64,000 nt of DNA from Chloroflexota bacterium (GCA_018829775.1 JAHJTL010000008.1:13967-77966); one strand, 5' to 3'; positions 1-64,000 are shown, counted from the stretch's first letter. Program-made: numbers and translations. Notes: generated by a model not told the origin, from the sequence alone.

Positions 1-98
1 CTTCCTGGCTGGAAGGAAAACGACGTGTCGGGATAACGGCTGGCGCTTCAACCGATGAGCAGATAGTTAATGAAGTATTGAGGGCGTTGCAAGCGTAA
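1..98 (+). CDS. ispH: 4-hydroxy-3-methylbut-2-enyl diphosphate reductase, C-terminal fragment (gene begins upstream of window)
   Basis: Frame 3 reads ...RVGITAGASTDEQIVNEVLRALQA*, stop TAA 96-98. VGITAGAST resembles the conserved IspH/LytB C-terminal motif. Confidence 0.55.
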   Translation, partial: SWLEGKRRVGITAGASTDEQIVNEVLRALQA

Positions 99-99
99 C

Positions 100-330
100 T
101 TAAATTGCCAGGCAGGTCACCGTACGTGATATGCCGGGAACAGGGTGAATCTTCCCGGTAACCAGGTCGCCAATATCATTTAGGCTCTCACCCTGCAGAA
201 TGGCAATGATGTCATAGGGACCCGTCACGGTATCCACCGACACAACACCGCTCAATTTTTGCAGGGCAGTAACCACGTCTCTGGTTTTGCCTACCTCGGT
301 CTCAATCAATACAAATGCCTTAGCCGCCAT
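100..330 (-). CDS. stand-alone Lrp/AsnC-type (RAM) ligand-binding domain protein, 76 aa
   Basis: MAAKAFVLIETEVGK...GPYDIIAILQG... is a typical AsnC C-terminal domain. ATG at 330 follows AAAGGGGG SD. The track ORF to 381 is an upstream extension. Confidence 0.7.
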   Translation of the reverse strand: MAAKAFVLIETEVGKTRDVVTALQKLSGVVSVDTVTGPYDIIAILQGESLNDIGDLVTGKIHPVPGISRTVTCLAI

Positions 331-411
331 CGTGCACACCCCCTTTCTGCCAGACTGACTGCAATCACCAGTACTCTGCAATCGGTAGTATAACCACTGC
401 GATGGGCTCTG

Positions 412-466
412 TCAAGGTGTATATTATAGTCTTACCTTGACGGCAGCAAGGGGCTTTATCTATAAT
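412..466 (+). promoter_or_regulatory. candidate promoter (TTGACG 437-442, 18 nt spacer, TATAAT 461-466) with inverted repeat TCAAGGT(412-418)/ACCTTGA(434-440) overlapping the -35
   Basis: Hexamers and a 7-bp inverted repeat with 15-nt spacer read directly, ~90 nt upstream of the acyl-CoA dehydrogenase start. Confidence 0.45.
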
Positions 467-554
467 TTTACTTGATTTCTACTGGAGGAAGCGGACTGTT
501 CATTGCATTTCCCCGTTAGCAGATGTACAGCCTGGATAGGAAAGGAGCATTTCA

Positions 555-1712
555 TTGGAATATTTTTTGACTGAAGAGCAGAAAACAATCAAAAGCCTGG
601 CCCGAAAAATTGCCGAGGAGAGAATCCTGCCGGTACGGGCTGAGCTGGATGAAAAGGAAGAGTTCCCCTGGGCAATTGTAAAGGACCTGGCGGATGCCGA
701 TATGTTCCGTGTTTTCGTCCCGGAAGAGTATGAAGGGCTGGGCGGCGGTTGCCTGGAACTATGCCTGGTGGTGGAAGAGTTGAGTCGGGTGTGCGCTGGA
801 GTAGCCGCAACCTATGCCGTGAATGCCCTTGGCTGTTATACGCTGATGGAATACGGAACCGAGGAGCAGAAACGCAAATACCTGCCGGATATCGCCGCCG
901 GTAAAAAACTGACCGCCTTCGCCATCAGCGAGGCCACGGCGGGCAGCGATGCCAGTGCCATCAAGATGACCGCGGACAAGGTTGAAGGTGGCTATATGCT
1001 CAACGGCACCAAGCAGTTCATCACCAACGGCGGTGAGGCCGAGCTCTACACGGTGATAGTCCTGACCGAGAAGACCAGAGGTGCACGCGGCGCCAGCGCC
1101 ATCCTCGTCGAGAAGGGAACACCGGGCTTCACCTTCGGCAAGAAAGAGAAAAAAATGGGTATCCGGGCATCCGCAACCCGGGAGCTCATCTTCCGCAACT
1201 GCCTCGTTCCGGAGGGGAACCTTATCGGCAAGCCGGGCATGGGATTTATCCAGGCGATGAGGCTCTTTGACCGCTCACGACCCGGGATTGGCGCGCAGGG
1301 GGTCGGTATCGCACAGGGGGCACTGGAGGTGGCGGTGGACTATGCCCAGCAGCGCATCCAGTTTGGACATCCGATTATCTCTCTGGCGGTGGTGCAGGAC
1401 ATGCTGGCGGAGATGGACATTCAGGTTGAGGCGGCCCGGGCGCTGGTCTACGCAACGGCGAGGACGGTCGATAGCGGCGCCCGAAAAATTACCGAGGAAT
1501 CAGCCATGGCCAAGGTTTTCGCCTCGGATGTGGCGATGAAGGTCACCACCGACGCGTTGCAGATATGCGGCGGTACGGGCTATATGAAGGATTTCCCGGT
1601 GGAGAAGATGATGCGGGACGCCAAAATCACCCAGATATATGAAGGCGCCAATCAAATCCTGCGCAATGCCATTGCCGTTGAACTGAGAAAGCGAAAGGCA
1701 AGGACGGAATGA
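555..1712 (+). CDS. acyl-CoA (butyryl-CoA-type) dehydrogenase
   Basis: 385 aa. TTG start after GGAAAGGAG SD. ACAD motifs (FAISEATAGSDA, QIYEGANQI). 4-nt overlap with etfB. Confidence 0.9.
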   Translation: MEYFLTEEQKTIKSLARKIAEERILPVRAELDEKEEFPWAIVKDLADADMFRVFVPEEYEGLGGGCLELCLVVEELSRVCAGVAATYAVNALGCYTLMEYGTEEQKRKYLPDIAAGKKLTAFAISEATAGSDASAIKMTADKVEGGYMLNGTKQFITNGGEAELYTVIVLTEKTRGARGASAILVEKGTPGFTFGKKEKKMGIRASATRELIFRNCLVPEGNLIGKPGMGFIQAMRLFDRSRPGIGAQGVGIAQGALEVAVDYAQQRIQFGHPIISLAVVQDMLAEMDIQVEAARALVYATARTVDSGARKITEESAMAKVFASDVAMKVTTDALQICGGTGYMKDFPVEKMMRDAKITQIYEGANQILRNAIAVELRKRKARTE

Positions 1713-2494
1713 ACATCGTCGTCTGCCTGAAGCAGGTGCCGGGTACCACGCAGGTCAAAATCGATCCCGAGACCAACACCCTTATCCGCCAGGGAATCGA
1801 AAATATCATAAATCCTTTTGATAACTATGCCATTGAGGAAGGGGTCCGGCTGAGGGAGCGATTTGGCGGCAAGGTGACCGCCATCAGCATGGGCCCATCG
1901 CAGGCGGAAACCGCCCTGAGAGAAGCCATCTCGCTTGGCGTAGATGAGGGGATTCTGTTGAGCGACCCCGCGTTTGCCGGCGCCGACACCTGGGCGACCT
2001 CCTACACGCTATCGGCGGCGATTCGCAAGCTGGGGCAGATTGACCTCGTCATCTGCGGTCGGCAGACGCTGGATGGTGATACCGGGCACGTCGGTCCACA
2101 GTTAGCCGAGATTCTGGACTTTCCGTTTGTCGCTTATGTCAGCAGCATAGAAGAGGTAGTTGATGGCGGGATGTGTGTTCGGCGCATGATTGAGGATGGA
2201 TATGAGGTAATTGAAAGTCCTCTGCCCGCCGTGCTCACCGTGGTCAAGGAAATCAACACGCCACGCCTGCCCTCTCTCCGCGGCATTGCCCGGTCTAAAA
2301 GCGTTGTCATCCCGGTCTGGGGAGTTGAGGAGATAGACATAGACCCGGATAAGGTCGGCCTGTCCGGTTCTTATACGCAGGTGGTAAAGATATTTACTCC
2401 CCAACGGGTGTGCCAGGGCGAAATATTTCAAGGGGATTTGGAAAATCAGGTTGATTGCCTGATTGGGCGATTAAAGGATAACGGATTCGTATAA
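1709..2494 (+). CDS. etfB: electron transfer flavoprotein beta subunit
   Basis: The MNIVVCLKQVPGTTQVKIDPETNTLIR N-terminus is typical of EtfB, close to clostridial-type Etf. Confidence 0.9.
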   Translation: MNIVVCLKQVPGTTQVKIDPETNTLIRQGIENIINPFDNYAIEEGVRLRERFGGKVTAISMGPSQAETALREAISLGVDEGILLSDPAFAGADTWATSYTLSAAIRKLGQIDLVICGRQTLDGDTGHVGPQLAEILDFPFVAYVSSIEEVVDGGMCVRRMIEDGYEVIESPLPAVLTVVKEINTPRLPSLRGIARSKSVVIPVWGVEEIDIDPDKVGLSGSYTQVVKIFTPQRVCQGEIFQGDLENQVDCLIGRLKDNGFV

Positions 2495-2506
2495 AGGCAG
2501 AAAGGT

Positions 2507-3502
2507 ATGGGAGAAGGAAACCATCAGGGAGTCTGGGTATTTGCCGAGCAGCGAAACGGCGAAATCAAGGGTGTCGTCTACGAACTTCTGGCCAAAGGCA
2601 GGGAGCTGGCAGATACATTGCATACGGAATTGAGCGCCGTCTGCTTCGGTCACGACATCGGCGAGGTTGACCAGCTTATTGCTCACGGCGCTGACAGGGT
2701 CTATCTTGTCGATAATCCGGCGCTGTTAAATAATCAGGAGGACCTCCTGACGCAGCAGCTCGTCGAAATGATTCAGCAGCACCGACCGGAGATTGTCCTG
2801 GCCGGCGCCACCGCGCTGGGACGCGCCCTAACTCCCCGGGTGGCGGCAGCGTTGCCGACGGGGCTTTCCGCAGACTGCATTGACCTTGATATCGATGCTG
2901 AGAAGGGAATTTTGCTGCAGACGAAACCGACCTTTGGCGGCAATATCATGGCCGTTATCACCTGCCCCGAGGCAAGGCCGCAGATGGCGACGGTACGGCC
3001 TCACGTCTTTTCCAGGCGTGAGCCGGATGGTAGTCGTAAAGGAGAAATAATAAAAGTAGACTTTAATCGGGAGCGCATCACCTCAAGGACAAAGCTTGTC
3101 GAGTTTGTTGAAGAAATAACGGAAACGGTGAGAATTGAGGAGGCGGATGTCGTCGTGGCTGGGGGGCGGGGTTTGGAAAAGGCGGAAAATTTCGAGATGA
3201 TTAAAGAGCTGGCCTCGGCTATGGGCGCGGCGGTGGGCTCTACCCGCGCGGTGGTGGACGAGGGGTGGATCCCATATTCGCACCAGATAGGCCAGACCGG
3301 GAAAACGGTGTGCCCCAGGCTGTATATCGCCGTCGGCATTTCCGGTGCGTTGCAGCACGTGGTGGGAATGCAGACCTCGGAATGTATCGTGGCCATCAAT
3401 AACGACCCCAATGCCCCCATCTTTGAGGTGGCCACCTATGGCATCGTCGGTGACCTGTTCCAGGTGGTACCGCTGCTCACCGAGAAGTTGAAGAAGCGGT
3501 AA
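2507..3502 (+). CDS. etfA: electron transfer flavoprotein alpha subunit
   Basis: 331 aa. C-terminal FAD-binding region PRLYIAVGISGALQHVVGM. Follows etfB by 12 nt. Confidence 0.9.
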   Translation: MGEGNHQGVWVFAEQRNGEIKGVVYELLAKGRELADTLHTELSAVCFGHDIGEVDQLIAHGADRVYLVDNPALLNNQEDLLTQQLVEMIQQHRPEIVLAGATALGRALTPRVAAALPTGLSADCIDLDIDAEKGILLQTKPTFGGNIMAVITCPEARPQMATVRPHVFSRREPDGSRKGEIIKVDFNRERITSRTKLVEFVEEITETVRIEEADVVVAGGRGLEKAENFEMIKELASAMGAAVGSTRAVVDEGWIPYSHQIGQTGKTVCPRLYIAVGISGALQHVVGMQTSECIVAINNDPNAPIFEVATYGIVGDLFQVVPLLTEKLKKR

Positions 3503-3506
3503 TCCA

Positions 3507-4109
3507 GTGCTTTTTTTAAACTATGCCACTTTAATAGACCCCTTTTTGCGAGGTGTCAGACTCTACACCGTATATTTTTCCAGAATGAAGGCCGGGGACA
3601 GGGTCCTGGATGTCTGCTGCGGGACCGGAGACCAGGCCTTTCATTACGCTAGGGCTGGCATCACGGCTACCGGCATTGACTTGGATCCGAATATGCTCAA
3701 ATTGGCCCGGAAAGATAAAAGAAAAACAAGCAATGTCTCATTTCAGCGGGCCGATGCCTGCTATCTGCCATTCAAGGATAACTGCTTTGACTATGCTTCT
3801 ATATCCTTCGCCCTGCACGAAAAAGAGAGAGCCGCCCGGGATAAAATAATTGCCGAAATGAAGAGGGTGGTCAGGAAAGGCGGCGCTTTGATTTTCCTTG
3901 ATTTTCAGGTTCCACTGCCTAAAAAGATGTTATCTTATTTGGTCAGAGTTCTTGAATTTTTCGCCGGCAGAGAGCATCATCGTTGTTTCAGAGATTACCT
4001 GGCGCAGGGCGGCCTGGATGTGCTACTGGCCAGAAACCAGCTTGCCGAGACCAGAAGAGATTATCTCAACGACGGTCTCATCACTATAATCAAAGCGATG
4101 AACTCGTAG
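3507..4109 (+). CDS. class I SAM-dependent methyltransferase
   Basis: SAM motif I VLDVCCGTGDQA. Starts 4 nt after the etfA stop. Start codon uncertain. Confidence 0.75.
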   Translation: MLFLNYATLIDPFLRGVRLYTVYFSRMKAGDRVLDVCCGTGDQAFHYARAGITATGIDLDPNMLKLARKDKRKTSNVSFQRADACYLPFKDNCFDYASISFALHEKERAARDKIIAEMKRVVRKGGALIFLDFQVPLPKKMLSYLVRVLEFFAGREHHRCFRDYLAQGGLDVLLARNQLAETRRDYLNDGLITIIKAMNS

Positions 4110-4180
4110 TATAACGCTTCACCGAGCTTGCGACGAATACGCCGATTGCCTTATAATGGAATGAACTGGCTGGCGAGGAG

Positions 4181-4699
4181 GTGGCTGCTATGGAGATAAA
4201 TGTTTCCCAGTTGCTCAAGGAACCAATCGGGTCATCCCGTAAAAATAAAATAGACGAAACGATTGATATTGCAGACGATAAACATGACAGCGCAGTCAGC
4301 GGTGAAATCAGCTTACTCAGAACGCAGCGCGGTATTCTGGTCAGGGCAGGACTGCACACCGAGCTTGAGTTTACCTGCAGCCGCTGCCTGAGTGCGTTTC
4401 GTTATCCACTGGATATCAGTTTTGAGGAGGAATATATTCAGACTATTGATGTCAACAGCGGGCTGCCGCTTGAGACCTCCGGGGAGCCCGGTTCGTTCAC
4501 CATCGATGAGCACCACATAATTGACTTGAGGGAGGCAGTTCGCCAGTACGCACTGCTGTTGATACCGATGAAGCCGCTATGTCGTGAAGGCTGCGCCGGT
4601 CTGTGCCCGGAATGCGGGCGTAATTTAAACCGGGGACCCTGTGGCTGCCCGGTGCGGACGGTTGACCCGCGATGGTCGAAATTGATGAATCTGCGTTAG
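4181..4699 (+). CDS. yceD: YceD/DUF177 family protein (ribosome-associated, precedes rpmF)
   Basis: C-terminal Cys cluster CREGCAGLCPECGRNLNRGPCGC and the conserved position upstream of rpmF. Confidence 0.8.
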   Translation: MAAMEINVSQLLKEPIGSSRKNKIDETIDIADDKHDSAVSGEISLLRTQRGILVRAGLHTELEFTCSRCLSAFRYPLDISFEEEYIQTIDVNSGLPLETSGEPGSFTIDEHHIIDLREAVRQYALLLIPMKPLCREGCAGLCPECGRNLNRGPCGCPVRTVDPRWSKLMNLR

Positions 4700-4731
4700 T
4701 TCAGTAAATAAAGCTAGAGGATTGGTAGATT

Positions 4732-4932
4732 ATGGGAGCGTTACCGAAAAGAAAGACATCTAAAGCACGCCGCGATAAAAGGCGAAGTCATATGGCATTG
4801 AAGCCCCCCCAGTTGGATTACTGCCCCCAGTGCCATAACCCGAAGCTGCCGCACCACGTTTGTCCCAACTGTGGCAACTATGCCGGCAGAGAGGTCATTA
4901 AGACATCAGGCCCTACACCAGGGTCAACATAA
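4732..4932 (+). CDS. rpmF: 50S ribosomal protein L32
   Basis: MGALPKRKTSKARRDKRRSH... with CPQC...CPNCG zinc ribbon. Confidence 0.9.
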   Translation: MGALPKRKTSKARRDKRRSHMALKPPQLDYCPQCHNPKLPHHVCPNCGNYAGREVIKTSGPTPGST

Positions 4933-4968
4933 GGCACTTTTCACCAACTTAGCTCACGGTGTAAATTC

Positions 4969-5898
4969 ATGGTCGAAGCAACCAAAGCAGCTTACGTCTT
5001 TCCCGGTCAGGGCTCGCAGTGGGCGGGGATGGGGCATGACCTGTATCAGAAATTCGCTTCATCAAAGGCTATCTTCCGTCAGGCTGATGAAGTGCTGGGA
5101 TTTCCTCTCTCCAAACTCTGCTTTGAAGGGCCGGAGGAAGAACTGCGACAGACCATTAATGCCCAGCCGGCCATCCTGATTGTCAGTTTCGCCTGCCTGG
5201 AAGCTGCCCGTGAGGTGAATTCCGGTTTGCCGCAGGCCCGGTTTGTGGCCGGCCACAGCCTCGGCGAGTATACTGCCCTGGCTGTATCCGGAGTGTTTGA
5301 TTTCGAGACCGCGGTCTATCTGGCAAGGGAGCGGGGTCGTCGGATGCATGAAGCCGACGCTGTGCGTCCCGGAAGCATGGCGGCGGTTATCGGCCTTGAA
5401 GAATCGTCGCTGCTTAAGATATGCCAGCAGACGGGAACCTGCATTGCGAACGTGAATTCGCCGGGTCAGCTGGTTATAGGCGGCGATAGCGATGGTGTTT
5501 CTCAGGCCATGGAACTGGCCAAAGATAGGGGAGCGGCCCGTGTGATACCGCTGCCGGTAAGCGCTGCCTTTCACACTCCATTGATGCAGCCCGTCGTTGA
5601 GGACATGACGGAGATTATTTCCCAGCTTACCTTTGCCGACCCGACTATCCCCATCATTGCCAATACCACTGCACGGCCACTGACAACGGCGCAGGAAGTT
5701 AAAGAAGAGCTTATCCAGCAGCTGGTCAACTGTGTCCAGTGGCAGCGCTCCGTGGAATATATGATTGATGAAGGAGTGACCACATTTCTTGAAATAGGAC
5801 CGGGAAAGGTGCTCGCCGGCCTGATAAAGCGCATAAACCGCGAAGTCCAGACCATAAATATCGGGGATGCGCAGGCGGTAAGCAGTATTACGGCATAA
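4969..5898 (+). CDS. fabD: malonyl-CoA:ACP transacylase
   Basis: FPGQGSQWAGMG and GHSLGEY active-site motifs. Confidence 0.92.
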   Translation: MVEATKAAYVFPGQGSQWAGMGHDLYQKFASSKAIFRQADEVLGFPLSKLCFEGPEEELRQTINAQPAILIVSFACLEAAREVNSGLPQARFVAGHSLGEYTALAVSGVFDFETAVYLARERGRRMHEADAVRPGSMAAVIGLEESSLLKICQQTGTCIANVNSPGQLVIGGDSDGVSQAMELAKDRGAARVIPLPVSAAFHTPLMQPVVEDMTEIISQLTFADPTIPIIANTTARPLTTAQEVKEELIQQLVNCVQWQRSVEYMIDEGVTTFLEIGPGKVLAGLIKRINREVQTINIGDAQAVSSITA

Positions 5899-5913
5899 TC
5901 CAAGGTGGTAAAC

Positions 5914-6651
5914 ATGGATTTATCGGGTAAAGTAGCCATTGTGACCGGTGGTGCCCGTGGCATCGGGAGAGAAATTGCGCTCAGGCTGGCCGAGGCTGGC
6001 GTGACCGTTGTGGTGAGCGATGTTGCCGACGCGGAACCGGTGGCTGAAGAAATAAGAAAAATGGGCGGACAGAGCCTGGCAGTCGCAGCCGATGTCACTT
6101 CCACATCCGACGTTGCCGGTCTGGTGGAAAAAGCGACTGACAAATTCGGACGGATTGATATTCTGGTGAATAACGCGGGCATCGCCCGCGACCAGCTTTT
6201 AATGCGGATGTCGGACGAAGACTGGGAAGCGGTGCTCAACGTGAACCTGAAGAGCGTTTTCCTGTGCACGCGCGCCGTACTGCGGCAAATGGTCAAGCAG
6301 AGGTGGGGTCGCATCGTCAGCATATCCAGCATCGTGGGTATTGTGGGCAATCCCGGTCAGGCGAATTATGCCGCATCCAAAGCCGGGGTAATCGGCTTCA
6401 CCAAAACGCTCGCCCGTGAGGTTGGCTCGCGCGGCATTACCGTCAACGCCATTGCCCCCGGTTTCATCGCCACCAAGATGACCGAGCAATTGAGCGAGGA
6501 ACGGAAAGGGGAGATGCTGAAGCGAATACCGCTCGGTTTTCTGGGCACGCCGCGCGATGTGGCCGAGGCGGTAGCGTTTCTTGCTTCAGAAGAGGCGAGA
6601 TATATCACCGGGCAGGTACTGGGCGTGGATGGCGGACTGGGGGGACTGTAG
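5914..6651 (+). CDS. fabG: 3-oxoacyl-ACP reductase
   Basis: GKVAIVTGGARGIG, NNAG, YAASKAG SDR motifs. ATG 5914 lies 5 nt after AAGGTGG. The track GTG at 5905 lies inside that SD. Confidence 0.9.
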   Translation: MDLSGKVAIVTGGARGIGREIALRLAEAGVTVVVSDVADAEPVAEEIRKMGGQSLAVAADVTSTSDVAGLVEKATDKFGRIDILVNNAGIARDQLLMRMSDEDWEAVLNVNLKSVFLCTRAVLRQMVKQRWGRIVSISSIVGIVGNPGQANYAASKAGVIGFTKTLAREVGSRGITVNAIAPGFIATKMTEQLSEERKGEMLKRIPLGFLGTPRDVAEAVAFLASEEARYITGQVLGVDGGLGGL

Positions 6652-6663
6652 AGATAAATAGAA

Positions 6664-6687
6664 GGGGCAGGGCGAAAGCCCTGCCCC
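6664..6687. terminator. bidirectional stem-loop between convergent fabG and the secreted-protein gene
   Basis: 10-bp GC stem GGGGCAGGGC/GCCCTGCCCC with GAAA loop. Confidence 0.6.
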
Positions 6688-6714
6688 CCTCTCATAAGTA
6701 AATCACTGTGCTGG

Positions 6715-7329
6715 CTATGGCTTCCACTTACCGAGACCGGGACCAGATGGTGACAGGTATGCAATGCCCTGAGATCCTTCATATGGGTCATTGTATACTT
6801 CCTGGATAACAGCGAATTCTCCCCAGATATCCGGCCCAATCTCGGTGTCATCGGCGGTGTACCATGTTCCAGTGTTTGCTAGGCCAATCCTATGGGCATC
6901 CGCTGGTACGGCAACTATCTTGACGAAATAGTTCCACTGGCTACCATCTTCATTCTCGTCCCACTGGTGATTTGTCAGCCAGGCACCAGAACCGATGTAG
7001 CTAGGGAAGCCATAGTGTCTGTCCAGTTTACCATCACCGTCACAGTCCTTATTGCTCAGCCAGGCATCATTCCACTTCATCTGGAGCCAGGTATCGCTCT
7101 CGGTTACCGGAGTGGTCGGTCTGCCAGAGTTTTCATACCAGCCATTGAACATATGAGCTTGATAGTTGTATCCCCACTGGTCATAGCCCAATACTAATGG
7201 GTTTCCTAGTGAGTCAACGAGGCCTCCATCCTTTATTGTGGTACATTTTTCGGGTTGCCCTGCCATTACTGGCGCTGTCATTGCCAGCAGCAGTACCACT
7301 GCCACCACTATTGCTATTAACTTCTTCAC
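6715..7329 (-). CDS. secreted hypothetical protein (signal peptide, Trp/Asn/Asp-rich, DCDGDGKLD Ca-binding-like loop)
   Basis: GTG start after AAAGGAG SD. MKKLIAIVVAVVLLLAMTAPVMAG signal peptide. No family recognised. Confidence 0.75.
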   Translation of the reverse strand: MKKLIAIVVAVVLLLAMTAPVMAGQPEKCTTIKDGGLVDSLGNPLVLGYDQWGYNYQAHMFNGWYENSGRPTTPVTESDTWLQMKWNDAWLSNKDCDGDGKLDRHYGFPSYIGSGAWLTNHQWDENEDGSQWNYFVKIVAVPADAHRIGLANTGTWYTADDTEIGPDIWGEFAVIQEVYNDPYEGSQGIAYLSPSGPGLGKWKP

Positions 7330-7418
7330 TTTTTCCTTACTCCTTTCTCTTTAGTTTTTATCTCACCCCAGTTAATCAGTTAAGTTTTTTTCCTTTCAAA
7401 CACTGCCACCTCCCTTAT

Positions 7419-7451
7419 AAAAACATAAAACCGACCTCATAGGGTCGGTTT
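7419..7451 (-). terminator. intrinsic terminator inside the 5' leader of the 6715-7329 gene
   Basis: The minus strand reads AAACCGACC-CUAUGA-GGUCGGUUU followed by UAUGUUUUU. Confidence 0.7.
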
Positions 7452-7590
7452 CACTATTGGCTCCCCACCACCCAAGTGCCCAATTACGGGCGGCGGTTCA
7501 TTGCCTCCCTGGTTATCTCTGGCTGCCGGGTTAGGATATCAACTCATTTCTTGCCTCTATGGTTTAGTCCTTGAAATCCTTCACCCTAGG
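7420..7590 (-). ncRNA. candidate cis-regulatory leader RNA or stand-alone sRNA (~170 nt, unclassified)
   Basis: Bounded by a consensus promoter (7597-7625) and an intrinsic terminator (7419-7451). Contains a nested helix CCGCC[GCCC-GUAAUU-GGGC]ACUUGGGUGG. No ORF of 60 aa or more on this strand. Confidence 0.4.
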
Positions 7591-7596
7591 GTTAAC

Positions 7597-7625
7597 AGTA
7601 TAGTTCGCCATATGGCGAATGTCAA
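7597..7625 (-). promoter_or_regulatory. near-consensus sigma-70-type promoter TTGACA-17-TATACT
   Basis: -35 TTGACA is the complement of 7620-7625. -10 TATACT is the complement of 7597-7602. Spacer is exactly 17 nt. Confidence 0.7.
7604..7619. promoter_or_regulatory. perfect 16-bp palindrome TTCGCCATATGGCGAA filling the promoter spacer (candidate operator)
   Basis: Read directly. It occupies 16 of the 17 spacer positions between -35 and -10. Confidence 0.55.
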
Positions 7626-7663
7626 GGTATCCAAACCTCACTTTACCTATCCATTGAAACGAC

Positions 7664-7726
7664 TTTGTAACAACTCTGCAACCTTTTTGTAACATTTATG
7701 GGTGTGTATTTAACCAGTTTGTAACA
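7664..7726. repeat. three direct copies of TTTGTAACA (7664, 7686, 7718)
   Basis: Exact 9-mers spaced 22 and 32 bp apart (about 2 and 3 helical turns) in the divergent intergenic region. Confidence 0.7.
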
Positions 7727-7751
7727 ATAGGCGTGTAAAATAGATATAGTT

Positions 7752-7796
7752 AAAGATAGGATAGGGAAAGATAGGATAACTAGAAATAGGATAGTT
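7752..7796. repeat. three tandem 15-bp units (AAAGATAGGATAGGG / AAAGATAGGATAACT / AGAAATAGGATAGTT)
   Basis: Core ATAGGATA at 7756, 7771 and 7786. A degenerate fourth unit lies just upstream (7737-7751). The repeats abut the HTH gene start. Confidence 0.7.
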
Positions 7797-8001
7797 GAGG
7801 AATATGGAACGTAAGAACCAATCTAACTCCACACTGACAGTGACAGAGGCAGCCCGTCTCCTCCATATCCATGTCAACACGGTGAGAAGGTGGAGCAATC
7901 TGGGAATAATAAAAAGCTACCGCATTGGTCCTCGGCTTGACCGAAGATTTTGGAAAGAAGACATTACTGCCTTACTTGTCGAGTTGAAAATAAACCGTTG
8001 A
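7795..8001 (+). CDS. small excisionase/MerR-superfamily helix-turn-helix DNA-binding protein
   Basis: LTVTEAARLLHIHVNTVRRWSNLGIIKSYRIGPRLDRRF matches the HTH_17/excisionase-type pattern. The start may be ATG 7804. Confidence 0.7.
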   Translation: MRNMERKNQSNSTLTVTEAARLLHIHVNTVRRWSNLGIIKSYRIGPRLDRRFWKEDITALLVELKINR

Positions 8002-8157
8002 AATGGCAGCAAAGGCTACTTTAATTGAGGAAGGTCCAAATTGACCTCCATTGCTCATCTGCTCCACTCAATCAAAAAAGAGGTTTCGCCTTTTGATTGT
8101 CTTGCTCTATATCTGACTTACTTTACCAACTCCTTCATAAACGTCCGCCAGAGCCCT

Positions 8158-8862
8158 TTACCTATTTTCCCCCATTGTCTCAAGATTCGGTCGGTGACGA
8201 AGCCCCCACTCCTTGAAACACTGAAGCACTTCCTCATCGCCGGGGTCATGCCAGTAGCGGTAGAAATCGGAGACGTAGAATTCCGGGTCAAATCCAGACA
8301 CACAGGCCACCACCCTGTTGGCCACCTTCTCCACCTTGGGCAGTGCTGCGGCTGAGGCCACCGGCACGGCGACGATTATCTCGTTGGGCTGGCGGTACCG
8401 CACCGATTCCACGGCGGCCATCATGGTATAACCGGAAGCGAGCCCGTCATCAACGATGAGGACCGTTTTGCCCTTGACCAGTGAGGGAGGCTTTTTACCA
8501 TGATAAAGCAGACTACGCTGGCGAATGTTAGTTCTTACCCGGCTCACCTGATAGTTGATCTGTTGCTGGCTTAGATTAAATCGTTTTGCGATTTCCTCGT
8601 TGAGTATGGTGGTGCCATCGTCGGTCACGGCGCCAAAACCGCCCTCGGGGCTGAGCGGAAGGGGGATTTTGCGCGAGATGATGACATTAAAATCGGCATT
8701 GAGCGCCAGCGCCACCCCCAGCCCGACCAGCACCCCGCCATTGGGGATCGCCAGCACCACCGCAGACCGGTTCTTGTACTCGGTAAGTCTGGTCGCCAGT
8801 TGCCGGCCGGCATCGTAGCGGTTCTCAAAAATCGGTTCCTGTCTGGTAAAACGCATGCTCAT
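8158..8862 (-). CDS. type I phosphoribosyltransferase family protein, substrate unknown
   Basis: PRPP-binding loop VLIVDDGLASGYTM. 16 nt downstream of ade. Confidence 0.75.
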   Translation of the reverse strand: MSMRFTRQEPIFENRYDAGRQLATRLTEYKNRSAVVLAIPNGGVLVGLGVALALNADFNVIISRKIPLPLSPEGGFGAVTDDGTTILNEEIAKRFNLSQQQINYQVSRVRTNIRQRSLLYHGKKPPSLVKGKTVLIVDDGLASGYTMMAAVESVRYRQPNEIIVAVPVASAAALPKVEKVANRVVACVSGFDPEFYVSDFYRYWHDPGDEEVLQCFKEWGLRHRPNLETMGENR

Positions 8863-8878
8863 TATCTCAGTCTTGAAT

Positions 8879-10585
8879 TCAACTGATTAACTTGAATTCA
8901 GTAACATCCACCAGTCCCAGGTCGGTGAGCTTGAGTTCGGGAATCACGGGCAGGGCAAGGAAGGAAAGAGTGGCAAAGGGGGAAGGGAGTCTGGCGCCAA
9001 GCTCCCTGGCTATCTGCTCCAGCTTTCCCTGTTGGGTGACCACGGTTTCCAGAGATTCAGCGGAGAGCAGTCCGGCGATGGGCAGCCCCAGGCTGGCCAG
9101 CACCTTTCCATCCGCCACTGCAACCAAGCCGCCCTGCAGGCGCTCGACCTCCCGAATCGCCGCCAGTATATCTTCATCGCTCGTCCCGACGGCAACGATG
9201 TTATGCGAATCATGGGCCACGGAGGAAGCAAGCGCTCCTTTCTTCAGCCCGAAGCCGGTCACCATTCCTTTTCCTATGTTGCCGGTTGCCTGGTGCCTCT
9301 CCACAACCACCAGTTTCAGGATGTCCCTTTCCGTATCAGGAATAACCTGACCATCGACTATTTTCACCTTCATATAGCGTTTGCGGGTAACAATCTGTCC
9401 CGGTACGACCTCAATAACGGGCAACTCGTCTGCTGGAGCAGGTAACCTCAATTTCTCCGGGGTAACCGGTTTGATGTTTACCCTTCCGGTTACCGCGTGT
9501 TTATCTGCCATCGGCAGTGAGAATAGTGGCTTTCCCTCTCTGGCGACCAGGCAGCCGCGGTAGAAGACCATGTTCACTCGCAGGTTATTCAGGTCATCCA
9601 GCACCAACACATTGGCGAAGTAGCCGGGAGCTATTGCTCCCAGACCATCAAGGCGAAAATACGCCGCGGTATTGATGGTGGCCAGCTGGATGGCCCGCAC
9701 CGGGTCAAGGCCGAGACGAATTGCCTTGCGCACCACGGCATCGATATCTCCATCGTGGAGCAAGTCGTAAGCGCTGCGGTCATCAACGACGAAGAGGCAT
9801 CTTTTATAGGTCTTGTCGGTGACCAGCGGCAGCAGGGTCTCCAGGTTCTTTTCCGAAGAGCCCTCCCGTATCATAACGAACATGCCCTTTTCCAGCTTTT
9901 CCCTGGCCTCTTCAAGGGTTACTGATTCATGGTCGGAGCCTATACCGGCGGCGATATAGGCGCTGAGGTCTTTTCCCCTGACCCCGGGTGCATGCCCATC
10001 AATAATCTTGCCCTGGCTCAGGGCAATCTTGCGCAGCATATTGCTATCACCGTGAATGACCCCGGGGAAGTTCATTACCTCACCCAGCCCGATGGTCTCC
10101 CGCCAGCGCAGTATCTGGCGAATTTCCTCGGGGCTGATGCTGGCGCCCGATGTCTCAAGATGGGTCGCCGGAACGCAGGACGGCGCCATCAGGAACAGGT
10201 CAAGAGGCAGCCTGTGAGCGCAGTCAAGTACATAGCGCATCCCTTCCAGGCCGCAGACATTGGCGATTTCATGGAGGTCGGTGACGATGGCCGAAGTGCC
10301 CCGTGGTATAACTGCCTGCGCATACTGGCCAATATCAAGCATCGAGCTTTCCAGGTGAACGTGCCCATCGATAAAGCCCGGGGCAAGGTACTTGCCGGAG
10401 ACGTCTACAGTCTGCTTTGCCTCACTGTAGTCCCCCACACCGGCAATGCGGTCGCCGCAGATGGCGACGTTTCCTGATGTTATTTCCCCGGTAAATGTGT
10501 TTACCACCCTGGCATTGGCGAGGATGAGGTCGGCTGGCTGGTCTCCTCTGGCCACCGCGATTAACCTGGCTTGCCTGGATACCAT
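8879..10585 (-). CDS. ade: adenine deaminase
   Basis: 568 aa. GFIDGHVHLESSM metal-binding motif. TAATG overlap with the hpt stop. Confidence 0.88.
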   Translation of the reverse strand: MVSRQARLIAVARGDQPADLILANARVVNTFTGEITSGNVAICGDRIAGVGDYSEAKQTVDVSGKYLAPGFIDGHVHLESSMLDIGQYAQAVIPRGTSAIVTDLHEIANVCGLEGMRYVLDCAHRLPLDLFLMAPSCVPATHLETSGASISPEEIRQILRWRETIGLGEVMNFPGVIHGDSNMLRKIALSQGKIIDGHAPGVRGKDLSAYIAAGIGSDHESVTLEEAREKLEKGMFVMIREGSSEKNLETLLPLVTDKTYKRCLFVVDDRSAYDLLHDGDIDAVVRKAIRLGLDPVRAIQLATINTAAYFRLDGLGAIAPGYFANVLVLDDLNNLRVNMVFYRGCLVAREGKPLFSLPMADKHAVTGRVNIKPVTPEKLRLPAPADELPVIEVVPGQIVTRKRYMKVKIVDGQVIPDTERDILKLVVVERHQATGNIGKGMVTGFGLKKGALASSVAHDSHNIVAVGTSDEDILAAIREVERLQGGLVAVADGKVLASLGLPIAGLLSAESLETVVTQQGKLEQIARELGARLPSPFATLSFLALPVIPELKLTDLGLVDVTEFKLIS

Positions 10586-11118
10586 TATGATTTGTCCTCC
10601 AGGTAGCAGATATCGGGCAGGTTGCGGAATTGCTGGTTCGCGTCCAGTCCATAACCGACGAGGAACTTGTTGGGCACGGTAAAACCGAGGTAGTCAATGT
10701 TCACGGGAACCTTCCGCCGTGATGGCTTGTCGGAAAGAGCGCAGATTTTCACCGAGGCTGGCTTTTGTTTCTGCAGGTAATCAAGGAGGAAAGTGGTGGT
10801 GAGCCCGGAATCCACAATGTCCTCCACGACCAGCACATGCCTGTCCCGTACCGGAGTCTCCAGCTTTTTCACCACTTTGATTTTGCCTGAGGTCTGCGTG
10901 CCGCTGCCGTAGCTGGATAGACCGATGAAATCCACCTCAAGTGGAAAATCGAGATGCCGGATAAGGTCGGCTAAAAATACAAACGAACCTCTGAGGATGC
11001 CCAGCAGAAGGGGGTTCTTGTGGCGGTAATCTTGGCTTATTTCGGAAGCGAGGCGCCTGACAGTGGCCTCAATCTCCTGACGGTGGAAAAGGACGCGGAG
11101 CTCTGCTTTGGAATTCAT
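10585..11118 (-). CDS. hpt: hypoxanthine phosphoribosyltransferase
   Basis: VLVVEDIVDSGLTT PRPP motif. Length and N-terminus are typical of Hpt. Confidence 0.9.
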   Translation of the reverse strand: MNSKAELRVLFHRQEIEATVRRLASEISQDYRHKNPLLLGILRGSFVFLADLIRHLDFPLEVDFIGLSSYGSGTQTSGKIKVVKKLETPVRDRHVLVVEDIVDSGLTTTFLLDYLQKQKPASVKICALSDKPSRRKVPVNIDYLGFTVPNKFLVGYGLDANQQFRNLPDICYLEDKS

Positions 11119-11129
11119 ATCTAGTTGAG

Positions 11130-11158
11130 ATTATAAACCTAACCTGTTTACCTGTCCA
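11130..11158 (-). promoter_or_regulatory. promoter TGGACA-17-TATAAT only 11 nt upstream of the hpt ATG (leaderless or very short leader)
   Basis: The minus strand reads GGTGGACAGGTAAACAGGTTAGGTTTATAATCTCAACTAGAT-ATG. No SD is present. Confidence 0.5.
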
Positions 11159-11325
11159 CCGTGAATCCATAGGCCTGGTTAGGCGCTCATTTGACATTTG
11201 GCGAAATTCAGTTCAAATTAAGACTTCAGTCGGTCAATACTGAAGACGCTATTCTCAATATCGCGTTTTAATCGTTATGGATGGAATACCTGTAGCTGCC
11301 TATTGATGATTAAATAGGGGCCGAG

Positions 11326-11412
11326 CTATGCCAACTCTAGCGCCTGCCTCTCATAACGAAGAACAGGATAATCAGAATAACAATGACGGCAATTCCAACC
11401 CAAGTCAACATT
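11326..11412 (-). CDS. candidate 28-aa hydrophobic microprotein MLTWVGIAVIVILIILFFVMRGRRLELA
   Basis: ATG lies 8 nt after a strong AAAGGAGGAG SD. One TM helix plus a basic tail. Below the ORF-track size cutoff. Confidence 0.4.
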   Translation of the reverse strand, partial: NVDLGWNCRHCYSDYPVLRYERQALELA

Positions 11413-11460
11413 GATAATTCTCCTCCTTTTAGCTAGGAATTAAGAAATCCAACCATATTA

Positions 11461-12336
11461 CTATACCAGACTGCAATCTTTCAGAATAATATTCCTTTCA
11501 TAGCCAACGTATGTGCCCTGTACGGTGGCTGTTTGGCCATCGGTCAGGCGCGATAAATATGTACCGTGCTCGCGGCTGAAAGTACAGCGCACCTGCCGGG
11601 TTACCCGTCCTCCGGCACCACCCAGAAGAATGTAAAAAATATCCAGGTGGTCTTTGGCGAATATTTTATCCACGGTTCCGGTTACTTGCAGTATCTTGTT
11701 CAATAATTTGTTATTCGTGCCTGTCTTATCCGAATTGAAGGCTGCGTTCAGTTCTTCAACGGTTGTGATTATGGTACCGGTAGATGCATCGGGTTCCAAG
11801 GCTGTGGCAGCTACCGGTTCCGTTGCAGGTGCTGGCTCTACTTCAGGCTCGATTTCGGTAACTGGCTCCGGTGCTGGTTCCGCCTCGGAATCGGGTGCAG
11901 GTGCTGGTTCAGTTTCAGCTTCAACTTCGGCCACAGCTACCGGTTCCGCTTCGGCTATTGATTTCTCTTCCGCAACGGGTTCACCCTCCAGTTCGGGCGA
12001 TGGTTCAATCTCGCTCTCTGCTTTAGCTTCGGCTTCAACCTCAGCTAACGGTTCAGGGGGCGCTGGTGTCTCAGGCTCTATTTCTGGCTCCGGTTCCGGC
12101 ACAGGTGGTGCTGGTTCTGCTTCAACTTCAGCAACCGGTGCGGGCTCCGGCTCATCTTCCAGGACTGGCCTCGGTTTATATCCTCTCTCTTCCTGTATCT
12201 GCCGGTATGTCTTGGGTACCGTCTTGAAAGCGCCGGAGAGCAGCGGGTGACCGCACCACTGGCAAGCCCAGTCTTCTGTTCTAAGTGTCTCCCGACCACA
12301 ATTAGGACAATTTGGCATATGAGCCCTCTTTCCCAC
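11461..12336 (-). CDS. zinc-ribbon protein with long Pro/Glu/Ala low-complexity linker and C-terminal OB-fold-like domain
   Basis: CPNCG...CQWCG at the N-terminus, ~130 aa of (E/P/A/V) repeats, then a globular C-terminus. TG-extended -10 (TGGTATAAT) upstream. Confidence 0.7.
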   Translation of the reverse strand: MGKRAHMPNCPNCGRETLRTEDWACQWCGHPLLSGAFKTVPKTYRQIQEERGYKPRPVLEDEPEPAPVAEVEAEPAPPVPEPEPEIEPETPAPPEPLAEVEAEAKAESEIEPSPELEGEPVAEEKSIAEAEPVAVAEVEAETEPAPAPDSEAEPAPEPVTEIEPEVEPAPATEPVAATALEPDASTGTIITTVEELNAAFNSDKTGTNNKLLNKILQVTGTVDKIFAKDHLDIFYILLGGAGGRVTRQVRCTFSREHGTYLSRLTDGQTATVQGTYVGYERNIILKDCSLV

Positions 12337-12446
12337 AGATTATACCATATTATATTCGAATGTGAACTAGCGGTACGCCCTTGACTTTTGGCATATAGCT
12401 GTGGTTTGGCCCTGTCTGCAAATTTGTAATATTTTTGGAACACGGC

Positions 12447-13571
12447 TCAGGGCGCAATGACTACTTTGCCGGCATCCCTGGCGCCGACAACCTCAAGTGC
12501 TTTAGGTAACTCTTCCAGTGGAAAGGTGTGCGTTACCGCTTCCTCAACCGGCAGTGAGGTTCTTTCCAGCATGGAGATAGCATCTTTGAATATCAATGCT
12601 GGATAACCCCAAGACCCGTGAATATCCAGGTCCTTATGGCAAATATAGAACGGTATGATTTCGGTTGGTCCGTTGTTGGTGAAGTTACCGACCTCAATGA
12701 GTTTGCCTCCGCGACGGGCAAAATCGAGCGCCTCTTTAAATGCGTGGGGACTACCAGCCGCCTCAATTACAACGTCAGGCCCAACTCCTTCGGTAGCTTC
12801 TTTCACCTTTTCCAAGCGCTCTTCGACCGGTAACCTGCCATCAATGAGCATATCGGCACCGAGCATACTCGCCTTATCCAGCCTTTCAGATAACAGGTCC
12901 TGCACGATAATCAGACCAGCCCCACTGTAGCGCAGAGACGCAACTACCATCAGGCCTATTGGACCAGCACCCAGCACCATAGCACTACGCCCAACGCCAT
13001 ATCCATGACCCATGAATGGTTCTCCGGGGCTGTAAGCACGTTCTACCGCTCTGATTGCAGTACTAAGCGGTTCAATGAGGATTGCCCGCTTCAAAGACAT
13101 GCCCTCTGGTATTTTAAATACGTTGGAGCCAGGAAGGACATAAATATATTCGGCATAGCCTCCCCACAAACTTGGCTCCTTTCTGACCGGGGTAAATCCG
13201 TACACTACATTTCGGTTGGGACAAAATGCGGGGCGATGTGGCATATTTCGGCAATAATAACAGCGGCCACACACCTTACCGCTGGGAGCTAATGCCACTC
13301 TATCTCCAATCTTCAAAGGCCCATTATATATGTTCATGCTTTCATCGGCCTTACCGCCTAATTTCTCGACGGTTCCGATAATTTCATGCCCGGCTATAAA
13401 GGGAAAAGGGGCTTTCGGCGCATGCCCGAGGTAAATATGCTTGTCGGTGCCGCAGATACCGCAGGCCTCGACCTTCAGCAGGGCACAGTCCTCGGCCACC
13501 GCAGGTATCTCGAACTCCTCCGTTTCCATTTTCTCTGGTGCAAGGAAAACCCAGGCGTGACTTTTGGTCAT
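12447..13571 (-). CDS. zinc-dependent alcohol dehydrogenase (MDR) family oxidoreductase
   Basis: CGICGTDKH and GHEIIG zinc motifs, GAGPIG Rossmann. ATG 13571 follows AGGAGG. The track start at 13637 is an extension. Confidence 0.85.
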   Translation of the reverse strand: MTKSHAWVFLAPEKMETEEFEIPAVAEDCALLKVEACGICGTDKHIYLGHAPKAPFPFIAGHEIIGTVEKLGGKADESMNIYNGPLKIGDRVALAPSGKVCGRCYYCRNMPHRPAFCPNRNVVYGFTPVRKEPSLWGGYAEYIYVLPGSNVFKIPEGMSLKRAILIEPLSTAIRAVERAYSPGEPFMGHGYGVGRSAMVLGAGPIGLMVVASLRYSGAGLIIVQDLLSERLDKASMLGADMLIDGRLPVEERLEKVKEATEGVGPDVVIEAAGSPHAFKEALDFARRGGKLIEVGNFTNNGPTEIIPFYICHKDLDIHGSWGYPALIFKDAISMLERTSLPVEEAVTHTFPLEELPKALEVVGARDAGKVVIAP

Positions 13572-13694
13572 TGTCTGATACCTCCTGTTAAATGATAAGC
13601 AGACGGATAATTCAGTTCCGAAGAGACATAATACCACTGTTAACCCTGCGTTGCAAAAAATTATTAAAAAGACCGAAAAATGAGGCCGTAGGTA

Positions 13695-13742
13695 TTGACA
13701 AAAGGTGGGAAAAATGTTAGAAATATATAACGTTAGAAATAT
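13695..13742 (+). promoter_or_regulatory. candidate promoter (TTGACA 13695-13700, TAGAAA 13718-13723) with two direct GTTAGAAATAT repeats (13716, 13732)
   Basis: Exact 11-mers 16 bp apart. The first overlaps the -10. Located upstream of the membrane-protein/XRE pair. Confidence 0.45.
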
Positions 13743-13761
13743 TTAACTATGGAGCGGTTGG

Positions 13762-14385
13762 ATGAGAACAAAGAAAGTATTCTGGGCAGTTGCTATAACG
13801 GCACTTGTCGTGGCCATTATTCTCATCTCACTGGAAGCGTACTATGTCGTGGTGGCGTTTCTGGTTGGGCTTTTGCTCATGGGTCACCGCGAACTGTGGT
13901 CATTACTCAGGCGACGGAAAATGCCGCCGATTGACGAACGGGTAAGGGAAAATACCGGCAAATCAGTGCGCAATGGTTTTATCTTTTTCGTTATTGCCAC
14001 CGCATTCCTGATGTTGCCCTTCAGTGTCAGGCTGGTGGAAGAACCGACTACGGTGCAGGTTCTGGGAGGCTTGTTTATCGCTGCCGGAGCCGTGTATTTG
14101 CTCTCCTATCTTTACTATGACCGGGTAGAACCAGGGCTGGATAATAAGAGTTTGAAATTATTGAAAACTTTTTTATTGCTCGCGGGAATATCGCTCGGGG
14201 CGTTAATCATCAGTATTTTCCTGCACAATGCCATTTCCGCGCTGGCTATGCACCTCTTTGACACCGAATTCGAGGAACCGGTCTTCTTTATCATTGCCAC
14301 TATCGTATGCCCGCTGGGTCTTGCGGTGGGAATTATCGGCAGTCTGGTGATATACCTCAAGGGCCTGTTCCGCAGGGCTCTTTGA
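13762..14385 (+). CDS. multi-pass membrane protein (DUF2178-like partner of a small XRE regulator)
   Basis: About 5 hydrophobic helices. 6 nt upstream of the XRE gene. Confidence 0.7.
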   Translation: MRTKKVFWAVAITALVVAIILISLEAYYVVVAFLVGLLLMGHRELWSLLRRRKMPPIDERVRENTGKSVRNGFIFFVIATAFLMLPFSVRLVEEPTTVQVLGGLFIAAGAVYLLSYLYYDRVEPGLDNKSLKLLKTFLLLAGISLGALIISIFLHNAISALAMHLFDTEFEEPVFFIIATIVCPLGLAVGIIGSLVIYLKGLFRRAL

Positions 14386-14391
14386 ATAAGT

Positions 14392-14604
14392 ATGAAAACC
14401 AGGATTAAAGAATACCGGACAAGACTTAATTTGACCCAGGAGAGACTGGCCGAAATGGTCGGTGTCCGGCGCGAGACCATAATATTTCTGGAGCAGGGCC
14501 GGTACAATCCGTCGCTGCGACTGGCGCACAACGTAGCCCGGGCGCTACAGACCACGATTGAGGAATTGTTTATCTTCGAAGGTAACGAGCGTGCCGACGA
14601 TTAG
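14392..14604 (+). CDS. XRE-family helix-turn-helix transcriptional regulator
   Basis: [35 protein letters not shown] is a canonical HTH_3 sequence. Confidence 0.88.
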
Positions 14605-14703
14605 CGTATATTACTTTTATTGACGACCCAGAATATTCCCTATTGACAGCACCATCATCTTGTTATACTCTTATGCACAAGACAAACGTGAAGGAGGACA
14701 GCA

Positions 14704-15042
14704 ATGGAGAAATCATCTACCGGTCTGGATGAAAACGTTGCCGGATTACTATGCTACGTACTGGGCTGGATAAGCGGGCTGGTCTTTATCCTCATCGAGC
14801 AGGAAAGCAAGTTCGTCCGCTACCATGCTATGCAGTCGATTTACATTTTTGGAACCATCACCGTAGTGGCAATTGTCATTGGCTGGATACCCGTTATTGG
14901 CAATGTGATTGCAGGCCTGCTCGGGCTGCTTGGATTTATCCTGTGGATATTCCTCATGATACGGGCCTACCAGGGAGCCAAGCCCAAGGTGCTCTGGGCG
15001 GGTGACCTGGCGGAGAAGTGGGTGCAGAAAAAGGGCGACTAA
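14704..15042 (+). CDS. small membrane protein (DUF4870-like)
   Basis: LLCYVLGWISGLVFILIEQESKFVRYHAMQS pattern with 3 TM segments. Confidence 0.65.
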   Translation: MEKSSTGLDENVAGLLCYVLGWISGLVFILIEQESKFVRYHAMQSIYIFGTITVVAIVIGWIPVIGNVIAGLLGLLGFILWIFLMIRAYQGAKPKVLWAGDLAEKWVQKKGD

Positions 15043-15066
15043 GCCACGGGCTTGTCTGGAAAAATA

Positions 15067-15100
15067 AAGAAGGGAAGGGCCTTTCCCCTCCCTTCTTTTT
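15067..15100. terminator. bidirectional intrinsic terminator between convergent genes
   Basis: GAAGGGAAGGG...CCCCTCCCTTC stem flanked by T-runs on both strands. Confidence 0.65.
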
Positions 15101-15125
15101 ATTCATTATTTTAAATTCAAAATGC

Positions 15126-15629
15126 TCAATCCACCTGTTTGAACCGGCTCTGTGGTGCCCCGCATATCGGGCACTTGTCCGGGGCCGCGCCTTCAACTGT
15201 GTAGCCGCAGACCTGGCAGACGAAAAAGGGCCTGCCTTCCAGTTGCTGGCCGCCTTTGACCGCCTGCAATGCCTTTTCGTACAACGCGTGGTGGATTTTC
15301 TCCACCTTGTTGGCAAAGTCGAAGGTTACTTCTGCCCTTTTCACACCTTCGGATTTGGCCTGCTCGATGAATTCCGGGTACATCTTGGTGAATTCATAGT
15401 GCTCGCCGCCGATGGCTTCCCCTAGATTTTCCTCGGTGGATTTAATGTTGCCCATGGTGCTCAGGTGGTTGCGGGCGTGTACCGTCTCCGCTTCGGCGAT
15501 GGCCCGGAATAACCGCGCGACCTGCGGATGCCCGTCCTTCTCCGCCTTCTCGGCAAAGAACAGATAACGTCGGTTGGCCTGGCTTTCACCGGCAAAAGCG
15601 GCCTGCAAGTTTTCCTGAGTATTGCCCAT
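15126..15629 (-). CDS. rbr: rubrerythrin
   Basis: Ferritin-like diiron E...EXXH repeats plus C-terminal rubredoxin CQVCG...CPICG. ATG 15629 follows GAGGAGG. The track start at 15677 is probably too long. Confidence 0.88.
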   Translation of the reverse strand: MGNTQENLQAAFAGESQANRRYLFFAEKAEKDGHPQVARLFRAIAEAETVHARNHLSTMGNIKSTEENLGEAIGGEHYEFTKMYPEFIEQAKSEGVKRAEVTFDFANKVEKIHHALYEKALQAVKGGQQLEGRPFFVCQVCGYTVEGAAPDKCPICGAPQSRFKQVD

Positions 15630-15744
15630 ATGCGTAGCCTCCTCGTCCTCTTTCATTCGTTGTATATTTCTAGCCAATAATTATATCATTTCATTTTGCG
15701 GCTGTCTTGCTCTCGGGCTTCTCCGAAGCCCCCATAATTTTCTG

Positions 15745-15921
15745 TCACATATCCGCCGGACTGCAGCCTTCCCCGCCCATCATGGCCATCATGTTGCGCA
15801 TCATCCCTGCCATCATTTTGGGTATAGCCCGTGAAGCCAGTGCTACCAGAATCCCGCCGCTAATGGCGCCGACAGTCGTCACAACCATGTATTTCCTGAG
15901 ATTACAGCCTCCGTTAGACAT
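15745..15921 (-). CDS. 58-aa Met-rich small membrane protein
   Basis: ATG lies 7 nt after GGAGGA. Sequence is MSNGGCNLRKYMVVTTVGAISGGILVALASRAIPKMMAGMMRNMMAMMGGEGCSPADM. Confidence 0.5.
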   Translation of the reverse strand: MSNGGCNLRKYMVVTTVGAISGGILVALASRAIPKMMAGMMRNMMAMMGGEGCSPADM

Positions 15922-16082
15922 CGCTACATCCTCCGTTACCAAATCAATTAGTGCGTAATGATTGGATAATAATCTGCCCTGGTAATATTGTCAATATCTA
16001 TATCTGTTTTCCAGCTTGACAAGTGTTAAACAGCTTGGGTAAAGTGTCCTTTATTGAGTGTATTTAAGAAAGGAGAAGGATT

Positions 16083-16421
16083 ATGGCATCCAAAGTCTTC
16101 GCACTGGTGAGCAGCGCGGATAGGGAGGTGGCGCTGGAGGTGGGGCTGGTCTACCCGTTGAATGTGGCCAAAAAGGGCTGGATGGACGAGGTGAAGGTCA
16201 TCTTCTTCGGCCCTTCGGAGAAGGTGGCGGCCAATGACGTGGAGGTGCAGGGAAGGATAAAGGAGCTGATGGAGGCCGGCGTAGAAGTGCTGGCATGCAA
16301 GTGGTGTGCCGACCGCATGGGCATTACCGAGAAACTGGAAGCCGTTGGCATCAAGGTGGTCTATGTTGGGTCGGTAATTTCGGACCTTCTGAAAGAAGGC
16401 TGGGCATCATTGACCTTTTAA
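16083..16421 (+). CDS. DsrE/DsrF-like family protein
   Basis: 112 aa. AGGAGAAGG SD. Overall DsrE-fold pattern with a conserved Cys (ACKWCADRMG). Confidence 0.6.
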   Translation: MASKVFALVSSADREVALEVGLVYPLNVAKKGWMDEVKVIFFGPSEKVAANDVEVQGRIKELMEAGVEVLACKWCADRMGITEKLEAVGIKVVYVGSVISDLLKEGWASLTF

Positions 16422-16451
16422 TTTTAAATTATTTTATTGGAGGTATTATCA

Positions 16452-17114
16452 ATGGAACTCTTGGAAGGAATAAAAACAAGGCAGAGCACCCGCGGTTTCA
16501 AGCCCACCCCCGTCCCTAAGGACGTGATAAACAAGATTCTGGAGGCGGTGAGCAACACCCCCTCCTACACCAATACCCAGCCCTGGGAGGTGGTTGTGGT
16601 GAGCGGGAAAAAGAAGGATGAACTGAGCAAAATTATCTTTGAGCTGGCGAAGGCAAAGGCGCCGACCAATCCCGACCTGCCCATGCCCAAGAGCTGGCTG
16701 CCAGAATACGAAGCACGCTCCGGTGAGCACGGTGCACGACGGCTGGCCACGCTGGGCATCGAAAGAGGGGATGAGGAGGGGAGAGAGAAGTTGCGCCTGA
16801 TGAACTTCGAGTTCTACGGCGCGCCCTGTGCCGCCTTTCTCTTTATAGATGGGTCGCTGGGAGAATGGTCCATCTTTGATATGGGGCTGTTCGCCCAGAA
16901 CCTGATACTGGCGGCGCACTCGCTGGGCGTGGAGAGCGTCCTGCAGGCCTCGGTGACCAACTACGCGCCGGAGATTAAAAAATTCCTGGGCATACCGGAT
17001 AGTAAAAAGCTGATAATATGCATCCCGCTGGGCTACCTGGACGAGGAGGCCAAACTGAACGCCTACCGCAGCCTAAAACAGAAACCGGAAGAATTTACCA
17101 AGTGGTGTGAATAG
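16452..17114 (+). CDS. nitroreductase family protein
   Basis: MELLEGIKTRQSTRGF N-terminus. ATG 16452 lies 8 nt after GGAGG. Confidence 0.85.
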   Translation: MELLEGIKTRQSTRGFKPTPVPKDVINKILEAVSNTPSYTNTQPWEVVVVSGKKKDELSKIIFELAKAKAPTNPDLPMPKSWLPEYEARSGEHGARRLATLGIERGDEEGREKLRLMNFEFYGAPCAAFLFIDGSLGEWSIFDMGLFAQNLILAAHSLGVESVLQASVTNYAPEIKKFLGIPDSKKLIICIPLGYLDEEAKLNAYRSLKQKPEEFTKWCE

Positions 17115-17126
17115 GGAGATATGAAA

Positions 17127-17148
17127 AGAGGGGGCTTTCGCCCCCTCT
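17127..17148. terminator. stem-loop terminator between convergent genes
   Basis: 9-bp stem AGAGGGGGC/GCCCCCTCT with loop TTTC. The T-run is on the minus strand. Confidence 0.6.
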
Positions 17149-17163
17149 AGAATTTCTGGCCTT

Positions 17164-17814
17164 TTATTTTGGCCACTTTTCAATTTTCCAAAGATACTTA
17201 CCGAATTTTTCCATTGCTTGCGCAAGACGAAGCGAGTAGACGGCGAAACCGTCTCTTGTTATATGCCCTAACTGGCTAAATGTTTCTAGAGTACTCATCG
17301 CTAATTCAAGTTCACTTATCGGCAATAGGTCTAAATCAAAAATCTCCAGTTTTGAATACATGAGGTTTAACATTTGTTTTATCCACGACCGAGGAACGTC
17401 TGGGTCACCGCTCTGAAATGGATATTTCACGTCTGGTGGCGTTACCTTAGCTGTCCATTCCTCTTCACTGCAAAGCACCTTTTCAAATGCTTTACCTACA
17501 ATTATTGCTATCCCTTCAGGTTCTTTTCTACCTTCACGGATTTTTTTCCAAACTAATAAACTACGACCTAATCCTTCTATTTCTATTATCCCGTTACCTA
17601 CAGGGTTTAATCGTTCAATAGCATCTACACAGCTACCACCCCATTTTCTCAATAGTGCTTTTACCAAGCGTTTCTCTCGTCTAGTTTGTAACCATTTCAA
17701 AATCAAGGGTATAAGAATGACTGCTGGTATAAAAAATATAAGTCCCGTAACAAGCTGCTGGACGAATTCAATGTTCCCTACAATTTTCCATATATAGCTG
17801 AGTACTACATTCAT
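17164..17814 (-). CDS. hypothetical membrane-anchored protein, low-GC
   Basis: N-terminal TM helix (LVTGLIFFIPAVILIPLILKWL). No recognisable domain. 6 nt after the sbcD stop. One 60-nt line counts 19/60 G+C versus 35/60 in sbcD. Confidence 0.65.
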   Translation of the reverse strand: MNVVLSYIWKIVGNIEFVQQLVTGLIFFIPAVILIPLILKWLQTRREKRLVKALLRKWGGSCVDAIERLNPVGNGIIEIEGLGRSLLVWKKIREGRKEPEGIAIIVGKAFEKVLCSEEEWTAKVTPPDVKYPFQSGDPDVPRSWIKQMLNLMYSKLEIFDLDLLPISELELAMSTLETFSQLGHITRDGFAVYSLRLAQAMEKFGKYLWKIEKWPK

Positions 17815-17820
17815 TCTTGT

Positions 17821-19050
17821 TTACTCTCCCCTTATCAACCTCTCCCCGTACTCTAGTAAGACCTTCGCGCGCTCGGGGGGAGTCTTTTTTGTCTCCAGGT
17901 ATTTTTTCAGGGCTTCGAGAGGGGTGATTTCCTCGGCGGTGAACTGACCAAGCCGGTGTCTCGCCTCACGCTGTATCTCCCGCGCTACGGTGGAAAAATG
18001 GGCCTCCTCCAGTGCCTCCCTGATGTCAGCGTCGCGGAGCTGCCCCTCGAGCTGTGCCGGCACGGTGATGTCGAGTCGCACAATGGCTTCTTTAATCTTT
18101 TTCCCCTGTTTCGCGATAGCCTGGAGCACGGTGGTGGTGGGGTCAACGTCCTGCTCCTCCAGCGCCACCTCAATGGTGAGGAAGCGGCGGCCTTCCAACG
18201 GATGGAAATTAAAAGATGCCTGCCGTTGTCCGCCGGATTTTTCGGGCTCAATCTCCACCAGATAGAAGCCTTTTTCATCTGCCTCGTCGGTGAAGTCGAG
18301 TCGCGACAGGCTGCCGGCATAGGCGACGGGCGGGTTCTCGGACAAGACCTGGTGCTTGTGGATGTGGCCCAGGGCAATGTAGTCAAAAGCCGGGTTGGCC
18401 ACGTTGCTCAGCAGCAACACGTGCTCCTGCCCGATGGTCATCTGCTTCTCCGTGCCGGGCTGGGCGCCGGCGACCCATACATGGGCGGCGAGGACGGCGG
18501 GCAGGGAGGGGTCAAGCCTGGAGACGTGAAGCTCGATAGCGCCGGTCAGCGCCTGTTGCAGCCTTTCCCTCATCTGCTCGAAGTCGAGGTTCTTCGTTTC
18601 CTCTCGACTGAGCAGGACACTGCGTCTCAGCCACGGAAGCGAGGCCACCTGGACGGTACCACTGCGGGTGGGGATTTTGAAAATTTCGGGGCGGTTGGAG
18701 ACATAGACGTTTTTCACCGATAAGGTGTCAAAGATTTCGGTGCTGGTGGCCCGGCCGATGGCGTTGGGCAGGTCGTGGTTGCCCACGAGGAGAAAGATGG
18801 GGATGTCATTTGAAGAGAGGCGGTTGATGCGCCTGGCAAATTCTCGTTGCTGCGTCTGGGTCGGCTCGCGGGTCTTGTAGGCATCCCCGCAGAAGATGAC
18901 CAGGTCCACTTCGTTCTCTATGGCGAAATCGACTACTTTGTCAAGGGAAGCGAGGAAATCAAGGAGACGCGTTGAAAGTCCCGTGGTCGGGTCGGTGTGT
19001 CCGTAGGTCTCAACGCCGAGGTGTAAATCGGCGAAGTGGAGGATTTTCAA
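17821..19050 (-). CDS. sbcD: SbcD/Mre11-family DNA repair exonuclease
   Basis: Calcineurin-like phosphoesterase motifs (HFADLHLG, GDAYK, VGNHD, GHIH). TTG 19050 follows AAAGGAGGA. The track start at 19104 would overlap glyQS. Confidence 0.85.
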   Translation of the reverse strand: MKILHFADLHLGVETYGHTDPTTGLSTRLLDFLASLDKVVDFAIENEVDLVIFCGDAYKTREPTQTQQREFARRINRLSSNDIPIFLLVGNHDLPNAIGRATSTEIFDTLSVKNVYVSNRPEIFKIPTRSGTVQVASLPWLRRSVLLSREETKNLDFEQMRERLQQALTGAIELHVSRLDPSLPAVLAAHVWVAGAQPGTEKQMTIGQEHVLLLSNVANPAFDYIALGHIHKHQVLSENPPVAYAGSLSRLDFTDEADEKGFYLVEIEPEKSGGQRQASFNFHPLEGRRFLTIEVALEEQDVDPTTTVLQAIAKQGKKIKEAIVRLDITVPAQLEGQLRDADIREALEEAHFSTVAREIQREARHRLGQFTAEEITPLEALKKYLETKKTPPERAKVLLEYGERLIRGE

Positions 19051-19051
19051 T

Positions 19052-20428
19052 TTATCCTCCTTTAGTTTCTTCTTTCCATATCTGGCCGCCGGGAGGAAGC
19101 ACAAAGAGGTCTTCGCCGGCCAGCTTGGCGGCGAGCGTATCTTTGAGGGTGGCGATGGGGACCCTTATCTGGTTCATACTATCGCGCTCACGGATGGTAA
19201 CCTGGTTGTCCTCCAGCGACTGAAAATCGATGGTGACGCAGTACGGGGTACCAACCTCGTCTTGGCGGCGATACCTTCGACCGATGCTCTGGGTATCATC
19301 GTAATGGACCATCCAGCATGGCCGCAGGCTATCATATACCTCTCTGGCGGCCTTCGCCAGGTTTTCTTTCTTGCTCAACGGCAGCACAGCTACTTTGTAA
19401 GGCGCCAGGGAGGGGTTAAGGTGTAGTACCACCCGGAGCTCGCCCTGAGCGATTTCTTCATCATAGGCATCGCAGAGGAAGGCCAGCACGGAACGGTCAA
19501 CCCCCGCCGACGGTTCAATGATATAGGGAACGATGTGCTCGTTGGATTCCTCGTCAAAGTAGGTCATTTCTTTGCCGCTGTGTTTGGCATGCTGCACCAG
19601 GTCGTAATCGCCGCGATTGGCAATGCCTTCAAGTTCCGCCCAGCCCATGGGGAAATTGTAGTCGATGTCATAGCACTTCCGTGCGTAGTGCGCCAGTTCT
19701 TCATCGCCATGGGGACGCAGGCGAAGGTTTTCTTCCCTGACGCCGAGGTTCAGATACCACTTGCGTCTCTCCTCAAGCCAGTAATCGAACCATTCATCCG
19801 CCGTCTCCGGCTTTATAAAAAATTCGATTTCCATCTGCTCGAACTCGCGGCTGCGGAAGATGAAGTTGCCGGTGGTTATCTCGTTGCGGAAGGCTTTCCC
19901 GAGCTGGGCGATGCCGAAAGGCAGCCGTTTCCGTGTCGTGTTGAGCACGTTCTCGAAATTGACAAAGATTCCCTGCGCGGTCTCAGGTCGCAGGTAGACC
20001 ACGTTGGCGTCCTCCTCCACCGGTCCCATAAAGGTCTTGAACATCAGGTTGAACAGGCGGGGTTCGGTAAGCTCACCACCGCAGGAGGGGCAGGTGTTGT
20101 CGGTCACCTCATCGCTGCGCCATCTCAGATGACACTGCTTGCACTCCACCAGCGGGTCGGTGAACTGCTCGAGGTGTCCACTGGCCGCCCACGTCTGAGG
20201 GTGCATCAGGATGCTGGCGTCCAGTCCCACCATGTCATCGCGCCCCTGGACGACGGCACGCCACCAGGCCTGCTTTACGTTCTGTTTCAACTCCACACCC
20301 AGCGGCCCGTAATCCCAGCAGCTTGATAGTCCGCCATATATCTCACTGCTCGGAAAAATGAAGCCTCGCCGCTGGCTGAGCGAGACAATCTTCTCCATGG
20401 TAACAGTGCCCGGCGTTTTTTCTGCCAT
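19052..20428 (-). CDS. glyQS: glycine--tRNA ligase (alpha2 type)
   Basis: 458 aa. RRGFIFPSSEIYGGLSSCWDYGPLG is the class II GlyRS N-terminus. Confidence 0.93.
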   Translation of the reverse strand: MAEKTPGTVTMEKIVSLSQRRGFIFPSSEIYGGLSSCWDYGPLGVELKQNVKQAWWRAVVQGRDDMVGLDASILMHPQTWAASGHLEQFTDPLVECKQCHLRWRSDEVTDNTCPSCGGELTEPRLFNLMFKTFMGPVEEDANVVYLRPETAQGIFVNFENVLNTTRKRLPFGIAQLGKAFRNEITTGNFIFRSREFEQMEIEFFIKPETADEWFDYWLEERRKWYLNLGVREENLRLRPHGDEELAHYARKCYDIDYNFPMGWAELEGIANRGDYDLVQHAKHSGKEMTYFDEESNEHIVPYIIEPSAGVDRSVLAFLCDAYDEEIAQGELRVVLHLNPSLAPYKVAVLPLSKKENLAKAAREVYDSLRPCWMVHYDDTQSIGRRYRRQDEVGTPYCVTIDFQSLEDNQVTIRERDSMNQIRVPIATLKDTLAAKLAGEDLFVLPPGGQIWKEETKGG

Positions 20429-20461
20429 TAAGAGCGCTCCTTAACGTATGCCGTATGGTAA

Positions 20462-20938
20462 TTATAACTTCCTTGCCAGGGCCTGCTGTATGGCGAGGAA
20501 GAAAAGTGCACCCAGAACGATGCCTCCAAGGCCCATGGCAATTATAGCGAATAACCATAAAGGCATGAGGTATAGCCCGTACGAATTGTAGCTGAAAATG
20601 GCCAGCATTGCAAAAACGAGGACGATCTGCGGCAGGGCGACCATATTGCCCATGAGCAATAGCAATGCTTCGGAACGTTTACCGGCGGTCGACTGGAAGC
20701 GACTGCCAAGCCGGATTACGCCCATAACGATGGCAACACCGAGTCCGGTCAGCAGGAACTGTGGCACCAGAAGCCAGGCAGTAGCAGCGCCGCGGCCTGT
20801 CCATCGGTCGGGCAGGCTGTCCCTGAAATGGTAAGCAACCTCCCCGGGAAGCTTGGGGTAAAAATAAATGGTAAGGCCGATAGCAAGGAGCAGGAAGAAT
20901 ACAGGAAGGGCGATATATCTCCAGCGAAAGGGCATCAT
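20462..20938 (-). CDS. DUF1648/SdpI-like membrane protein
   Basis: 4 TM segments. YPKLPGEVAYHF...RW motif. ATGA overlap with the upstream wHTH gene. Confidence 0.65.
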   Translation of the reverse strand: MMPFRWRYIALPVFFLLLAIGLTIYFYPKLPGEVAYHFRDSLPDRWTGRGAATAWLLVPQFLLTGLGVAIVMGVIRLGSRFQSTAGKRSEALLLLMGNMVALPQIVLVFAMLAIFSYNSYGLYLMPLWLFAIIAMGLGGIVLGALFFLAIQQALARKL

Positions 20939-21243
20939 TTATCTTTACGTGGGCGTCCCCGCTTTCTCCACCCCAGTATCTCGAGGAGATAACCAACTGC
21001 CGTCTCCTCCAGTCCAGGGTGACGCAGCGACAGGTCAGGGTTGATATGATAGCGATTACGTCTCCCCTCCCGCTCCTTGCTGATGTAGCCATCCTGTGAC
21101 AAATCGGCGATTATTTTGCGGGTGGCTCTTTCCGTAATGCCAACAGCTCGGGAAAGTTCCAGGGCGGTAATCCGGGGGTGGAGCGAAAGGTAGCTGAGGA
21201 TGACGGCGTGGTTGGTTAAGAAAGTCCACTTAGACATTGCCAT
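20935..21243 (-). CDS. winged helix-turn-helix regulator (ArsR/SdpR-like)
   Basis: ILSYLSLHPRITALELSRAVGITERATRKIIADLSQDGYI fits the wHTH pattern. Confidence 0.7.
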   Translation of the reverse strand: MAMSKWTFLTNHAVILSYLSLHPRITALELSRAVGITERATRKIIADLSQDGYISKEREGRRNRYHINPDLSLRHPGLEETAVGYLLEILGWRKRGRPRKDK

Positions 21244-21452
21244 TTAATAAATAAAAATGAATTGTAAATCATCATTGTCAAATCATGATAAATAGACTGT
21301 CCATCTTTATAACACAAGTGGGTGGGACAATGCAACTCCTTCTCTCTTTGCTGCGCCTTCAAATATAAGTTTTCGCCGAAAAAGGTAAATCAATTTACTA
21401 ACCACGTGATTGAGGAAGCTACAAAAAATTTAAATAGGAACTCTTGTGTCTA

Positions 21453-21481
21453 TTGACAAGATATAAATAATGTTCTATAAT
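21453..21481 (+). promoter_or_regulatory. perfect consensus sigma-70 promoter TTGACA-17-TATAAT
   Basis: TTGACA 21453-21458, 17-nt spacer, TATAAT 21476-21481, in an AT-rich 340-bp intergenic region ~100 nt upstream of 21588. Confidence 0.7.
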
Positions 21482-21587
21482 ACATGAAAAAGAAAACATA
21501 AATTATAAATCATAACTAATATTACATGGGTAATTATACCAAAATCAAGGTAAGCACCGGAAAAATAATAACAAAGAGGCTTGGTAA

Positions 21588-22325
21588 ATGTTCTGGCGAA
21601 AAAAGAAAATCATGGCGGCTCCTGTTGAGGTAAGCCCTGCGGGAACTGGTACTGCTGTCGCGAGCATGGCGCCGGTTGCTGTCGCGAAAGCGACGCCGTC
21701 GGAAATCGAAACAAAGGGAAAAAAGGTTGAAAAATTGCCCGGGCCCAAACCAATCCCCGGCATATTACAAAATCACCTTGTCAAGCACATGGGTAAAGAA
21801 CCGAACTGGGTGCGGCAACTGTGGGCGGTGATGCGTCCAAGGTCAGGTGGAGAAAAGGTGTCTGACGTCAGAATCTTTGCTGAACATGAGGCCAGTACCA
21901 GCAATATAAAGGTGAAAGACTATACCACACTTGACCAGAACCCAAAATTGATCCTTTTCGAGGGCTGGGTCGATAACGAAACGAAGAAAGTGGAACTTGA
22001 AGAAAAACGGACTATGCCCAAGATCACCATTTGCACTGAGAAGGAGATTCAACAGCAGATAGGGGCGTTGAGCGAGCCGGGGAGCCAGGTCTTTTTCTAC
22101 CTTAACGCAAGCCCGGCGTCAGGTGGACCCCTGGGGCGGGGCGCCGCTTTGGTCGAACTCAATCCCAAGTATCCAGAAAAAGGACAGAAGAAGTATACCC
22201 TGACAGCAGTTTACGTGGATGGAATGGAATTGACCAGCAAAGGTATGAGGATGCTTGATTCTAACGAGCCCAAACATGTAGCCCGATGGATTAAAGAACG
22301 CCATTTCAAGGCATCGGGATATTGA
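21588..22325 (+). CDS. hypothetical protein, 245 aa
   Basis: Long ORF with AGAGG SD. Ala/Pro/Val-rich N-terminus then a globular region. No family recognised. Confidence 0.65.
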   Translation: MFWRKKKIMAAPVEVSPAGTGTAVASMAPVAVAKATPSEIETKGKKVEKLPGPKPIPGILQNHLVKHMGKEPNWVRQLWAVMRPRSGGEKVSDVRIFAEHEASTSNIKVKDYTTLDQNPKLILFEGWVDNETKKVELEEKRTMPKITICTEKEIQQQIGALSEPGSQVFFYLNASPASGGPLGRGAALVELNPKYPEKGQKKYTLTAVYVDGMELTSKGMRMLDSNEPKHVARWIKERHFKASGY

Positions 22326-22371
22326 ATATAAGTACTGCCAGCAGCCAGAAGAGAGAGGAGGTGATATAATC

Positions 22372-22437
22372 ATGGTCAAGAAACCGGGCAAGCCGGGGGG
22401 TGGCCCCAACAAACCGCCTTTCGGTGGCAAGAAATAA
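22372..22437 (+). CDS. candidate 21-aa Lys/Gly/Pro-rich micropeptide MVKKPGKPGGGPNKPPFGGKK
   Basis: ATG lies 8 nt after AGAGGAGGTGA SD. Ends in TAATAATAA. A terminator hairpin follows. Confidence 0.4.
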   Translation: MVKKPGKPGGGPNKPPFGGKK

Positions 22438-22459
22438 TAATAAGGCTGGTACAGGTTCA

Positions 22460-22487
22460 GAATGGGGGGAGTAACTTCCTCCCATTC
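22460..22487 (+). terminator. stem-loop terminator
   Basis: 11-bp stem GAATGGGGGGA/TTCCTCCCATTC with a 6-nt loop, then ATTTAT. Confidence 0.55.
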
Positions 22488-22558
22488 ATTTATGCATCAG
22501 GTGAAATAGTGCTGTTTGTGTCAACATAAATAATAATTGGCGGAAAGAGGAAAAACTA

Positions 22559-22861
22559 ATGGTGGCGATAAAAAAGGACATAATTAGAAAGCGACTGAGC
22601 GAAGTTCCGGATGTTAAGGTTTTCTGGTGCTGTAACGGCAGGGAGCTTAAAAATCTGCGGGAACTGGCTACTTACCTGCCGGAAATGGCGGAAGAGGTCT
22701 ATCAACGCCATGTCAGCAGCGTCAATAATGATTTCAGCAACTGGGTTCGCGATGTTATCGGTGATGTGACCCTGGCCAACGAGCTAAAGAAGGCCGGGTC
22801 TCGTGCCACCGCTGCCCGTCTTGTAAAAAACCGTCTGGAGTGGCTGCAGACCAGGGCATAG
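22559..22861 (+). CDS. hypothetical protein, 100 aa
   Basis: ORF with GAGGAAAAA SD region. Helical, with a NDFSNWVRDVIGD motif. Family not confidently recognised. Confidence 0.6.
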   Translation: MVAIKKDIIRKRLSEVPDVKVFWCCNGRELKNLRELATYLPEMAEEVYQRHVSSVNNDFSNWVRDVIGDVTLANELKKAGSRATAARLVKNRLEWLQTRA

Positions 22862-23029
22862 TTGTCAGTATTACATTATATTATCATCGTTTATCAAAGC
22901 TAAATTAACACTATCCAGCGGTTACGCAAAGGCAAACCCTATCTGGAAATGTCTCAGATTTTGATAATAACTGAAATAAGGCTATAATTCAATTCAACTG
23001 AACGTTAATAATCTAAATGGAGGTAAGCG

Positions 23030-23356
23030 ATGTTCTATCATTTTGGTCATGAGAGCTTTAAGGTAATTGAGCCAGCACCGGGGTTCCTGGTTCGTGCTAT
23101 TTCGGGAAAGAACGTCATGCTCTGTGACGTTACCTTACAGCCTCACTCAGAATCACCGTTACATAGCCATCCATCTGAGGAAATGGCCATAATAATCGAA
23201 GGCGAGTTTGATATGAAAATGGGTAATGAAAGCCAGTTATTGAAGCAGGGTGATGTATTTCTTGCCCCTCCTGGCGTTATTCACGGAGGTGTAACTCACG
23301 AACACCGGACGGTGATGATTAGCGTATTCAGCCCACCGAGAAAAGACTATGCGTGA
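23030..23356 (+). CDS. cupin domain protein
   Basis: HSHPSEEMAIIIEGEF...PPGVIHG two-motif cupin signature. GGAGGT SD. Confidence 0.8.
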   Translation: MFYHFGHESFKVIEPAPGFLVRAISGKNVMLCDVTLQPHSESPLHSHPSEEMAIIIEGEFDMKMGNESQLLKQGDVFLAPPGVIHGGVTHEHRTVMISVFSPPRKDYA

Positions 23357-23440
23357 ATCGGGCTGTAATTCGATGACGTTTTCAAACAGATATTAGACCA
23401 TATTCAAACACCTATTGTCCAAAACCACGTACGGGATTAT

Positions 23441-24715
23441 TCAAACGAATGATTTGGGCCGGCGCACCGCCAGAACGGCGGGGATGGCTACGGCATACAG
23501 ACATAAGAATACGATAAATGTCCAGTAATACGTATTCGTGGTGTCGAACATATATCCGCTGAATAGAGGGCCTGCGGCGCCGCCGATAGCCTGTAACAGT
23601 GATACCATGCCGATGATGGTTCCATAGGAAGCAAGGCCAAAATTACGGCTGACCAGCATGGACATGGTGGGCAGCCAGCCTCCCGCCCCCAACCCAAAAA
23701 TGAGGGCGTCAAGCCAGATAATGGCCAGAGGGGATGTGGAGCGGATAAACATCAGTATAATGGCGGCAGCCGACAGCAGGACAATGCTGAGGGCACATGC
23801 CTGTTTCGCTTTAATCTTATCGCAGAGCCAGCCGAAGAAAAATTTACCGATGGCGCTGCCCAGGCCCATAATGGTCAGGGCGCTGGCTGCCAGTGCCACC
23901 GAGAAGCCGGCATCCTGTAAGTATGGTACCAGGCTCTGGTTAAACCCCAGCGAGCTGAACGCGCTGATGAAAAAGGTGACTGACACCAGCCAGAATGCCA
24001 TGGTGCCCAGTGCTGCTCTGAGGTCCAACCCTTTTGTGGTCTGGTTGGATGTTCCTGTTTTGGCTACTTCTTCAGGGCTGGTGACGCCGTCTGGATAAAG
24101 GCCCATTTCGGCGGGCTTGGTTCTGATAACGAAGATGGCCAGCGGGATTAGACCCCAGGCCATTATCCCCAGTGCAAGGTAGGCCACCCGCCAGCCAAAG
24201 AACGGGATGAGGAAGCTGCCGACCAGCGGTGCCACCACGAAAATGCCCATGCCAATGCCGGTAGACATGATACCGATAGCCCTGCCGCGCTTCTTGACAA
24301 ACCAGTTGGTAACCATGGCGCTCGACGGCACGTGGCCGAATGCTGACATGCCGGCGCCGATGAAGAAGTAAGCTACATAGAGGTGCCAGAGGCTCTGCAG
24401 CATGTAAAGAGAAACGAAGCCAAGACCGGTGACCAGCGCTCCAGCGGATATTACTCCCCTGACTCCATAGCGGTCAACGATGCTGCCGACCAGTGGCGCC
24501 GCCACACCCGTGAGCAGGAAAAAAATGGTGAAGGCGAGCATAATCTCGCCTCTACCCCAGCCGAACTCGGACTGCAGGGAATTGACAAAGAGACTGAAAG
24601 AACCAACACCGCTTCCGGAAAAGGTGCCCAGACACAGTACCGAGACCGCAATTATCCAGTAGCCATAAAAAATTCTGGATTTTTTAACGACCGGCGTTCC
24701 CTCTGTATCGCTCAC
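23441..24715 (-). CDS. MFS transporter
   Basis: 424 aa, ~12 TM segments, DRYGVRG loop motif. 4-nt overlap with acpS. Confidence 0.85.
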   Translation of the reverse strand: MSDTEGTPVVKKSRIFYGYWIIAVSVLCLGTFSGSGVGSFSLFVNSLQSEFGWGRGEIMLAFTIFFLLTGVAAPLVGSIVDRYGVRGVISAGALVTGLGFVSLYMLQSLWHLYVAYFFIGAGMSAFGHVPSSAMVTNWFVKKRGRAIGIMSTGIGMGIFVVAPLVGSFLIPFFGWRVAYLALGIMAWGLIPLAIFVIRTKPAEMGLYPDGVTSPEEVAKTGTSNQTTKGLDLRAALGTMAFWLVSVTFFISAFSSLGFNQSLVPYLQDAGFSVALAASALTIMGLGSAIGKFFFGWLCDKIKAKQACALSIVLLSAAAIILMFIRSTSPLAIIWLDALIFGLGAGGWLPTMSMLVSRNFGLASYGTIIGMVSLLQAIGGAAGPLFSGYMFDTTNTYYWTFIVFLCLYAVAIPAVLAVRRPKSFV

Positions 24716-25128
24716 GAACCCGTTTTCCCCGGCTGATTGTCCGACTTTGTAGATTGATTTGTTTCCGAGATGGCACTTACGTAGGCGACGGCATATTCCT
24801 TGGAGTGGGAAAGGCTGACGGCAATCTCTTTAATGCCCATCTCACTGGCCCTGGTCAGTGCTCTTCCGTACAGATTTACCAGCGGCTTACCACCGGGATG
24901 TGATAACGTCTCAATCTCGCGCCAGCCAACGCCGTTTCTGCCCGTGCCCAGAAGCTTCATGACCGCTTCTTTGCCGGCAAAGCGCGCCGCCAGCGACGAT
25001 GGTTTATTGCGGTAAGCAGACAGTTCTGACTCGGTGTAGACGCGCCTGAGGAACTTTTCTCCCCAGTGATTCACTGCCTCTTTAATGCGACCTATTTCAA
25101 TAATATCGACGCCAATGTAATGCGACAT
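24712..25128 (-). CDS. acpS: holo-ACP synthase (4'-phosphopantetheinyl transferase)
   Basis: IGVDIIEIGRI N-terminus and AAKEAVMK motif. Confidence 0.85.
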   Translation of the reverse strand: MSHYIGVDIIEIGRIKEAVNHWGEKFLRRVYTESELSAYRNKPSSLAARFAGKEAVMKLLGTGRNGVGWREIETLSHPGGKPLVNLYGRALTRASEMGIKEIAVSLSHSKEYAVAYVSAISETNQSTKSDNQPGKTGS

Positions 25129-25135
25129 GGTAACC

Positions 25136-25921
25136 TCACACGGCAGACCCGGTTAATTCCTCAAGCAGACCGGAGCAGAGATCATTCATAAGCGCAGACA
25201 GCTTCCTTGTGGGCAAACTGAAAAAGAGGGGGGTTATTGATATATTGCCGTGGTCAACGGCCCAGACGTCCGTTTTCCGGTTCTGGCTGCTGTCATGTCT
25301 CTGCCGCACCAGCCAGTAGTAATTCCGCTTGCCGTCATTTCCCTCGGTGACGGTGTTGATATGGCTCTTGTTGGCCAGCGTGGTGACCTGAATGCGTCCG
25401 ATTTTGGACAGCGGCACGTTGGGCACATTGATGTTGAGAAACAGGTTAGCTGGTAGTGGGCTGGCATTGAGCCGTCCCGCAACTATAGTGGCTAGGTTGG
25501 CTGCGGTCTGGAAACCGGATTCACTATCTCGTTCGGCGGAAACAGCCAGGGCGGGATAGCCATGCAGATAACCCTGCAGGGCGGCGCTTACCGTTCCCGA
25601 AATATAAATGTCATCCCCCAGATTCATCCCCCCGTTTATGCCGGAAACGACGAGGTCGATCTTGCCTTTCACCAGGCTGCCCAGCGCCAGCAGGACGCTG
25701 TCTGATGGCGTACCTTCCACAGCATACGTTTCCACGCCCGTGACCACCGGATGTACCTCTTTTATCCGCAGCGGCTCCCAGAGCGTTACCGCGGTACCGG
25801 TGGCACTCTGTTCTCTATCCGGAGCAACGACCACGACCTTGGCGATGCTGGTCAGTTCCCGTACCAGTATCCACAGGCCGTCAGCCGTTATACCGTCGTC
25901 ATTGGTTACCAGAATCTTCAT
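25136..25921 (-). CDS. surE: 5'/3'-nucleotidase SurE
   Basis: MKILVTNDDGI start at 25921. The track start at 25978 is an extension. Confidence 0.9.
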   Translation of the reverse strand: MKILVTNDDGITADGLWILVRELTSIAKVVVVAPDREQSATGTAVTLWEPLRIKEVHPVVTGVETYAVEGTPSDSVLLALGSLVKGKIDLVVSGINGGMNLGDDIYISGTVSAALQGYLHGYPALAVSAERDSESGFQTAANLATIVAGRLNASPLPANLFLNINVPNVPLSKIGRIQVTTLANKSHINTVTEGNDGKRNYYWLVRQRHDSSQNRKTDVWAVDHGNISITPLFFSLPTRKLSALMNDLCSGLLEELTGSAV

Positions 25922-26131
25922 GTGGAATCTCTCAAAGTTTATCACAGTGGCAAATTGAACGGCAAACGATGATGCCATCGCAAGAACATTAGTTGTGGTA
26001 GGCTGAACTTGTCGACTGTTTACCTATGTGGTAACATAATTGTGTCGGATAAAAACAGGGGCTGCGATTGTGCGTGCACCCCTGACTATTTAAATAATGT
26101 CACCGTATAAGTTCATTTTAATCATATAAAC

Positions 26132-26812
26132 GTGGGTAACAATATAAACCTGACTATAAATGGCAAAGCGGTAAGTGGCCGTCCCGGTATGACCATCCTG
26201 GAGGCGGCCAGGGAAAACGACATCGATATTCCGACCCTCTGTTACATCCCGGACCTGCAGCCCATCGGTGCCTGCCGGCTTTGCGTCGTTGAGGTGGAAG
26301 GCTCCCGGACGCTGGTCGGTTCCTGCCATACTCCGATTGTGGAGGGTATGGCGATACAGACCCACTCGCCAAAAGTAATCGCCACGCGAAAAGTCTTGGT
26401 CGAACTGATGCTGGCCAGCCACCCTGATGCCTGCCTCATCTGTGACAAGGCCAATATCTGCGAGCTGCGACGCATTGCCGCCGACCTGGAAGTTGGCCTT
26501 CCCCGCTTCAGGGCCCGGAAGCACTATTATCCGGTTGAGGATGAGCACCCCAGGATGGTCCGTGATATGTCCAAGTGCGTGCAGTGCTGGCGGTGCGTTA
26601 TCGCCTGCAAAAGCAAAGGTGGCGAGCCGCTTTTCAGCACGGCATACCGTGGTTTCGAAAGCAAGGTAATTTACGGCTGCGACCAGCCGCTGGGCGGAGA
26701 AACCTGCGGGGACTGCGATGCCTGTATTGAGCTGTGCCCATCGGGGGCGCTGAGAAAAGTAAGGCAGCCTGGAGAAGAGAGGGCGAATAAGGCGCTTATT
26801 ATCAAAGGCTGA
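26132..26812 (+). CDS. NuoG/HydA N-terminal-like Fe-S protein (2Fe-2S + His-ligated 4Fe-4S + 2x4Fe-4S), no catalytic domain
   Basis: CRLCVVEVEG, HPDACLICDKANIC, CVQCWRCVIAC and CGDCDACIELCP motifs. Only 226 aa. GTG start. Confidence 0.8.
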   Translation: MGNNINLTINGKAVSGRPGMTILEAARENDIDIPTLCYIPDLQPIGACRLCVVEVEGSRTLVGSCHTPIVEGMAIQTHSPKVIATRKVLVELMLASHPDACLICDKANICELRRIAADLEVGLPRFRARKHYYPVEDEHPRMVRDMSKCVQCWRCVIACKSKGGEPLFSTAYRGFESKVIYGCDQPLGGETCGDCDACIELCPSGALRKVRQPGEERANKALIIKG

Positions 26813-26830
26813 GTCATCGGAAATGGTGAT

Positions 26831-27271
26831 ATGGCTGATAAAGGAGTTATAACACTGCCAAAGGACCGGGCTGATCTTGTAGTATGTCTGCAAGAGGCGC
26901 AGCGCCGGTACGGCCATGTGCCGGAAGAGGTTATCGCCGCGCTGGCCGAATCGCTGGCCATACCAGTCCATGAAGTCTATGGGGTTGCCAGCTTCTATTC
27001 GTTTCTTTCCACAAGGCCGCTGGGCAGGAACGTTATCCGTGTTTGCAAGAGCCTGCCCTGCTACCTGAAAAGTGCGGAAGTGATAATGGAGGCAGTGGAA
27101 AAAGAACTGGGCATTGGCCTTGGTGAGACGACAACCGACGGCAGGTTCACGTTCGAGTTGACCAACTGCATCGGCCTCTGCGACCGTGCCCCGGCCATGC
27201 TGATAAATCAAGACCCTCACCTTGACCTGACCCCGGAGAAGATAAAGCAAATTTTAAAATCGTACCGGTAA
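26831..27271 (+). CDS. NuoE-like 2Fe-2S thioredoxin-fold subunit
   Basis: CKSLPC...CIGLCDRAP Cys pattern. 146 aa. Confidence 0.85.
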   Translation: MADKGVITLPKDRADLVVCLQEAQRRYGHVPEEVIAALAESLAIPVHEVYGVASFYSFLSTRPLGRNVIRVCKSLPCYLKSAEVIMEAVEKELGIGLGETTTDGRFTFELTNCIGLCDRAPAMLINQDPHLDLTPEKIKQILKSYR

Positions 27272-27287
27272 CTGAGGAGGCTAATTC

Positions 27288-28484
27288 GTGCCGCAGCAGC
27301 GAGTGGTGCTTAAAAACTGCGATGTAATCGACCCGGAGCGAATTGACAGCTATCTGGAAAGCGGTGGTTTCAAGGCGCTGGCTAAAGCGCGCGATGAAAT
27401 GACTCCGGAGCAGATAACCGGTGAGCTTAAGGCTTCCGGGCTGAGGGGTCGGGGAGGGGCCGGCTTTCCCTGCGGAATCAAGTGGGAAGGCGCCCGCACC
27501 GCGCCAGGCGATATTAAATACGTTATCTGCAACGCCGATGAAGGCGAGGTGGGCACGTTCAAGGACCGTTACATCCTGGAGAAGGACCCCTTCACGCTCA
27601 TTGAAGGGATTCTTATTGCCGGTCACGCCATCGGAGCGAAGCAGGGCTATATCTACCTTCGCGCCGAATATCACTATCTCCTCGACCATTTACAGAATGC
27701 CATCGAACAGGTAAGGCAAAAAGGACTTATAGATGGCTTCAGTCTGGAAATCCGTGAGGGCGCAGGCGCCTACATCTGTGGCGAGGAGTCGGCGCTGATG
27801 GACTCCATCGAGGGGAAAAGGGGCGAGGCGCGCTACCGGCCTCCTTTTCCCACCACCTCCGGCCTCTGGGGAAAGCCGACCATCATCAACAATGTAGAAA
27901 CGCTGATGAATATCCCGCAGATTATCATGAACGGTGCCGACTGGTTCAGCCAGATGGGCACGGAGCGGAGTAAAGGAACAAAAGTCTTTTCCGTCAGCGG
28001 CGACGTGGCGAAACCAGGCGTGTATGAAATGGTGCTGGGCAGCCCGCTGCGTGAGCTGGTCGAGGAGCTGGCCGGGGCGAAGGATGTCAAGATGGTCCAG
28101 ATTGGCGGTGCCACGGGCAGGATTTTACCCGGCGGGGAAATGGATACGCCCCTGGCCTTTGAAGCTGTGCTCGGCGCGGGCGCCGTCACCGTCTATAACC
28201 AGAGCCGCGATGTGATTGACATTGTCTATCGGACCATGGAGTTTTTAACCGAGGAGTCCTGTGGTAAGTGCACTCCCTGCCGCCAGGGAACCGAGGTTAT
28301 GGCCGAGGTGCTGGATAAGTTTCACAAGAATGAAGGCTCGCTGAAAGAGCTGCGGAATCTGGAGGCCCTGTCCAGTGCCATGATGCTCTCTTCGCTGTGC
28401 GGTCTCGGGCAGGCGGCGCCCAATGCGGTGATGGACAGCCTGCAGTACTTTCGCAGTGAGTACGAGAGCCGGGTCGCCAAGTAA
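27288..28484 (+). CDS. NuoF-like NADH-binding FMN/4Fe-4S flavoprotein
   Basis: GLRGRGGAGFPCGIKW, NADEGEVGTFKDR, ESCGKCTPCRQG. GTG after GAGGAGG. Confidence 0.88.
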   Translation: MPQQRVVLKNCDVIDPERIDSYLESGGFKALAKARDEMTPEQITGELKASGLRGRGGAGFPCGIKWEGARTAPGDIKYVICNADEGEVGTFKDRYILEKDPFTLIEGILIAGHAIGAKQGYIYLRAEYHYLLDHLQNAIEQVRQKGLIDGFSLEIREGAGAYICGEESALMDSIEGKRGEARYRPPFPTTSGLWGKPTIINNVETLMNIPQIIMNGADWFSQMGTERSKGTKVFSVSGDVAKPGVYEMVLGSPLRELVEELAGAKDVKMVQIGGATGRILPGGEMDTPLAFEAVLGAGAVTVYNQSRDVIDIVYRTMEFLTEESCGKCTPCRQGTEVMAEVLDKFHKNEGSLKELRNLEALSSAMMLSSLCGLGQAAPNAVMDSLQYFRSEYESRVAK

Positions 28485-28496
28485 GGAGGTGTGGCA

Positions 28497-29174
28497 ATGA
28501 AGACGATTACCAGTCAGAAACCAGCCGAAGAGGTAATGGGTTACCTTGAGAAGTGCCAGAAGGTTTATATTATCGGCTGTGGCACCTGTGCCACCATGTG
28601 CCACACCGGTGGCAAATCTGAAGTTCTGGAGATGAAGGAGAAGCTCGAGGGCAGCGGCAAGGCAGTCACCGGCTGGATGATAATTCCCACCGCCTGTGAT
28701 GAACTGACCAAATATGCCTTGGAAGAGGAGGCGGGGCGGATTAAGGAGGCCGATTGCGTGCTGGCCATGACCTGTGCCGTTGGCGTGCAGACCATAGCCC
28801 TGCATTTGAAAGACAAAAAACCGGTATATCCCGCGTTGAATACCCTGTTCATTGGTATGGAGGACAGTCCGGGACACTTCAGCGAGGTATGCCTGCAGTG
28901 TGGTAGTTGCGTGCTGGGGCGGACGGCAGCCATCTGCCCGCTGGTCCGGTGCTCCAAGAGCCTGCTGAACGGGCCCTGCGGCGGCTCGGCGGGGGGCAAG
29001 TGCGAGGTATCGGAAGACATCCCCTGCGCCTGGCAGCTCATCTATGACCGCCTTTCCGAAATGGGACGGCTTGACGAAATGGAGGAAATCGAGCCCGTTA
29101 AAGACTGGAGCGTGAGTGTTACCGGTGGGCCACGGAAGATAGATGTGGATGCGGAGTGTACCACTACCTCATAG
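28497..29174 (+). CDS. metV: methylene-THF reductase-associated Cys-rich subunit (MetV / MTHFR C-terminal-domain protein)
   Basis: Cys clusters CGTCATMC, CLQCGSCV, CPLVRC, CGG..GGKCE. ATG lies 6 nt after AAGGAGG. Confidence 0.75.
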   Translation: MKTITSQKPAEEVMGYLEKCQKVYIIGCGTCATMCHTGGKSEVLEMKEKLEGSGKAVTGWMIIPTACDELTKYALEEEAGRIKEADCVLAMTCAVGVQTIALHLKDKKPVYPALNTLFIGMEDSPGHFSEVCLQCGSCVLGRTAAICPLVRCSKSLLNGPCGGSAGGKCEVSEDIPCAWQLIYDRLSEMGRLDEMEEIEPVKDWSVSVTGGPRKIDVDAECTTTS

Positions 29175-29183
29175 GAGGCGAAG

Positions 29184-30101
29184 ATGAAAGCCGGAACGAA
29201 TCTGGAACGAATATTGACGAGCGGTAAATTTGCCGTGACGGCAGAAGCTGGACCGCCTAAAGGCACCAGCGCCGAGGTTATACGAAAGAAAGGTGAACTG
29301 CTCCGCAACTGCTGCGATGCGGTGAACGTTACCGATAACCAGACGGCCATTGTGCGCATGTCAAGCGTCGCCGGCTGCCTGCTCCTGAAACAGCAGGGCA
29401 TTGAGCCGGTGATGCAGATGGTCGTTCGCGACCGTAACCGGCTGGCACTGCAGGCCGATGTGCTCGGCGCGGTCGCCCTCGGTATCAATAACATCCTCTG
29501 TCTTTCCGGCGACCATCAGAAGTTCGGTAACCATCCGACGGCCAAGGGTGTCTTTGATATCGACTCAATTCAGCTCATCCAGACTCTGAAAATAATGCGC
29601 GACGAGCATAAATTCATTTCCGGAGAGGATGTATCCGGGGAAGTGCCCGTGTTCATCGGGGCTGCGGCCAATCCTTTTGCCGACCCGTTTGAATACCGGG
29701 TGAGCCGGCTGGCGAAGAAGGTGAAAGCCGGCGCCGATTTCATTCAGACACAGGCCGTCTATGATGTGCCCAAGTTCGCCAGGTGGATGGAAATGCTGAC
29801 GGAACGGGGCCTGGACAAACAGGTGCACATCATGGCCGGTGTCATTCCCATCCGGTCAGCCGGTATGGCCCGCTACATGCGCGACTACGTTCCCGGGGTA
29901 AACGTTCCCGATGAAATCGTGACCCGGATGGAGAAGTCGGAAGCTCCCAAAGAAGAGGGTGTGAGGATAACCCTGGAAATCATCGAGCGGCTGAAGGATA
30001 TGCCCGGCGTACACGGCATTCACATCATGGCGGTGGGCTGGGAGGATATAGTCCCTGAGGTCGTGGAGAAGTCAGGCCTGATGCCGAGGCCGGTGGTTTA
30101 A
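29184..30101 (+). CDS. metF: methylenetetrahydrofolate reductase
   Basis: FAVTAEAGPPKGTS...NVTDNQTAIVRMSS is typical of anaerobe-type MetF. AGGAGG SD. Confidence 0.85.
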   Translation: MKAGTNLERILTSGKFAVTAEAGPPKGTSAEVIRKKGELLRNCCDAVNVTDNQTAIVRMSSVAGCLLLKQQGIEPVMQMVVRDRNRLALQADVLGAVALGINNILCLSGDHQKFGNHPTAKGVFDIDSIQLIQTLKIMRDEHKFISGEDVSGEVPVFIGAAANPFADPFEYRVSRLAKKVKAGADFIQTQAVYDVPKFARWMEMLTERGLDKQVHIMAGVIPIRSAGMARYMRDYVPGVNVPDEIVTRMEKSEAPKEEGVRITLEIIERLKDMPGVHGIHIMAVGWEDIVPEVVEKSGLMPRPVV

Positions 30102-30217
30102 GCCATTTTATTAAACCTCATATTCTATGGCCGATTGAGAGCCTATTCTCTTCTCGCTTTTTTCTAGCCACTGCAGTACGATGTTACTGGAATATCCTTT
30201 GTTAGAATCCCATCGGT

Positions 30218-31258
30218 ATGAAAACGAGCGATTTCGACTACGTGCTCCCTCAAGAACTCATCGCGCAGACGCCGGTTGAACCCAGAGATAACTCCCGCCT
30301 GATGGTGGTGAACCGCGCTGACGACTCGATAGAACATCGCCGCTTTTATGACATCGTTGATTACCTCCGTGCCGGCGACGTTCTCGTTTTCAATGAAAGC
30401 CTTGTAATACCGGCCCGGCTCTACGGTCGTAAAGTGGATAGCGGTGGACGCGTGGAAATATTGCTGCTGCGTCGGCTGGAGGAAGGCATCTGGGAAGCGC
30501 TGGTCCGGAGAGGTAAACGACTTCGCATCGGCAGCTGGCTATCGATAGGGGATGAAAAGGAGGAGAACGCTTCTCCAACTATAATGGCGGAGGTGGTTGA
30601 CCAGGATGAGGGAGGTATAAAGGTTATCAGGTTCTCCGATGAAACGGTGCTGTCCGAACTGGGTAAAGTACCACTGCCGCCGTATATCAATACCCCACTC
30701 TCCCACCCCGAGCGCTATCAGACGGTGTATGCCCGGGTGGCGGGCAGTGTGGCCGCACCCACCGCCGGCCTGCACTTTACGCCGGAGTTGCTCGACAGGC
30801 TGGAGAAGAAAGGAGTGCGACTTCTCTTTATCTGTCTGCACATCGGTCTGGATACCTTCAGCCCGGTAAGGGAAGAAGACCCAGGGAAACATCATATCCA
30901 CCGCGAGTACGGTATAGTCAGTAAGGAAGTGGCAGGCGAACTATCCGAGGCGAAGCGGCAGGGAAGAAGGGTTATCTGCGTTGGCACTACTACGGTTCGG
31001 ATTCTGGAGCAGGTGGCACAGCTTTATCAACCGGAGCAAATTCAGCCGTTTGCCGACTGGGTCAGCCTGTACATCCTGCCCGGCCACCGGTTCCGCATGG
31101 TCGATGCGCTGCTCACCAATTATCACCTGCCCCGTTCCACACTTTTGATGCTGGTGACCGCCTTTGCCGGTAAAAAACTTATCGATAACGCCTATCGGGA
31201 AGCAATCAATGCAGGAAATCGATTCTACAGCTTTGGCGACGCAATGCTTATCTTGTAA
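30218..31258 (+). CDS. queA: S-adenosylmethionine:tRNA ribosyltransferase-isomerase
   Basis: DFDYVLPQELIAQTPVEPRDNSRLMVV N-terminus. 346 aa. Confidence 0.92.
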   Translation: MKTSDFDYVLPQELIAQTPVEPRDNSRLMVVNRADDSIEHRRFYDIVDYLRAGDVLVFNESLVIPARLYGRKVDSGGRVEILLLRRLEEGIWEALVRRGKRLRIGSWLSIGDEKEENASPTIMAEVVDQDEGGIKVIRFSDETVLSELGKVPLPPYINTPLSHPERYQTVYARVAGSVAAPTAGLHFTPELLDRLEKKGVRLLFICLHIGLDTFSPVREEDPGKHHIHREYGIVSKEVAGELSEAKRQGRRVICVGTTTVRILEQVAQLYQPEQIQPFADWVSLYILPGHRFRMVDALLTNYHLPRSTLLMLVTAFAGKKLIDNAYREAINAGNRFYSFGDAMLIL

Positions 31259-31338
31259 CACACGATGTAACAAGTCAATAAGATGAAGATGGTAAGGTGG
31301 CAGGCCTAGCAGAGAGAAATTGTTGTTGAGGTTTTGGT

Positions 31339-32001
31339 GTGTCAGATAAATCTGGAAAGCGGGATGCGGTTGATATTACCCGAAAGACTTATGACGAGAT
31401 TGCCGGGGACTACATGCGTCGCCTCAAAAACCCTTACCTGGGAGGGTCAGAGGCCTACCATAAGACGGCGATAGACAGGTTTGTGTCCTTACTGCCGTCT
31501 CCACAGGTCCGAGTATTGGATGAGGGCTGCGGCTTTGGGCATGACCTCGGTTATTTCCGGGCAAAAAGGTTGAATATTTATGGCGTTGACCTATCCCAAA
31601 GTATGCTGTCGTTAACCCGGCATAACTTTCCTGAAGTACCGCTATGTCACATGGATATGCGCTGGTTGAATTTCAAGCCGCAAAGTTTTGGAGGCGTATG
31701 GGCGGCGCATTGCTTGTACCATATCCCCAAGCGGGATATCGGTCTGGTCATCAATGGTATAAGACATGTTTTAATGGCTCAAGGTGTCTTTTTCTGCAGC
31801 CTGAAGCTGGGCGAGGGGGAGGAGATTGACACTGGTCAACAGGCGGTGAGTTATCCTGGAAAACCCCGTTTTTATGCCCTTTATACCGAAAATGAGGCCA
31901 GGAAAATGCTGAGCGGTTTCGATATTGTGGAGTGGGATGTCAAGCCGGAGATTTACTATGGCAGTCCCTGGCTGTATGCTTGGTTGAAAAAAACTGGTTA
32001 A
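31339..32001 (+). CDS. class I SAM-dependent methyltransferase
   Basis: VLDEGCGFGHD motif I. GTG start. Confidence 0.75.
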   Translation: MSDKSGKRDAVDITRKTYDEIAGDYMRRLKNPYLGGSEAYHKTAIDRFVSLLPSPQVRVLDEGCGFGHDLGYFRAKRLNIYGVDLSQSMLSLTRHNFPEVPLCHMDMRWLNFKPQSFGGVWAAHCLYHIPKRDIGLVINGIRHVLMAQGVFFCSLKLGEGEEIDTGQQAVSYPGKPRFYALYTENEARKMLSGFDIVEWDVKPEIYYGSPWLYAWLKKTG

Positions 32002-32387
32002 GAAATTGGTTCCTCAGGCATGGTGCGCGAAAGTTTTTTCAGGTTGTCCAGAATTTCATCAAAATACGTTGCGCTCGTGTTGATAACCTGCTGATATTCT
32101 TTTATCAGTCCATTCATTTCCCGAATCAGCTTATCGTTTTTCTCGATGGCGGCCGCGACCTCTTCATTCATGCTTTCCATGCGTCCGTTGATTATCTGTG
32201 CATGCTCGTTAATAACTTCTGACTGCTGTGCCATTACCACAGTCAGTTCATCAACATGTTGGCGTAACGTAGAAAGTTCCTCCTCGGTGCAGGTATTGTA
32301 ATTCTTAATATAAAAATAACCGGCCAGCAGTCCACCTACCAGCACTATGGTTAATGTGATATTCCAGACCAGCAACCCTTTATGCAT
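31998..32387 (-). CDS. membrane-anchored coiled-coil hypothetical protein
   Basis: N-terminal TM helix followed by a heptad-like helical region. Confidence 0.6.
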   Translation of the reverse strand: MHKGLLVWNITLTIVLVGGLLAGYFYIKNYNTCTEEELSTLRQHVDELTVVMAQQSEVINEHAQIINGRMESMNEEVAAAIEKNDKLIREMNGLIKEYQQVINTSATYFDEILDNLKKLSRTMPEEPIS

Positions 32388-32558
32388 TACTTCAACCTCC
32401 TAGCTTTGCGGACAAACCAGAGCTAATCTTCATTATTAAAGTCTGCATTTTAATGGTGTACTTCTTTTTTCCATTATAAGCTATCAGCTCTGATATAAAA
32501 AACTATTCCCGGGAAAATTACCCGGGAATAGTTACTTCAGCCAACTACCGAGGTTACA

Positions 32559-33677
32559 TTAGTATTGAGTGCGGAAACCATAGTACCAGACGATAATAAC
32601 GGCAACAGTGACGGTTGCCACCAGGGAGATGATAATTGCCACCCAGGGCGTCGGTGTGGGAACCGGGGCGGGTACAGCTGGTGGTACCGGAGCGGTGGGC
32701 GCCGGGTATTCCACTGCCGGAGCCGTTATCGAGGGTACTGTTGACGTTATCACTACAGGCTTGACTGCTACCGGATTGACGGTAAATGTTCCGGAGAGTC
32801 CATTGATATCTACCTTGTAGCTGCCCGGCTTACCCTGAATGGTGATAAAGGACACAGTCTCGGATTCATGGCCAGCCAGCTTGATGATCTTGCTGGAAAC
32901 AGCCACGCCATTTATCTTGAGCGTTACCTTGGTATTGCCGGAAATATCGCCTGTATTGGCGACAACCGCACTGATGGTCGATTGTTCAGCTACTTCGATT
33001 GCAGTCGGTGAGATGGTCAGGCCGCTGATGGTAAATTCCGACGGTGCCGTATGGGCCATGACACTGTAGTAGGTGAAGTGGCTTATCTCGGCCGTGATGG
33101 TATTGGTCACTGGGTCAATTGTTATATTTTCGGCATCAAGCATCACCCACTGCTGTGTATCCTGGTCATAGTAACCCAATGTGAGGCTTTCCGGGCCCAG
33201 TCCGCTTGGTATCCAGTCGGGGTTATAGACGAAAGTGACCACGATATATGGGTCAAAGATGGCCCCATCCGGTTCAAGGTCATAGTTTAAACCGATGAAG
33301 CTCATATCTGGCGGTGGTGCCTGAGGGTGAACTCTAGTTATGCGTACTTCGGCCAGCGGGTCACCGGCCCTGGTCTGACCGACGGTACCTTTGGGAATCG
33401 TGAGAGTGAGATTCCCATCATCCGATTCGAAAGTGGTTTCCTTGGTAAATACTCCTCCTGAAGTAGTTACCCCACCAGTACCTCCTCCGGTGGTCGGCGG
33501 TGGCGGTTCGCCATACCCGTAACCCTGACCGTAGGCCACCTGAAGCTGACTTGGTTTTGGCAGCAGTAGCAGAGTGGCAAAGATGGCAAGAATTACGGCC
33601 AGCTTAGCCCATTTTCTGATATCAGCCTTTTTCATTTCTACCACATCCCCATTATTGTTTTCTCGCTTTATCGACAT
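32559..33677 (-). CDS. cell-surface protein with one CARDB-like domain and a C-terminal TM anchor
   Basis: N-terminal signal/TM, CARDB-like ISPTAIEVAEQSTISAVVANTGD, Pro/Ala/Val linker, TM tail. The start may be the internal ATG at 33635. Confidence 0.7.
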   Translation of the reverse strand: MSIKRENNNGDVVEMKKADIRKWAKLAVILAIFATLLLLPKPSQLQVAYGQGYGYGEPPPPTTGGGTGGVTTSGGVFTKETTFESDDGNLTLTIPKGTVGQTRAGDPLAEVRITRVHPQAPPPDMSFIGLNYDLEPDGAIFDPYIVVTFVYNPDWIPSGLGPESLTLGYYDQDTQQWVMLDAENITIDPVTNTITAEISHFTYYSVMAHTAPSEFTISGLTISPTAIEVAEQSTISAVVANTGDISGNTKVTLKINGVAVSSKIIKLAGHESETVSFITIQGKPGSYKVDINGLSGTFTVNPVAVKPVVITSTVPSITAPAVEYPAPTAPVPPAVPAPVPTPTPWVAIIISLVATVTVAVIIVWYYGFRTQY

Positions 33678-34060
33678 TATATTTTAAATTTTAAATATAT
33701 AAATGTCAAGGCTATTGTTATTATCTTGAGAATACTTCAGGCGAAATCGGGTTATATATTGGACAAAAAGGCATTTTATATAACTAGATGCGCTAATACA
33801 AATAGAATGGTCTTCTGTCTGCTCCGATACTGACATCGATAACTTTTTACCTGTGACCAATGTATGATATCGGCGTGAAATGATTTGTTTTTACAACAAC
33901 AATATAATCGTGAGCATGATAATGGTTGATTTTGATGGTCGTCAGGGACGGATATCAATGCATACTCATGATTTTCGTATTCGGTCTGGGTTATAATGGT
34001 AAAATAAATGGGCCAGATAAAACGCCGGTGTCATAAGTTTAAATAAACAGGACGATTCCA

Positions 34061-35029
34061 TTGACAGCTCAGAAGTCAGCAAAGATATCCGTTATCATCC
34101 CGGTGAAGAACGTGTCCGGAAAGATAAAGCAGTGCCTGAAGGCGGTTTTTGCCCAGTCGCTCATGCCGTACGAGGTGATTGTGGTTGACGGGCGCTCCAC
34201 AGATGGCACCGCAGAACGAGCGCAAAATTATCCGGTGAAGGTTTTTTATCAGGACTACGGGGCTGCCGGGGCCGCCCGACAGATTGGCGTGGAGCACGCC
34301 GAAGGTGAATATCTCGCTTTCACCGATGGCGACAGCATTCCCGGCAGGGACTGGCTGAAAAATCTCGTTGGCGGTTTTGACGAAGGCGTTGTCGGCGTTG
34401 GCGGTGGAATACAGAATATTGGACAGGGAATATGGACCAATTCCATTAACCTTGCCTTCGCCACTTTTCTGGGCAGCGGCCGTTCCGTGCAGGGCGGAGC
34501 TTCCTTTTCCGACCGCTTTGTAAAAAGCATCAGCGGCTGCAACAGCATGTACCGCAAGAGCGACCTTTTAAGGGCGGGCGGCTTTGACCCGAATTTGTCC
34601 GGCGCTGATGAGACGGAGCTGAACGCCAGGCTGCTGAAGTCTGGTAGGCTGCGTTACGTCAGCGATGCCGCTGTCCTTCACGACCACAGCCGGGGTTTGA
34701 AGGAGTTCGCCAAGAATATGTATCGCTACGGAGGCTGGAGGAAAGAATGCGGGGTGTGGGACTGGCCGGTGATTCCTCCACTGCTGGCCCCTCTGCTTTT
34801 GCTGACACTGCTCGCCAGCCGCTGGATTCTGACGACCATCATCGGCTTCTATCTGGTCATAGTAGGGCTGCATGGGCTGTATTTTACTATTAAAAAGAAA
34901 GATTTAAAATATCTGGTTACCATTCCGGTCGTCTTTATTCTTGAGCATCTCTGCTATACCATCGGTTTCTGGAAAGAGGTATTTATACCGCGAAAAATGC
35001 CGAAGCCGGCAGGGGAACCGCCGAAATGA
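34061..35029 (+). CDS. family 2 glycosyltransferase with C-terminal TM segments
   Basis: ISVIIPVKN, VVDGRSTDGT, TDGDS motifs. Confidence 0.82.
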   Translation: MTAQKSAKISVIIPVKNVSGKIKQCLKAVFAQSLMPYEVIVVDGRSTDGTAERAQNYPVKVFYQDYGAAGAARQIGVEHAEGEYLAFTDGDSIPGRDWLKNLVGGFDEGVVGVGGGIQNIGQGIWTNSINLAFATFLGSGRSVQGGASFSDRFVKSISGCNSMYRKSDLLRAGGFDPNLSGADETELNARLLKSGRLRYVSDAAVLHDHSRGLKEFAKNMYRYGGWRKECGVWDWPVIPPLLAPLLLLTLLASRWILTTIIGFYLVIVGLHGLYFTIKKKDLKYLVTIPVVFILEHLCYTIGFWKEVFIPRKMPKPAGEPPK

Positions 35030-36486
35030 ATGTCCTGATGATGAATCCTCCTTTCAAGGGAAGATTCTCCAGAACGTCACGGAGCCCTGCGGTTACCCTG
35101 GGCGGGACCATATATTACCCATTCTGGCTCGCCTATGCCACCGGAGTCCTTGAGCAAAATGGCTTTCAGGTCCAACTCATTGACGCGCCGGCGCGGGGAC
35201 TCGACGTTAATGATGTTATTGGGCAGGCAAAAAAGCAACCGCCGCAGCTTATTGTGGTCGATACCAGTACGCCGAGTATTTACAGCGATGTAAAAGTAGC
35301 GGAACAGCTCAAGGAAAACTTTCCCACCTCGTTCGTTATCCTCGTGGGCACGCACCCCTCAGCACTGCCCGAGGAGACGCTGAAGCTGAGTGAAAAGGTG
35401 AATGCCGTCGCCGTTGGTGAGTATGACTATACCATACGCGACCTTGCTCTCTGTCTGGAGAGAGGGGAGGACTTGAGAACTGTAGACGGTCTTGTCTTCA
35501 GGGAAGGCAATCAGCTCATTCAAAACAAGCCGCGAACACTCATTGAGAACGTGGACGAGCTTCCCTTTGTCAGCGAGATCTACAAACGACACCTGAATGT
35601 TCGCGACTATTATTTCGCGGCGGCCAACTACCCGATGGTCATGCTCATCACCGGCCGCGGTTGCCCTTACAAGTGCTTTTTCTGCGTCTATCCACAGACT
35701 TTTCACAGCCGTAAGTACCGACCGCGCAGCGCCGCCAGTGTGGTCGATGAGTTTCAGTGGATCGCGGAAAACCTACCCGAGGTACGGGAAATCGGCATTG
35801 AAGACGACACATTCACCGTCGACCAGGAAAGGGCGAAGGAGATATGCCGTCTCATCATTGAACGAGAGATAAAGATAAAGTGGTACTGCAACGTGCGGGT
35901 CAACCTGAAGCTGGAGACGATGCGGTGGATGAAGAAAGCTGGCTGCCGACTGGTCACCGTCGGCTTTGAAAGCGCCGACCAGGAATCCCTGAACCGGATG
36001 CAGAAAGGGATAACGGTGGCGCAGATTAAGCAATTCGTGCACGATACCAGGAAAGCCGGCCTGCTGGTTCACGGCTGCTTCATCATCGGCAATCCTGGAG
36101 AGACAGCCGAGACGATGGAGAAGAGCCTGGAACTGGCCGAGGAGTTGAACTGCGATACGATGCAGTTTTTCCCGCTGCTCGTCTATCCGGGAACGGAAGC
36201 CTACCGGTGGGCAAAAGAAAATGGCTACCTTACTTCCGATAATTTTTCCGACTGGGCAGATGAAGGCGGTATGTACCGCAGCGTGCTCAATATGCCCGGA
36301 CTTCCAGCAGAAAAGGTAGAGGCGTTCTGCTTGCGGGCTAACCGTGAGTACTACCTGCGGCCCCGATATATGCTGATGAAGCTGAGGCAACTGATTTTCG
36401 GACCGAGAGAAGTAAGGCGAACTTTAAAGGGAGCATTCACTTATTTCAAGAGACTGCCCAAGAGCTATCGCTCACGGTATCGGTAA
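35026..36486 (+). CDS. B12-binding-domain radical SAM protein
   Basis: N-terminal B12-binding-like domain plus GRGCPYKCFFCVY (CxxxCxxC). ATGA overlap with GT2. Confidence 0.85.
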   Translation: MNVLMMNPPFKGRFSRTSRSPAVTLGGTIYYPFWLAYATGVLEQNGFQVQLIDAPARGLDVNDVIGQAKKQPPQLIVVDTSTPSIYSDVKVAEQLKENFPTSFVILVGTHPSALPEETLKLSEKVNAVAVGEYDYTIRDLALCLERGEDLRTVDGLVFREGNQLIQNKPRTLIENVDELPFVSEIYKRHLNVRDYYFAAANYPMVMLITGRGCPYKCFFCVYPQTFHSRKYRPRSAASVVDEFQWIAENLPEVREIGIEDDTFTVDQERAKEICRLIIEREIKIKWYCNVRVNLKLETMRWMKKAGCRLVTVGFESADQESLNRMQKGITVAQIKQFVHDTRKAGLLVHGCFIIGNPGETAETMEKSLELAEELNCDTMQFFPLLVYPGTEAYRWAKENGYLTSDNFSDWADEGGMYRSVLNMPGLPAEKVEAFCLRANREYYLRPRYMLMKLRQLIFGPREVRRTLKGAFTYFKRLPKSYRSRYR

Positions 36487-36521
36487 TTTATATCGACCAG
36501 CGGTTGCCTAACCGCTTGTTA

Positions 36522-37361
36522 TTAAGCTATCTCTCCCGTAATCTCCCTGACGCTCTGCCTGACGTTTTCGATTTTCAGTATCTTTTTCCAGTCGGGCTGG
36601 AAAATCTGCCCCCTGGCTTTGGTGGCCGCCAGTTTGGCCCCGTCGGAAACCGGCGCGCCGGCAAAATCCCAGACGATGGCCACCGTGGTGCGGATATGAC
36701 CGAGCAGAAAGTCCAGGACCGCCTGCTGGGGAAGGCCCATTTTGATTACCTCTTCCATAGCTTCCCGGATAACCATGAAGCAGGTCAAAGCTAAAGTTTC
36801 CACCAGCGCCGGTTCCAGAACTGCCATCTGCTCGGTGGTGACTCGATGCGCTCTCAGAACCGGGGCGAAGATGGTTCGGGCGATGGCTTCTCCCTTGGCG
36901 TAGCCTTCATCCGGGCCGTGGTGCAGTGAACAGACGATGTTCTGTTGCGCTTTGACGCCGCCAAACCAGTCGCGCTGTGCCTCGATATCTGTTTCCTCGC
37001 CAAACATCGGTGGGTGGCAGGGATGGCTGATGAAATAGGATATGTCTTCTCGCTCCGGCAGTACGCCGGCATATCCCGCCGCCGGGTCCAGCCCCATGAC
37101 CATGGTGCCGCTTCTGAGTTTGGGGACGATATCACTGCATATCCTGCCGATGAGCTTATCCGGCAGGGCCAGGATAACGACGTCGGCCTGCTGGAGTGCC
37201 TCGTCCTGCGGCGTGGCCGAAAGGCCGAGTTCCGCCAGGCTGGCTTTGCCGGCATCGCTTATCTCAACGTACAGTGTTTTATGGTCTGCATTATCTTTTA
37301 AGTTCCTGACGATGCGCAGACCCATCTTACCGCCCGCACCCATCAATGCAATTGTGCTCAT
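36522..37361 (-). CDS. NAD(P)-binding oxidoreductase (6-phosphogluconate-dehydrogenase-like fold)
   Basis: MSTIALMGAGGKMGLRI Rossmann N-terminus. Confidence 0.65.
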   Translation of the reverse strand: MSTIALMGAGGKMGLRIVRNLKDNADHKTLYVEISDAGKASLAELGLSATPQDEALQQADVVILALPDKLIGRICSDIVPKLRSGTMVMGLDPAAGYAGVLPEREDISYFISHPCHPPMFGEETDIEAQRDWFGGVKAQQNIVCSLHHGPDEGYAKGEAIARTIFAPVLRAHRVTTEQMAVLEPALVETLALTCFMVIREAMEEVIKMGLPQQAVLDFLLGHIRTTVAIVWDFAGAPVSDGAKLAATKARGQIFQPDWKKILKIENVRQSVREITGEIA

Positions 37362-37510
37362 ACTGCTACTCCTTTGCTATTTTTCGATGTGCCAAATGTA
37401 ATGGTAATTTCTTTACCCATGCTTGTCAAACCTGCTTATCAGTTGACAAATAAGTATCTGTTCAATAAATTATAGACGTTGAATCGTCGAAATGGAAAGG
37501 AGGATGTGAA

Positions 37511-38314
37511 ATGGAGTGGGGAATGGCAAACCGTTTGGCACAGTTAATTCAGCCGGATGGTCATGCGCTTTTCTTGCCCGTTGACCACGGATACTTTCAG
37601 GGTCCGACCAGGAAGCTGGAGGAACCGCGCAGGACTATTGAACCGCTGCTACCGTATGTGGATGCGCTCTTTATCACCAGAGGCGTCCTGCGCGCATCAG
37701 TGGACCCGGACAACAGCAAACCGGTCATCCTGCGGGTATCCGGGGGCACCAGTGTGGTGGGGAAAGACCTGGCCAATGAAGGGATTACGACGTCGCTGGA
37801 AGAAGCCATCCGCCTCAATGCTTCCGCCGTGGGCATTTCCGTATTCGTTGGCTCCGATTATGAGAAGGAATCGTTGTTGAACCTGGCCAAGCTCGTTGAT
37901 GACGGGGAGCGATACGGCATTCCGGTGATGGCGGTTACCGCGGTGGGAAAAGAGCTGGAAAAGCGGGACGCTCGCTATCTCGCTCTCGCCTGCCGCATTG
38001 CGGCTGAGCTGGGCGCACGCGTGGTGAAAACCTACTGGTGCGAGGACTTCGCCAAGGTAACCGGGGGCTGTCCGGTGCCGGTAGTCATGGCCGGTGGGCC
38101 ACAGGTTGATACCGAGCTGGAGATATTTGAGTTTGTCCACGACGGTATGCAGAATGGCTCCATCGGGGTGAATCTGGGGCGGAATGTATGGCAGAACGAT
38201 TTCCCGGTAGCCATGATAAAGGCCATACGTGCCATTATTCATCAAAATGCGACTCCAAAAGAAGCTCAGGAAATATACGATAGCGAGAAGAACAGCCAGG
38301 CGAAGAAGTCATGA
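37511..38314 (+). CDS. class I aldolase, DhnA/FbaB/LsrF family
   Basis: LFLPVDHGYFQGP and VVKTYW (Schiff-base Lys region). AAGGAGGA SD. Confidence 0.75.
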   Translation: MEWGMANRLAQLIQPDGHALFLPVDHGYFQGPTRKLEEPRRTIEPLLPYVDALFITRGVLRASVDPDNSKPVILRVSGGTSVVGKDLANEGITTSLEEAIRLNASAVGISVFVGSDYEKESLLNLAKLVDDGERYGIPVMAVTAVGKELEKRDARYLALACRIAAELGARVVKTYWCEDFAKVTGGCPVPVVMAGGPQVDTELEIFEFVHDGMQNGSIGVNLGRNVWQNDFPVAMIKAIRAIIHQNATPKEAQEIYDSEKNSQAKKS

Positions 38315-39363
38315 CCGACAAAGGTAGAAGGAACATGCACGTGGCCATGTGGTATAACAACCGTGATGTGCGCGTTGAGGAAATGCCCGTCCCGCAGATA
38401 GGCCCCGGTGAATTGCTCGTAAGGGTGGAAGCCAGCGGCATCTGCGGCAGCGATGTCATGGAGTGGTATCGGCGGGATAAAGCGCCGCTGGTGCTTGGCC
38501 ATGAAATCGGTGGGCAGGTTGTGGAGGTGGGGAAAGGGGTAGAGAACTATAGGGAAGGGGACCGTGTATCGGCCGCCCACCACGTCCCCTGCAATACCTG
38601 TTATTACTGCCTCAGGGGCCACCACACCATGTGTGATACCCTGCGGAAAACGAACTTTGAGCCTGGAGGCTTTGCGGAATACGTACGCCTGCCGGCTATT
38701 AATGTTGACCGCGGTGTCTTTCCGTTGCCCGAACAGATGTCTTATGAAGAGGCGACCTTTATTGAGCCGTTAGCCTGTATACTTCGTGGGCAGAGGGTGG
38801 CAAACATGCAGCCGGGCGATAGCGTGCTCATTATCGGCAGCGGCATTGCCGGGTTGCTTCACTTGCAGTTAGCCCGGACTCTGGGTGCAAGGCGGGTAAT
38901 AGCAACGGACATTAACCAGTTCCGGCTGGACGCAGCCAAGCGATTCGGGGCTGATGTCGCCCTGCATGCTCAGAAATACTCACCTGCCCGACTGCGTGAG
39001 GTCAACGATGGCTGTCTGGCCGATTTGGTGATAGTCTGCGCTGGAGCCACGACGGCCATTTCCCAGGCATTACAGTCGGTGGAGCGTGGGGGAAGGGTTC
39101 TGCTCTTTGCACCCACAGACCCCGGCGTTTCCATTCCAATCTCATTGAATGAGGTTTTCTGGCGTACCGATGTCACGCTGACCACCAGCTATGGTGCCAG
39201 CCCTCATGACTACCAGACAGCCCTGGATATAATTCGAGCCGGTACTATCCCGGTACGGCAGATGATTACCCATCGGCTGGCTTTAGCGGAGGCAGTTCGG
39301 GGTTTCCAGCTTGTTGCCGAAGCCGGCGCTTCTATCAAAGTTATCATCGAGCCCCAGAAATAG
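38311..39363 (+). CDS. zinc-dependent alcohol/polyol dehydrogenase (MDR)
   Basis: GICGSDV, GHEIGG, CxxCxxC structural-zinc loop. The start may be ATG 38335. Confidence 0.85.
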   Translation: MTDKGRRNMHVAMWYNNRDVRVEEMPVPQIGPGELLVRVEASGICGSDVMEWYRRDKAPLVLGHEIGGQVVEVGKGVENYREGDRVSAAHHVPCNTCYYCLRGHHTMCDTLRKTNFEPGGFAEYVRLPAINVDRGVFPLPEQMSYEEATFIEPLACILRGQRVANMQPGDSVLIIGSGIAGLLHLQLARTLGARRVIATDINQFRLDAAKRFGADVALHAQKYSPARLREVNDGCLADLVIVCAGATTAISQALQSVERGGRVLLFAPTDPGVSIPISLNEVFWRTDVTLTTSYGASPHDYQTALDIIRAGTIPVRQMITHRLALAEAVRGFQLVAEAGASIKVIIEPQK

Positions 39364-39404
39364 TATAGAATACATAGACATTATAGTGATGAAAGGGGAG
39401 AGAG

Positions 39405-40178
39405 ATGAAAGACCTTTTCGACTTAAAGGGCAGGGTGGCCATTGTCACCGGCGGAAACGGGGGCATCGGTCTGGGGATAGCGCGCGGGCTGGCCTCAGCA
39501 GGCGCCAATCTGGCTATCGCCGCCCGCAATGAAGCCAAAACGGCCGATGCGGTGAAAGGGCTCCAGGATGAATTCGGCGTGAAGGCGATTGGTGTGAAGG
39601 TGGACGTCAAGGAAGAAAAACAGGTTAAAGACATGGCGAAAAAGGTACTGGATGCCTTTGGGAGAATCGATATTCTGGTCAACAATGCCGGCACCAATAT
39701 CCGCAAGCTCCCGCAGGACTATGTGGTGGATGAGTGGGAAGAGGTGCTGGATGTCAATCTGCGCAGCGCTTTTCTCTGTTCGCAGGCCGTCTACCCGGCG
39801 ATGAAAGCCGCCGGCGGCGGCAAGATTATCAACATCGGCTCCATGACCTCCATCTTCGGCGCGGCAAAGGTAACGCTCTATGCGACCAGCAAGGGGGGCA
39901 TAGTGCAGCTGGGACGCTGTCTGGCAAACGCCTGGGCACGGGACAACATCCAGGTAAACGCTATCCTTCCCGGTTTCATCGATACTGACCTGACCAGGCT
40001 GGCAAGAAAGGACATACCGGAACTGGAAGAGCGAGTTACCACACGCACGCCGGCGGATCGCTGGGGTAAACCGGATGACCTTGCTGGTACGGCCGTTTTC
40101 CTGGCCAGCCGGGCATCTGGCTTCGTAACCGGTGTGGCGCTTCCCGTGGACGGCGGCTTTTCCATCGCCATGTTCTAA
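39405..40178 (+). CDS. SDR family oxidoreductase
   Basis: GRVAIVTGGNGGIG, NNAG, YATSKGG. Confidence 0.88.
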   Translation: MKDLFDLKGRVAIVTGGNGGIGLGIARGLASAGANLAIAARNEAKTADAVKGLQDEFGVKAIGVKVDVKEEKQVKDMAKKVLDAFGRIDILVNNAGTNIRKLPQDYVVDEWEEVLDVNLRSAFLCSQAVYPAMKAAGGGKIINIGSMTSIFGAAKVTLYATSKGGIVQLGRCLANAWARDNIQVNAILPGFIDTDLTRLARKDIPELEERVTTRTPADRWGKPDDLAGTAVFLASRASGFVTGVALPVDGGFSIAMF

Positions 40179-40319
40179 GCGGTTGACGGATTAAAGGTAC
40201 AGATTTAGAACTGGCTTCCCGTTGCTGATTGCCTTGAATTGACAGCCAGCCGCGATAATTATTAAGATAGCCACGGTACTGAGTTCGAAAATCCCTTGAA
40301 AAGAGAGGAGAAACTCACT

Positions 40320-41168
40320 ATGTCCAAACCAATGTATTCAGGAATAACGGGCAAGGTAGCGCTGGTTACCGGCGGCGGTCGTGGGCTGGGCAAAGCCATT
40401 TGTCTGGCACTGGCCAAGGAAGGGGCTGACGTCGCCCTGACCGACTTGCAGTCGGCTGACGAGACGGCTAAGGAGGTGGAAGCACTGGGACAGAAGGCGA
40501 TGGCCTTCAGCGCAGACGTGACGAAGGAAGCCGAGGTCAAGGAAATGGTCGACCGCATCGTTGCGGCGTTGGGCGGAATCGACATTCTGGTGAACAACGT
40601 TGGCGGCGACCACGCCTTTTTACTGGAGGATATGCCGGTATCGGAGTGGGACTGGATGATGGATATCAATATGAAGGGGCTTTTCCACTGCACCAAAATC
40701 GTGGCCGAGGTCATGAAAAAGAGAGGCGGGGGGAAAATCGTCAACATCTCCTCTCTCGCCGGCCTGCGGATGACCCTTTACGGAAGCATCGCCTACAGCG
40801 CCGCCAAAGCCGGCGTCATCGGCTTCACCCGCCACTGCGCTTTTGAGCTTGGCCCCTCCAAGATAAACGTCAACGTCGTCTGTCCCGGCCCCACCATGAC
40901 CGAGGTGGTCTTGAACCGGATATCACCGGAAGTAAAACAGAGGACGCTCCAGTCAACGCCCATGCAGGACTTCACCTATCCTGAGGACCAGGCGGATGCG
41001 GTGGTCTTTCTGGCATCAGAGCGGGCCCGGATGGTCACCGGCACCACCTTGCTGGTTGATGGCGGCATCAGTCTGCCCGTTGGCTATGTGGAGTGGGAAA
41101 ACTTCTACTCGGACCGGAAACAATGGCTCAAGGAGAGGAAGTGGGAAGGCAAACGGACTTCAATGTAA
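40320..41168 (+). CDS. SDR family oxidoreductase with C-terminal extension
   Basis: GKVALVTGGGRGLG, YSAAKAG. ATG 40320 follows GAGAGGAG. Confidence 0.85.
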   Translation: MSKPMYSGITGKVALVTGGGRGLGKAICLALAKEGADVALTDLQSADETAKEVEALGQKAMAFSADVTKEAEVKEMVDRIVAALGGIDILVNNVGGDHAFLLEDMPVSEWDWMMDINMKGLFHCTKIVAEVMKKRGGGKIVNISSLAGLRMTLYGSIAYSAAKAGVIGFTRHCAFELGPSKINVNVVCPGPTMTEVVLNRISPEVKQRTLQSTPMQDFTYPEDQADAVVFLASERARMVTGTTLLVDGGISLPVGYVEWENFYSDRKQWLKERKWEGKRTSM

Positions 41169-41188
41169 GCAGAAGGGAGAACTGAAAT

Positions 41189-42634
41189 ATGACAGCAAAA
41201 GGCAACCTGAGCACTGAGGACCTGTGCTTTACGCCGGCGGTGGAGCTGAGGGAGATGCTCCGGAAAAAGGCCATTTCTCCGGTGGAATTGATGCAGGCAT
41301 TTCTGGCGCGAATCGATAAAGTTAACCCGGTTATTAACGCCTACTGCACGCTCGTGCCGGAAATGGCGCTGGAGGCGGCCAGAAAGGCGGAATCGGCCAT
41401 CATGCAGGGCGGTGAGGTCGGGTTACTGACCGGGCTTCCGGTGTCGATAAAAGACGTTGTCCCGACCGCCGGCATCCGGACCACATATGGCTCAAAGCTA
41501 TATGAGAACCTGGTGCCTTCGGAGGATGCGCTGGTTGTGGAGCGACTCAAGGAGGCCGGGGGTATCATTGTGGGCAAAACAAATACGCCTGAATTCGCCG
41601 CCGGCGGCTCCACCTTCAATCAGGTGTTTGGCATAACGCGCAATCCCTGGAATACCGATTTCACGGTCGGGGGTTCCAGTGGGGGCGCGGCTGCAGCGGT
41701 TGCTGCAGGAATCGGCCCGCTGGCCCAGGGCAGTGACCTCGGCGGCTCGCTGCGACAACCGGCCAGTTTCTGTGGCGTGGTCGGGTTGCGACCTTCGCCA
41801 GGGCGGGTGCCCAAGTATCCCAATGAACTCAACTGGGATAACCAATCGGTGCAGGGGCCGATTGCCCGCACCATACCGGATACCGCTTTGTTTCTGGACG
41901 CGATGTCCGGGCCGGACGGTAGAAGCCCGGTGTCCCTGCCCAAAGAAACAATCCCGTTTCTTCAGGCGGCGCAAAAACCCGAAGCCAGGAACCTCAAAAT
42001 CGCCTGGAGCGATAACCTGAACCTGATGCCGGTCGACCCGGTGGTGTTGAAAGAAGCCCGTAAGGCGATTGACGTATTCCGCAATCTGGGCTGTGAGGTG
42101 GTGGAGGACTGCCCTGATTTAAGCGGGGCCAAGGAAACAGCGTTGACCCTGCGTGGCGTGCGCTTCGTCGCCCTGTACGGAGAGAAGTACCGGAACGACC
42201 CGGAATTCAGGCGCTGGGTAAACCCGCTGGTAACGGGCAATATCGAGCAGGGGCTGAAATTATCGGTTCAGGAGATAGCCTGGGCACACCGGCAGCGTTC
42301 CGAGATATGGGTGAAGGCGAAAGAGTTCTTTGACAGGTATGATTTACTGCTGACGCCGACGGCGCCCATCCCGCCTTTCAATGCCGAGATGAAGTTCCCC
42401 ACCGAAATTGCCGGCAAGCCGATGGAGCACTACCTGGACTGGGCGATGCTGACCTATTCCATCACCATGACCGGCCATCCGGCGATATCCGTGCCCTGCG
42501 GCTGGACGGAAAAGGGGCTGCCCATCGGGGTGCAAATCGTTGGCCGATACCACGGCGAAGCCGCCCTCCTCAGGGCAGCGGCAGCGTATGAACAGGCGGC
42601 ACCGTGGGCGGAGAAAAGGCCCGCGCTTGCATAA
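41189..42634 (+). CDS. amidase-signature family amidase
   Basis: GGSSGGAAAAVA signature. 481 aa. Confidence 0.88.
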   Translation: MTAKGNLSTEDLCFTPAVELREMLRKKAISPVELMQAFLARIDKVNPVINAYCTLVPEMALEAARKAESAIMQGGEVGLLTGLPVSIKDVVPTAGIRTTYGSKLYENLVPSEDALVVERLKEAGGIIVGKTNTPEFAAGGSTFNQVFGITRNPWNTDFTVGGSSGGAAAAVAAGIGPLAQGSDLGGSLRQPASFCGVVGLRPSPGRVPKYPNELNWDNQSVQGPIARTIPDTALFLDAMSGPDGRSPVSLPKETIPFLQAAQKPEARNLKIAWSDNLNLMPVDPVVLKEARKAIDVFRNLGCEVVEDCPDLSGAKETALTLRGVRFVALYGEKYRNDPEFRRWVNPLVTGNIEQGLKLSVQEIAWAHRQRSEIWVKAKEFFDRYDLLLTPTAPIPPFNAEMKFPTEIAGKPMEHYLDWAMLTYSITMTGHPAISVPCGWTEKGLPIGVQIVGRYHGEAALLRAAAAYEQAAPWAEKRPALA

Positions 42635-42665
42635 GCAAGGGGGGGGGACTCTTTGCCTTGCGTCA

Positions 42666-43649
42666 TTAATGCCGGTTGTCCACGCCGACACCCCAGAAAT
42701 CCGGTCTGGTTTTCACCTCTTCAATGAAATCGGCGACCACTTTATCAATGTCGGTGAACTCCGGTTTCCACCCCAACTCTTCACGGGCCCGGGCGTCATC
42801 GATGGTATTCACTCCCCGGGTGCGGTAATACTCCATGACCAGCGGGTCAGGATTATAGGTGATACCGGCATCTGGAATGAATTTCTTGATTGTTTTCTCC
42901 AGCTCACCAGCCGTAGGTGTCGGTGAGATACCGGCCAGGTTATAACAGACCGTTTTTATCTGTTCTTCCGGTGCATCGTAGAGCATCATCGTTGCCCGGA
43001 CAGCATCTTTGTAATAGAGAACAGGTACGGCGACATCCTCGGCGGCGAAGCATTCGAACGGTTCATCCAGCGCAGCATTCTCGACCATCCAGAGCATGAA
43101 CACCGGTAGGGCGCGTATCTTAACGCCGGGACGCATCACCATGCAGTAACGGACAGCGCGGAAGTCCAGTCCGAATTTGCGACGATAAAACCTGCCCAGG
43201 AGCTCGATGTATAATTTTCCGGCGCCGTACATGGTAATCGGTCGCTGCAGCGTCTCATCATCAATCACGGCACCGGTGCCGAGTCCATAGGTCGCGTCCG
43301 TGCTGGCGAAAACAAATCGCCTGACGCCGAACAGTCTGGCTGCTTCCAGCACGTGCATCGAGCCCATGATGTTTACCTGGAACGCACTCCATGGATTTAG
43401 GTCGGACGGTATGCTCAGCATCGAGCCGTGGTGAAAAATGTCCTCAACGTTGTTATCTTTTACGGCGTTTAAAACTTCCGGCCATACCTTGATGTCGCCC
43501 TGGACTACCTTCACCCTGTCTTTGATATCGGCTAGGCGCTGCACCTGCGGGGCGATGTCAAAAAGAACAACGTCCTTGCCTCTGGCAATCAGTTCATGAG
43601 CCAGACCGACGCCGATTCCGCCGGTGCCGCCGGTAATGAGTACGGACAT
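42666..43649 (-). CDS. NAD-dependent epimerase/dehydratase family protein
   Basis: VLITGGTGGIGVGL N-terminus, YGAGK catalytic motif. Confidence 0.82.
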   Translation of the reverse strand: MSVLITGGTGGIGVGLAHELIARGKDVVLFDIAPQVQRLADIKDRVKVVQGDIKVWPEVLNAVKDNNVEDIFHHGSMLSIPSDLNPWSAFQVNIMGSMHVLEAARLFGVRRFVFASTDATYGLGTGAVIDDETLQRPITMYGAGKLYIELLGRFYRRKFGLDFRAVRYCMVMRPGVKIRALPVFMLWMVENAALDEPFECFAAEDVAVPVLYYKDAVRATMMLYDAPEEQIKTVCYNLAGISPTPTAGELEKTIKKFIPDAGITYNPDPLVMEYYRTRGVNTIDDARAREELGWKPEFTDIDKVVADFIEEVKTRPDFWGVGVDNRH

Positions 43650-43695
43650 CCGTTTTCCTCCTCTGACTGCGGCGGTGAGATTGAAACACGTGGTG

Positions 43696-44598
43696 CTAGG
43701 TTTTTTCTCCAGCCAGTTGCTGAATGATTTTGGCTACCACGGACCAGTCCTTGTTACCAAAGCCCGCGGCTCGGGCTGCCTCAACCAGCTGACGGGTAAG
43801 GCTGCCGGCCAGCAGCGGAATTTTAGTTGCCTCGGCGGCGGATAGGATAAGGCCGAGGTCTTTGGCCATCAGGTCGGCGGTGAAGCCGGGGGCAAAGTCG
43901 TTGTTGGCCGGGCTCTGGGGGATAACATTGGGGTAGGGCACCCTCGTCTGCAGTACCCAGCTGTTTCCGGAACTGGCGCTCATCACCTCATAGAGGACCC
44001 TGGGGTCGGCGCCAAGCTTGACGCCAAACAGAAAACCCTCAAAGACACCGATGCCGGCGATGGCCGCTGCCAGGTTGTTGGCCAGCTTGACCACCTCACC
44101 CATGCCAACCTCGCCAACGTGAATGATTTTCTCCCCCATGACCTCCAGTACTGGTTTACACTGGTCAAAGATTTCTTTTTTCCCACCCACCATTATGGAA
44201 AGGGTGCCGTCGGCGGCTTTGGGGGGAGCACCGCTCACCGGTGCATCCATCATATCGATTCCCTTTTCCGCAGCCGCGGCCACTACCTTGCGGGTAACAA
44301 TCGGGTCGATGGTGCTCATATCTATAATGATGTTGCCCTTTTTCAGCCCGGCGAGGACGCCGTCAGGGCCAAACATTATCTGTTCCACGTGTGGTGATGA
44401 GGTCACCATGGTGATAACTATCTCTGAATTCTCGGCCACCTCGCGCGGGGAACCGGCCGCTTTGGCCCCGGCCTGCACCAGTTCCTGAACTGGCTCGGGC
44501 CTGATGTCATGGACAGTCAGCGGATAACCTGCCCTGGCCAGGTTCAAAGCCATCCCTTTGCCCATATTGCCCAAACCGATAAAACCGAGCTTTTTCAT
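43696..44598 (-). CDS. beta-hydroxyacid dehydrogenase (3-hydroxyisobutyrate/tartronate-semialdehyde reductase family)
   Basis: LGFIGLGNMGKGMALNL. 300 aa. Confidence 0.85.
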   Translation of the reverse strand: MKKLGFIGLGNMGKGMALNLARAGYPLTVHDIRPEPVQELVQAGAKAAGSPREVAENSEIVITMVTSSPHVEQIMFGPDGVLAGLKKGNIIIDMSTIDPIVTRKVVAAAAEKGIDMMDAPVSGAPPKAADGTLSIMVGGKKEIFDQCKPVLEVMGEKIIHVGEVGMGEVVKLANNLAAAIAGIGVFEGFLFGVKLGADPRVLYEVMSASSGNSWVLQTRVPYPNVIPQSPANNDFAPGFTADLMAKDLGLILSAAEATKIPLLAGSLTRQLVEAARAAGFGNKDWSVVAKIIQQLAGEKT

Positions 44599-44637
44599 CG
44601 CGCCTCCTTTACCAATTGGAATGGACGGGACTTCAGC

Positions 44638-45603
44638 CTACTTCTTTTTCACCGATTCTCTGACCGCCTGGACGATATGCCGGGCGGTTAATTCGTATTC
44701 CTCTTTCAGTTCTGGCACGGTGCCTGATTGGCCGAACCGGTCTTTAATGCCGACACGTTTCACGGGGACCGGCGCGTTCTCTGCCGTGACCTCGGCTACC
44801 GCCCCACCGAGGCCACCGAGGATACTACTGTCTTCCACGGTGACGATGGCACCGGTCTCTTTGGCGGCCTTGATAATGGCCGCTTCGTCAATCGGCTTAA
44901 GGGTGTGCATATCCAGCAGGCGTACCTTGATACCTTCTTTTGCCAGGGTATCGGCGGCTTCCAGCACGTCGGAAAGCACCATGCCGGTGGAAATAATGGT
45001 GGCATCACTGCCATCGGTCAGGGTTACCGCCTTCCCCAGTTCAAACGGGAAGTCATCACGGTATACGGTTGGCACGGGCGGAGCGGAAATACGCAGGGCC
45101 ACCGGCCCGGTGTATTCAGCAATTGCCCTGGTCATTTTCTTTGTCGATATGGGGTCGGACGGTGAAACGAGCACCAGGTTGGGGATGACGCGCATGGCGG
45201 CGATTTCCTCGATAATCTGGTGCGAACCGCCCATAAAAGACCACAGCATGCCGGAGTTGCAGAGGACGATTTTGACATTCAACTTGTCAAAGGCCACGTT
45301 TTGTCGTATCTGGTTATACGCCCGGCCAACGGCAAAGATGCTGTGGCAGTGGGTGAACGGCAGGTAGCCGCCACCCGCCAGGCCGGCGGCGGTGGTAATA
45401 AGATTTGCCTCGGCAATGCCGACGTCATAAATGCGGTCGGGATGTTCTTTCTGGAACAGCTCACCGGCGGCGCCGCGGGGGAAGTCGCCGTACAGCAGCA
45501 CTATCTTACCGTTTTTCTTCGATAGTTCTATCATTTCCTCATTGTAGGCCTGGTACATTGCTTTCATTTCCCCCAATGGTTCCAGCACATAATTCTGTTT
45601 CAT
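44638..45603 (-). CDS. transketolase, C-terminal (pyrimidine-binding) subunit
   Basis: 321 aa with the DVGIAEANL motif. Follows the N-terminal subunit. Confidence 0.88.
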   Translation of the reverse strand: MKQNYVLEPLGEMKAMYQAYNEEMIELSKKNGKIVLLYGDFPRGAAGELFQKEHPDRIYDVGIAEANLITTAAGLAGGGYLPFTHCHSIFAVGRAYNQIRQNVAFDKLNVKIVLCNSGMLWSFMGGSHQIIEEIAAMRVIPNLVLVSPSDPISTKKMTRAIAEYTGPVALRISAPPVPTVYRDDFPFELGKAVTLTDGSDATIISTGMVLSDVLEAADTLAKEGIKVRLLDMHTLKPIDEAAIIKAAKETGAIVTVEDSSILGGLGGAVAEVTAENAPVPVKRVGIKDRFGQSGTVPELKEEYELTARHIVQAVRESVKKK

Positions 45604-45645
45604 CTTTCGCTCCCTAAAATCTTTTTACGGTTGGTGCGAGACTGC

Positions 45646-46491
45646 CTATTTCAGCGCCTCAAGCGCCTCGGCGTACATTTCATCGGACAGTTTGCAGAAG
45701 TGCAGGTTCTTGTGCTCGAAAGAAGGCACTCCCTTGCATTTGGTGGTGTGGGCGATGATAATGTGCGGCTTTCCCTTGACCCTGTCCGCGTTTTCCAGGG
45801 CGGTAAGGATGGCTTCGAAGTCGTGGCCGTTAATCTCGGCCGTATCCCAGGCGAAAGCTTTCCACTTGTCCACCCACGGCATCATGTTCATCCTTTCCTC
45901 AATCGTGCCGCTGGACTGGAATTTATTGTGGTCGAGGATGGCAACCAGGTTATCCACTTTGTAGTGGAGCGCGGCCATGACCGCTTCCCATATCTGTCCT
46001 TCATTGCTCTCTCCATCCCCGATGATGCAGTAAACACGATAGCGGGGGACGGGGCGACCGGACGAATCCTTGGGAGCATCGATGCGGGCCGCCAGTGCTT
46101 CGCCAAGGGCAAAGGACAGTCCCTGGCCCAGCGAGCCGCCGGAATACTCAATCCCGGGCACAATCCGCTCCGTGTGCGCCTGCAGGGTAGCTCCCATATG
46201 GCCGTAGGACTTGTATAGTTCTTTCGAGAAGTAACCCGCCTCGCCGAAAGCGGCATAGACCGTCTCACAGCAGTGGGCCTTGGAAACGATGAGCCGGTCC
46301 CTGTCCTCCCAGTCGGGGTTTTTCGAGTCGTGCTTCATTTGGTGGAACATCAGCGCGGCGATAATATCCGCCTGCGAAAACGAGCCGCCTATCCAGCCGG
46401 AATCGCCGGCTTTAATCATTTCCACGGCGTCTCTACGGATAATCCTGGCTTTTTCTGCCAGCTTCTGAATTAGCTTTTCATCGTGGGCCAT
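45646..46491 (-). CDS. transketolase, N-terminal (TPP-binding) subunit
   Basis: GSLGQGLS and IIGDGESNEGQIWEA TPP motif. Confidence 0.88.
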   Translation of the reverse strand: MAHDEKLIQKLAEKARIIRRDAVEMIKAGDSGWIGGSFSQADIIAALMFHQMKHDSKNPDWEDRDRLIVSKAHCCETVYAAFGEAGYFSKELYKSYGHMGATLQAHTERIVPGIEYSGGSLGQGLSFALGEALAARIDAPKDSSGRPVPRYRVYCIIGDGESNEGQIWEAVMAALHYKVDNLVAILDHNKFQSSGTIEERMNMMPWVDKWKAFAWDTAEINGHDFEAILTALENADRVKGKPHIIIAHTTKCKGVPSFEHKNLHFCKLSDEMYAEALEALK

Positions 46492-46580
46492 AGCTTCTAT
46501 ACCTCCTGTAGCCTGCTAGATATATATTATACGGACGGCACCATCAGCGCAAACCATATTATTTGCCGCGGTTAATTCAC

Positions 46581-46631
46581 CCAAAAAGAAAAGGGAAGGT
46601 CTCCAAAATCATTCGCGGATTCCTTCCCCTT
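46581..46631 (-). terminator. intrinsic terminator after the E1 beta gene
   Basis: GGGGAAGG.../...CCTTCCC stem, then TTTTCTTTTT on the minus strand. Confidence 0.55.
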
Positions 46632-46698
46632 TCATAGCGCTTAATTCAACCACAGTATGATACTATAGATACAATCGGCGCTGCAATCAGGACAGCAA

Positions 46699-47679
46699 TT
46701 ACAGTATCTGGTTGATGGCCTCTATCAGGTTTTCCTCTTTGGGTATCCAGTAATCCTCCAGAACCACCCCGTACGGTACCGGTGTATCCGGCGCGTTAAC
46801 CCGCTTTATCGGGGCATCAAGGTAGTCGAACCCTTCATCGGCCACTATGGCCGCCACATGCTCGGCGAAACTCCCCGTTTTACATTCCTCGGTGAAAACG
46901 ACCAGACGGCCGGTTTTCTCTACCGACTTCAGCACCGTCTCCTTGTCGAAGGGCACGATGGTGCGCGGGTCGATGACTTCCAGGCTGATGCCCTTTTCCT
47001 TCTGCAATTTTTCCGCGGCATTCAGCGCCCGTGTTACCATGGCCGCCGTGGCGACTACCGTAATGTCGCTTCCTTCCCGTTTGATATCCGCCTGTCCGAA
47101 GGGGATAAGATATTCCTCTTCCGGTGCCTCGCTCTTGGGCCCGGCCCACATCAAGAACTTGTGCTCGAAGAACATCACCGGGTTGTCATCCCTGATGGCG
47201 GTCTTGAGCAGTCCTTTGGCATCGTAGGCGTTTGAGGGCAGGACAATCTTCAGCCCCGGGATGCTCATCATCATGCCCTCGATGCTCTGCGAATGCTGGG
47301 CGGCGGAACGTCGGCCGGCGCCCGTGAGAGCGTCCATGGTAAGGGGCATTTTTATCTTGCCCCCGAACATGTACTTCATCTTGGTCATCTGGTTCATGAT
47401 TTCATCCCAGGCCACTCCAAGGAAATCAGCGAATCGCATCCGCGCAATGGGCCTCATCCCGGTGATGGCAGCACCGATTGAGGCACCGAGAATGGCTGCC
47501 TCGGAGAGAGGGGTATCCCGGACCCGGTCTATTCCGTATTTCTTATACAGGCCGCCGATTTCACCCATCAGGCCGCCCATCGGGCCCACGTCTTCCCCGA
47601 TGATGAATACCGCAGGGTCCCTGGCCATTTCCTCGTCGAGGGCTTCACCAATCGCCTGTCGAATATTTATCTCTCTCAT
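46699..47679 (-). CDS. 2-oxoacid/acetoin dehydrogenase E1 component beta subunit
   Basis: 326 aa. Transketolase-like pyrimidine-binding and C-terminal domains (FIIGEDVG, DTPLSEAA). Confidence 0.88.
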   Translation of the reverse strand: MREINIRQAIGEALDEEMARDPAVFIIGEDVGPMGGLMGEIGGLYKKYGIDRVRDTPLSEAAILGASIGAAITGMRPIARMRFADFLGVAWDEIMNQMTKMKYMFGGKIKMPLTMDALTGAGRRSAAQHSQSIEGMMMSIPGLKIVLPSNAYDAKGLLKTAIRDDNPVMFFEHKFLMWAGPKSEAPEEEYLIPFGQADIKREGSDITVVATAAMVTRALNAAEKLQKEKGISLEVIDPRTIVPFDKETVLKSVEKTGRLVVFTEECKTGSFAEHVAAIVADEGFDYLDAPIKRVNAPDTPVPYGVVLEDYWIPKEENLIEAINQIL

Positions 47680-47688
47680 TCCTGTCTC

Positions 47689-48648
47689 CTATGTAAAAAC
47701 GTTATCCAGAGTCTCTTCCAGTTCCGGGAAGGGGCTTTCCAGAGCGAATTTCACCGCCTCATCCATTTCGGCAAGCGCTTCTTTATCAATGGCTTCAGCC
47801 TGTTTTTCCGTCAGCAACTTCATCTCAAGCAGCTTCTTCTGGTAAGAGTTAATCGGGTCTCTTTTTAACCACTCGTCAATCTCCTCTTTGGGGCGGTAGG
47901 TGCCGGAGTCTCCCTCAAAGTGTCCGCGATAACGGTACGTCTTGGCCTCGATAAGGGTCGGTCCCTGTCCATTTCTGGCCCTGGCCACCGCCTCGCCCGC
48001 GGTTTCATAGACCGCTGTAACGTCCATGCCGTCAACCACAACTCCCGGGATTCCGTAGCCGACGGCTCTATCGGCAACGTTGGGTACATTCAGGGAGATG
48101 CTGGTGGGCACGGAAACCGCCCAGAGGTTGTTTTCGCAGATGAAGACGACCGGCAGGTGCCAGACGGAGGCGAGGTTGATTCCTTCGTGGAAGCGTCCGG
48201 TGTTGGAGGCGCCGTCGCCGAAAAAGCAGATGGTCACCTGGTCGGTACCTCTCAGTACGGCGGAAAGCCCGGCGCCGGTGGCAATGGGGATTCCCGAGCC
48301 AACGATACCGGCCGCACCCAGCATACCGATATCCAGGTCGGCGATGTGCATGGAACCTCCCTTGCCCAGACAGTAGCCGGTCTTCTTGGCGAACAGTTCC
48401 GCCATCATCTTATTGGTTTCACCGCCCTTGGCGATGAGGTGCCCGTGTCCGCGGTGGGTGCTCATGATGTAGTCCTCTTTTTTCAGGTGAGCAATTGCCC
48501 CGGTGGCCACCGCCTCCTCACCGATGTAGAGATGGACGCTGCCGGGGATATTTCCGTCGGCGAACTCCCGGGCAACACGTTCCTCGAACCGCCTGATGCG
48601 GACCATGGTTCGAAACATCCAGAGCAGTTTTTCCTTTTCAATAGCCAT
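47689..48648 (-). CDS. 2-oxoacid/acetoin dehydrogenase E1 component alpha subunit (TPP-binding)
   Basis: FFGDGASNTG TPP motif, YRYRGHFEGD. ATG 48648 follows AAGGGAG. Confidence 0.88.
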   Translation of the reverse strand: MAIEKEKLLWMFRTMVRIRRFEERVAREFADGNIPGSVHLYIGEEAVATGAIAHLKKEDYIMSTHRGHGHLIAKGGETNKMMAELFAKKTGYCLGKGGSMHIADLDIGMLGAAGIVGSGIPIATGAGLSAVLRGTDQVTICFFGDGASNTGRFHEGINLASVWHLPVVFICENNLWAVSVPTSISLNVPNVADRAVGYGIPGVVVDGMDVTAVYETAGEAVARARNGQGPTLIEAKTYRYRGHFEGDSGTYRPKEEIDEWLKRDPINSYQKKLLEMKLLTEKQAEAIDKEALAEMDEAVKFALESPFPELEETLDNVFT

Positions 48649-48775
48649 AGCAACTCCCTTCTCCATAACTGGGGTCAATCAGTGAGGTCTGAGAAAAAGT
48701 GACCGGCTTTACACCAGCAGGTTTCAATCAATCCCCAATATTATACAATACCCTCTTCAGAAATGTGAAACCTGG

Positions 48776-49579
48776 TCACCACGACCGGATGGTCTGCGAG
48801 ATACCGCCATCAACCACCAGGGTAGTCCCCGTGATGTACTTTGCCTCGTTGGAGTTAAGGAAAAGGGCAGCATTGGCGGTGTCCCAGCCCTCACCCTGCC
48901 GGCCCATGGGGGACATGGCATCACGGCGGCGCCACATTTCCTCTATATCACCTCCAGCCCAGGCATCTTTGTTGTAGTACTCAGCCTGCGGCGTCTTCAT
49001 CAGCCCGGGGAGGATGACGTTGCAGCGGATGCCTTTATCGGCGTACTCGAGGGCGATATCTCTGGTCAGGGCAATTATTGCTGACTTTGAAGAGGCGTAG
49101 GCGCAGTTGGGCAGGGTGAACCGTATGGCGCCCACCGAGGCGATATTGGTGATGGAACCTCCCCCCTGCTTCAACATGTGGGGGATGACGTATTTTCCGG
49201 TGAGGAACATGCTCTTCACGTTTACCGCCATCACCTTGTCCCAGGTCTCTTCTGCAGTCTCAATGACACCGCCCCACTGCCCGATGCCCACGTTATTGTG
49301 CAGTATGTCAATCCGGCCGAACTTCTGAATACAGGTCTCGACCATCTTCTGACAGTCGCTCGCTTTGGAAACATCGGCCTGGAAGGTGATGCATTCGCCG
49401 CCTTCTTCGTCAATCATTTTCTTGGTTTCCTCGGCAGCTTCGAGGTTATAGTCAACCGCCATGACTTTGGCGCCCTCCCGGGCAAAGACGATGGTTGTCG
49501 CTTTGCCGTTGCCCATGCCGGGAAGCACGGAACCGGCGCCGGTAACAATGGCTACTTTATCTTTCAATCTCTCTCCCAT
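48776..49579 (-). CDS. SDR oxidoreductase, tandem paralog 3
   Basis: Starts MGERLKDKVAIVTGAGS. YASSK catalytic motif. The track ORF to 49762 runs through the paralog 2 tail and is an artefact. Confidence 0.88.
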   Translation of the reverse strand: MGERLKDKVAIVTGAGSVLPGMGNGKATTIVFAREGAKVMAVDYNLEAAEETKKMIDEEGGECITFQADVSKASDCQKMVETCIQKFGRIDILHNNVGIGQWGGVIETAEETWDKVMAVNVKSMFLTGKYVIPHMLKQGGGSITNIASVGAIRFTLPNCAYASSKSAIIALTRDIALEYADKGIRCNVILPGLMKTPQAEYYNKDAWAGGDIEEMWRRRDAMSPMGRQGEGWDTANAALFLNSNEAKYITGTTLVVDGGISQTIRSW

Positions 49580-49598
49580 TGTTAAATCCTCCCTCTCT

Positions 49599-50420
49599 CT
49601 ATTTCTTTTCGGACGGCCACGACCTCTGGGTTGCGGAAAGACCGGCATCAACCAGCAGGGTAGTCCCGGTGATATACTTCGAATCATCGGAGGCGAGAAA
49701 CAGGGCAGCGTAGGCCACATCCCACGGTTCGCCCTGCTTGCCGGTGGGGGACATGGCGTCACGGCGCTGCCACATCAGTTCAACGCTGCCGTCGCCGTAG
49801 GCGTCCGGGTTATAGTACTCGACCATCGGCGTCTTCATCATTCCGGGCAGGATGGCGTTGCAGCGGATGCCCTTGTCCGCATACTGAATGGCCACCTCCC
49901 GGGTGAGGGCAATTACCCCGGCTTTGGAGACGGAATAAGCAAGCGCTGGCGCCGGCTGACACCGGATGGCGCTGAGTGAGGAAATATTGATGATTATGCC
50001 GCTCTTCTGGGTTTCCATGTGGGGCAGGGCATATTTACAGGTGAGGAACATGCTTTTCAGGTTGATGGCCATAGTCTTGTCCCAGATTTCCTCCGGCGTC
50101 TCCACCGGCCCGCCGTATCCGCCCATCCCCACGTTATTGTGCAGGATGTCGACCCGACCGAACTTCTCGATGCAGGTCTCGACCATCTTCTGGCAGTCGC
50201 TTGTCTTGGAAACATCGGCGTAGAACGCGATGCAGGTGCCGCCTTCCCCTTCAATGGTGCGTTTGGTTTCCTCAGCGGCTTCCAGATTATAGTCAACCGC
50301 CATTATTTTGGCACCCTCTTGGGCGAAGACAATGGATGTTGCCTTGCCATTGCCCGTCCCGGCCAGGATTGAACCGGCGCCGGTGACAATGGCTACCCTA
50401 TCTTTGAGGCGTTCTCCCAT
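49599..50420 (-). CDS. SDR oxidoreductase, tandem paralog 2
   Basis: MGERLKDRVAIVTGAGS, YSVSKAG. Confidence 0.88.
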   Translation of the reverse strand: MGERLKDRVAIVTGAGSILAGTGNGKATSIVFAQEGAKIMAVDYNLEAAEETKRTIEGEGGTCIAFYADVSKTSDCQKMVETCIEKFGRVDILHNNVGMGGYGGPVETPEEIWDKTMAINLKSMFLTCKYALPHMETQKSGIIINISSLSAIRCQPAPALAYSVSKAGVIALTREVAIQYADKGIRCNAILPGMMKTPMVEYYNPDAYGDGSVELMWQRRDAMSPTGKQGEPWDVAYAALFLASDDSKYITGTTLLVDAGLSATQRSWPSEKK

Positions 50421-50452
50421 CTTTTTCTCCTTTTATATCGGCATATCAATGT

Positions 50453-51271
50453 CTATTTCGCTTCCGGTGACCAGGTTCTCATTGTCCCGGACAGGCCGCC
50501 GTCCACGAGCAGTGTGGTTCCGGTAATGTATTTCGAATCATCGGAGGCAAGAAACAGCGCGGCGTAGGCGATATCCCAGGGTTCACCCTGCTTGCCGGTG
50601 GGGGACATAGCATCCCGCCGCCGCCACATCTCTTCGATATCGCCGCCCCAGAAATCTGTATAGTAGCGTGCCACCCGCGGTGTCTTCATCAGCCCCGGAA
50701 GGATAGTGTTGCAGCGGATACCCTTGGCAGCATACTGAATGGCCACCTCGCGCGTCAGGGCAATCACGCCCGCTTTGGAGACGGAATAGGCCAGCAAAGA
50801 CGATGGCTCGGCACGTAACGCGACAATCGAAGCGATGTTGATGATGACGCCACTTCCTTGCTTCTCCATATGGGGCAGGGCATATTTGCAGGTGAGGAAC
50901 ATGCTTTTCAGATTCACGCTCATTACACGGTCCCAGGTCTCCTCGCTGATTTCCACCGGACCGCCGTGTGCTCCCAATGCTACATTGTTGTCCAGGATAT
51001 CCAGGCGGCCGAACTTCTCGATGCAGGTCTCGACCATCTTCTGGCAGTCGCTGGCGAGGGACACATCCGCCTTGAAGGTGATGCACTGGCCGCCCTCTTC
51101 ATCAATCATGCGTTTGGTTTCCTCGGCGGCTTCAGGGTTGATGTCAGCCGCCATGACCCTGGCGCCCTCACGGGCGAAGAGAATGGCCGTTGCCTTGCCA
51201 TTTCCCATGCCGGGACCGATGGCACCAGCCCCGGTGATGATGGCTACCTTGTCTTTCAGACGCTCTCCCAT
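50453..51271 (-). CDS. SDR oxidoreductase, tandem paralog 1
   Basis: MGERLKDKVAIITGAGA, YSVSKAG. Confidence 0.88.
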   Translation of the reverse strand: MGERLKDKVAIITGAGAIGPGMGNGKATAILFAREGARVMAADINPEAAEETKRMIDEEGGQCITFKADVSLASDCQKMVETCIEKFGRLDILDNNVALGAHGGPVEISEETWDRVMSVNLKSMFLTCKYALPHMEKQGSGVIINIASIVALRAEPSSLLAYSVSKAGVIALTREVAIQYAAKGIRCNTILPGLMKTPRVARYYTDFWGGDIEEMWRRRDAMSPTGKQGEPWDIAYAALFLASDDSKYITGTTLLVDGGLSGTMRTWSPEAK

Positions 51272-51336
51272 AGCTCACCAACTTTTAACGCCTGCGAAAA
51301 AAGCGACTTACCCCTATGCCTCCTCCGACTTTTCCC

Positions 51337-52368
51337 TCAGGGGAGCAACAATATTTTGCCCGCCTCACCGCTCTGGGCCAGTTCAAAAGCTTTCTCATAG
51401 TCAGCCAGCGGGAAGCGGTGGGTTATTATCGGCAGGGGGTCGAACCTGCCTGTGTCCAGCATAGCCCGAACCTGCCACCATGTCTGCCAGACCACCCGGC
51501 CAAACACGCCAAATACTCTTGCTTCCTTGAGTATGATATTGGGGTGGAAGTCAAATTCTATTGGTCCCGGCGGCACACCCACCAGGCTTACCCTGCCCTC
51601 ACGCTTCAATACCTGGAAGCAAAGTTTGGTGGCTTCAGCGTTGCCGCTGAGCTCAATTGATACGTCCACACCGAGACTACCGGTGGCATCCATGATGGTC
51701 TTGACCGGGTCCTGCTCTTTGGAGTTAATAATGGTGACATCGGGAAAGAGCTGGCGCGCCATAGCGATACGTTTCGGTGCTACTTCAATACCGAAAATTT
51801 TGGTAGCCCCGAATACTCTGGAAGCACCGAGAGCGAACATGCCAATGGGTCCACAGCCAAAGACCGCCACGCTTTTACCGTTGATTTCCCCGGCCATGAC
51901 ACCATGCATCCCTACACCGAGCGGTTCGTGGATGGCGCCGAGTTCGTAAGAAGTGCCCGGCGGGTGTTTCCAGCATACCTGTGCCGGCACGGTCATATAT
52001 TCAGCAAAGGCACCATTAAGCGTGTGGCCGAGGAGGCCCATGTTCAGACAGTTGAGCGCGGCGTCGTTCTGGCAGTAGTAACATTCCCCGCAGAATATAT
52101 GCGGCTCCGGGGAAACAAGGTCGCCCTTCTTGATGTTGGTCACGCATTCACCCACCTCTATCACCTCTCCGCACGTTTCGTGACCGGTAACAATGGGCAA
52201 CTGCATCATCTTCATGATATTGGGTGATGAATGATAGATGTGGATATCACTGCCGCAGATCGCGGTCCCCATAATTTTGACCAGGACATCCTTGGGCCCG
52301 ACCTTGGGCATATCAACATCCTTATATTCGTACCCTACAGCTTCGGTTGCTTTCACCAACGCTTTCAT
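51337..52368 (-). CDS. zinc-dependent alcohol dehydrogenase (threonine/butanediol dehydrogenase-like MDR)
   Basis: AICGSDIH, GHETCG, CGECYYC. Confidence 0.87.
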   Translation of the reverse strand: MKALVKATEAVGYEYKDVDMPKVGPKDVLVKIMGTAICGSDIHIYHSSPNIMKMMQLPIVTGHETCGEVIEVGECVTNIKKGDLVSPEPHIFCGECYYCQNDAALNCLNMGLLGHTLNGAFAEYMTVPAQVCWKHPPGTSYELGAIHEPLGVGMHGVMAGEINGKSVAVFGCGPIGMFALGASRVFGATKIFGIEVAPKRIAMARQLFPDVTIINSKEQDPVKTIMDATGSLGVDVSIELSGNAEATKLCFQVLKREGRVSLVGVPPGPIEFDFHPNIILKEARVFGVFGRVVWQTWWQVRAMLDTGRFDPLPIITHRFPLADYEKAFELAQSGEAGKILLLP

Positions 52369-52414
52369 TTCATCTGCTTCCTTTCCATATCAGAATTCGC
52401 TGTCAAAGGGAACA

Positions 52415-52460
52415 CATAAGAAAACCCCTGTAAATTCCTCTTTTGAGTTCGTTACAGGGG
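52415..52460 (-). terminator. intrinsic terminator after the small-paralog pair
   Basis: 9-bp stem CCCCTGTAA/TTACAGGGG, then TTTTCTT on the minus strand. Confidence 0.55.
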
Positions 52461-52620
52461 ATTCCGGTAACTTTTCCATGTATTCTGATATGCTGAATGA
52501 TGATGGTTTCTGATAATCGGTCAGTCAATTCAGGTTCAGCTATACCAGCGAGCATCATTGTCTATTATACCGCATTCCAGGACACACGACCAGCCGCTAA
52601 GTTCCACCACAATACTGCTT

Positions 52621-53031
52621 CTAGCTCTGGGCCAGTGCTTCCAGCAATTTGTCGGCCGCTTCCTTGGCGGACATGCCGACTGAAACGCCGAGTTTCTTGG
52701 CCGCCTCATTAACCGCAGAAATCTGCCCCTGCTCATAGGTGCTCATTCCGGAGCCGACTTTGGCCGACATGGCTGCGACAGCGGCGGCCGGGATGCCCTG
52801 TTCATCGCACATTTTGAGGGCGGCGATACCGGCGTCGTTCTTTCCCATCCCGGCATCGTTGCCTATCATGGCGCCAACGCCGCTGTGAATCGTCATCTCC
52901 CCGACGTTTACCCCGCAGTGGGAACCATCGACAAAGACATCGCCCTTGGTACTTTCATCCATCGCTGCCGCAGAATCAGCAACGACGATTTTGCGGTTTC
53001 CTGATTGCTTTATTATTATCTGACCAGCCAA
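52621..53031 (-). CDS. unknown-function protein, paralog B (136 aa)
   Basis: GSHCG, GNDAGMGKNDAGIAAL, GIPAAAVAAMSAK motifs. I align it by eye at roughly 60% identity to the upstream neighbour. Confidence 0.75.
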   Translation of the reverse strand: MAGQIIIKQSGNRKIVVADSAAAMDESTKGDVFVDGSHCGVNVGEMTIHSGVGAMIGNDAGMGKNDAGIAALKMCDEQGIPAAAVAAMSAKVGSGMSTYEQGQISAVNEAAKKLGVSVGMSAKEAADKLLEALAQS

Positions 53032-53050
53032 TGTTTACCCCCTCCCCTTT

Positions 53051-53473
53051 CTATGTCGCGTTCAAAATTCCTTCCAGCATTTTATCAGCTGCTTCTTTGG
53101 CAGTCATGCCCACCGTAACACCCATCTTTTTGGCCACTTCGTTGACTGTCGATATGACACCTTCATTGTAGGTGGACTGGCCAACGCCGATTTCGGCAGA
53201 CATGGCCGCTACGGCTGCGGCCGGGATGCCATGCTCTTCCAGGGTCTTCAGGGATGCTATCCCCGCATTTTCCAGGCCAATGCCGGCATCATTGCCAATC
53301 GCCCCGAGGGCACCACTTGGGAGTATGTAGTCGGGAGCGATATTGGCACCGCAGTGTGAACCGTTAACAACGATATCGTTTTTATTATCCTCGGTGACGG
53401 AGGTTGCAGAATCGGCAATGACAATACGCAGTCCGCCAGACTCCCTTACCACTTTATGCACTTCATGCGTCAT
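53051..53473 (-). CDS. unknown-function protein, paralog A (140 aa)
   Basis: The same motif set (GSHCG, GNDAGIGLENAGIASL, GIPAAAVAAMSAE). Lies 45 nt after dctM. Confidence 0.75.
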   Translation of the reverse strand: MTHEVHKVVRESGGLRIVIADSATSVTEDNKNDIVVNGSHCGANIAPDYILPSGALGAIGNDAGIGLENAGIASLKTLEEHGIPAAAVAAMSAEIGVGQSTYNEGVISTVNEVAKKMGVTVGMTAKEAADKMLEGILNAT

Positions 53474-53518
53474 AAATCCTACCTCCCCGTCTCTGAACTA
53501 AGTATCTGATACTGGTTA

Positions 53519-54859
53519 CTAACGTATCATCTGACCAGGTAACCAGGTAATTATCTCAGGAACAAGTGTGAAAATGATAAGTCCGATAATAATCAGCGCC
53601 ACATGTGGTAGTACGCCTTTGACGATATCCCCCATAGTTATGCCCAGTTTAGGGTCGGCTGCGCCGCGGCAGATGAAGATTCCAGAGGCAAACGGTGGGG
53701 TCATAAAGGCCATCTGCAGGTTCACACAGACCATAATGGAGAACCAGAGGAGGGGGAAACCGGCTGCCTCAGCGATGGGGGTGATAATCGGTACCATAAT
53801 ATAGACGATGGCGATCCATTCGATGAACATGCCCATGATGAAGATGATGAACATGATGATGGCGAAAATACCCCACTTGCCACCGGGTGCACTCAAAATG
53901 ATATTGGACATAACCTCGCGGCCACCACCACCGAGAAAGACGGCGCTAAAGGCCACGGCCATGGTAACGATGACGAAAATAAAGCCGCAGGCTCGCATGG
54001 TGATGAGCGAAGCCTCTTTCAGTGTTGTCAAGCTGAAACGCCGGTAGGCAATGGCAAGTATGGTAGCCATGAAAGCGCCGACACCAGCTGCCTCGGTGGG
54101 GGGTGCGACGCCAAAAAAGATTACGCCCAGTACCGACAGGATGAGAATAGCGACAGGTAAAATAGAGGTAAGCAGCATGGTAGTTTTTTTAAGGAAAGGC
54201 ACTTTCCTGTCTTCAGAGGGAACAGATGGTGCAATTTGCGGCTGGAGATAACACCGTATAGCGATATAGGTAATATACAGGGCAGACAGGGTAAATCCGG
54301 GTAAAAAGGCACCGAAGAAGAGCTGGCCCACGGAGATTCCAGCCATCGGCCCATAAAGCACGAGCATGATGCTTGGGGGAATAAGTATTCCCAGGCAGCC
54401 GCCGGCGGTTACGGCACCGGTGGCCAGGGGCTTGCTGTAGCCGCGCTTGAGCATCGATGGAAGAACCGCCAGCGCCAGCATGGTGATGGAGGCGGCGATG
54501 ATGCCCACGGTGGCGGCGATGATGGTGCCCATGAGCACGGTGACGATGGCCAGACCGCCTCTCAGGCCGCCGAGCCACAGGTACAGAGCATCATATAAGC
54601 GTTCCGCTATACCGGAGCGTTCCAGCATTACCCCCATGAAAACGAACAGGGGTACTGCGATGATGACGTAGTTGGTCATGATGCCATAGATATTGGTATA
54701 AATGACGTCAGCTACTTGTACTATGCCACCAAAAACAAAAAGGCCGACAAATAAAGCTAAAGCTCCGACGATAAATCCAAGAGGGTAACCGGTTAAGACT
54801 CCAATAAAAACACCGCCCAGCATGATGGCGGTAACCATTTCGGGACTTAAATCAATCAT
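53519..54859 (-). CDS. dctM: TRAP transporter large permease
   Basis: 446 aa polytopic protein. 8-nt overlap with dctQ. Confidence 0.88.
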   Translation of the reverse strand: MIDLSPEMVTAIMLGGVFIGVLTGYPLGFIVGALALFVGLFVFGGIVQVADVIYTNIYGIMTNYVIIAVPLFVFMGVMLERSGIAERLYDALYLWLGGLRGGLAIVTVLMGTIIAATVGIIAASITMLALAVLPSMLKRGYSKPLATGAVTAGGCLGILIPPSIMLVLYGPMAGISVGQLFFGAFLPGFTLSALYITYIAIRCYLQPQIAPSVPSEDRKVPFLKKTTMLLTSILPVAILILSVLGVIFFGVAPPTEAAGVGAFMATILAIAYRRFSLTTLKEASLITMRACGFIFVIVTMAVAFSAVFLGGGGREVMSNIILSAPGGKWGIFAIIMFIIFIMGMFIEWIAIVYIMVPIITPIAEAAGFPLLWFSIMVCVNLQMAFMTPPFASGIFICRGAADPKLGITMGDIVKGVLPHVALIIIGLIIFTLVPEIITWLPGQMIR

Positions 54860-55361
54860 ATGGCTTGCCTCTTATCAGTAGATATGTGTCCCGGAAGAAA
54901 TGGGCTATGGCCTGAAGTGCAAACAGGCAGAGTCCATAGAATATAACTGTTCTCAATGGTCCCGCCGGCGGGTACCAGCCGGTAATGGGCATCTTCTCAC
55001 CGGTTGCCCAGGCATCAAACATCCAGCTCCAGGCGGCAAAGGAGATCATAAATATAAACGGGAAGAAGAGGAGCAACGTGCCAAGGAAATCAATGAGAGC
55101 CTGAGCTCTAAGGGGAAGGTGCGAATATATCATATCGACCCTGACATGAGCCCTGTGCCGGTGTGTGTAGGCAAAGGCGAGGATGTAGGAACTGGCGGCG
55201 AGCATGACGTGGAGCTCGTATCCCCACAGGGTCGGCTTGGTGAAAACATAGCGGAGCATGACCTCAAGGGTCACCAACACCACCAGTGCTACGATAAACC
55301 ACCGCCCTGTTTTTGCCGTCCACTCACTGATGGTGTCAACGGTATGTATAAATTTTCTCAT
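54852..55361 (-). CDS. dctQ: TRAP transporter small permease
   Basis: 169 aa, 4 TM segments, in the canonical position. Confidence 0.82.
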   Translation of the reverse strand: MRKFIHTVDTISEWTAKTGRWFIVALVVLVTLEVMLRYVFTKPTLWGYELHVMLAASSYILAFAYTHRHRAHVRVDMIYSHLPLRAQALIDFLGTLLLFFPFIFMISFAAWSWMFDAWATGEKMPITGWYPPAGPLRTVIFYGLCLFALQAIAHFFRDTYLLIRGKPYD

Positions 55362-55433
55362 AATTGTTCTTTTCTAGTTATTGAACTTCCCCGCCCCGAA
55401 AGACTCTCCGGGGCGGGGAATTGGCTCTAGAAA

Positions 55434-56555
55434 TTACAGGCTCGGATAGGTCATTCCGTAAGCGTCTCGCCAGTTCTGGAGGGATTTCATCAGTTTGTCG
55501 TAGAACGGGTCTTCAGCCATTCGCTTCGCGTAGAAGTCATTGGAAGCATTAACTATTGCGGCTTCCAGTGACTTGGGTGCCGGTACAACCTGTACACCTG
55601 CAGCAATCCAGTCGGCGGTGGCGGTAGTGTTCTTGTAGGTCCACTCGGCGTAGTGCCGCGTGCCCTCGGCCCACACCAGTTCGGTGAATATCCACTTCAG
55701 GTCGTTGGGCAGGTCAGCCCATGACTGCTCGTTGACGATGTAGACATACATGTCGGTGGGCTGGCGGAGTGGGGATACGTAGGCGTAATCAACGATTTCG
55801 TGGAAGCCCATGGGCCAGTCAACAGCGAGGCTCGAGTGCTGGAAGCCGTCAATGACACCGCGCTGCATGGACTCGTAAATTTCGGGGCTGGGAGTGGAAA
55901 CGGCGGCAACGTCCAGCTGGCCGAAAATCACCGCCTCGTCACCGAGGAGCCTCATCTTCTTGCCGGCCAGGTCCTCCGGACCATTGACCGGGAAGCTGGT
56001 GTAAAGGAAGGTCTCCGGCTCGCGGCAGATGGTGGCTATTGGTTTGACATTCTCAAATCCGCCGGCATCGAACATCTCCTTCATCAGGACGAGGCCCTCA
56101 CCCCACAGGTACCACATCTGGTACTGCATTGCGGTGGGACCACCGACCATCATGGAGAATGGGGGTGATTGTGGGAGGTCACCAACCCACAGGATGGGGC
56201 CATTGGAAGCGCCATCAAGAATCCCCCTCTGAACGGCTTCAATCTCGGTGTCGGCGGGGACGATGGCACCGCCCTCGTTGGCCTGAATAACGAAGCGCCC
56301 GCCACTGGCTGCCTTAATCGCCTTGCTGACCCTGTCCAGGGACATGTAGGTGGAGGTGGTGGTCGGGTTATCATCCTGAATAATCCACTTGACAATTTCC
56401 ACGGGCTGTGCCGGTGCTGGAGCGGGTGCCGGTGCTGGAGCGGGTGCTGGTGCCGGCGCTGGCTGAGCGCAGGCGGCAGCCAGACTGCTTAGCAGTATCA
56501 CCGCTAATACCAACGTGAATACTAATCTTTTGCTCAATTTATCCTCCTTAGTCAA
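55434..56555 (-). CDS. dctP: TRAP transporter substrate-binding protein, probable lipoprotein with (PA)n linker
   Basis: Signal ...SSLAAAC, then AQPAPAPAPAPAPAPAPAPAQP, then a DctP-type fold (EIYESMQRGVIDG). Confidence 0.82.
   Translation of the reverse strand: MTKEDKLSKRLVFTLVLAVILLSSLAAACAQPAPAPAPAPAPAPAPAPAQPVEIVKWIIQDDNPTTTSTYMSLDRVSKAIKAASGGRFVIQANEGGAIVPADTEIEAVQRGILDGASNGPILWVGDLPQSPPFSMMVGGPTAMQYQMWYLWGEGLVLMKEMFDAGGFENVKPIATICREPETFLYTSFPVNGPEDLAGKKMRLLGDEAVIFGQLDVAAVSTPSPEIYESMQRGVIDGFQHSSLAVDWPMGFHEIVDYAYVSPLRQPTDMYVYIVNEQSWADLPNDLKWIFTELVWAEGTRHYAEWTYKNTTATADWIAAGVQVVPAPKSLEAAIVNASNDFYAKRMAEDPFYDKLMKSLQNWRDAYGMTYPSL
56408..56460. repeat. 18-bp perfect tandem duplication (GTGCCGGTGCTGGAGCGG x2) plus a degenerate third unit
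   Basis: Units at 56408-56425 and 56426-56443 are identical. They encode the Pro-Ala linker of the TRAP binding protein. Confidence 0.8.
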
Positions 56556-56755
56556 ATATTGACAGTCAAACTGTAGAACAATGGTGCTTTGTGAAAACTG
56601 TCACCCCCTTTCATACCAATTGGTCAATATACCCTGTAATATCGGAACATATAGTATGGCTATTGCTTTGAGGATATAGATGCACATCTGATATGCCATA
56701 ATATCGAAGTCTGCTCAATTTGTCAAGATTTTCAGAAATCGGAGTTAACTCATGG

Positions 56756-57178
56756 TCAGGTGGTCCGCAGTGCCGTCAGGCCGCTCTCGGGGTCTACGTC
56801 GCGCTCGAGCTGATAACTGAGCTCGCCTATGTAAATCTCGACCGTTGCCCAGACGATACCTTCCTCAAGATGACCGCCGATTAGCTGGCCCGGCTTCAAT
56901 GGGTCGATGGCGCACATGTGGATGTGGAATATTTTTTCACCTTCATATACGGAAAGCGACCCCTGACCGGAGAGGATAGAAAGATGGCCCTCAAATTCGT
57001 CAAAGTCCCATCCCCACTTACCGTCCTTGGGCGCGGTTCCGAACTTGACCTTTTCCAGGGAGCCAATGATGCCGAGGATTATGCCCGAGGTTATGCCTTT
57101 CTTTTCGCAATATCTGGCAAGTTCGCTTAATATTTCCTGGCCGCGATTCAGCCGGAGAAGATTGACCGATTTAAACAC
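56756..57178 (-). CDS. PPC/DUF296 domain protein
   Basis: GHLSILSGQGSLS...HIHMCA...GGHLEEG is the typical DUF296 pattern. Confidence 0.7.
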   Translation of the reverse strand: MFKSVNLLRLNRGQEILSELARYCEKKGITSGIILGIIGSLEKVKFGTAPKDGKWGWDFDEFEGHLSILSGQGSLSVYEGEKIFHIHMCAIDPLKPGQLIGGHLEEGIVWATVEIYIGELSYQLERDVDPESGLTALRTT

Positions 57179-57481
57179 GTAGATACCTCCTTATCAATAT
57201 ATTGTCTTGGCATTATATGGTGAATTGTGAGGACGGATTCACCCCAGTGACCATTGATAATTATGTTGTAAAACTATCAGCAGCCAGCGTTTCAGCTGAT
57301 ATTAAGTTAATATTACAATATTTCCGTAGCGAATGACAAAAACAGGGGAATTCATAATCGGTGTATATTTGACAAAAATCCGGTGAGAGATAAAAATGTG
57401 GTTAATGCGCCTTACTTTCGGAAAAATCCGCAATGGGTGGATATTCACCATACCATAATAAAAGTTAAGGAGGAAACAGGC

Positions 57482-58531
57482 ATGGGTCGTAAAGCCAGAG
57501 TCGGCTTCACGCGGGATTACTATGACAAGGACGGCAATTTCATTCTGGACTGCCCGGGATTCAAGTCGCTGGAGAAGATGCCGGATATTGAACGCGAGGT
57601 CTTCGCCGAAATGCTGCCCGAGGTGGCTCCGCATCAGATAGAAGATTACGATATCGTGGTTACCCGCACCTTCTCCAGATGGGTGGAGGGCAGTTTTGTC
57701 GGCAATGACCGACTTCTTTCCCTGCACCGCAACGGCGTTGGCTATGACCGGATTGACGTTCCGTCGCTTACCAAGGCCGGAGTAATTTTGTGTATCACGC
57801 CGGCGGCAGTACGCCGCCCGGTCGCGGTGGCCATCATTACGTTCATCCTTGCCCTCAGTACCCGTCTTTTCATCAAGCACCAGCTCACCAGCGAGGGACG
57901 ATGGAGCGATGTGCCCAAGCACAACGGCTATGGCCTGATCGGCAAGACATTGGGGTCGTTCGGGGTGGGTAACATAGGCCACGAGATGTTTAAACTGGCC
58001 AAGCCCTTCGGCATGAGGCATATCGCCTATGACCCCTATCTAAAACCGGAGGACGTCAGGGATGTTGATGTTCAACTGGTGGATATGGATACCGTGCTCT
58101 CCGAATCTGACTACCTCAACATCAGTTGTCCGCTGAATGAAAAGACCCGTCACATCATCGGGGAGAAGGAGCTGAAAAAAATGAAGCCGACCGCCTTCCT
58201 GATAAATACCGCTCGCGGGCCTATTATTGATGAGGTTGTGCTCCACAAGGCCCTGCAGGAAAGATGGATACGGGGAGCAGCGCTGGATGTCTTTGACCAG
58301 GAGCCAACGCCGCCGGACAACCCGCTGTTAAAACTGGACAACGTCATCGTTACCGCCCATGCTATGGCTTTCACCGATGAATTTCTCAACGCGGTATGGG
58401 AAATCATCGCCAAGCAGATAACGCAGCTTATGAACGGGGAAATGCCCGACGGCGTGGTGAATCGGGAGGTCTGGGACCAGCCGAAATTTCAGTCCAAACT
58501 TAAGCGGTTCCTGGAACAAGTAAAAAGCTGA
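57482..58531 (+). CDS. D-isomer-specific 2-hydroxyacid dehydrogenase family protein
   Basis: GKTLGSFGVGNIGHEM, INTARGPIID, AALDVF. ATG 57482 follows AAGGAGGA. Confidence 0.87.
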   Translation: MGRKARVGFTRDYYDKDGNFILDCPGFKSLEKMPDIEREVFAEMLPEVAPHQIEDYDIVVTRTFSRWVEGSFVGNDRLLSLHRNGVGYDRIDVPSLTKAGVILCITPAAVRRPVAVAIITFILALSTRLFIKHQLTSEGRWSDVPKHNGYGLIGKTLGSFGVGNIGHEMFKLAKPFGMRHIAYDPYLKPEDVRDVDVQLVDMDTVLSESDYLNISCPLNEKTRHIIGEKELKKMKPTAFLINTARGPIIDEVVLHKALQERWIRGAALDVFDQEPTPPDNPLLKLDNVIVTAHAMAFTDEFLNAVWEIIAKQITQLMNGEMPDGVVNREVWDQPKFQSKLKRFLEQVKS

Positions 58532-58551
58532 AAAAAGGAAGGAGAATAATA

Positions 58552-59310
58552 TTGAAGAAAAACCGTGTGAAGGAACTCTGGCGTGAAGGGAAGGCAGCCG
58601 TCGGTGTCTGGATGGTGCTGGGGAGTCCCATCACCGCCGAAATCATCGCCAACATGGGATATGACTGGGTAGTCGTTGACACCGAGCACGGTTCCATTGA
58701 TATCGGCACAACGCAGTCCATCATACAGGCTGTCTCATATACAAGCACCGTGCCGATGGTCAGGGTACCCTGGAACCACCCGATGCCTATCAAGCGTGCT
58801 CTGGACGCCGGCGCATACGGACTGGTCATCCCCATGGTGAACAGCCGTGAAGAGGCGGTGCAGGCAGTACAGGCTGCACGCTATCCGCCACTTGGCGCAC
58901 GGAGCTACGGTGGCCCGCGGGCGCGTCTCTACGGTGGGGTCGATTACTTTGAGCACGCCAACGAAGAGATTGCCGTCATCGTACAGATAGAGCATATTGA
59001 TGCAGTAAACCGTGTTGATGAAATACTCTCAGTGGAGGGCGTTGATGCCTTCTTCATCGGGCCGTCTGACCTCGCCATCTCCATGGGGCTGAAGCCGGGG
59101 CTTGACCAGACTGACCCACGGCACGGGGACGCCATAAGCAAGGTGCTGGCGGCGGGGAAAAAGCATGGTGTTGCCGGAGGCATTCACGTTGGCAGTGCCG
59201 AAGCGGCCAATGAACGTATTGCCCAGGGTTTTCAGTTTGTCGGCTTGAGCAGTGACGAGGGTTTTATAAGAAGCGCCGCGGCATCCGCGCTGAACAAGGT
59301 CGCTAAATAG
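58552..59310 (+). CDS. HpcH/HpaI family 2-keto-3-deoxy-acid aldolase
   Basis: 252 aa. VVVDTEHG, RVPWN and IVQIE motifs. TTG start. Confidence 0.82.
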   Translation: MKKNRVKELWREGKAAVGVWMVLGSPITAEIIANMGYDWVVVDTEHGSIDIGTTQSIIQAVSYTSTVPMVRVPWNHPMPIKRALDAGAYGLVIPMVNSREEAVQAVQAARYPPLGARSYGGPRARLYGGVDYFEHANEEIAVIVQIEHIDAVNRVDEILSVEGVDAFFIGPSDLAISMGLKPGLDQTDPRHGDAISKVLAAGKKHGVAGGIHVGSAEAANERIAQGFQFVGLSSDEGFIRSAAASALNKVAK

Positions 59311-59347
59311 AAAAATCGCTTGTATCAGCTCTTTACCAGGGGGATGG

Positions 59348-62197
59348 TTACCCCCTCTTTCGCAACTCCCGGAGTAGCGAAATAATTAAGGTACCGCCGA
59401 ATATCACCACGACGATGCCAAATAAAATTGGTATCTTGTAGTCTGTTTCTTCTGTTGGTGTCAGTGGGATCGGGGCCGGACTTGCTGGCTGTTGCTGGGG
59501 TTGTGTGCTGGAGGCGGGTACCTGCTCCGATGGTGGCGTGACGTTTTCCGTAGAGAAGTTCACCGTTTTTTCATTGTTTGCTTCGTTGCTTTCCAGGACC
59601 TGATTAACCTCATCGATAATCACCTTGATAGTGTGCGGCCCAACCTGAGAAATCCAGGTGCTGAAGGTCTCTTCTGTATTCTCATCGGGCTCTATTGAAT
59701 TGACCTGTCCTGAGGCCAGGTACTCGCCATCGACATAGTAATTCACGGATGCATATCCGGCCCTGGCATCACCCTGATTCCTGATGGTCACTGCAAAGGT
59801 CACGTTGTCACTGGTAGAAGGTTCTCCAGAGGGCCAGGTAATGGACTCAATTATCAGGTCAGGGGCGAGAATGGAGAAGATGACCGTTTCTGTATTGTTG
59901 TCTTCCGCTCCCTCGGTAATGGTATTGGCACCGTCAGCGAATACGGCAAGGACATGCGGGCCAGCGGCGACATCCCATTCAAATGTCTTAATCACGCGTG
60001 TGCCAGCGTCGAGCTGCGGAATCTCCTGCTGATTTACGACTTTATCATCGACGTAGAAGTATACCTGGAAACCTTCTGCCCTGCGGCTGCCCTTATTCTT
60101 GACGTATGCGGTCAGGGTAACTTTATCGCCCATTGATGGCTCAATCGGGCTCCATGTCACCGCTTCAAAGGCAAGGTCAGGCATGGGGTAGCCAATCAGC
60201 GTCTCGTTGTTTGCCTCGTTGCTCTCGGCCACCTGGTTCGAATCATCGACAACGGTGCGGATGATATGCGGTCCCGCGGCCACTTTCCAGCTGAAGGTTC
60301 TGGTGACTGTTGCGCCTGGATCCAGCTCTGGAATGTCCTGAAAGCCCCCAGGGTTGTTATCAATGTAGAGATGGACCAGTGAAGTGCCGGCCCTGCTGCC
60401 TCCGTTATTTTTAATGGTTAGAGTAAAGGTAACCATTTCTCCTACCGGAGGGTCATTGTGTGACCAGTCAATACTTTCGATTATGAGGTCGGGGCCAAGG
60501 GGGGTCAGGGTGGTCACCTTTTCATTATTGGTCTCATCGCTTTCGGCAACTCTCTTGGTGAAATCAACAAAAGCTTTGATAGTATGTTCGCCGGCGGTGG
60601 CTGTCCAGGTAAAGGTCTGATTATCGGTTGCGTTAATCGATATTGGATTTACTCGGTCAGAAGTCATCTGGATATTATCAATATGGTAGGAAATAAAGGA
60701 GTAATCGGCGTTGGCCTCTCCCTGATTTTTAACGGTAACGGTAAATGTCACTGTGTCACCTATAACCGGCGCTGACGGTGACCAGGTTATCTGCTCGACG
60801 ATGAGATCAGGTGGCATAGGTACGAAGATAATCATTTTTTCATTGTTCGACTCTTCGCTCTCGGACACTTTGTCCTGTGGGTCGACAATCGCCCGTATCT
60901 TATGCACTCCACCTTTGGCTATCCAGCTAAAGGACGCCGTTTTAGTGTCGTTGGCATTTATCGGCACCAGCCCCCGGTAGCCTACTTTTTCATTATCGAT
61001 AAAGAGGTCGACTCTGGATTCAATAGAGTCCCCGCTCCCCTGGTTCTTCACGGTCACGGTAAAGGTAACGCTATCACCTATGGCTGGATTAGTCGGTGAC
61101 CAGGTGATACTGTGGACAATGAGGTCAGAAAGAAGTGGTGAGATGATGACGGTTTTCTCATTGTTGGTCTCATCGCTCTCGACAATAACGCCTCCTGTGA
61201 CAATAACGGCTTTTATATCGTGCATGCCCCGTACAGCAATCCAGGAAAAGGTAACGTTTTCAGAAGCACCGGCTTCCAGTTTACCGGTTCGTTCTGTATC
61301 CCGGTAGGTATCATTAACGTAAAAATTGATGGTGGCGTTGCCTGATACGCCGCTGCCCTGATTTGTAACAGTTACGGTGAAGCTAACATTATCGCTTAGC
61401 GATGGTTCCGTGGGGGACCACGATATATCATCTATAATCAGGTCGGGAAGGAGAGCGGAGAAAAGCACCGTCATTTCATTATTGCCCTCATCAGATTCCG
61501 GCACGGCATCGTTTTTATCAACGATGGCCTTAATAGCGTGTTCACCTGCCTTGGCGAACCAGGAAAAGGTTTTGGTCAGTGTTTCCTCCGGATTTATTCT
61601 CTCGACATCCTTGTAGCCCCGTGAAATGCCGTCGATGTAAAAATCTACGCGGTTTGAGTTGGCGGCAACCGCGCCCTGGTTCCTGATGGTTACGGTGAAA
61701 ATAACAGTACTGCCAACAGTAGGTTCTGAAGGCGACCAGGTTATAGAATCGATTATGAGGTCCGCGCCCAGTGTGGACAGCGTGTAGGTTTTTTGATTGT
61801 TGCTCTCATTGCTTTCATTGACCTGCTCCCTGTAATCGGCCATTGCAGTGATGACATGTATGCCGGTTTCAGCAGTCCAGGTGAAAGTGTGTTCGGTACT
61901 GGCGCCAGGGTCGATTGGTTGCACGTAATCATTGGTGAGATAATTATCATCGATATAGTAAGCAACGTAGCACTGACCTGAAGTGACTGTGCCCTGGTTA
62001 CTGATGGTAACGGTGAAGGTTACACTATCCCCGATGGCAGGTGTTTCCGGAGAAGGGGTTATCGCCTCAACGGTCAGGTCAGGACCAGATTGCGCTTGCG
62101 CTACCCTATCCGCATAGTTAACCGGAAAGTACAGGGGGTGGCCAAAGACCACTATCGCAACCAGGAGTATGATGACAGTGAAAATTCTTTTCGGCAT
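59348..62197 (-). CDS. 949-aa surface protein: signal peptide, 8 tandem CARDB-like domains, Pro/Gln/Thr linker, C-terminal TM anchor
   Basis: Eight repeats of the pattern PDLIIESITWSP..P..GD.VTFTVT..NQG, with a period of ~106 aa. Tail is ILFGIVVVIFGGTLIISLLRELRKRG. Confidence 0.85.
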   Translation of the reverse strand: MPKRIFTVIILLVAIVVFGHPLYFPVNYADRVAQAQSGPDLTVEAITPSPETPAIGDSVTFTVTISNQGTVTSGQCYVAYYIDDNYLTNDYVQPIDPGASTEHTFTWTAETGIHVITAMADYREQVNESNESNNQKTYTLSTLGADLIIDSITWSPSEPTVGSTVIFTVTIRNQGAVAANSNRVDFYIDGISRGYKDVERINPEETLTKTFSWFAKAGEHAIKAIVDKNDAVPESDEGNNEMTVLFSALLPDLIIDDISWSPTEPSLSDNVSFTVTVTNQGSGVSGNATINFYVNDTYRDTERTGKLEAGASENVTFSWIAVRGMHDIKAVIVTGGVIVESDETNNEKTVIISPLLSDLIVHSITWSPTNPAIGDSVTFTVTVKNQGSGDSIESRVDLFIDNEKVGYRGLVPINANDTKTASFSWIAKGGVHKIRAIVDPQDKVSESEESNNEKMIIFVPMPPDLIVEQITWSPSAPVIGDTVTFTVTVKNQGEANADYSFISYHIDNIQMTSDRVNPISINATDNQTFTWTATAGEHTIKAFVDFTKRVAESDETNNEKVTTLTPLGPDLIIESIDWSHNDPPVGEMVTFTLTIKNNGGSRAGTSLVHLYIDNNPGGFQDIPELDPGATVTRTFSWKVAAGPHIIRTVVDDSNQVAESNEANNETLIGYPMPDLAFEAVTWSPIEPSMGDKVTLTAYVKNKGSRRAEGFQVYFYVDDKVVNQQEIPQLDAGTRVIKTFEWDVAAGPHVLAVFADGANTITEGAEDNNTETVIFSILAPDLIIESITWPSGEPSTSDNVTFAVTIRNQGDARAGYASVNYYVDGEYLASGQVNSIEPDENTEETFSTWISQVGPHTIKVIIDEVNQVLESNEANNEKTVNFSTENVTPPSEQVPASSTQPQQQPASPAPIPLTPTEETDYKIPILFGIVVVIFGGTLIISLLRELRKRG

Positions 62198-62483
62198 CGC
62201 TGATTTATACGGGTATTGCCAGAATGAGACTGGTTTGCACGGTTAATTACTACCCGACCTCCCACGCTGATTGATGTAAGCCATAATTATAATACTCTGT
62301 TTACATAATACATATTACAATCACAAAAAACAACGGAATAGCTATAGTAAATTAGTACTACCTTTGGAACAAGTACTTTAGGGTAGGCCATGCTTGCAAA
62401 GGTTGTTGATGAAGAAGAAAAGAAAAGCGGGGTATTGACAATTACATATAGAGGACTATATAGTGAGTATTAACTTCGTGCAT

Positions 62484-63059
62484 TCACTCTGATTCATTTA
62501 GTATTTTCTTTTTCTTCTCTTCAAATTCTTCCTGTGTTAATATGCCTTTATCTCTTAATGCCGCCAACTCTTTTATTATCTCAATATAACCTGTGTCTTT
62601 TCCTCTAACTTGGCTAGTTTCCGGTTCTGTTAAATGCTTTTGCCTAACAAAGTGCAACAAAGAATCTAAGGATTCTCTGTTCCCAGTGTATTTCACAAGG
62701 CGATTCAGACCAATAACATTAAGTTCTACCCATTCTGGTTTATGAAAAATACCGATTAAAATGAATATTAATGAAACACCAAACGCTCCGTATGCTATTT
62801 CTTTTGTGTTCATTTCATTACTAATCCAAAGACCAGCGATGAATATAATCACACCGAGAACGAGTAGCCAATAGTACCGCTTTGATGAATAAGAAATACT
62901 TGATATATGGCTATAATCATAGTCCCTTATCGTTCTGCCAGACCGTTCCAGTAGACGCTTATTTGTTGCATATACCTCATAATTGAGATTGTAGATTGCC
63001 TCTATGGTTTCTCCATCTGTTAGGATATTGTCAATCCATTTGTGTGATTTACCACTCAT
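62484..63059 (-). CDS. membrane protein with N-terminal PH-like domain, 2 TM helices and a C-terminal SHOCT domain; low-GC
   Basis: LAALRDKGILTQEEFEEKKKKIL is a SHOCT motif. ATG 63059. One 60-nt line counts 20/60 G+C versus 34/60 in the adjacent MFS gene. Confidence 0.65.
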   Translation of the reverse strand: MSGKSHKWIDNILTDGETIEAIYNLNYEVYATNKRLLERSGRTIRDYDYSHISSISYSSKRYYWLLVLGVIIFIAGLWISNEMNTKEIAYGAFGVSLIFILIGIFHKPEWVELNVIGLNRLVKYTGNRESLDSLLHFVRQKHLTEPETSQVRGKDTGYIEIIKELAALRDKGILTQEEFEEKKKKILNESE

Positions 63060-63185
63060 GATACATTGCCTCAACTTGTTTAGTGGGTTTATTATAGCAC
63101 AGTGGAAAGAACTGTGAAGTAGTAAGGGCTGTTTTTGCCTCCTCTTTAACCTACTCAACCGCACGCTCAAGTAACCTCAGGCCGG

Positions 63186-64000
63186 TTACCTCCGGCCCAG
63201 CCACAGGAGGGTGGAGCAGACGATAAGTGTGGCCACAATGGCAACGCTGCTGAATGCGAAGCTCGTGTGGAAACTGAAATGGTCTATCAGGTAACCCAGC
63301 ACCGGAGTCAGTATTCCGGCGCCTTCCATATTGGCGAAGAAGTAGAAACCGAGCACCGTGGAGCGACGCTTGATTGGGGTCTCGTCGACAATGTATGCCT
63401 GCGCCACGGTGGTGTTGAAATACAGGGCTATGCCGGTAAAAACCAGCACGGCACCGATACCGAATCCGTAAGGTACCACATTAAGCAGGTAAACCATAGC
63501 GCTGGCCATAACACCCATGGCTATGATTATCGTTATGCGGCCGAACCGGTCCGAGAGATAGCCGCCGAATGGTGCTGCCCAGAGACCCATGAAGTAAATG
63601 AGCGATATTGAAGCTGCCGCCGTCTCCTTGCTTGTATTGTAAGTATCTACCAGGAAGAGCGGGATGAAGGAAATGATTGAGATAACCATTGCCTGCGTAA
63701 ACGAGCTCATGGCGATTACGGTTATCACACGTCGTAAATTGCCGGGGGCGGGTGGGGTTTCGGTGGAGACGCTGGTGCCAGGAGTCGCTGCCTTCTGAAG
63801 CGGCAGGCGTTTTTTAAGTACGACATGGAGAAAAATGCCGAAGCCGATGCCGAAGATGGCCAGCACGATAAATGGACTGCGCCAGCCCCAGGCACCGGCA
63901 ACGCCGGCGGCGATAAGCGGTGCTAAAAAATAGCTCGTACTGCCACCGACCATGTGATAGCCGAGTGCCTGGCCGCGACTTTCTGGCGCCACCGCGGCTG
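63186..64000 (-). CDS. MFS transporter, C-terminal part (gene continues beyond the window end)
   Basis: Polytopic hydrophobic ORF. The reading frame stays open to the window edge. Confidence 0.75.
   Translation of the reverse strand, partial: AAVAPESRGQALGYHMVGGSTSYFLAPLIAAGVAGAWGWRSPFIVLAIFGIGFGIFLHVVLKKRLPLQKAATPGTSVSTETPPAPGNLRRVITVIAMSSFTQAMVISIISFIPLFLVDTYNTSKETAAASISLIYFMGLWAAPFGGYLSDRFGRITIIIAMGVMASAMVYLLNVVPYGFGIGAVLVFTGIALYFNTTVAQAYIVDETPIKRRSTVLGFYFFANMEGAGILTPVLGYLIDHFSFHTSFAFSSVAIVATLIVCSTLLWLGRR

Follow-up and report, generated by a model that had tools for sequence, protein, structure and literature searches.

The 64-kb window of a Dehalococcoidia genome analyzed here carries, at positions 26132–30101, an operon of five co-directional open reading frames on the plus strand (Table 1), exactly where an earlier note on this DNA had placed them. 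The intergenic gaps from gene 1 to gene 5 are 18, 16, 6, and 9 nt, the third becoming 12 nt with the ATG start of gene 4. The tight spacing described in the earlier note thus stands, while the range given there (9–18 nt) has to be changed to 6–18 nt. The claim that every gene has its own Shine-Dalgarno sequence holds in part: clear sequences precede genes 3, 4 (ATG 28497), and 5 only, that of gene 2 is weak, and a search upstream of gene 1 revealed none. The Shine-Dalgarno sequence of gene 4, AAGGAGGT, fits ATG 28497 and not GTG 28491, and the ATG, giving a 225-aa protein, is the more likely start. The 153-nt gap between gene 1 and the divergent surE contains a σ70-like promoter sequence, which is considered a candidate only, because sites of this kind are no more numerous in the region than expected by chance. 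No convincing intrinsic terminator was found in the gap between metF and queA; queA is located 3′ of metF in many close relatives and is probably not a functional part of the MetVF system. The 64-kb window contains no other Wood-Ljungdahl gene and none of nuo, hox, hyd, hdr, or mvhD. It also encodes an acyl-CoA dehydrogenase/ETF, a TRAP transporter, and many dehydrogenases, and the organism looks heterotrophic.

Table 1. Features of the five-gene operon and its surroundings (positions in the 64-kb window).
Feature	Position	Strand	Remarks
Gene 1, HoxU-like / NuoG-HydA-FdhA N-terminal Fe-S subunit	26132–26812	+	226 aa
Gene 2, NuoE-like thioredoxin-fold [2Fe-2S] subunit	26831–27271	+	146 aa; PF01257
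Gene 3, NuoF-like FMN/NAD(P)H subunit, single [4Fe-4S] (N3 type)	27288–28484	+	398 aa
Gene 4, MetV	28497–29174 (ORF from GTG 28491, 227 aa)	+	225 aa from ATG; PF12225
Gene 5, MetF, TIM-barrel flavoprotein, methylene-THF reducing	29184–30101	+	305 aa; PF02219
queA, downstream neighbor of metF, 116-nt gap	30218–31258	+	PF02547
Candidate σ70-like promoter, TCGACT-17-CATAAT	26012–26040	+	weak match, 9/12

The identities proposed earlier for the five genes were confirmed by Pfam and NCBIfam profile searches, and the Cys/His motifs named in the earlier note proved to be conserved in 22–34 relatives. Gene 1 had been described as carrying the motifs of a NuoG/HydA N-terminus and as ending at 226 aa; its Pfam domains (Fer2_4, NADH-G_4Fe-4S_3, and Fer4_Nqo3) and conserved ligands agree with this, and neither Pfam nor NCBIfam revealed a molybdopterin or an H-cluster domain. 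The protein is predicted to hold four clusters: a [2Fe-2S], a His-ligated [4Fe-4S], and a pair of [4Fe-4S] clusters of the ferredoxin type. Ligands C37/48/51/65, H97/C101/104/110, and C149/152/155/159 are invariant (22/22 sequences), as are C198 and C202 of the fourth cluster, the remaining ligands of which, C192 and C195, were present in 21/22 and 20/22 sequences. The top NCBIfam matches were the N-terminus of [FeFe] group A6 (212 bits) and HoxU (191 bits), both below cut-off, the HoxU model being covered nearly end to end (positions 5–213 of 238). Among solved structures, the top chain was HydA1 of Acetobacterium woodii (7q4v_A, residues 4–208, E 1e-45). The possibility that the length of 226 aa is a truncation artefact was ruled out by the family as a whole: it comprises more than 120 protein clusters (at least 69% identity), nearly all of 225–229 aa; only three gene calls are longer, and a few fragments are shorter.

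The assignment of genes 2 and 3 to NuoE and NuoF is borne out by their domains and by ligand conservation. Gene 2 encodes a thioredoxin-like 2Fe-2S NuoE domain (PF01257, E 9e-48), passes the NCBIfam NuoE model NF005722 (155 bits, cut-off 141), and has invariant ligands C72, C77, C113, and C117 (23/23). Gene 3 contains the Pfam domains Complex1_51K, SLBB, and NADH_4Fe-4S, and nothing further; its ligands C325, C328, and C371 are invariant (25/25), and C331 is found in 24/25 sequences. When compared with solved chains, the NuoF-like core scored highest with BfuB subunits (440–381 bits), followed by Nqo1 (361 bits) and FdsB (328 bits). Because the core scores nearest to BfuB, the gene 3 family may have bifurcating enzymes as its ancestors or as its sister group. 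Genes 4 and 5 are MetV and MetF, as proposed, PF12225 (E 3e-36) being followed after 9 nt by PF02219 (E 2e-39, profile positions 2–287 of 287). The MetV protein has 13 conserved Cys residues and an LLNGPCGG motif that is invariant among relatives; no relative with a solved structure was found. The top NCBIfam match of MetF was the methylene-THF reductase (MTHFR) half of NF006396 (227 bits). The pair has the sequence features of MetVF-type MTHFRs, i.e., the NGPCGG motif together with Cys residues for two [4Fe-4S] clusters in MetV, and a TIM-barrel MetF.

The synteny survey that the earlier note had called for included related loci with enough upstream sequence, mostly from Dehalococcoidia. The exact order U-E-F-MetV(-MetF) was found in 21/21 genome loci and 38/38 metagenome loci, at MetV identities of 58–95% and with varying flanking genes. 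Since the order is kept in all 59 informative loci, the five-gene adjacency is far beyond chance. In relatives with 64–65% NuoF identity, the five genes are flanked by fhs-fchA-folD and, in one lineage, also by cooS-acsB, so that the cluster of these more distant relatives lies within Wood-Ljungdahl gene clusters. The proposal of the earlier note that the module would set the energetics of the methyl branch in this organism is not supported by the window itself, which has no further Wood-Ljungdahl gene. At one locus (L039), the start of metV overlaps by 4 nt with a full-length FdhA-like protein that has this N-terminal module as well, which suggests that the module is the partner of MetV. At a Dehalococcoidia locus (L041), a Bfu/Stn-like NuoF-GltD fusion adjoins metV in the same genomic position, and two Anaerolineales loci (L042 and L043) have the Moorella-type hdr/mvhD-MetFV arrangement. 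From the anatomy of the proteins and the conserved synteny we infer, in agreement with the earlier note, that genes 1–3 encode a three-subunit NADH-dehydrogenase-like module dedicated to MetVF.

The earlier note considered this architecture new. It had already been described in 2021, as an MTHFR type missing from the list of known types given in that note: Yi et al. 2021 (PMC8515935) reported an unstudied “X type” of MTHFR in which metFV is preceded by NuoEFG-homolog genes, which corresponds to group III of their MetFV tree and is widespread in Desulfobacterales and Chloroflexi. In the X type of Dethiosulfatarculus sandiegensis, the gene content is the same, metV-metF being directly preceded by homologs of NuoE, NuoF, and NuoG (PMC8515935). 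In the window, metV likewise directly precedes metF (9 nt), and genes 1–3 are located directly upstream, with gaps of 6–18 nt. The X type is a genomic observation, and its likeness to the window cluster rests on the described gene content. No biochemical characterization or purification of an X-type enzyme was found in the searchable literature; the architecture has been known since 2021, and the enzyme itself is uncharacterized.

The earlier note regarded the enzyme as possibly bifurcating, and Yi et al. 2021 speculated likewise. The FMN of NuoEF would then be the bifurcating center of an MTHFR catalyzing 2 NADH + oxidized ferredoxin + methylene-THF → 2 NAD+ + reduced ferredoxin + methyl-THF, with confurcation during methyl-THF oxidation as an alternative. 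Such a reaction would save ~23 kJ/mol that is lost otherwise. NuoEF-type modules form the core of the bifurcating Bfu enzymes (HydABC-type; Schut 2022), whose A, B, and C subunits are homologous to those of the window cluster and supply the solved structures that score highest with genes 1 and 3, those for gene 3 all being bifurcating BfuB subunits. NuoE is kept in the operon, and the L041 variant shows that a true Bfu/Stn-like fusion can stand beside metV. The Bfu family, however, is defined by BfuB, a NuoF core with a ferredoxin-type 4Fe-4S domain (IPR017896) and clusters B2–B5 (Schut 2022). Genes 2 and 1 correspond to the NuoE-like BfuC and to BfuA (2Fe-2S plus ferredoxin domains), but gene 3 lacks the BfuB domain, which places the window cluster outside the family definition. 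Gene 3 aligns to residues 115–526 of the 597-aa bifurcating HydB (7t2r_B), so that 114 residues at the N-terminus of HydB and 71 at its C-terminus have no counterpart, and therefore lacks the N-terminal 2Fe-2S and the C-terminal 2x[4Fe-4S] domains; no ferredoxin-docking clusters are identifiable.

The residues around the active site point in the same direction. According to Losey 2020, bifurcating β subunits have an NADH-site motif with A/E and M, and F near the FMN, while non-bifurcating ones have T/S and K/S/A at the NADH site and Y near the FMN, lack GGPSG, and have fewer Fe-S domains; GGPSG in the SLBB region is a hallmark of bifurcation (Schut 2022; Losey 2020). The diagnostic motifs of gene 3, NADEGEVGTFKDR, GAGAYICGE, and QIGGATG, follow the non-bifurcating pattern at every site: T and K (GTFKDR) stand in place of the A/E and M of bifurcating enzymes, Y replaces F, and GGATG replaces GGPSG. 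Residues T/S, K, and Y and the lack of GGPSG and of extra clusters are shared with the NADH-dependent, non-bifurcating β subunits of Losey 2020. The pattern was found in 25/26 locus homologs. In 120 further members of the gene 3 family, GTFKDR was present in 119 and GAGAY in 111 (the other nine were unmatched by the search pattern), while GGPSG and a CxxCxxCxxxC motif were each found in 0/120. The NuoF-GltD fusion of L041, used as a control, has GAFMDR, GAGAF, and GGPSG, along with an N-terminal 2Fe-2S domain. Furthermore, the group A6 N-terminus matched best by gene 1 belongs to an NADH-dependent, non-bifurcating [FeFe] hydrogenase, from which the window cluster differs in having no H-cluster domain and MetVF as the catalytic partner. 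With the non-bifurcating residue at all three diagnostic sites in ~145 relatives, bifurcation appears unlikely, and the five-gene enzyme is predicted to be non-bifurcating.

Our preferred reading, with a probability of about 0.6, is that the operon encodes a soluble, non-bifurcating five-subunit NAD(P)H-dependent methylene-THF reductase of the X type. Each of the five proteins has domains and motifs that agree with such a composition; we infer that they form a complex with NADH as the donor, and likewise the route of the electrons and the direction of the reaction. The NuoF-like subunit would accept a hydride from NADH at its FMN and release the electrons singly via its one [4Fe-4S] cluster. 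The short HoxU-like subunit, with its four clusters, would pass them on to the two [4Fe-4S] clusters of MetV and from there to the flavin of MetF, where methylene-THF would be reduced to methyl-THF. The [2Fe-2S] cluster of NuoE would be off this path, like N1a in complex I. Calculated from potentials quoted in the literature, the reduction of methylene-THF (−200 mV) by NADH (−320 mV) releases ~23 kJ/mol. Several observations count against this reading. NuoE is retained though a linear chain has no obvious need for it, and the overall score of the NuoF-like core is nearest to bifurcating BfuB. Two-subunit MetVF enzymes, when purified, take their electrons from reduced ferredoxin and not from NADH, and the sole paper naming the X type favors bifurcation in its speculation (PMC8515935).

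The same machine could also run in reverse, oxidizing methyl-THF to methylene-THF with reduction of NAD+. A low NADH/NAD+ ratio would drive this direction, and the metabolism concerned would be an oxidative Wood-Ljungdahl pathway or one that degrades methyl groups. Many Desulfobacterales oxidize acetyl-CoA via the reverse pathway, which speaks for this direction, as does the apparently heterotrophic nature of the window organism. The X type itself is reportedly common among Desulfobacterales (PMC8515935). Under standard conditions the reverse reaction is endergonic by ~23 kJ/mol, no sequence feature indicates direction, and we consider reverse operation improbable.

It is highly improbable that genes 1–3 are a detached N module belonging to a complex I encoded elsewhere, as the separate nuoEFG operon of marine Chloroflexi with an 11-subunit Nuo has been read (PMC5736913), or a general hydrogenase or formate dehydrogenase diaphorase that merely neighbors metVF: gene 2 exceeds the NuoE cut-off, but it alone reaches equivalog level, gene 1 lacks the entire C-terminal part of NuoG (TIGR01973, 146 bits, cut-off 470), gene 3 falls short of NuoF (TIGR01959, 435 bits, cut-off 559), the 64 kb hold no nuo, hox, or hyd gene, and adjacency to metV persists in 59/59 informative loci despite varying flanks, inside Wood-Ljungdahl clusters, and in the overlap at L039. 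The HoxEFU diaphorase of bidirectional [NiFe]-hydrogenases is likewise a soluble three-subunit module with a short (~240 aa) four-cluster U subunit, but the window proteins stay below the cut-offs for HoxU (191 vs. 333 bits) and HoxE (107 vs. 224 bits), and neither hoxYH nor any other hydrogenase gene is present in the window.

A non-bifurcating X-type reductase as preferred here can be compared with two known MetVF systems. In the HdrABC-MvhD-MetFV (6S) enzyme of Moorella thermoacetica, MetVF is likewise coupled to an NADH-oxidizing multi-subunit module, but that module is unrelated, and the window contains no Hdr or MvhD genes. The RnfC2-MetV-MetF (3S) enzyme of A. woodii provides a precedent for adding to MetVF an NADH-input flavoprotein (PMC8515935), an FMN/Fe-S protein of the Complex1_51K fold. 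Its input is a single RnfC-type polypeptide, whereas the window has separate NuoE, NuoF, and HoxU-like subunits; gene 3 scores 50 bits with the rnfC model (cut-off 246) and is not an RnfC-type subunit with a MetV-like N-terminus. The 3S type is NADH-dependent and non-bifurcating, and the same reaction and energetics are predicted for the window enzyme, which, by analogy, would be a functional counterpart of A. woodii RnfC2-MetVF with another NADH-input module.

The window carries five co-directional open reading frames, coding for a HoxU-like protein that resembles the NuoG N-terminus (gene 1), NuoE (gene 2), a NuoF-like protein (gene 3), MetV (gene 4), and MetF (gene 5). The positions assigned to them in the earlier note were confirmed and are exact (Table). 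The intergenic spacers are 18, 16, 6, and 9 nt; three of them fit the claimed range of 9–18 nt, and the 6-nt gap does not. The AAGGAGGT Shine-Dalgarno sequence of gene 4 directly adjoins the GTG (28491), and its spacing suits the ATG at 28497; therefore, the true gap between genes 3 and 4 is probably 12 nt, and MetV is probably 225 aa long. Each gene was said to have its own Shine-Dalgarno sequence, which holds for genes 3, 4, and 5 (all strong); the one of gene 2 is weak, and gene 1 has none. No Rfam match was found 5' of gene 1 at E up to 1 in a search for a riboswitch or leader RNA, and the fold of the 157-nt leader was not better than those of shuffled sequences (z = −0.45). A scan for an intrinsic terminator 3' of metF revealed none, a weak hairpin (z = −0.72) being the only structure. 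Identical copies of the proteins were found in GCA_043824655.1, a Dehalococcoidia MAG, and on an ENA contig of 88 kb that has the same neighbours.

Coordinates of features in the window and in related loci (L handles)
Feature	Position	Strand	Length	Remarks
Gene 1 (HoxU-like)	26132-26812	+	226 aa	ORF
Gene 2 (NuoE)	26831-27271	+	146 aa	ORF
Gene 3 (NuoF-like)	27288-28484	+	398 aa	ORF
Gene 4 (MetV)	28491-29174	+		ORF from GTG 28491; ATG 28497 preferred
Gene 5 (MetF)	29184-30101	+	305 aa	ORF
Acyl-CoA dehydrogenase, ETF-beta, ETF-alpha in a row	555-3502	+		Bcd/Etf-type cluster
Cyclic-di-GMP-II riboswitch aptamer	7434-7517	-		67 bits; gathering cut-off 53.5
Second CARDB-containing protein	32559-33677	-		C-terminal transmembrane helix
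Long same-strand gene block	42666-56555	-		Pfam scans
Protein with eight CARDB repeats, DUF11, Big_3_5	59348-62197	-	949 aa	
Membrane histidine kinase	L022:7760-9214			between metV and metF; others e.g. L024, L031, L080, L112, L122
FdhA-like, MetV, MetF	L039:4347-8614			one Dehalococcoidia population; also L134, L135, L136
FdhA (892 aa), NuoE, 559-aa NuoF, then MetV	L137:5482-12623			
Fe-S protein, HoxU-like, NuoE, NuoF-GltD fusion, metV	L041:787-7438			

There are no other Wood-Ljungdahl genes in the window; the neighbours of the operon are surE, acpS, an MFS transporter gene, queA, a methyltransferase gene, and many genes for catabolic dehydrogenases. The long same-strand block probably serves as an island for the catabolism of some organic acid or sugar: besides split transketolase-like genes and E1 alpha/beta genes, it contains those for an epimerase, a dehydrogenase of the 3-hydroxyisobutyrate type, three short-chain dehydrogenases, a zinc alcohol dehydrogenase, and a TRAP transporter (DctPQM). 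Both CARDB proteins are probable cell-surface proteins. The riboswitch aptamer lies ~105 nt 5' of an ORF of 204 aa (6715-7329, reverse strand) with no Pfam match on record, and the acyl-CoA dehydrogenase/ETF cluster was seen, in reverse orientation, in locus L006.

Profile searches with all five proteins bore out the NuoE/NuoF-like nature of genes 2 and 3 and the assignment of genes 4 and 5 to MetV (PF12225) and MetF (PF02219). Gene 1 contains Fer2_4, NADH-G_4Fe-4S_3, and Fer4_Nqo3 domains and no other Pfam domain, in agreement with the earlier observation that it stops at 226 aa with no molybdopterin or H-cluster domain. It covers the HoxU model almost end to end, its top NCBIfam match is the NADH-dependent [FeFe] hydrogenase group A6 model (N-terminal 209 residues), both scores being under the equivalog cut-offs, and its closest solved relative is A. 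woodii HydA1 (residues 4-208). Since almost all of more than 120 gene 1 clusters at ≥69% identity are 225–229 aa long, the 226-aa length is a property of the family. Gene 2 is a thioredoxin-like 2Fe-2S protein of the NuoE type that scores above an NCBIfam NuoE cut-off, and gene 3 codes for a minimal NuoF made up of Complex1_51K, SLBB, and NADH_4Fe-4S domains. In alignments of 22–34 relatives per protein, the predicted cluster ligands are conserved: one Cys4 [2Fe-2S], one His/Cys3 [4Fe-4S], and two ferredoxin-type [4Fe-4S] clusters are predicted for gene 1, one [2Fe-2S] for gene 2, and one [4Fe-4S] for gene 3. Two cysteines of the last ferredoxin-type cluster of gene 1 are each absent from one or two of 22 sequences. 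MetV has 13 conserved cysteines and an invariant NGPCGG motif; no solved structure matched it even at E 0.01.

A survey for the exact five-gene synteny, which the earlier note had proposed, showed that the order recurs. Scanning species-representative genomes with MetV yielded 42 loci, which were sorted by tblastn with the five window proteins. The complete order of gene 1 (U), nuoE (E), nuoF (F), and metV is present in 20 of them (MetV identity 58–95%), and in one more locus from another search; 12 end at a contig edge and agree with this order, 2 are uninformative, 3 are variants, and 5 distant ones (≤50% identity) belong to other types (Hdr/MvhD in Anaerolineales, acs-linked in Syntrophomonadaceae). 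A metagenome scan with a MetV alignment gave the same order in 38/38 loci with enough upstream sequence, two of them duplicates of genome loci; it reached close relatives only (≥68% identity) and so enlarges the synteny sample within the same taxonomic range. Locus L038, a Spirochaetaceae-binned contig end with a MetV fragment and unrelated upstream genes, was set aside as a probable chimera. Rare exceptions in gene order were also seen: a HoxU-like gene directly before metV (L127), absence of NuoE and the N-terminal part of NuoF (L106), and ~1.5 kb between nuoF and metV (L098).

Carriers of the unit are nearly all Dehalococcoidia, with one Poribacteria-binned MAG (L040), and the genes flanking it vary among loci. 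In three lineages reached by a search from this divergent L040 member, the order is fhs, fchA, folD, (nifU), U, E, F, metV, metF, PTPS, with cooS and acsB coming next in one of them. These surroundings firmly tie the U-E-F module to folate C1 metabolism. Two MetF lineages pair with the same U-E-F-MetV unit: in L037, L040, and L129-L133, MetF is 42–44%, MetV 56–61%, and NuoF 64–70% identical to the window proteins.

The earlier note took this to be a candidate new architecture of methylene-tetrahydrofolate reductase (MTHFR), a proposal that did not survive a search of the literature. In addition to the MTHFR classes, Yi et al. 2021 (PMC8515935) described a further arrangement in Dethiosulfatarculus sandiegensis, with a NuoEFG homolog upstream of metFV, which the note's list of known types had missed. 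Therefore, the architecture is not new but already in the literature, and the window operon belongs to a kind of MTHFR that has been defined from genomes. Other papers with both MetVF and NuoE/NuoEFG were rejected as precedents, since the clusters they describe are of the Hdr type or their complex I modules stand apart (Sewell 2017, Merino 2020, Carboxydocella, a haloalkaline acetate-oxidiser, ANME comparative genomics, and a Thermanaeromonas preprint). A 2026 acetogen-field paper still cites just the earlier numbered types. No biochemical characterization of this arrangement was found in open-access full texts and bioRxiv, a search that could miss a report in a subscription journal.

Most likely, electrons from NAD(P)H would pass to the FMN of gene 3, its [4Fe-4S] cluster, the four-cluster wire of gene 1, two MetV [4Fe-4S] clusters, the MetF flavin, and finally methylene-THF; the NuoE cluster would be off this path. 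Such an enzyme would be a functional analogue of the NADH-dependent RnfC2-MetVF of A. woodii (PMC8515935), built around a different input module with homology at the NADH site. The reaction is calculated to release ~23 kJ/mol (E0' −320 and −200 mV), which would go unconserved.

One rival to a plain NADH-driven MTHFR is a bifurcating enzyme, a possibility raised by the earlier note and by Yi et al. 2021, who speculate that the arrangement may be a new X type with electron-bifurcating function. According to Schut et al. 2022, the electron-bifurcating Bfu family is defined by BfuB, a NuoF core with a ferredoxin-type domain; non-bifurcating Nqo1, R. capsulatus Fdh, and the R. eutropha and S. wolfei hydrogenases lack clusters B2-B5. 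In an alignment with the bifurcating HydB of Acetomicrobium mobile (597 aa), gene 3 covers residues 115-526 and therefore lacks both terminal domains of that protein, the N-terminal 2Fe-2S and the C-terminal 2x[4Fe-4S]. In the scheme of Losey et al. 2020, bifurcating subunits are marked by A/E and M within the NADH-site motif, by F close to the FMN, and by an SLBB-region GGPSG; T/S, K/S/A, and Y at these sites, with no GGPSG, mark the non-bifurcating ones. The motifs of gene 3, NADEGEVGTFKDR, GAGAYICGE, and QIGGATG, are non-bifurcating at all sites, and this residue pattern is present in 25/26 gene 3 homologs from the loci. A search from the divergent L040 member revealed a large family of NuoF-like proteins of 395–435 aa, in which GTFKDR is matched in 119/120, GAGAY in 111/120, GGPSG in 0/120, and the ferredoxin-type Cys motif in 0/120. 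Locus L041 provides a natural control from an equivalent genomic context: the gene before its metV codes for a NuoF-GltD fusion of 1034 aa that combines an N-terminal 2Fe-2S domain with the motifs GAFMDR, GAGAF, and GGPSG. By total score, the gene 3 core is closer to bifurcating subunits of solved structure than to either Nqo1 or FdsB; the family may thus have arisen from bifurcating ancestors via domain loss. The sequence argues against bifurcation, and the prediction for the X type, unlike the speculation of Yi et al. 2021, is a plain enzyme that depends on NADH and does not bifurcate.

Alternatively, the proposed five-subunit machine could run in reverse. Bifurcation by a route unlike Bfu, in which the NuoF FMN would send one electron via the HoxU-like/MetV wire to methylene-THF and the other via a low-potential NuoE [2Fe-2S] straight to ferredoxin, with no B2-B5, is improbable. 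That genes 1-3 are a stray N-module of complex I or a general diaphorase is disfavoured by the truncated NuoG homolog, the family scores below threshold, and the universal synteny with metV.

More likely than such a non-Bfu route is a role of the NuoG-type N-terminal module as a general adaptor to MetV, the possible donors being NADH (through NuoEF), formate (through a full FdhA), and an Stn/Nfn-like unit. All three arrangements are found in Dehalococcoidia loci (L039, L041, L137). In the L039 type (16 contigs), which has neither nuoE nor nuoF, the stop of an FdhA-like gene overlaps the metV start by 4 nt; the 885-aa, formate-dehydrogenase-type product combines 2Fe-2S, His-4Fe-4S, ferredoxin, and molybdopterin domains with an ARLCHAS motif, and the arrangement may encode a formate-driven MTHFR. 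In L137, NuoF has an extra N-terminal 2Fe-2S domain, and metF lies on the opposite strand ~700 nt downstream. The L041 unit is Stn/Nfn-Bfu-like and occupies the position of the simple module. Its HoxU-like protein is 63% identical to gene 1, and its 595-aa Fe-S protein has an N-terminal 2Fe-2S and several ferredoxin-type 4Fe-4S domains; the middle of the latter looks HdrA-like by eye, and no flavoprotein domain was found there by Pfam. The FdhA-containing variants (L039 and L137 types) suggest that docking onto MetV is the task of the NuoG-type N-terminal module and that donors can be swapped.

A membrane histidine kinase (HisKA and HATPase_c, ~484 aa), orthologous across loci at 60–100% identity, lies between metV and metF in ~40 related loci of a large subclade of Dehalococcoidales; it is absent from the window. 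Sewell 2017 reported phoBR genes on the flanks of a metF in marine Chloroflexi.

The electron donor of MTHFR sets the energy that a Wood-Ljungdahl organism can conserve, and in most lineages its identity is not yet settled. In Dehalococcoidia, which rank among the most abundant bacteria of the subsurface, the five-gene unit is the predominant setting of MetVF in the sampled loci. If the non-bifurcating prediction is true, ~23 kJ per mol methyl group is not conserved at the MTHFR step in these organisms.
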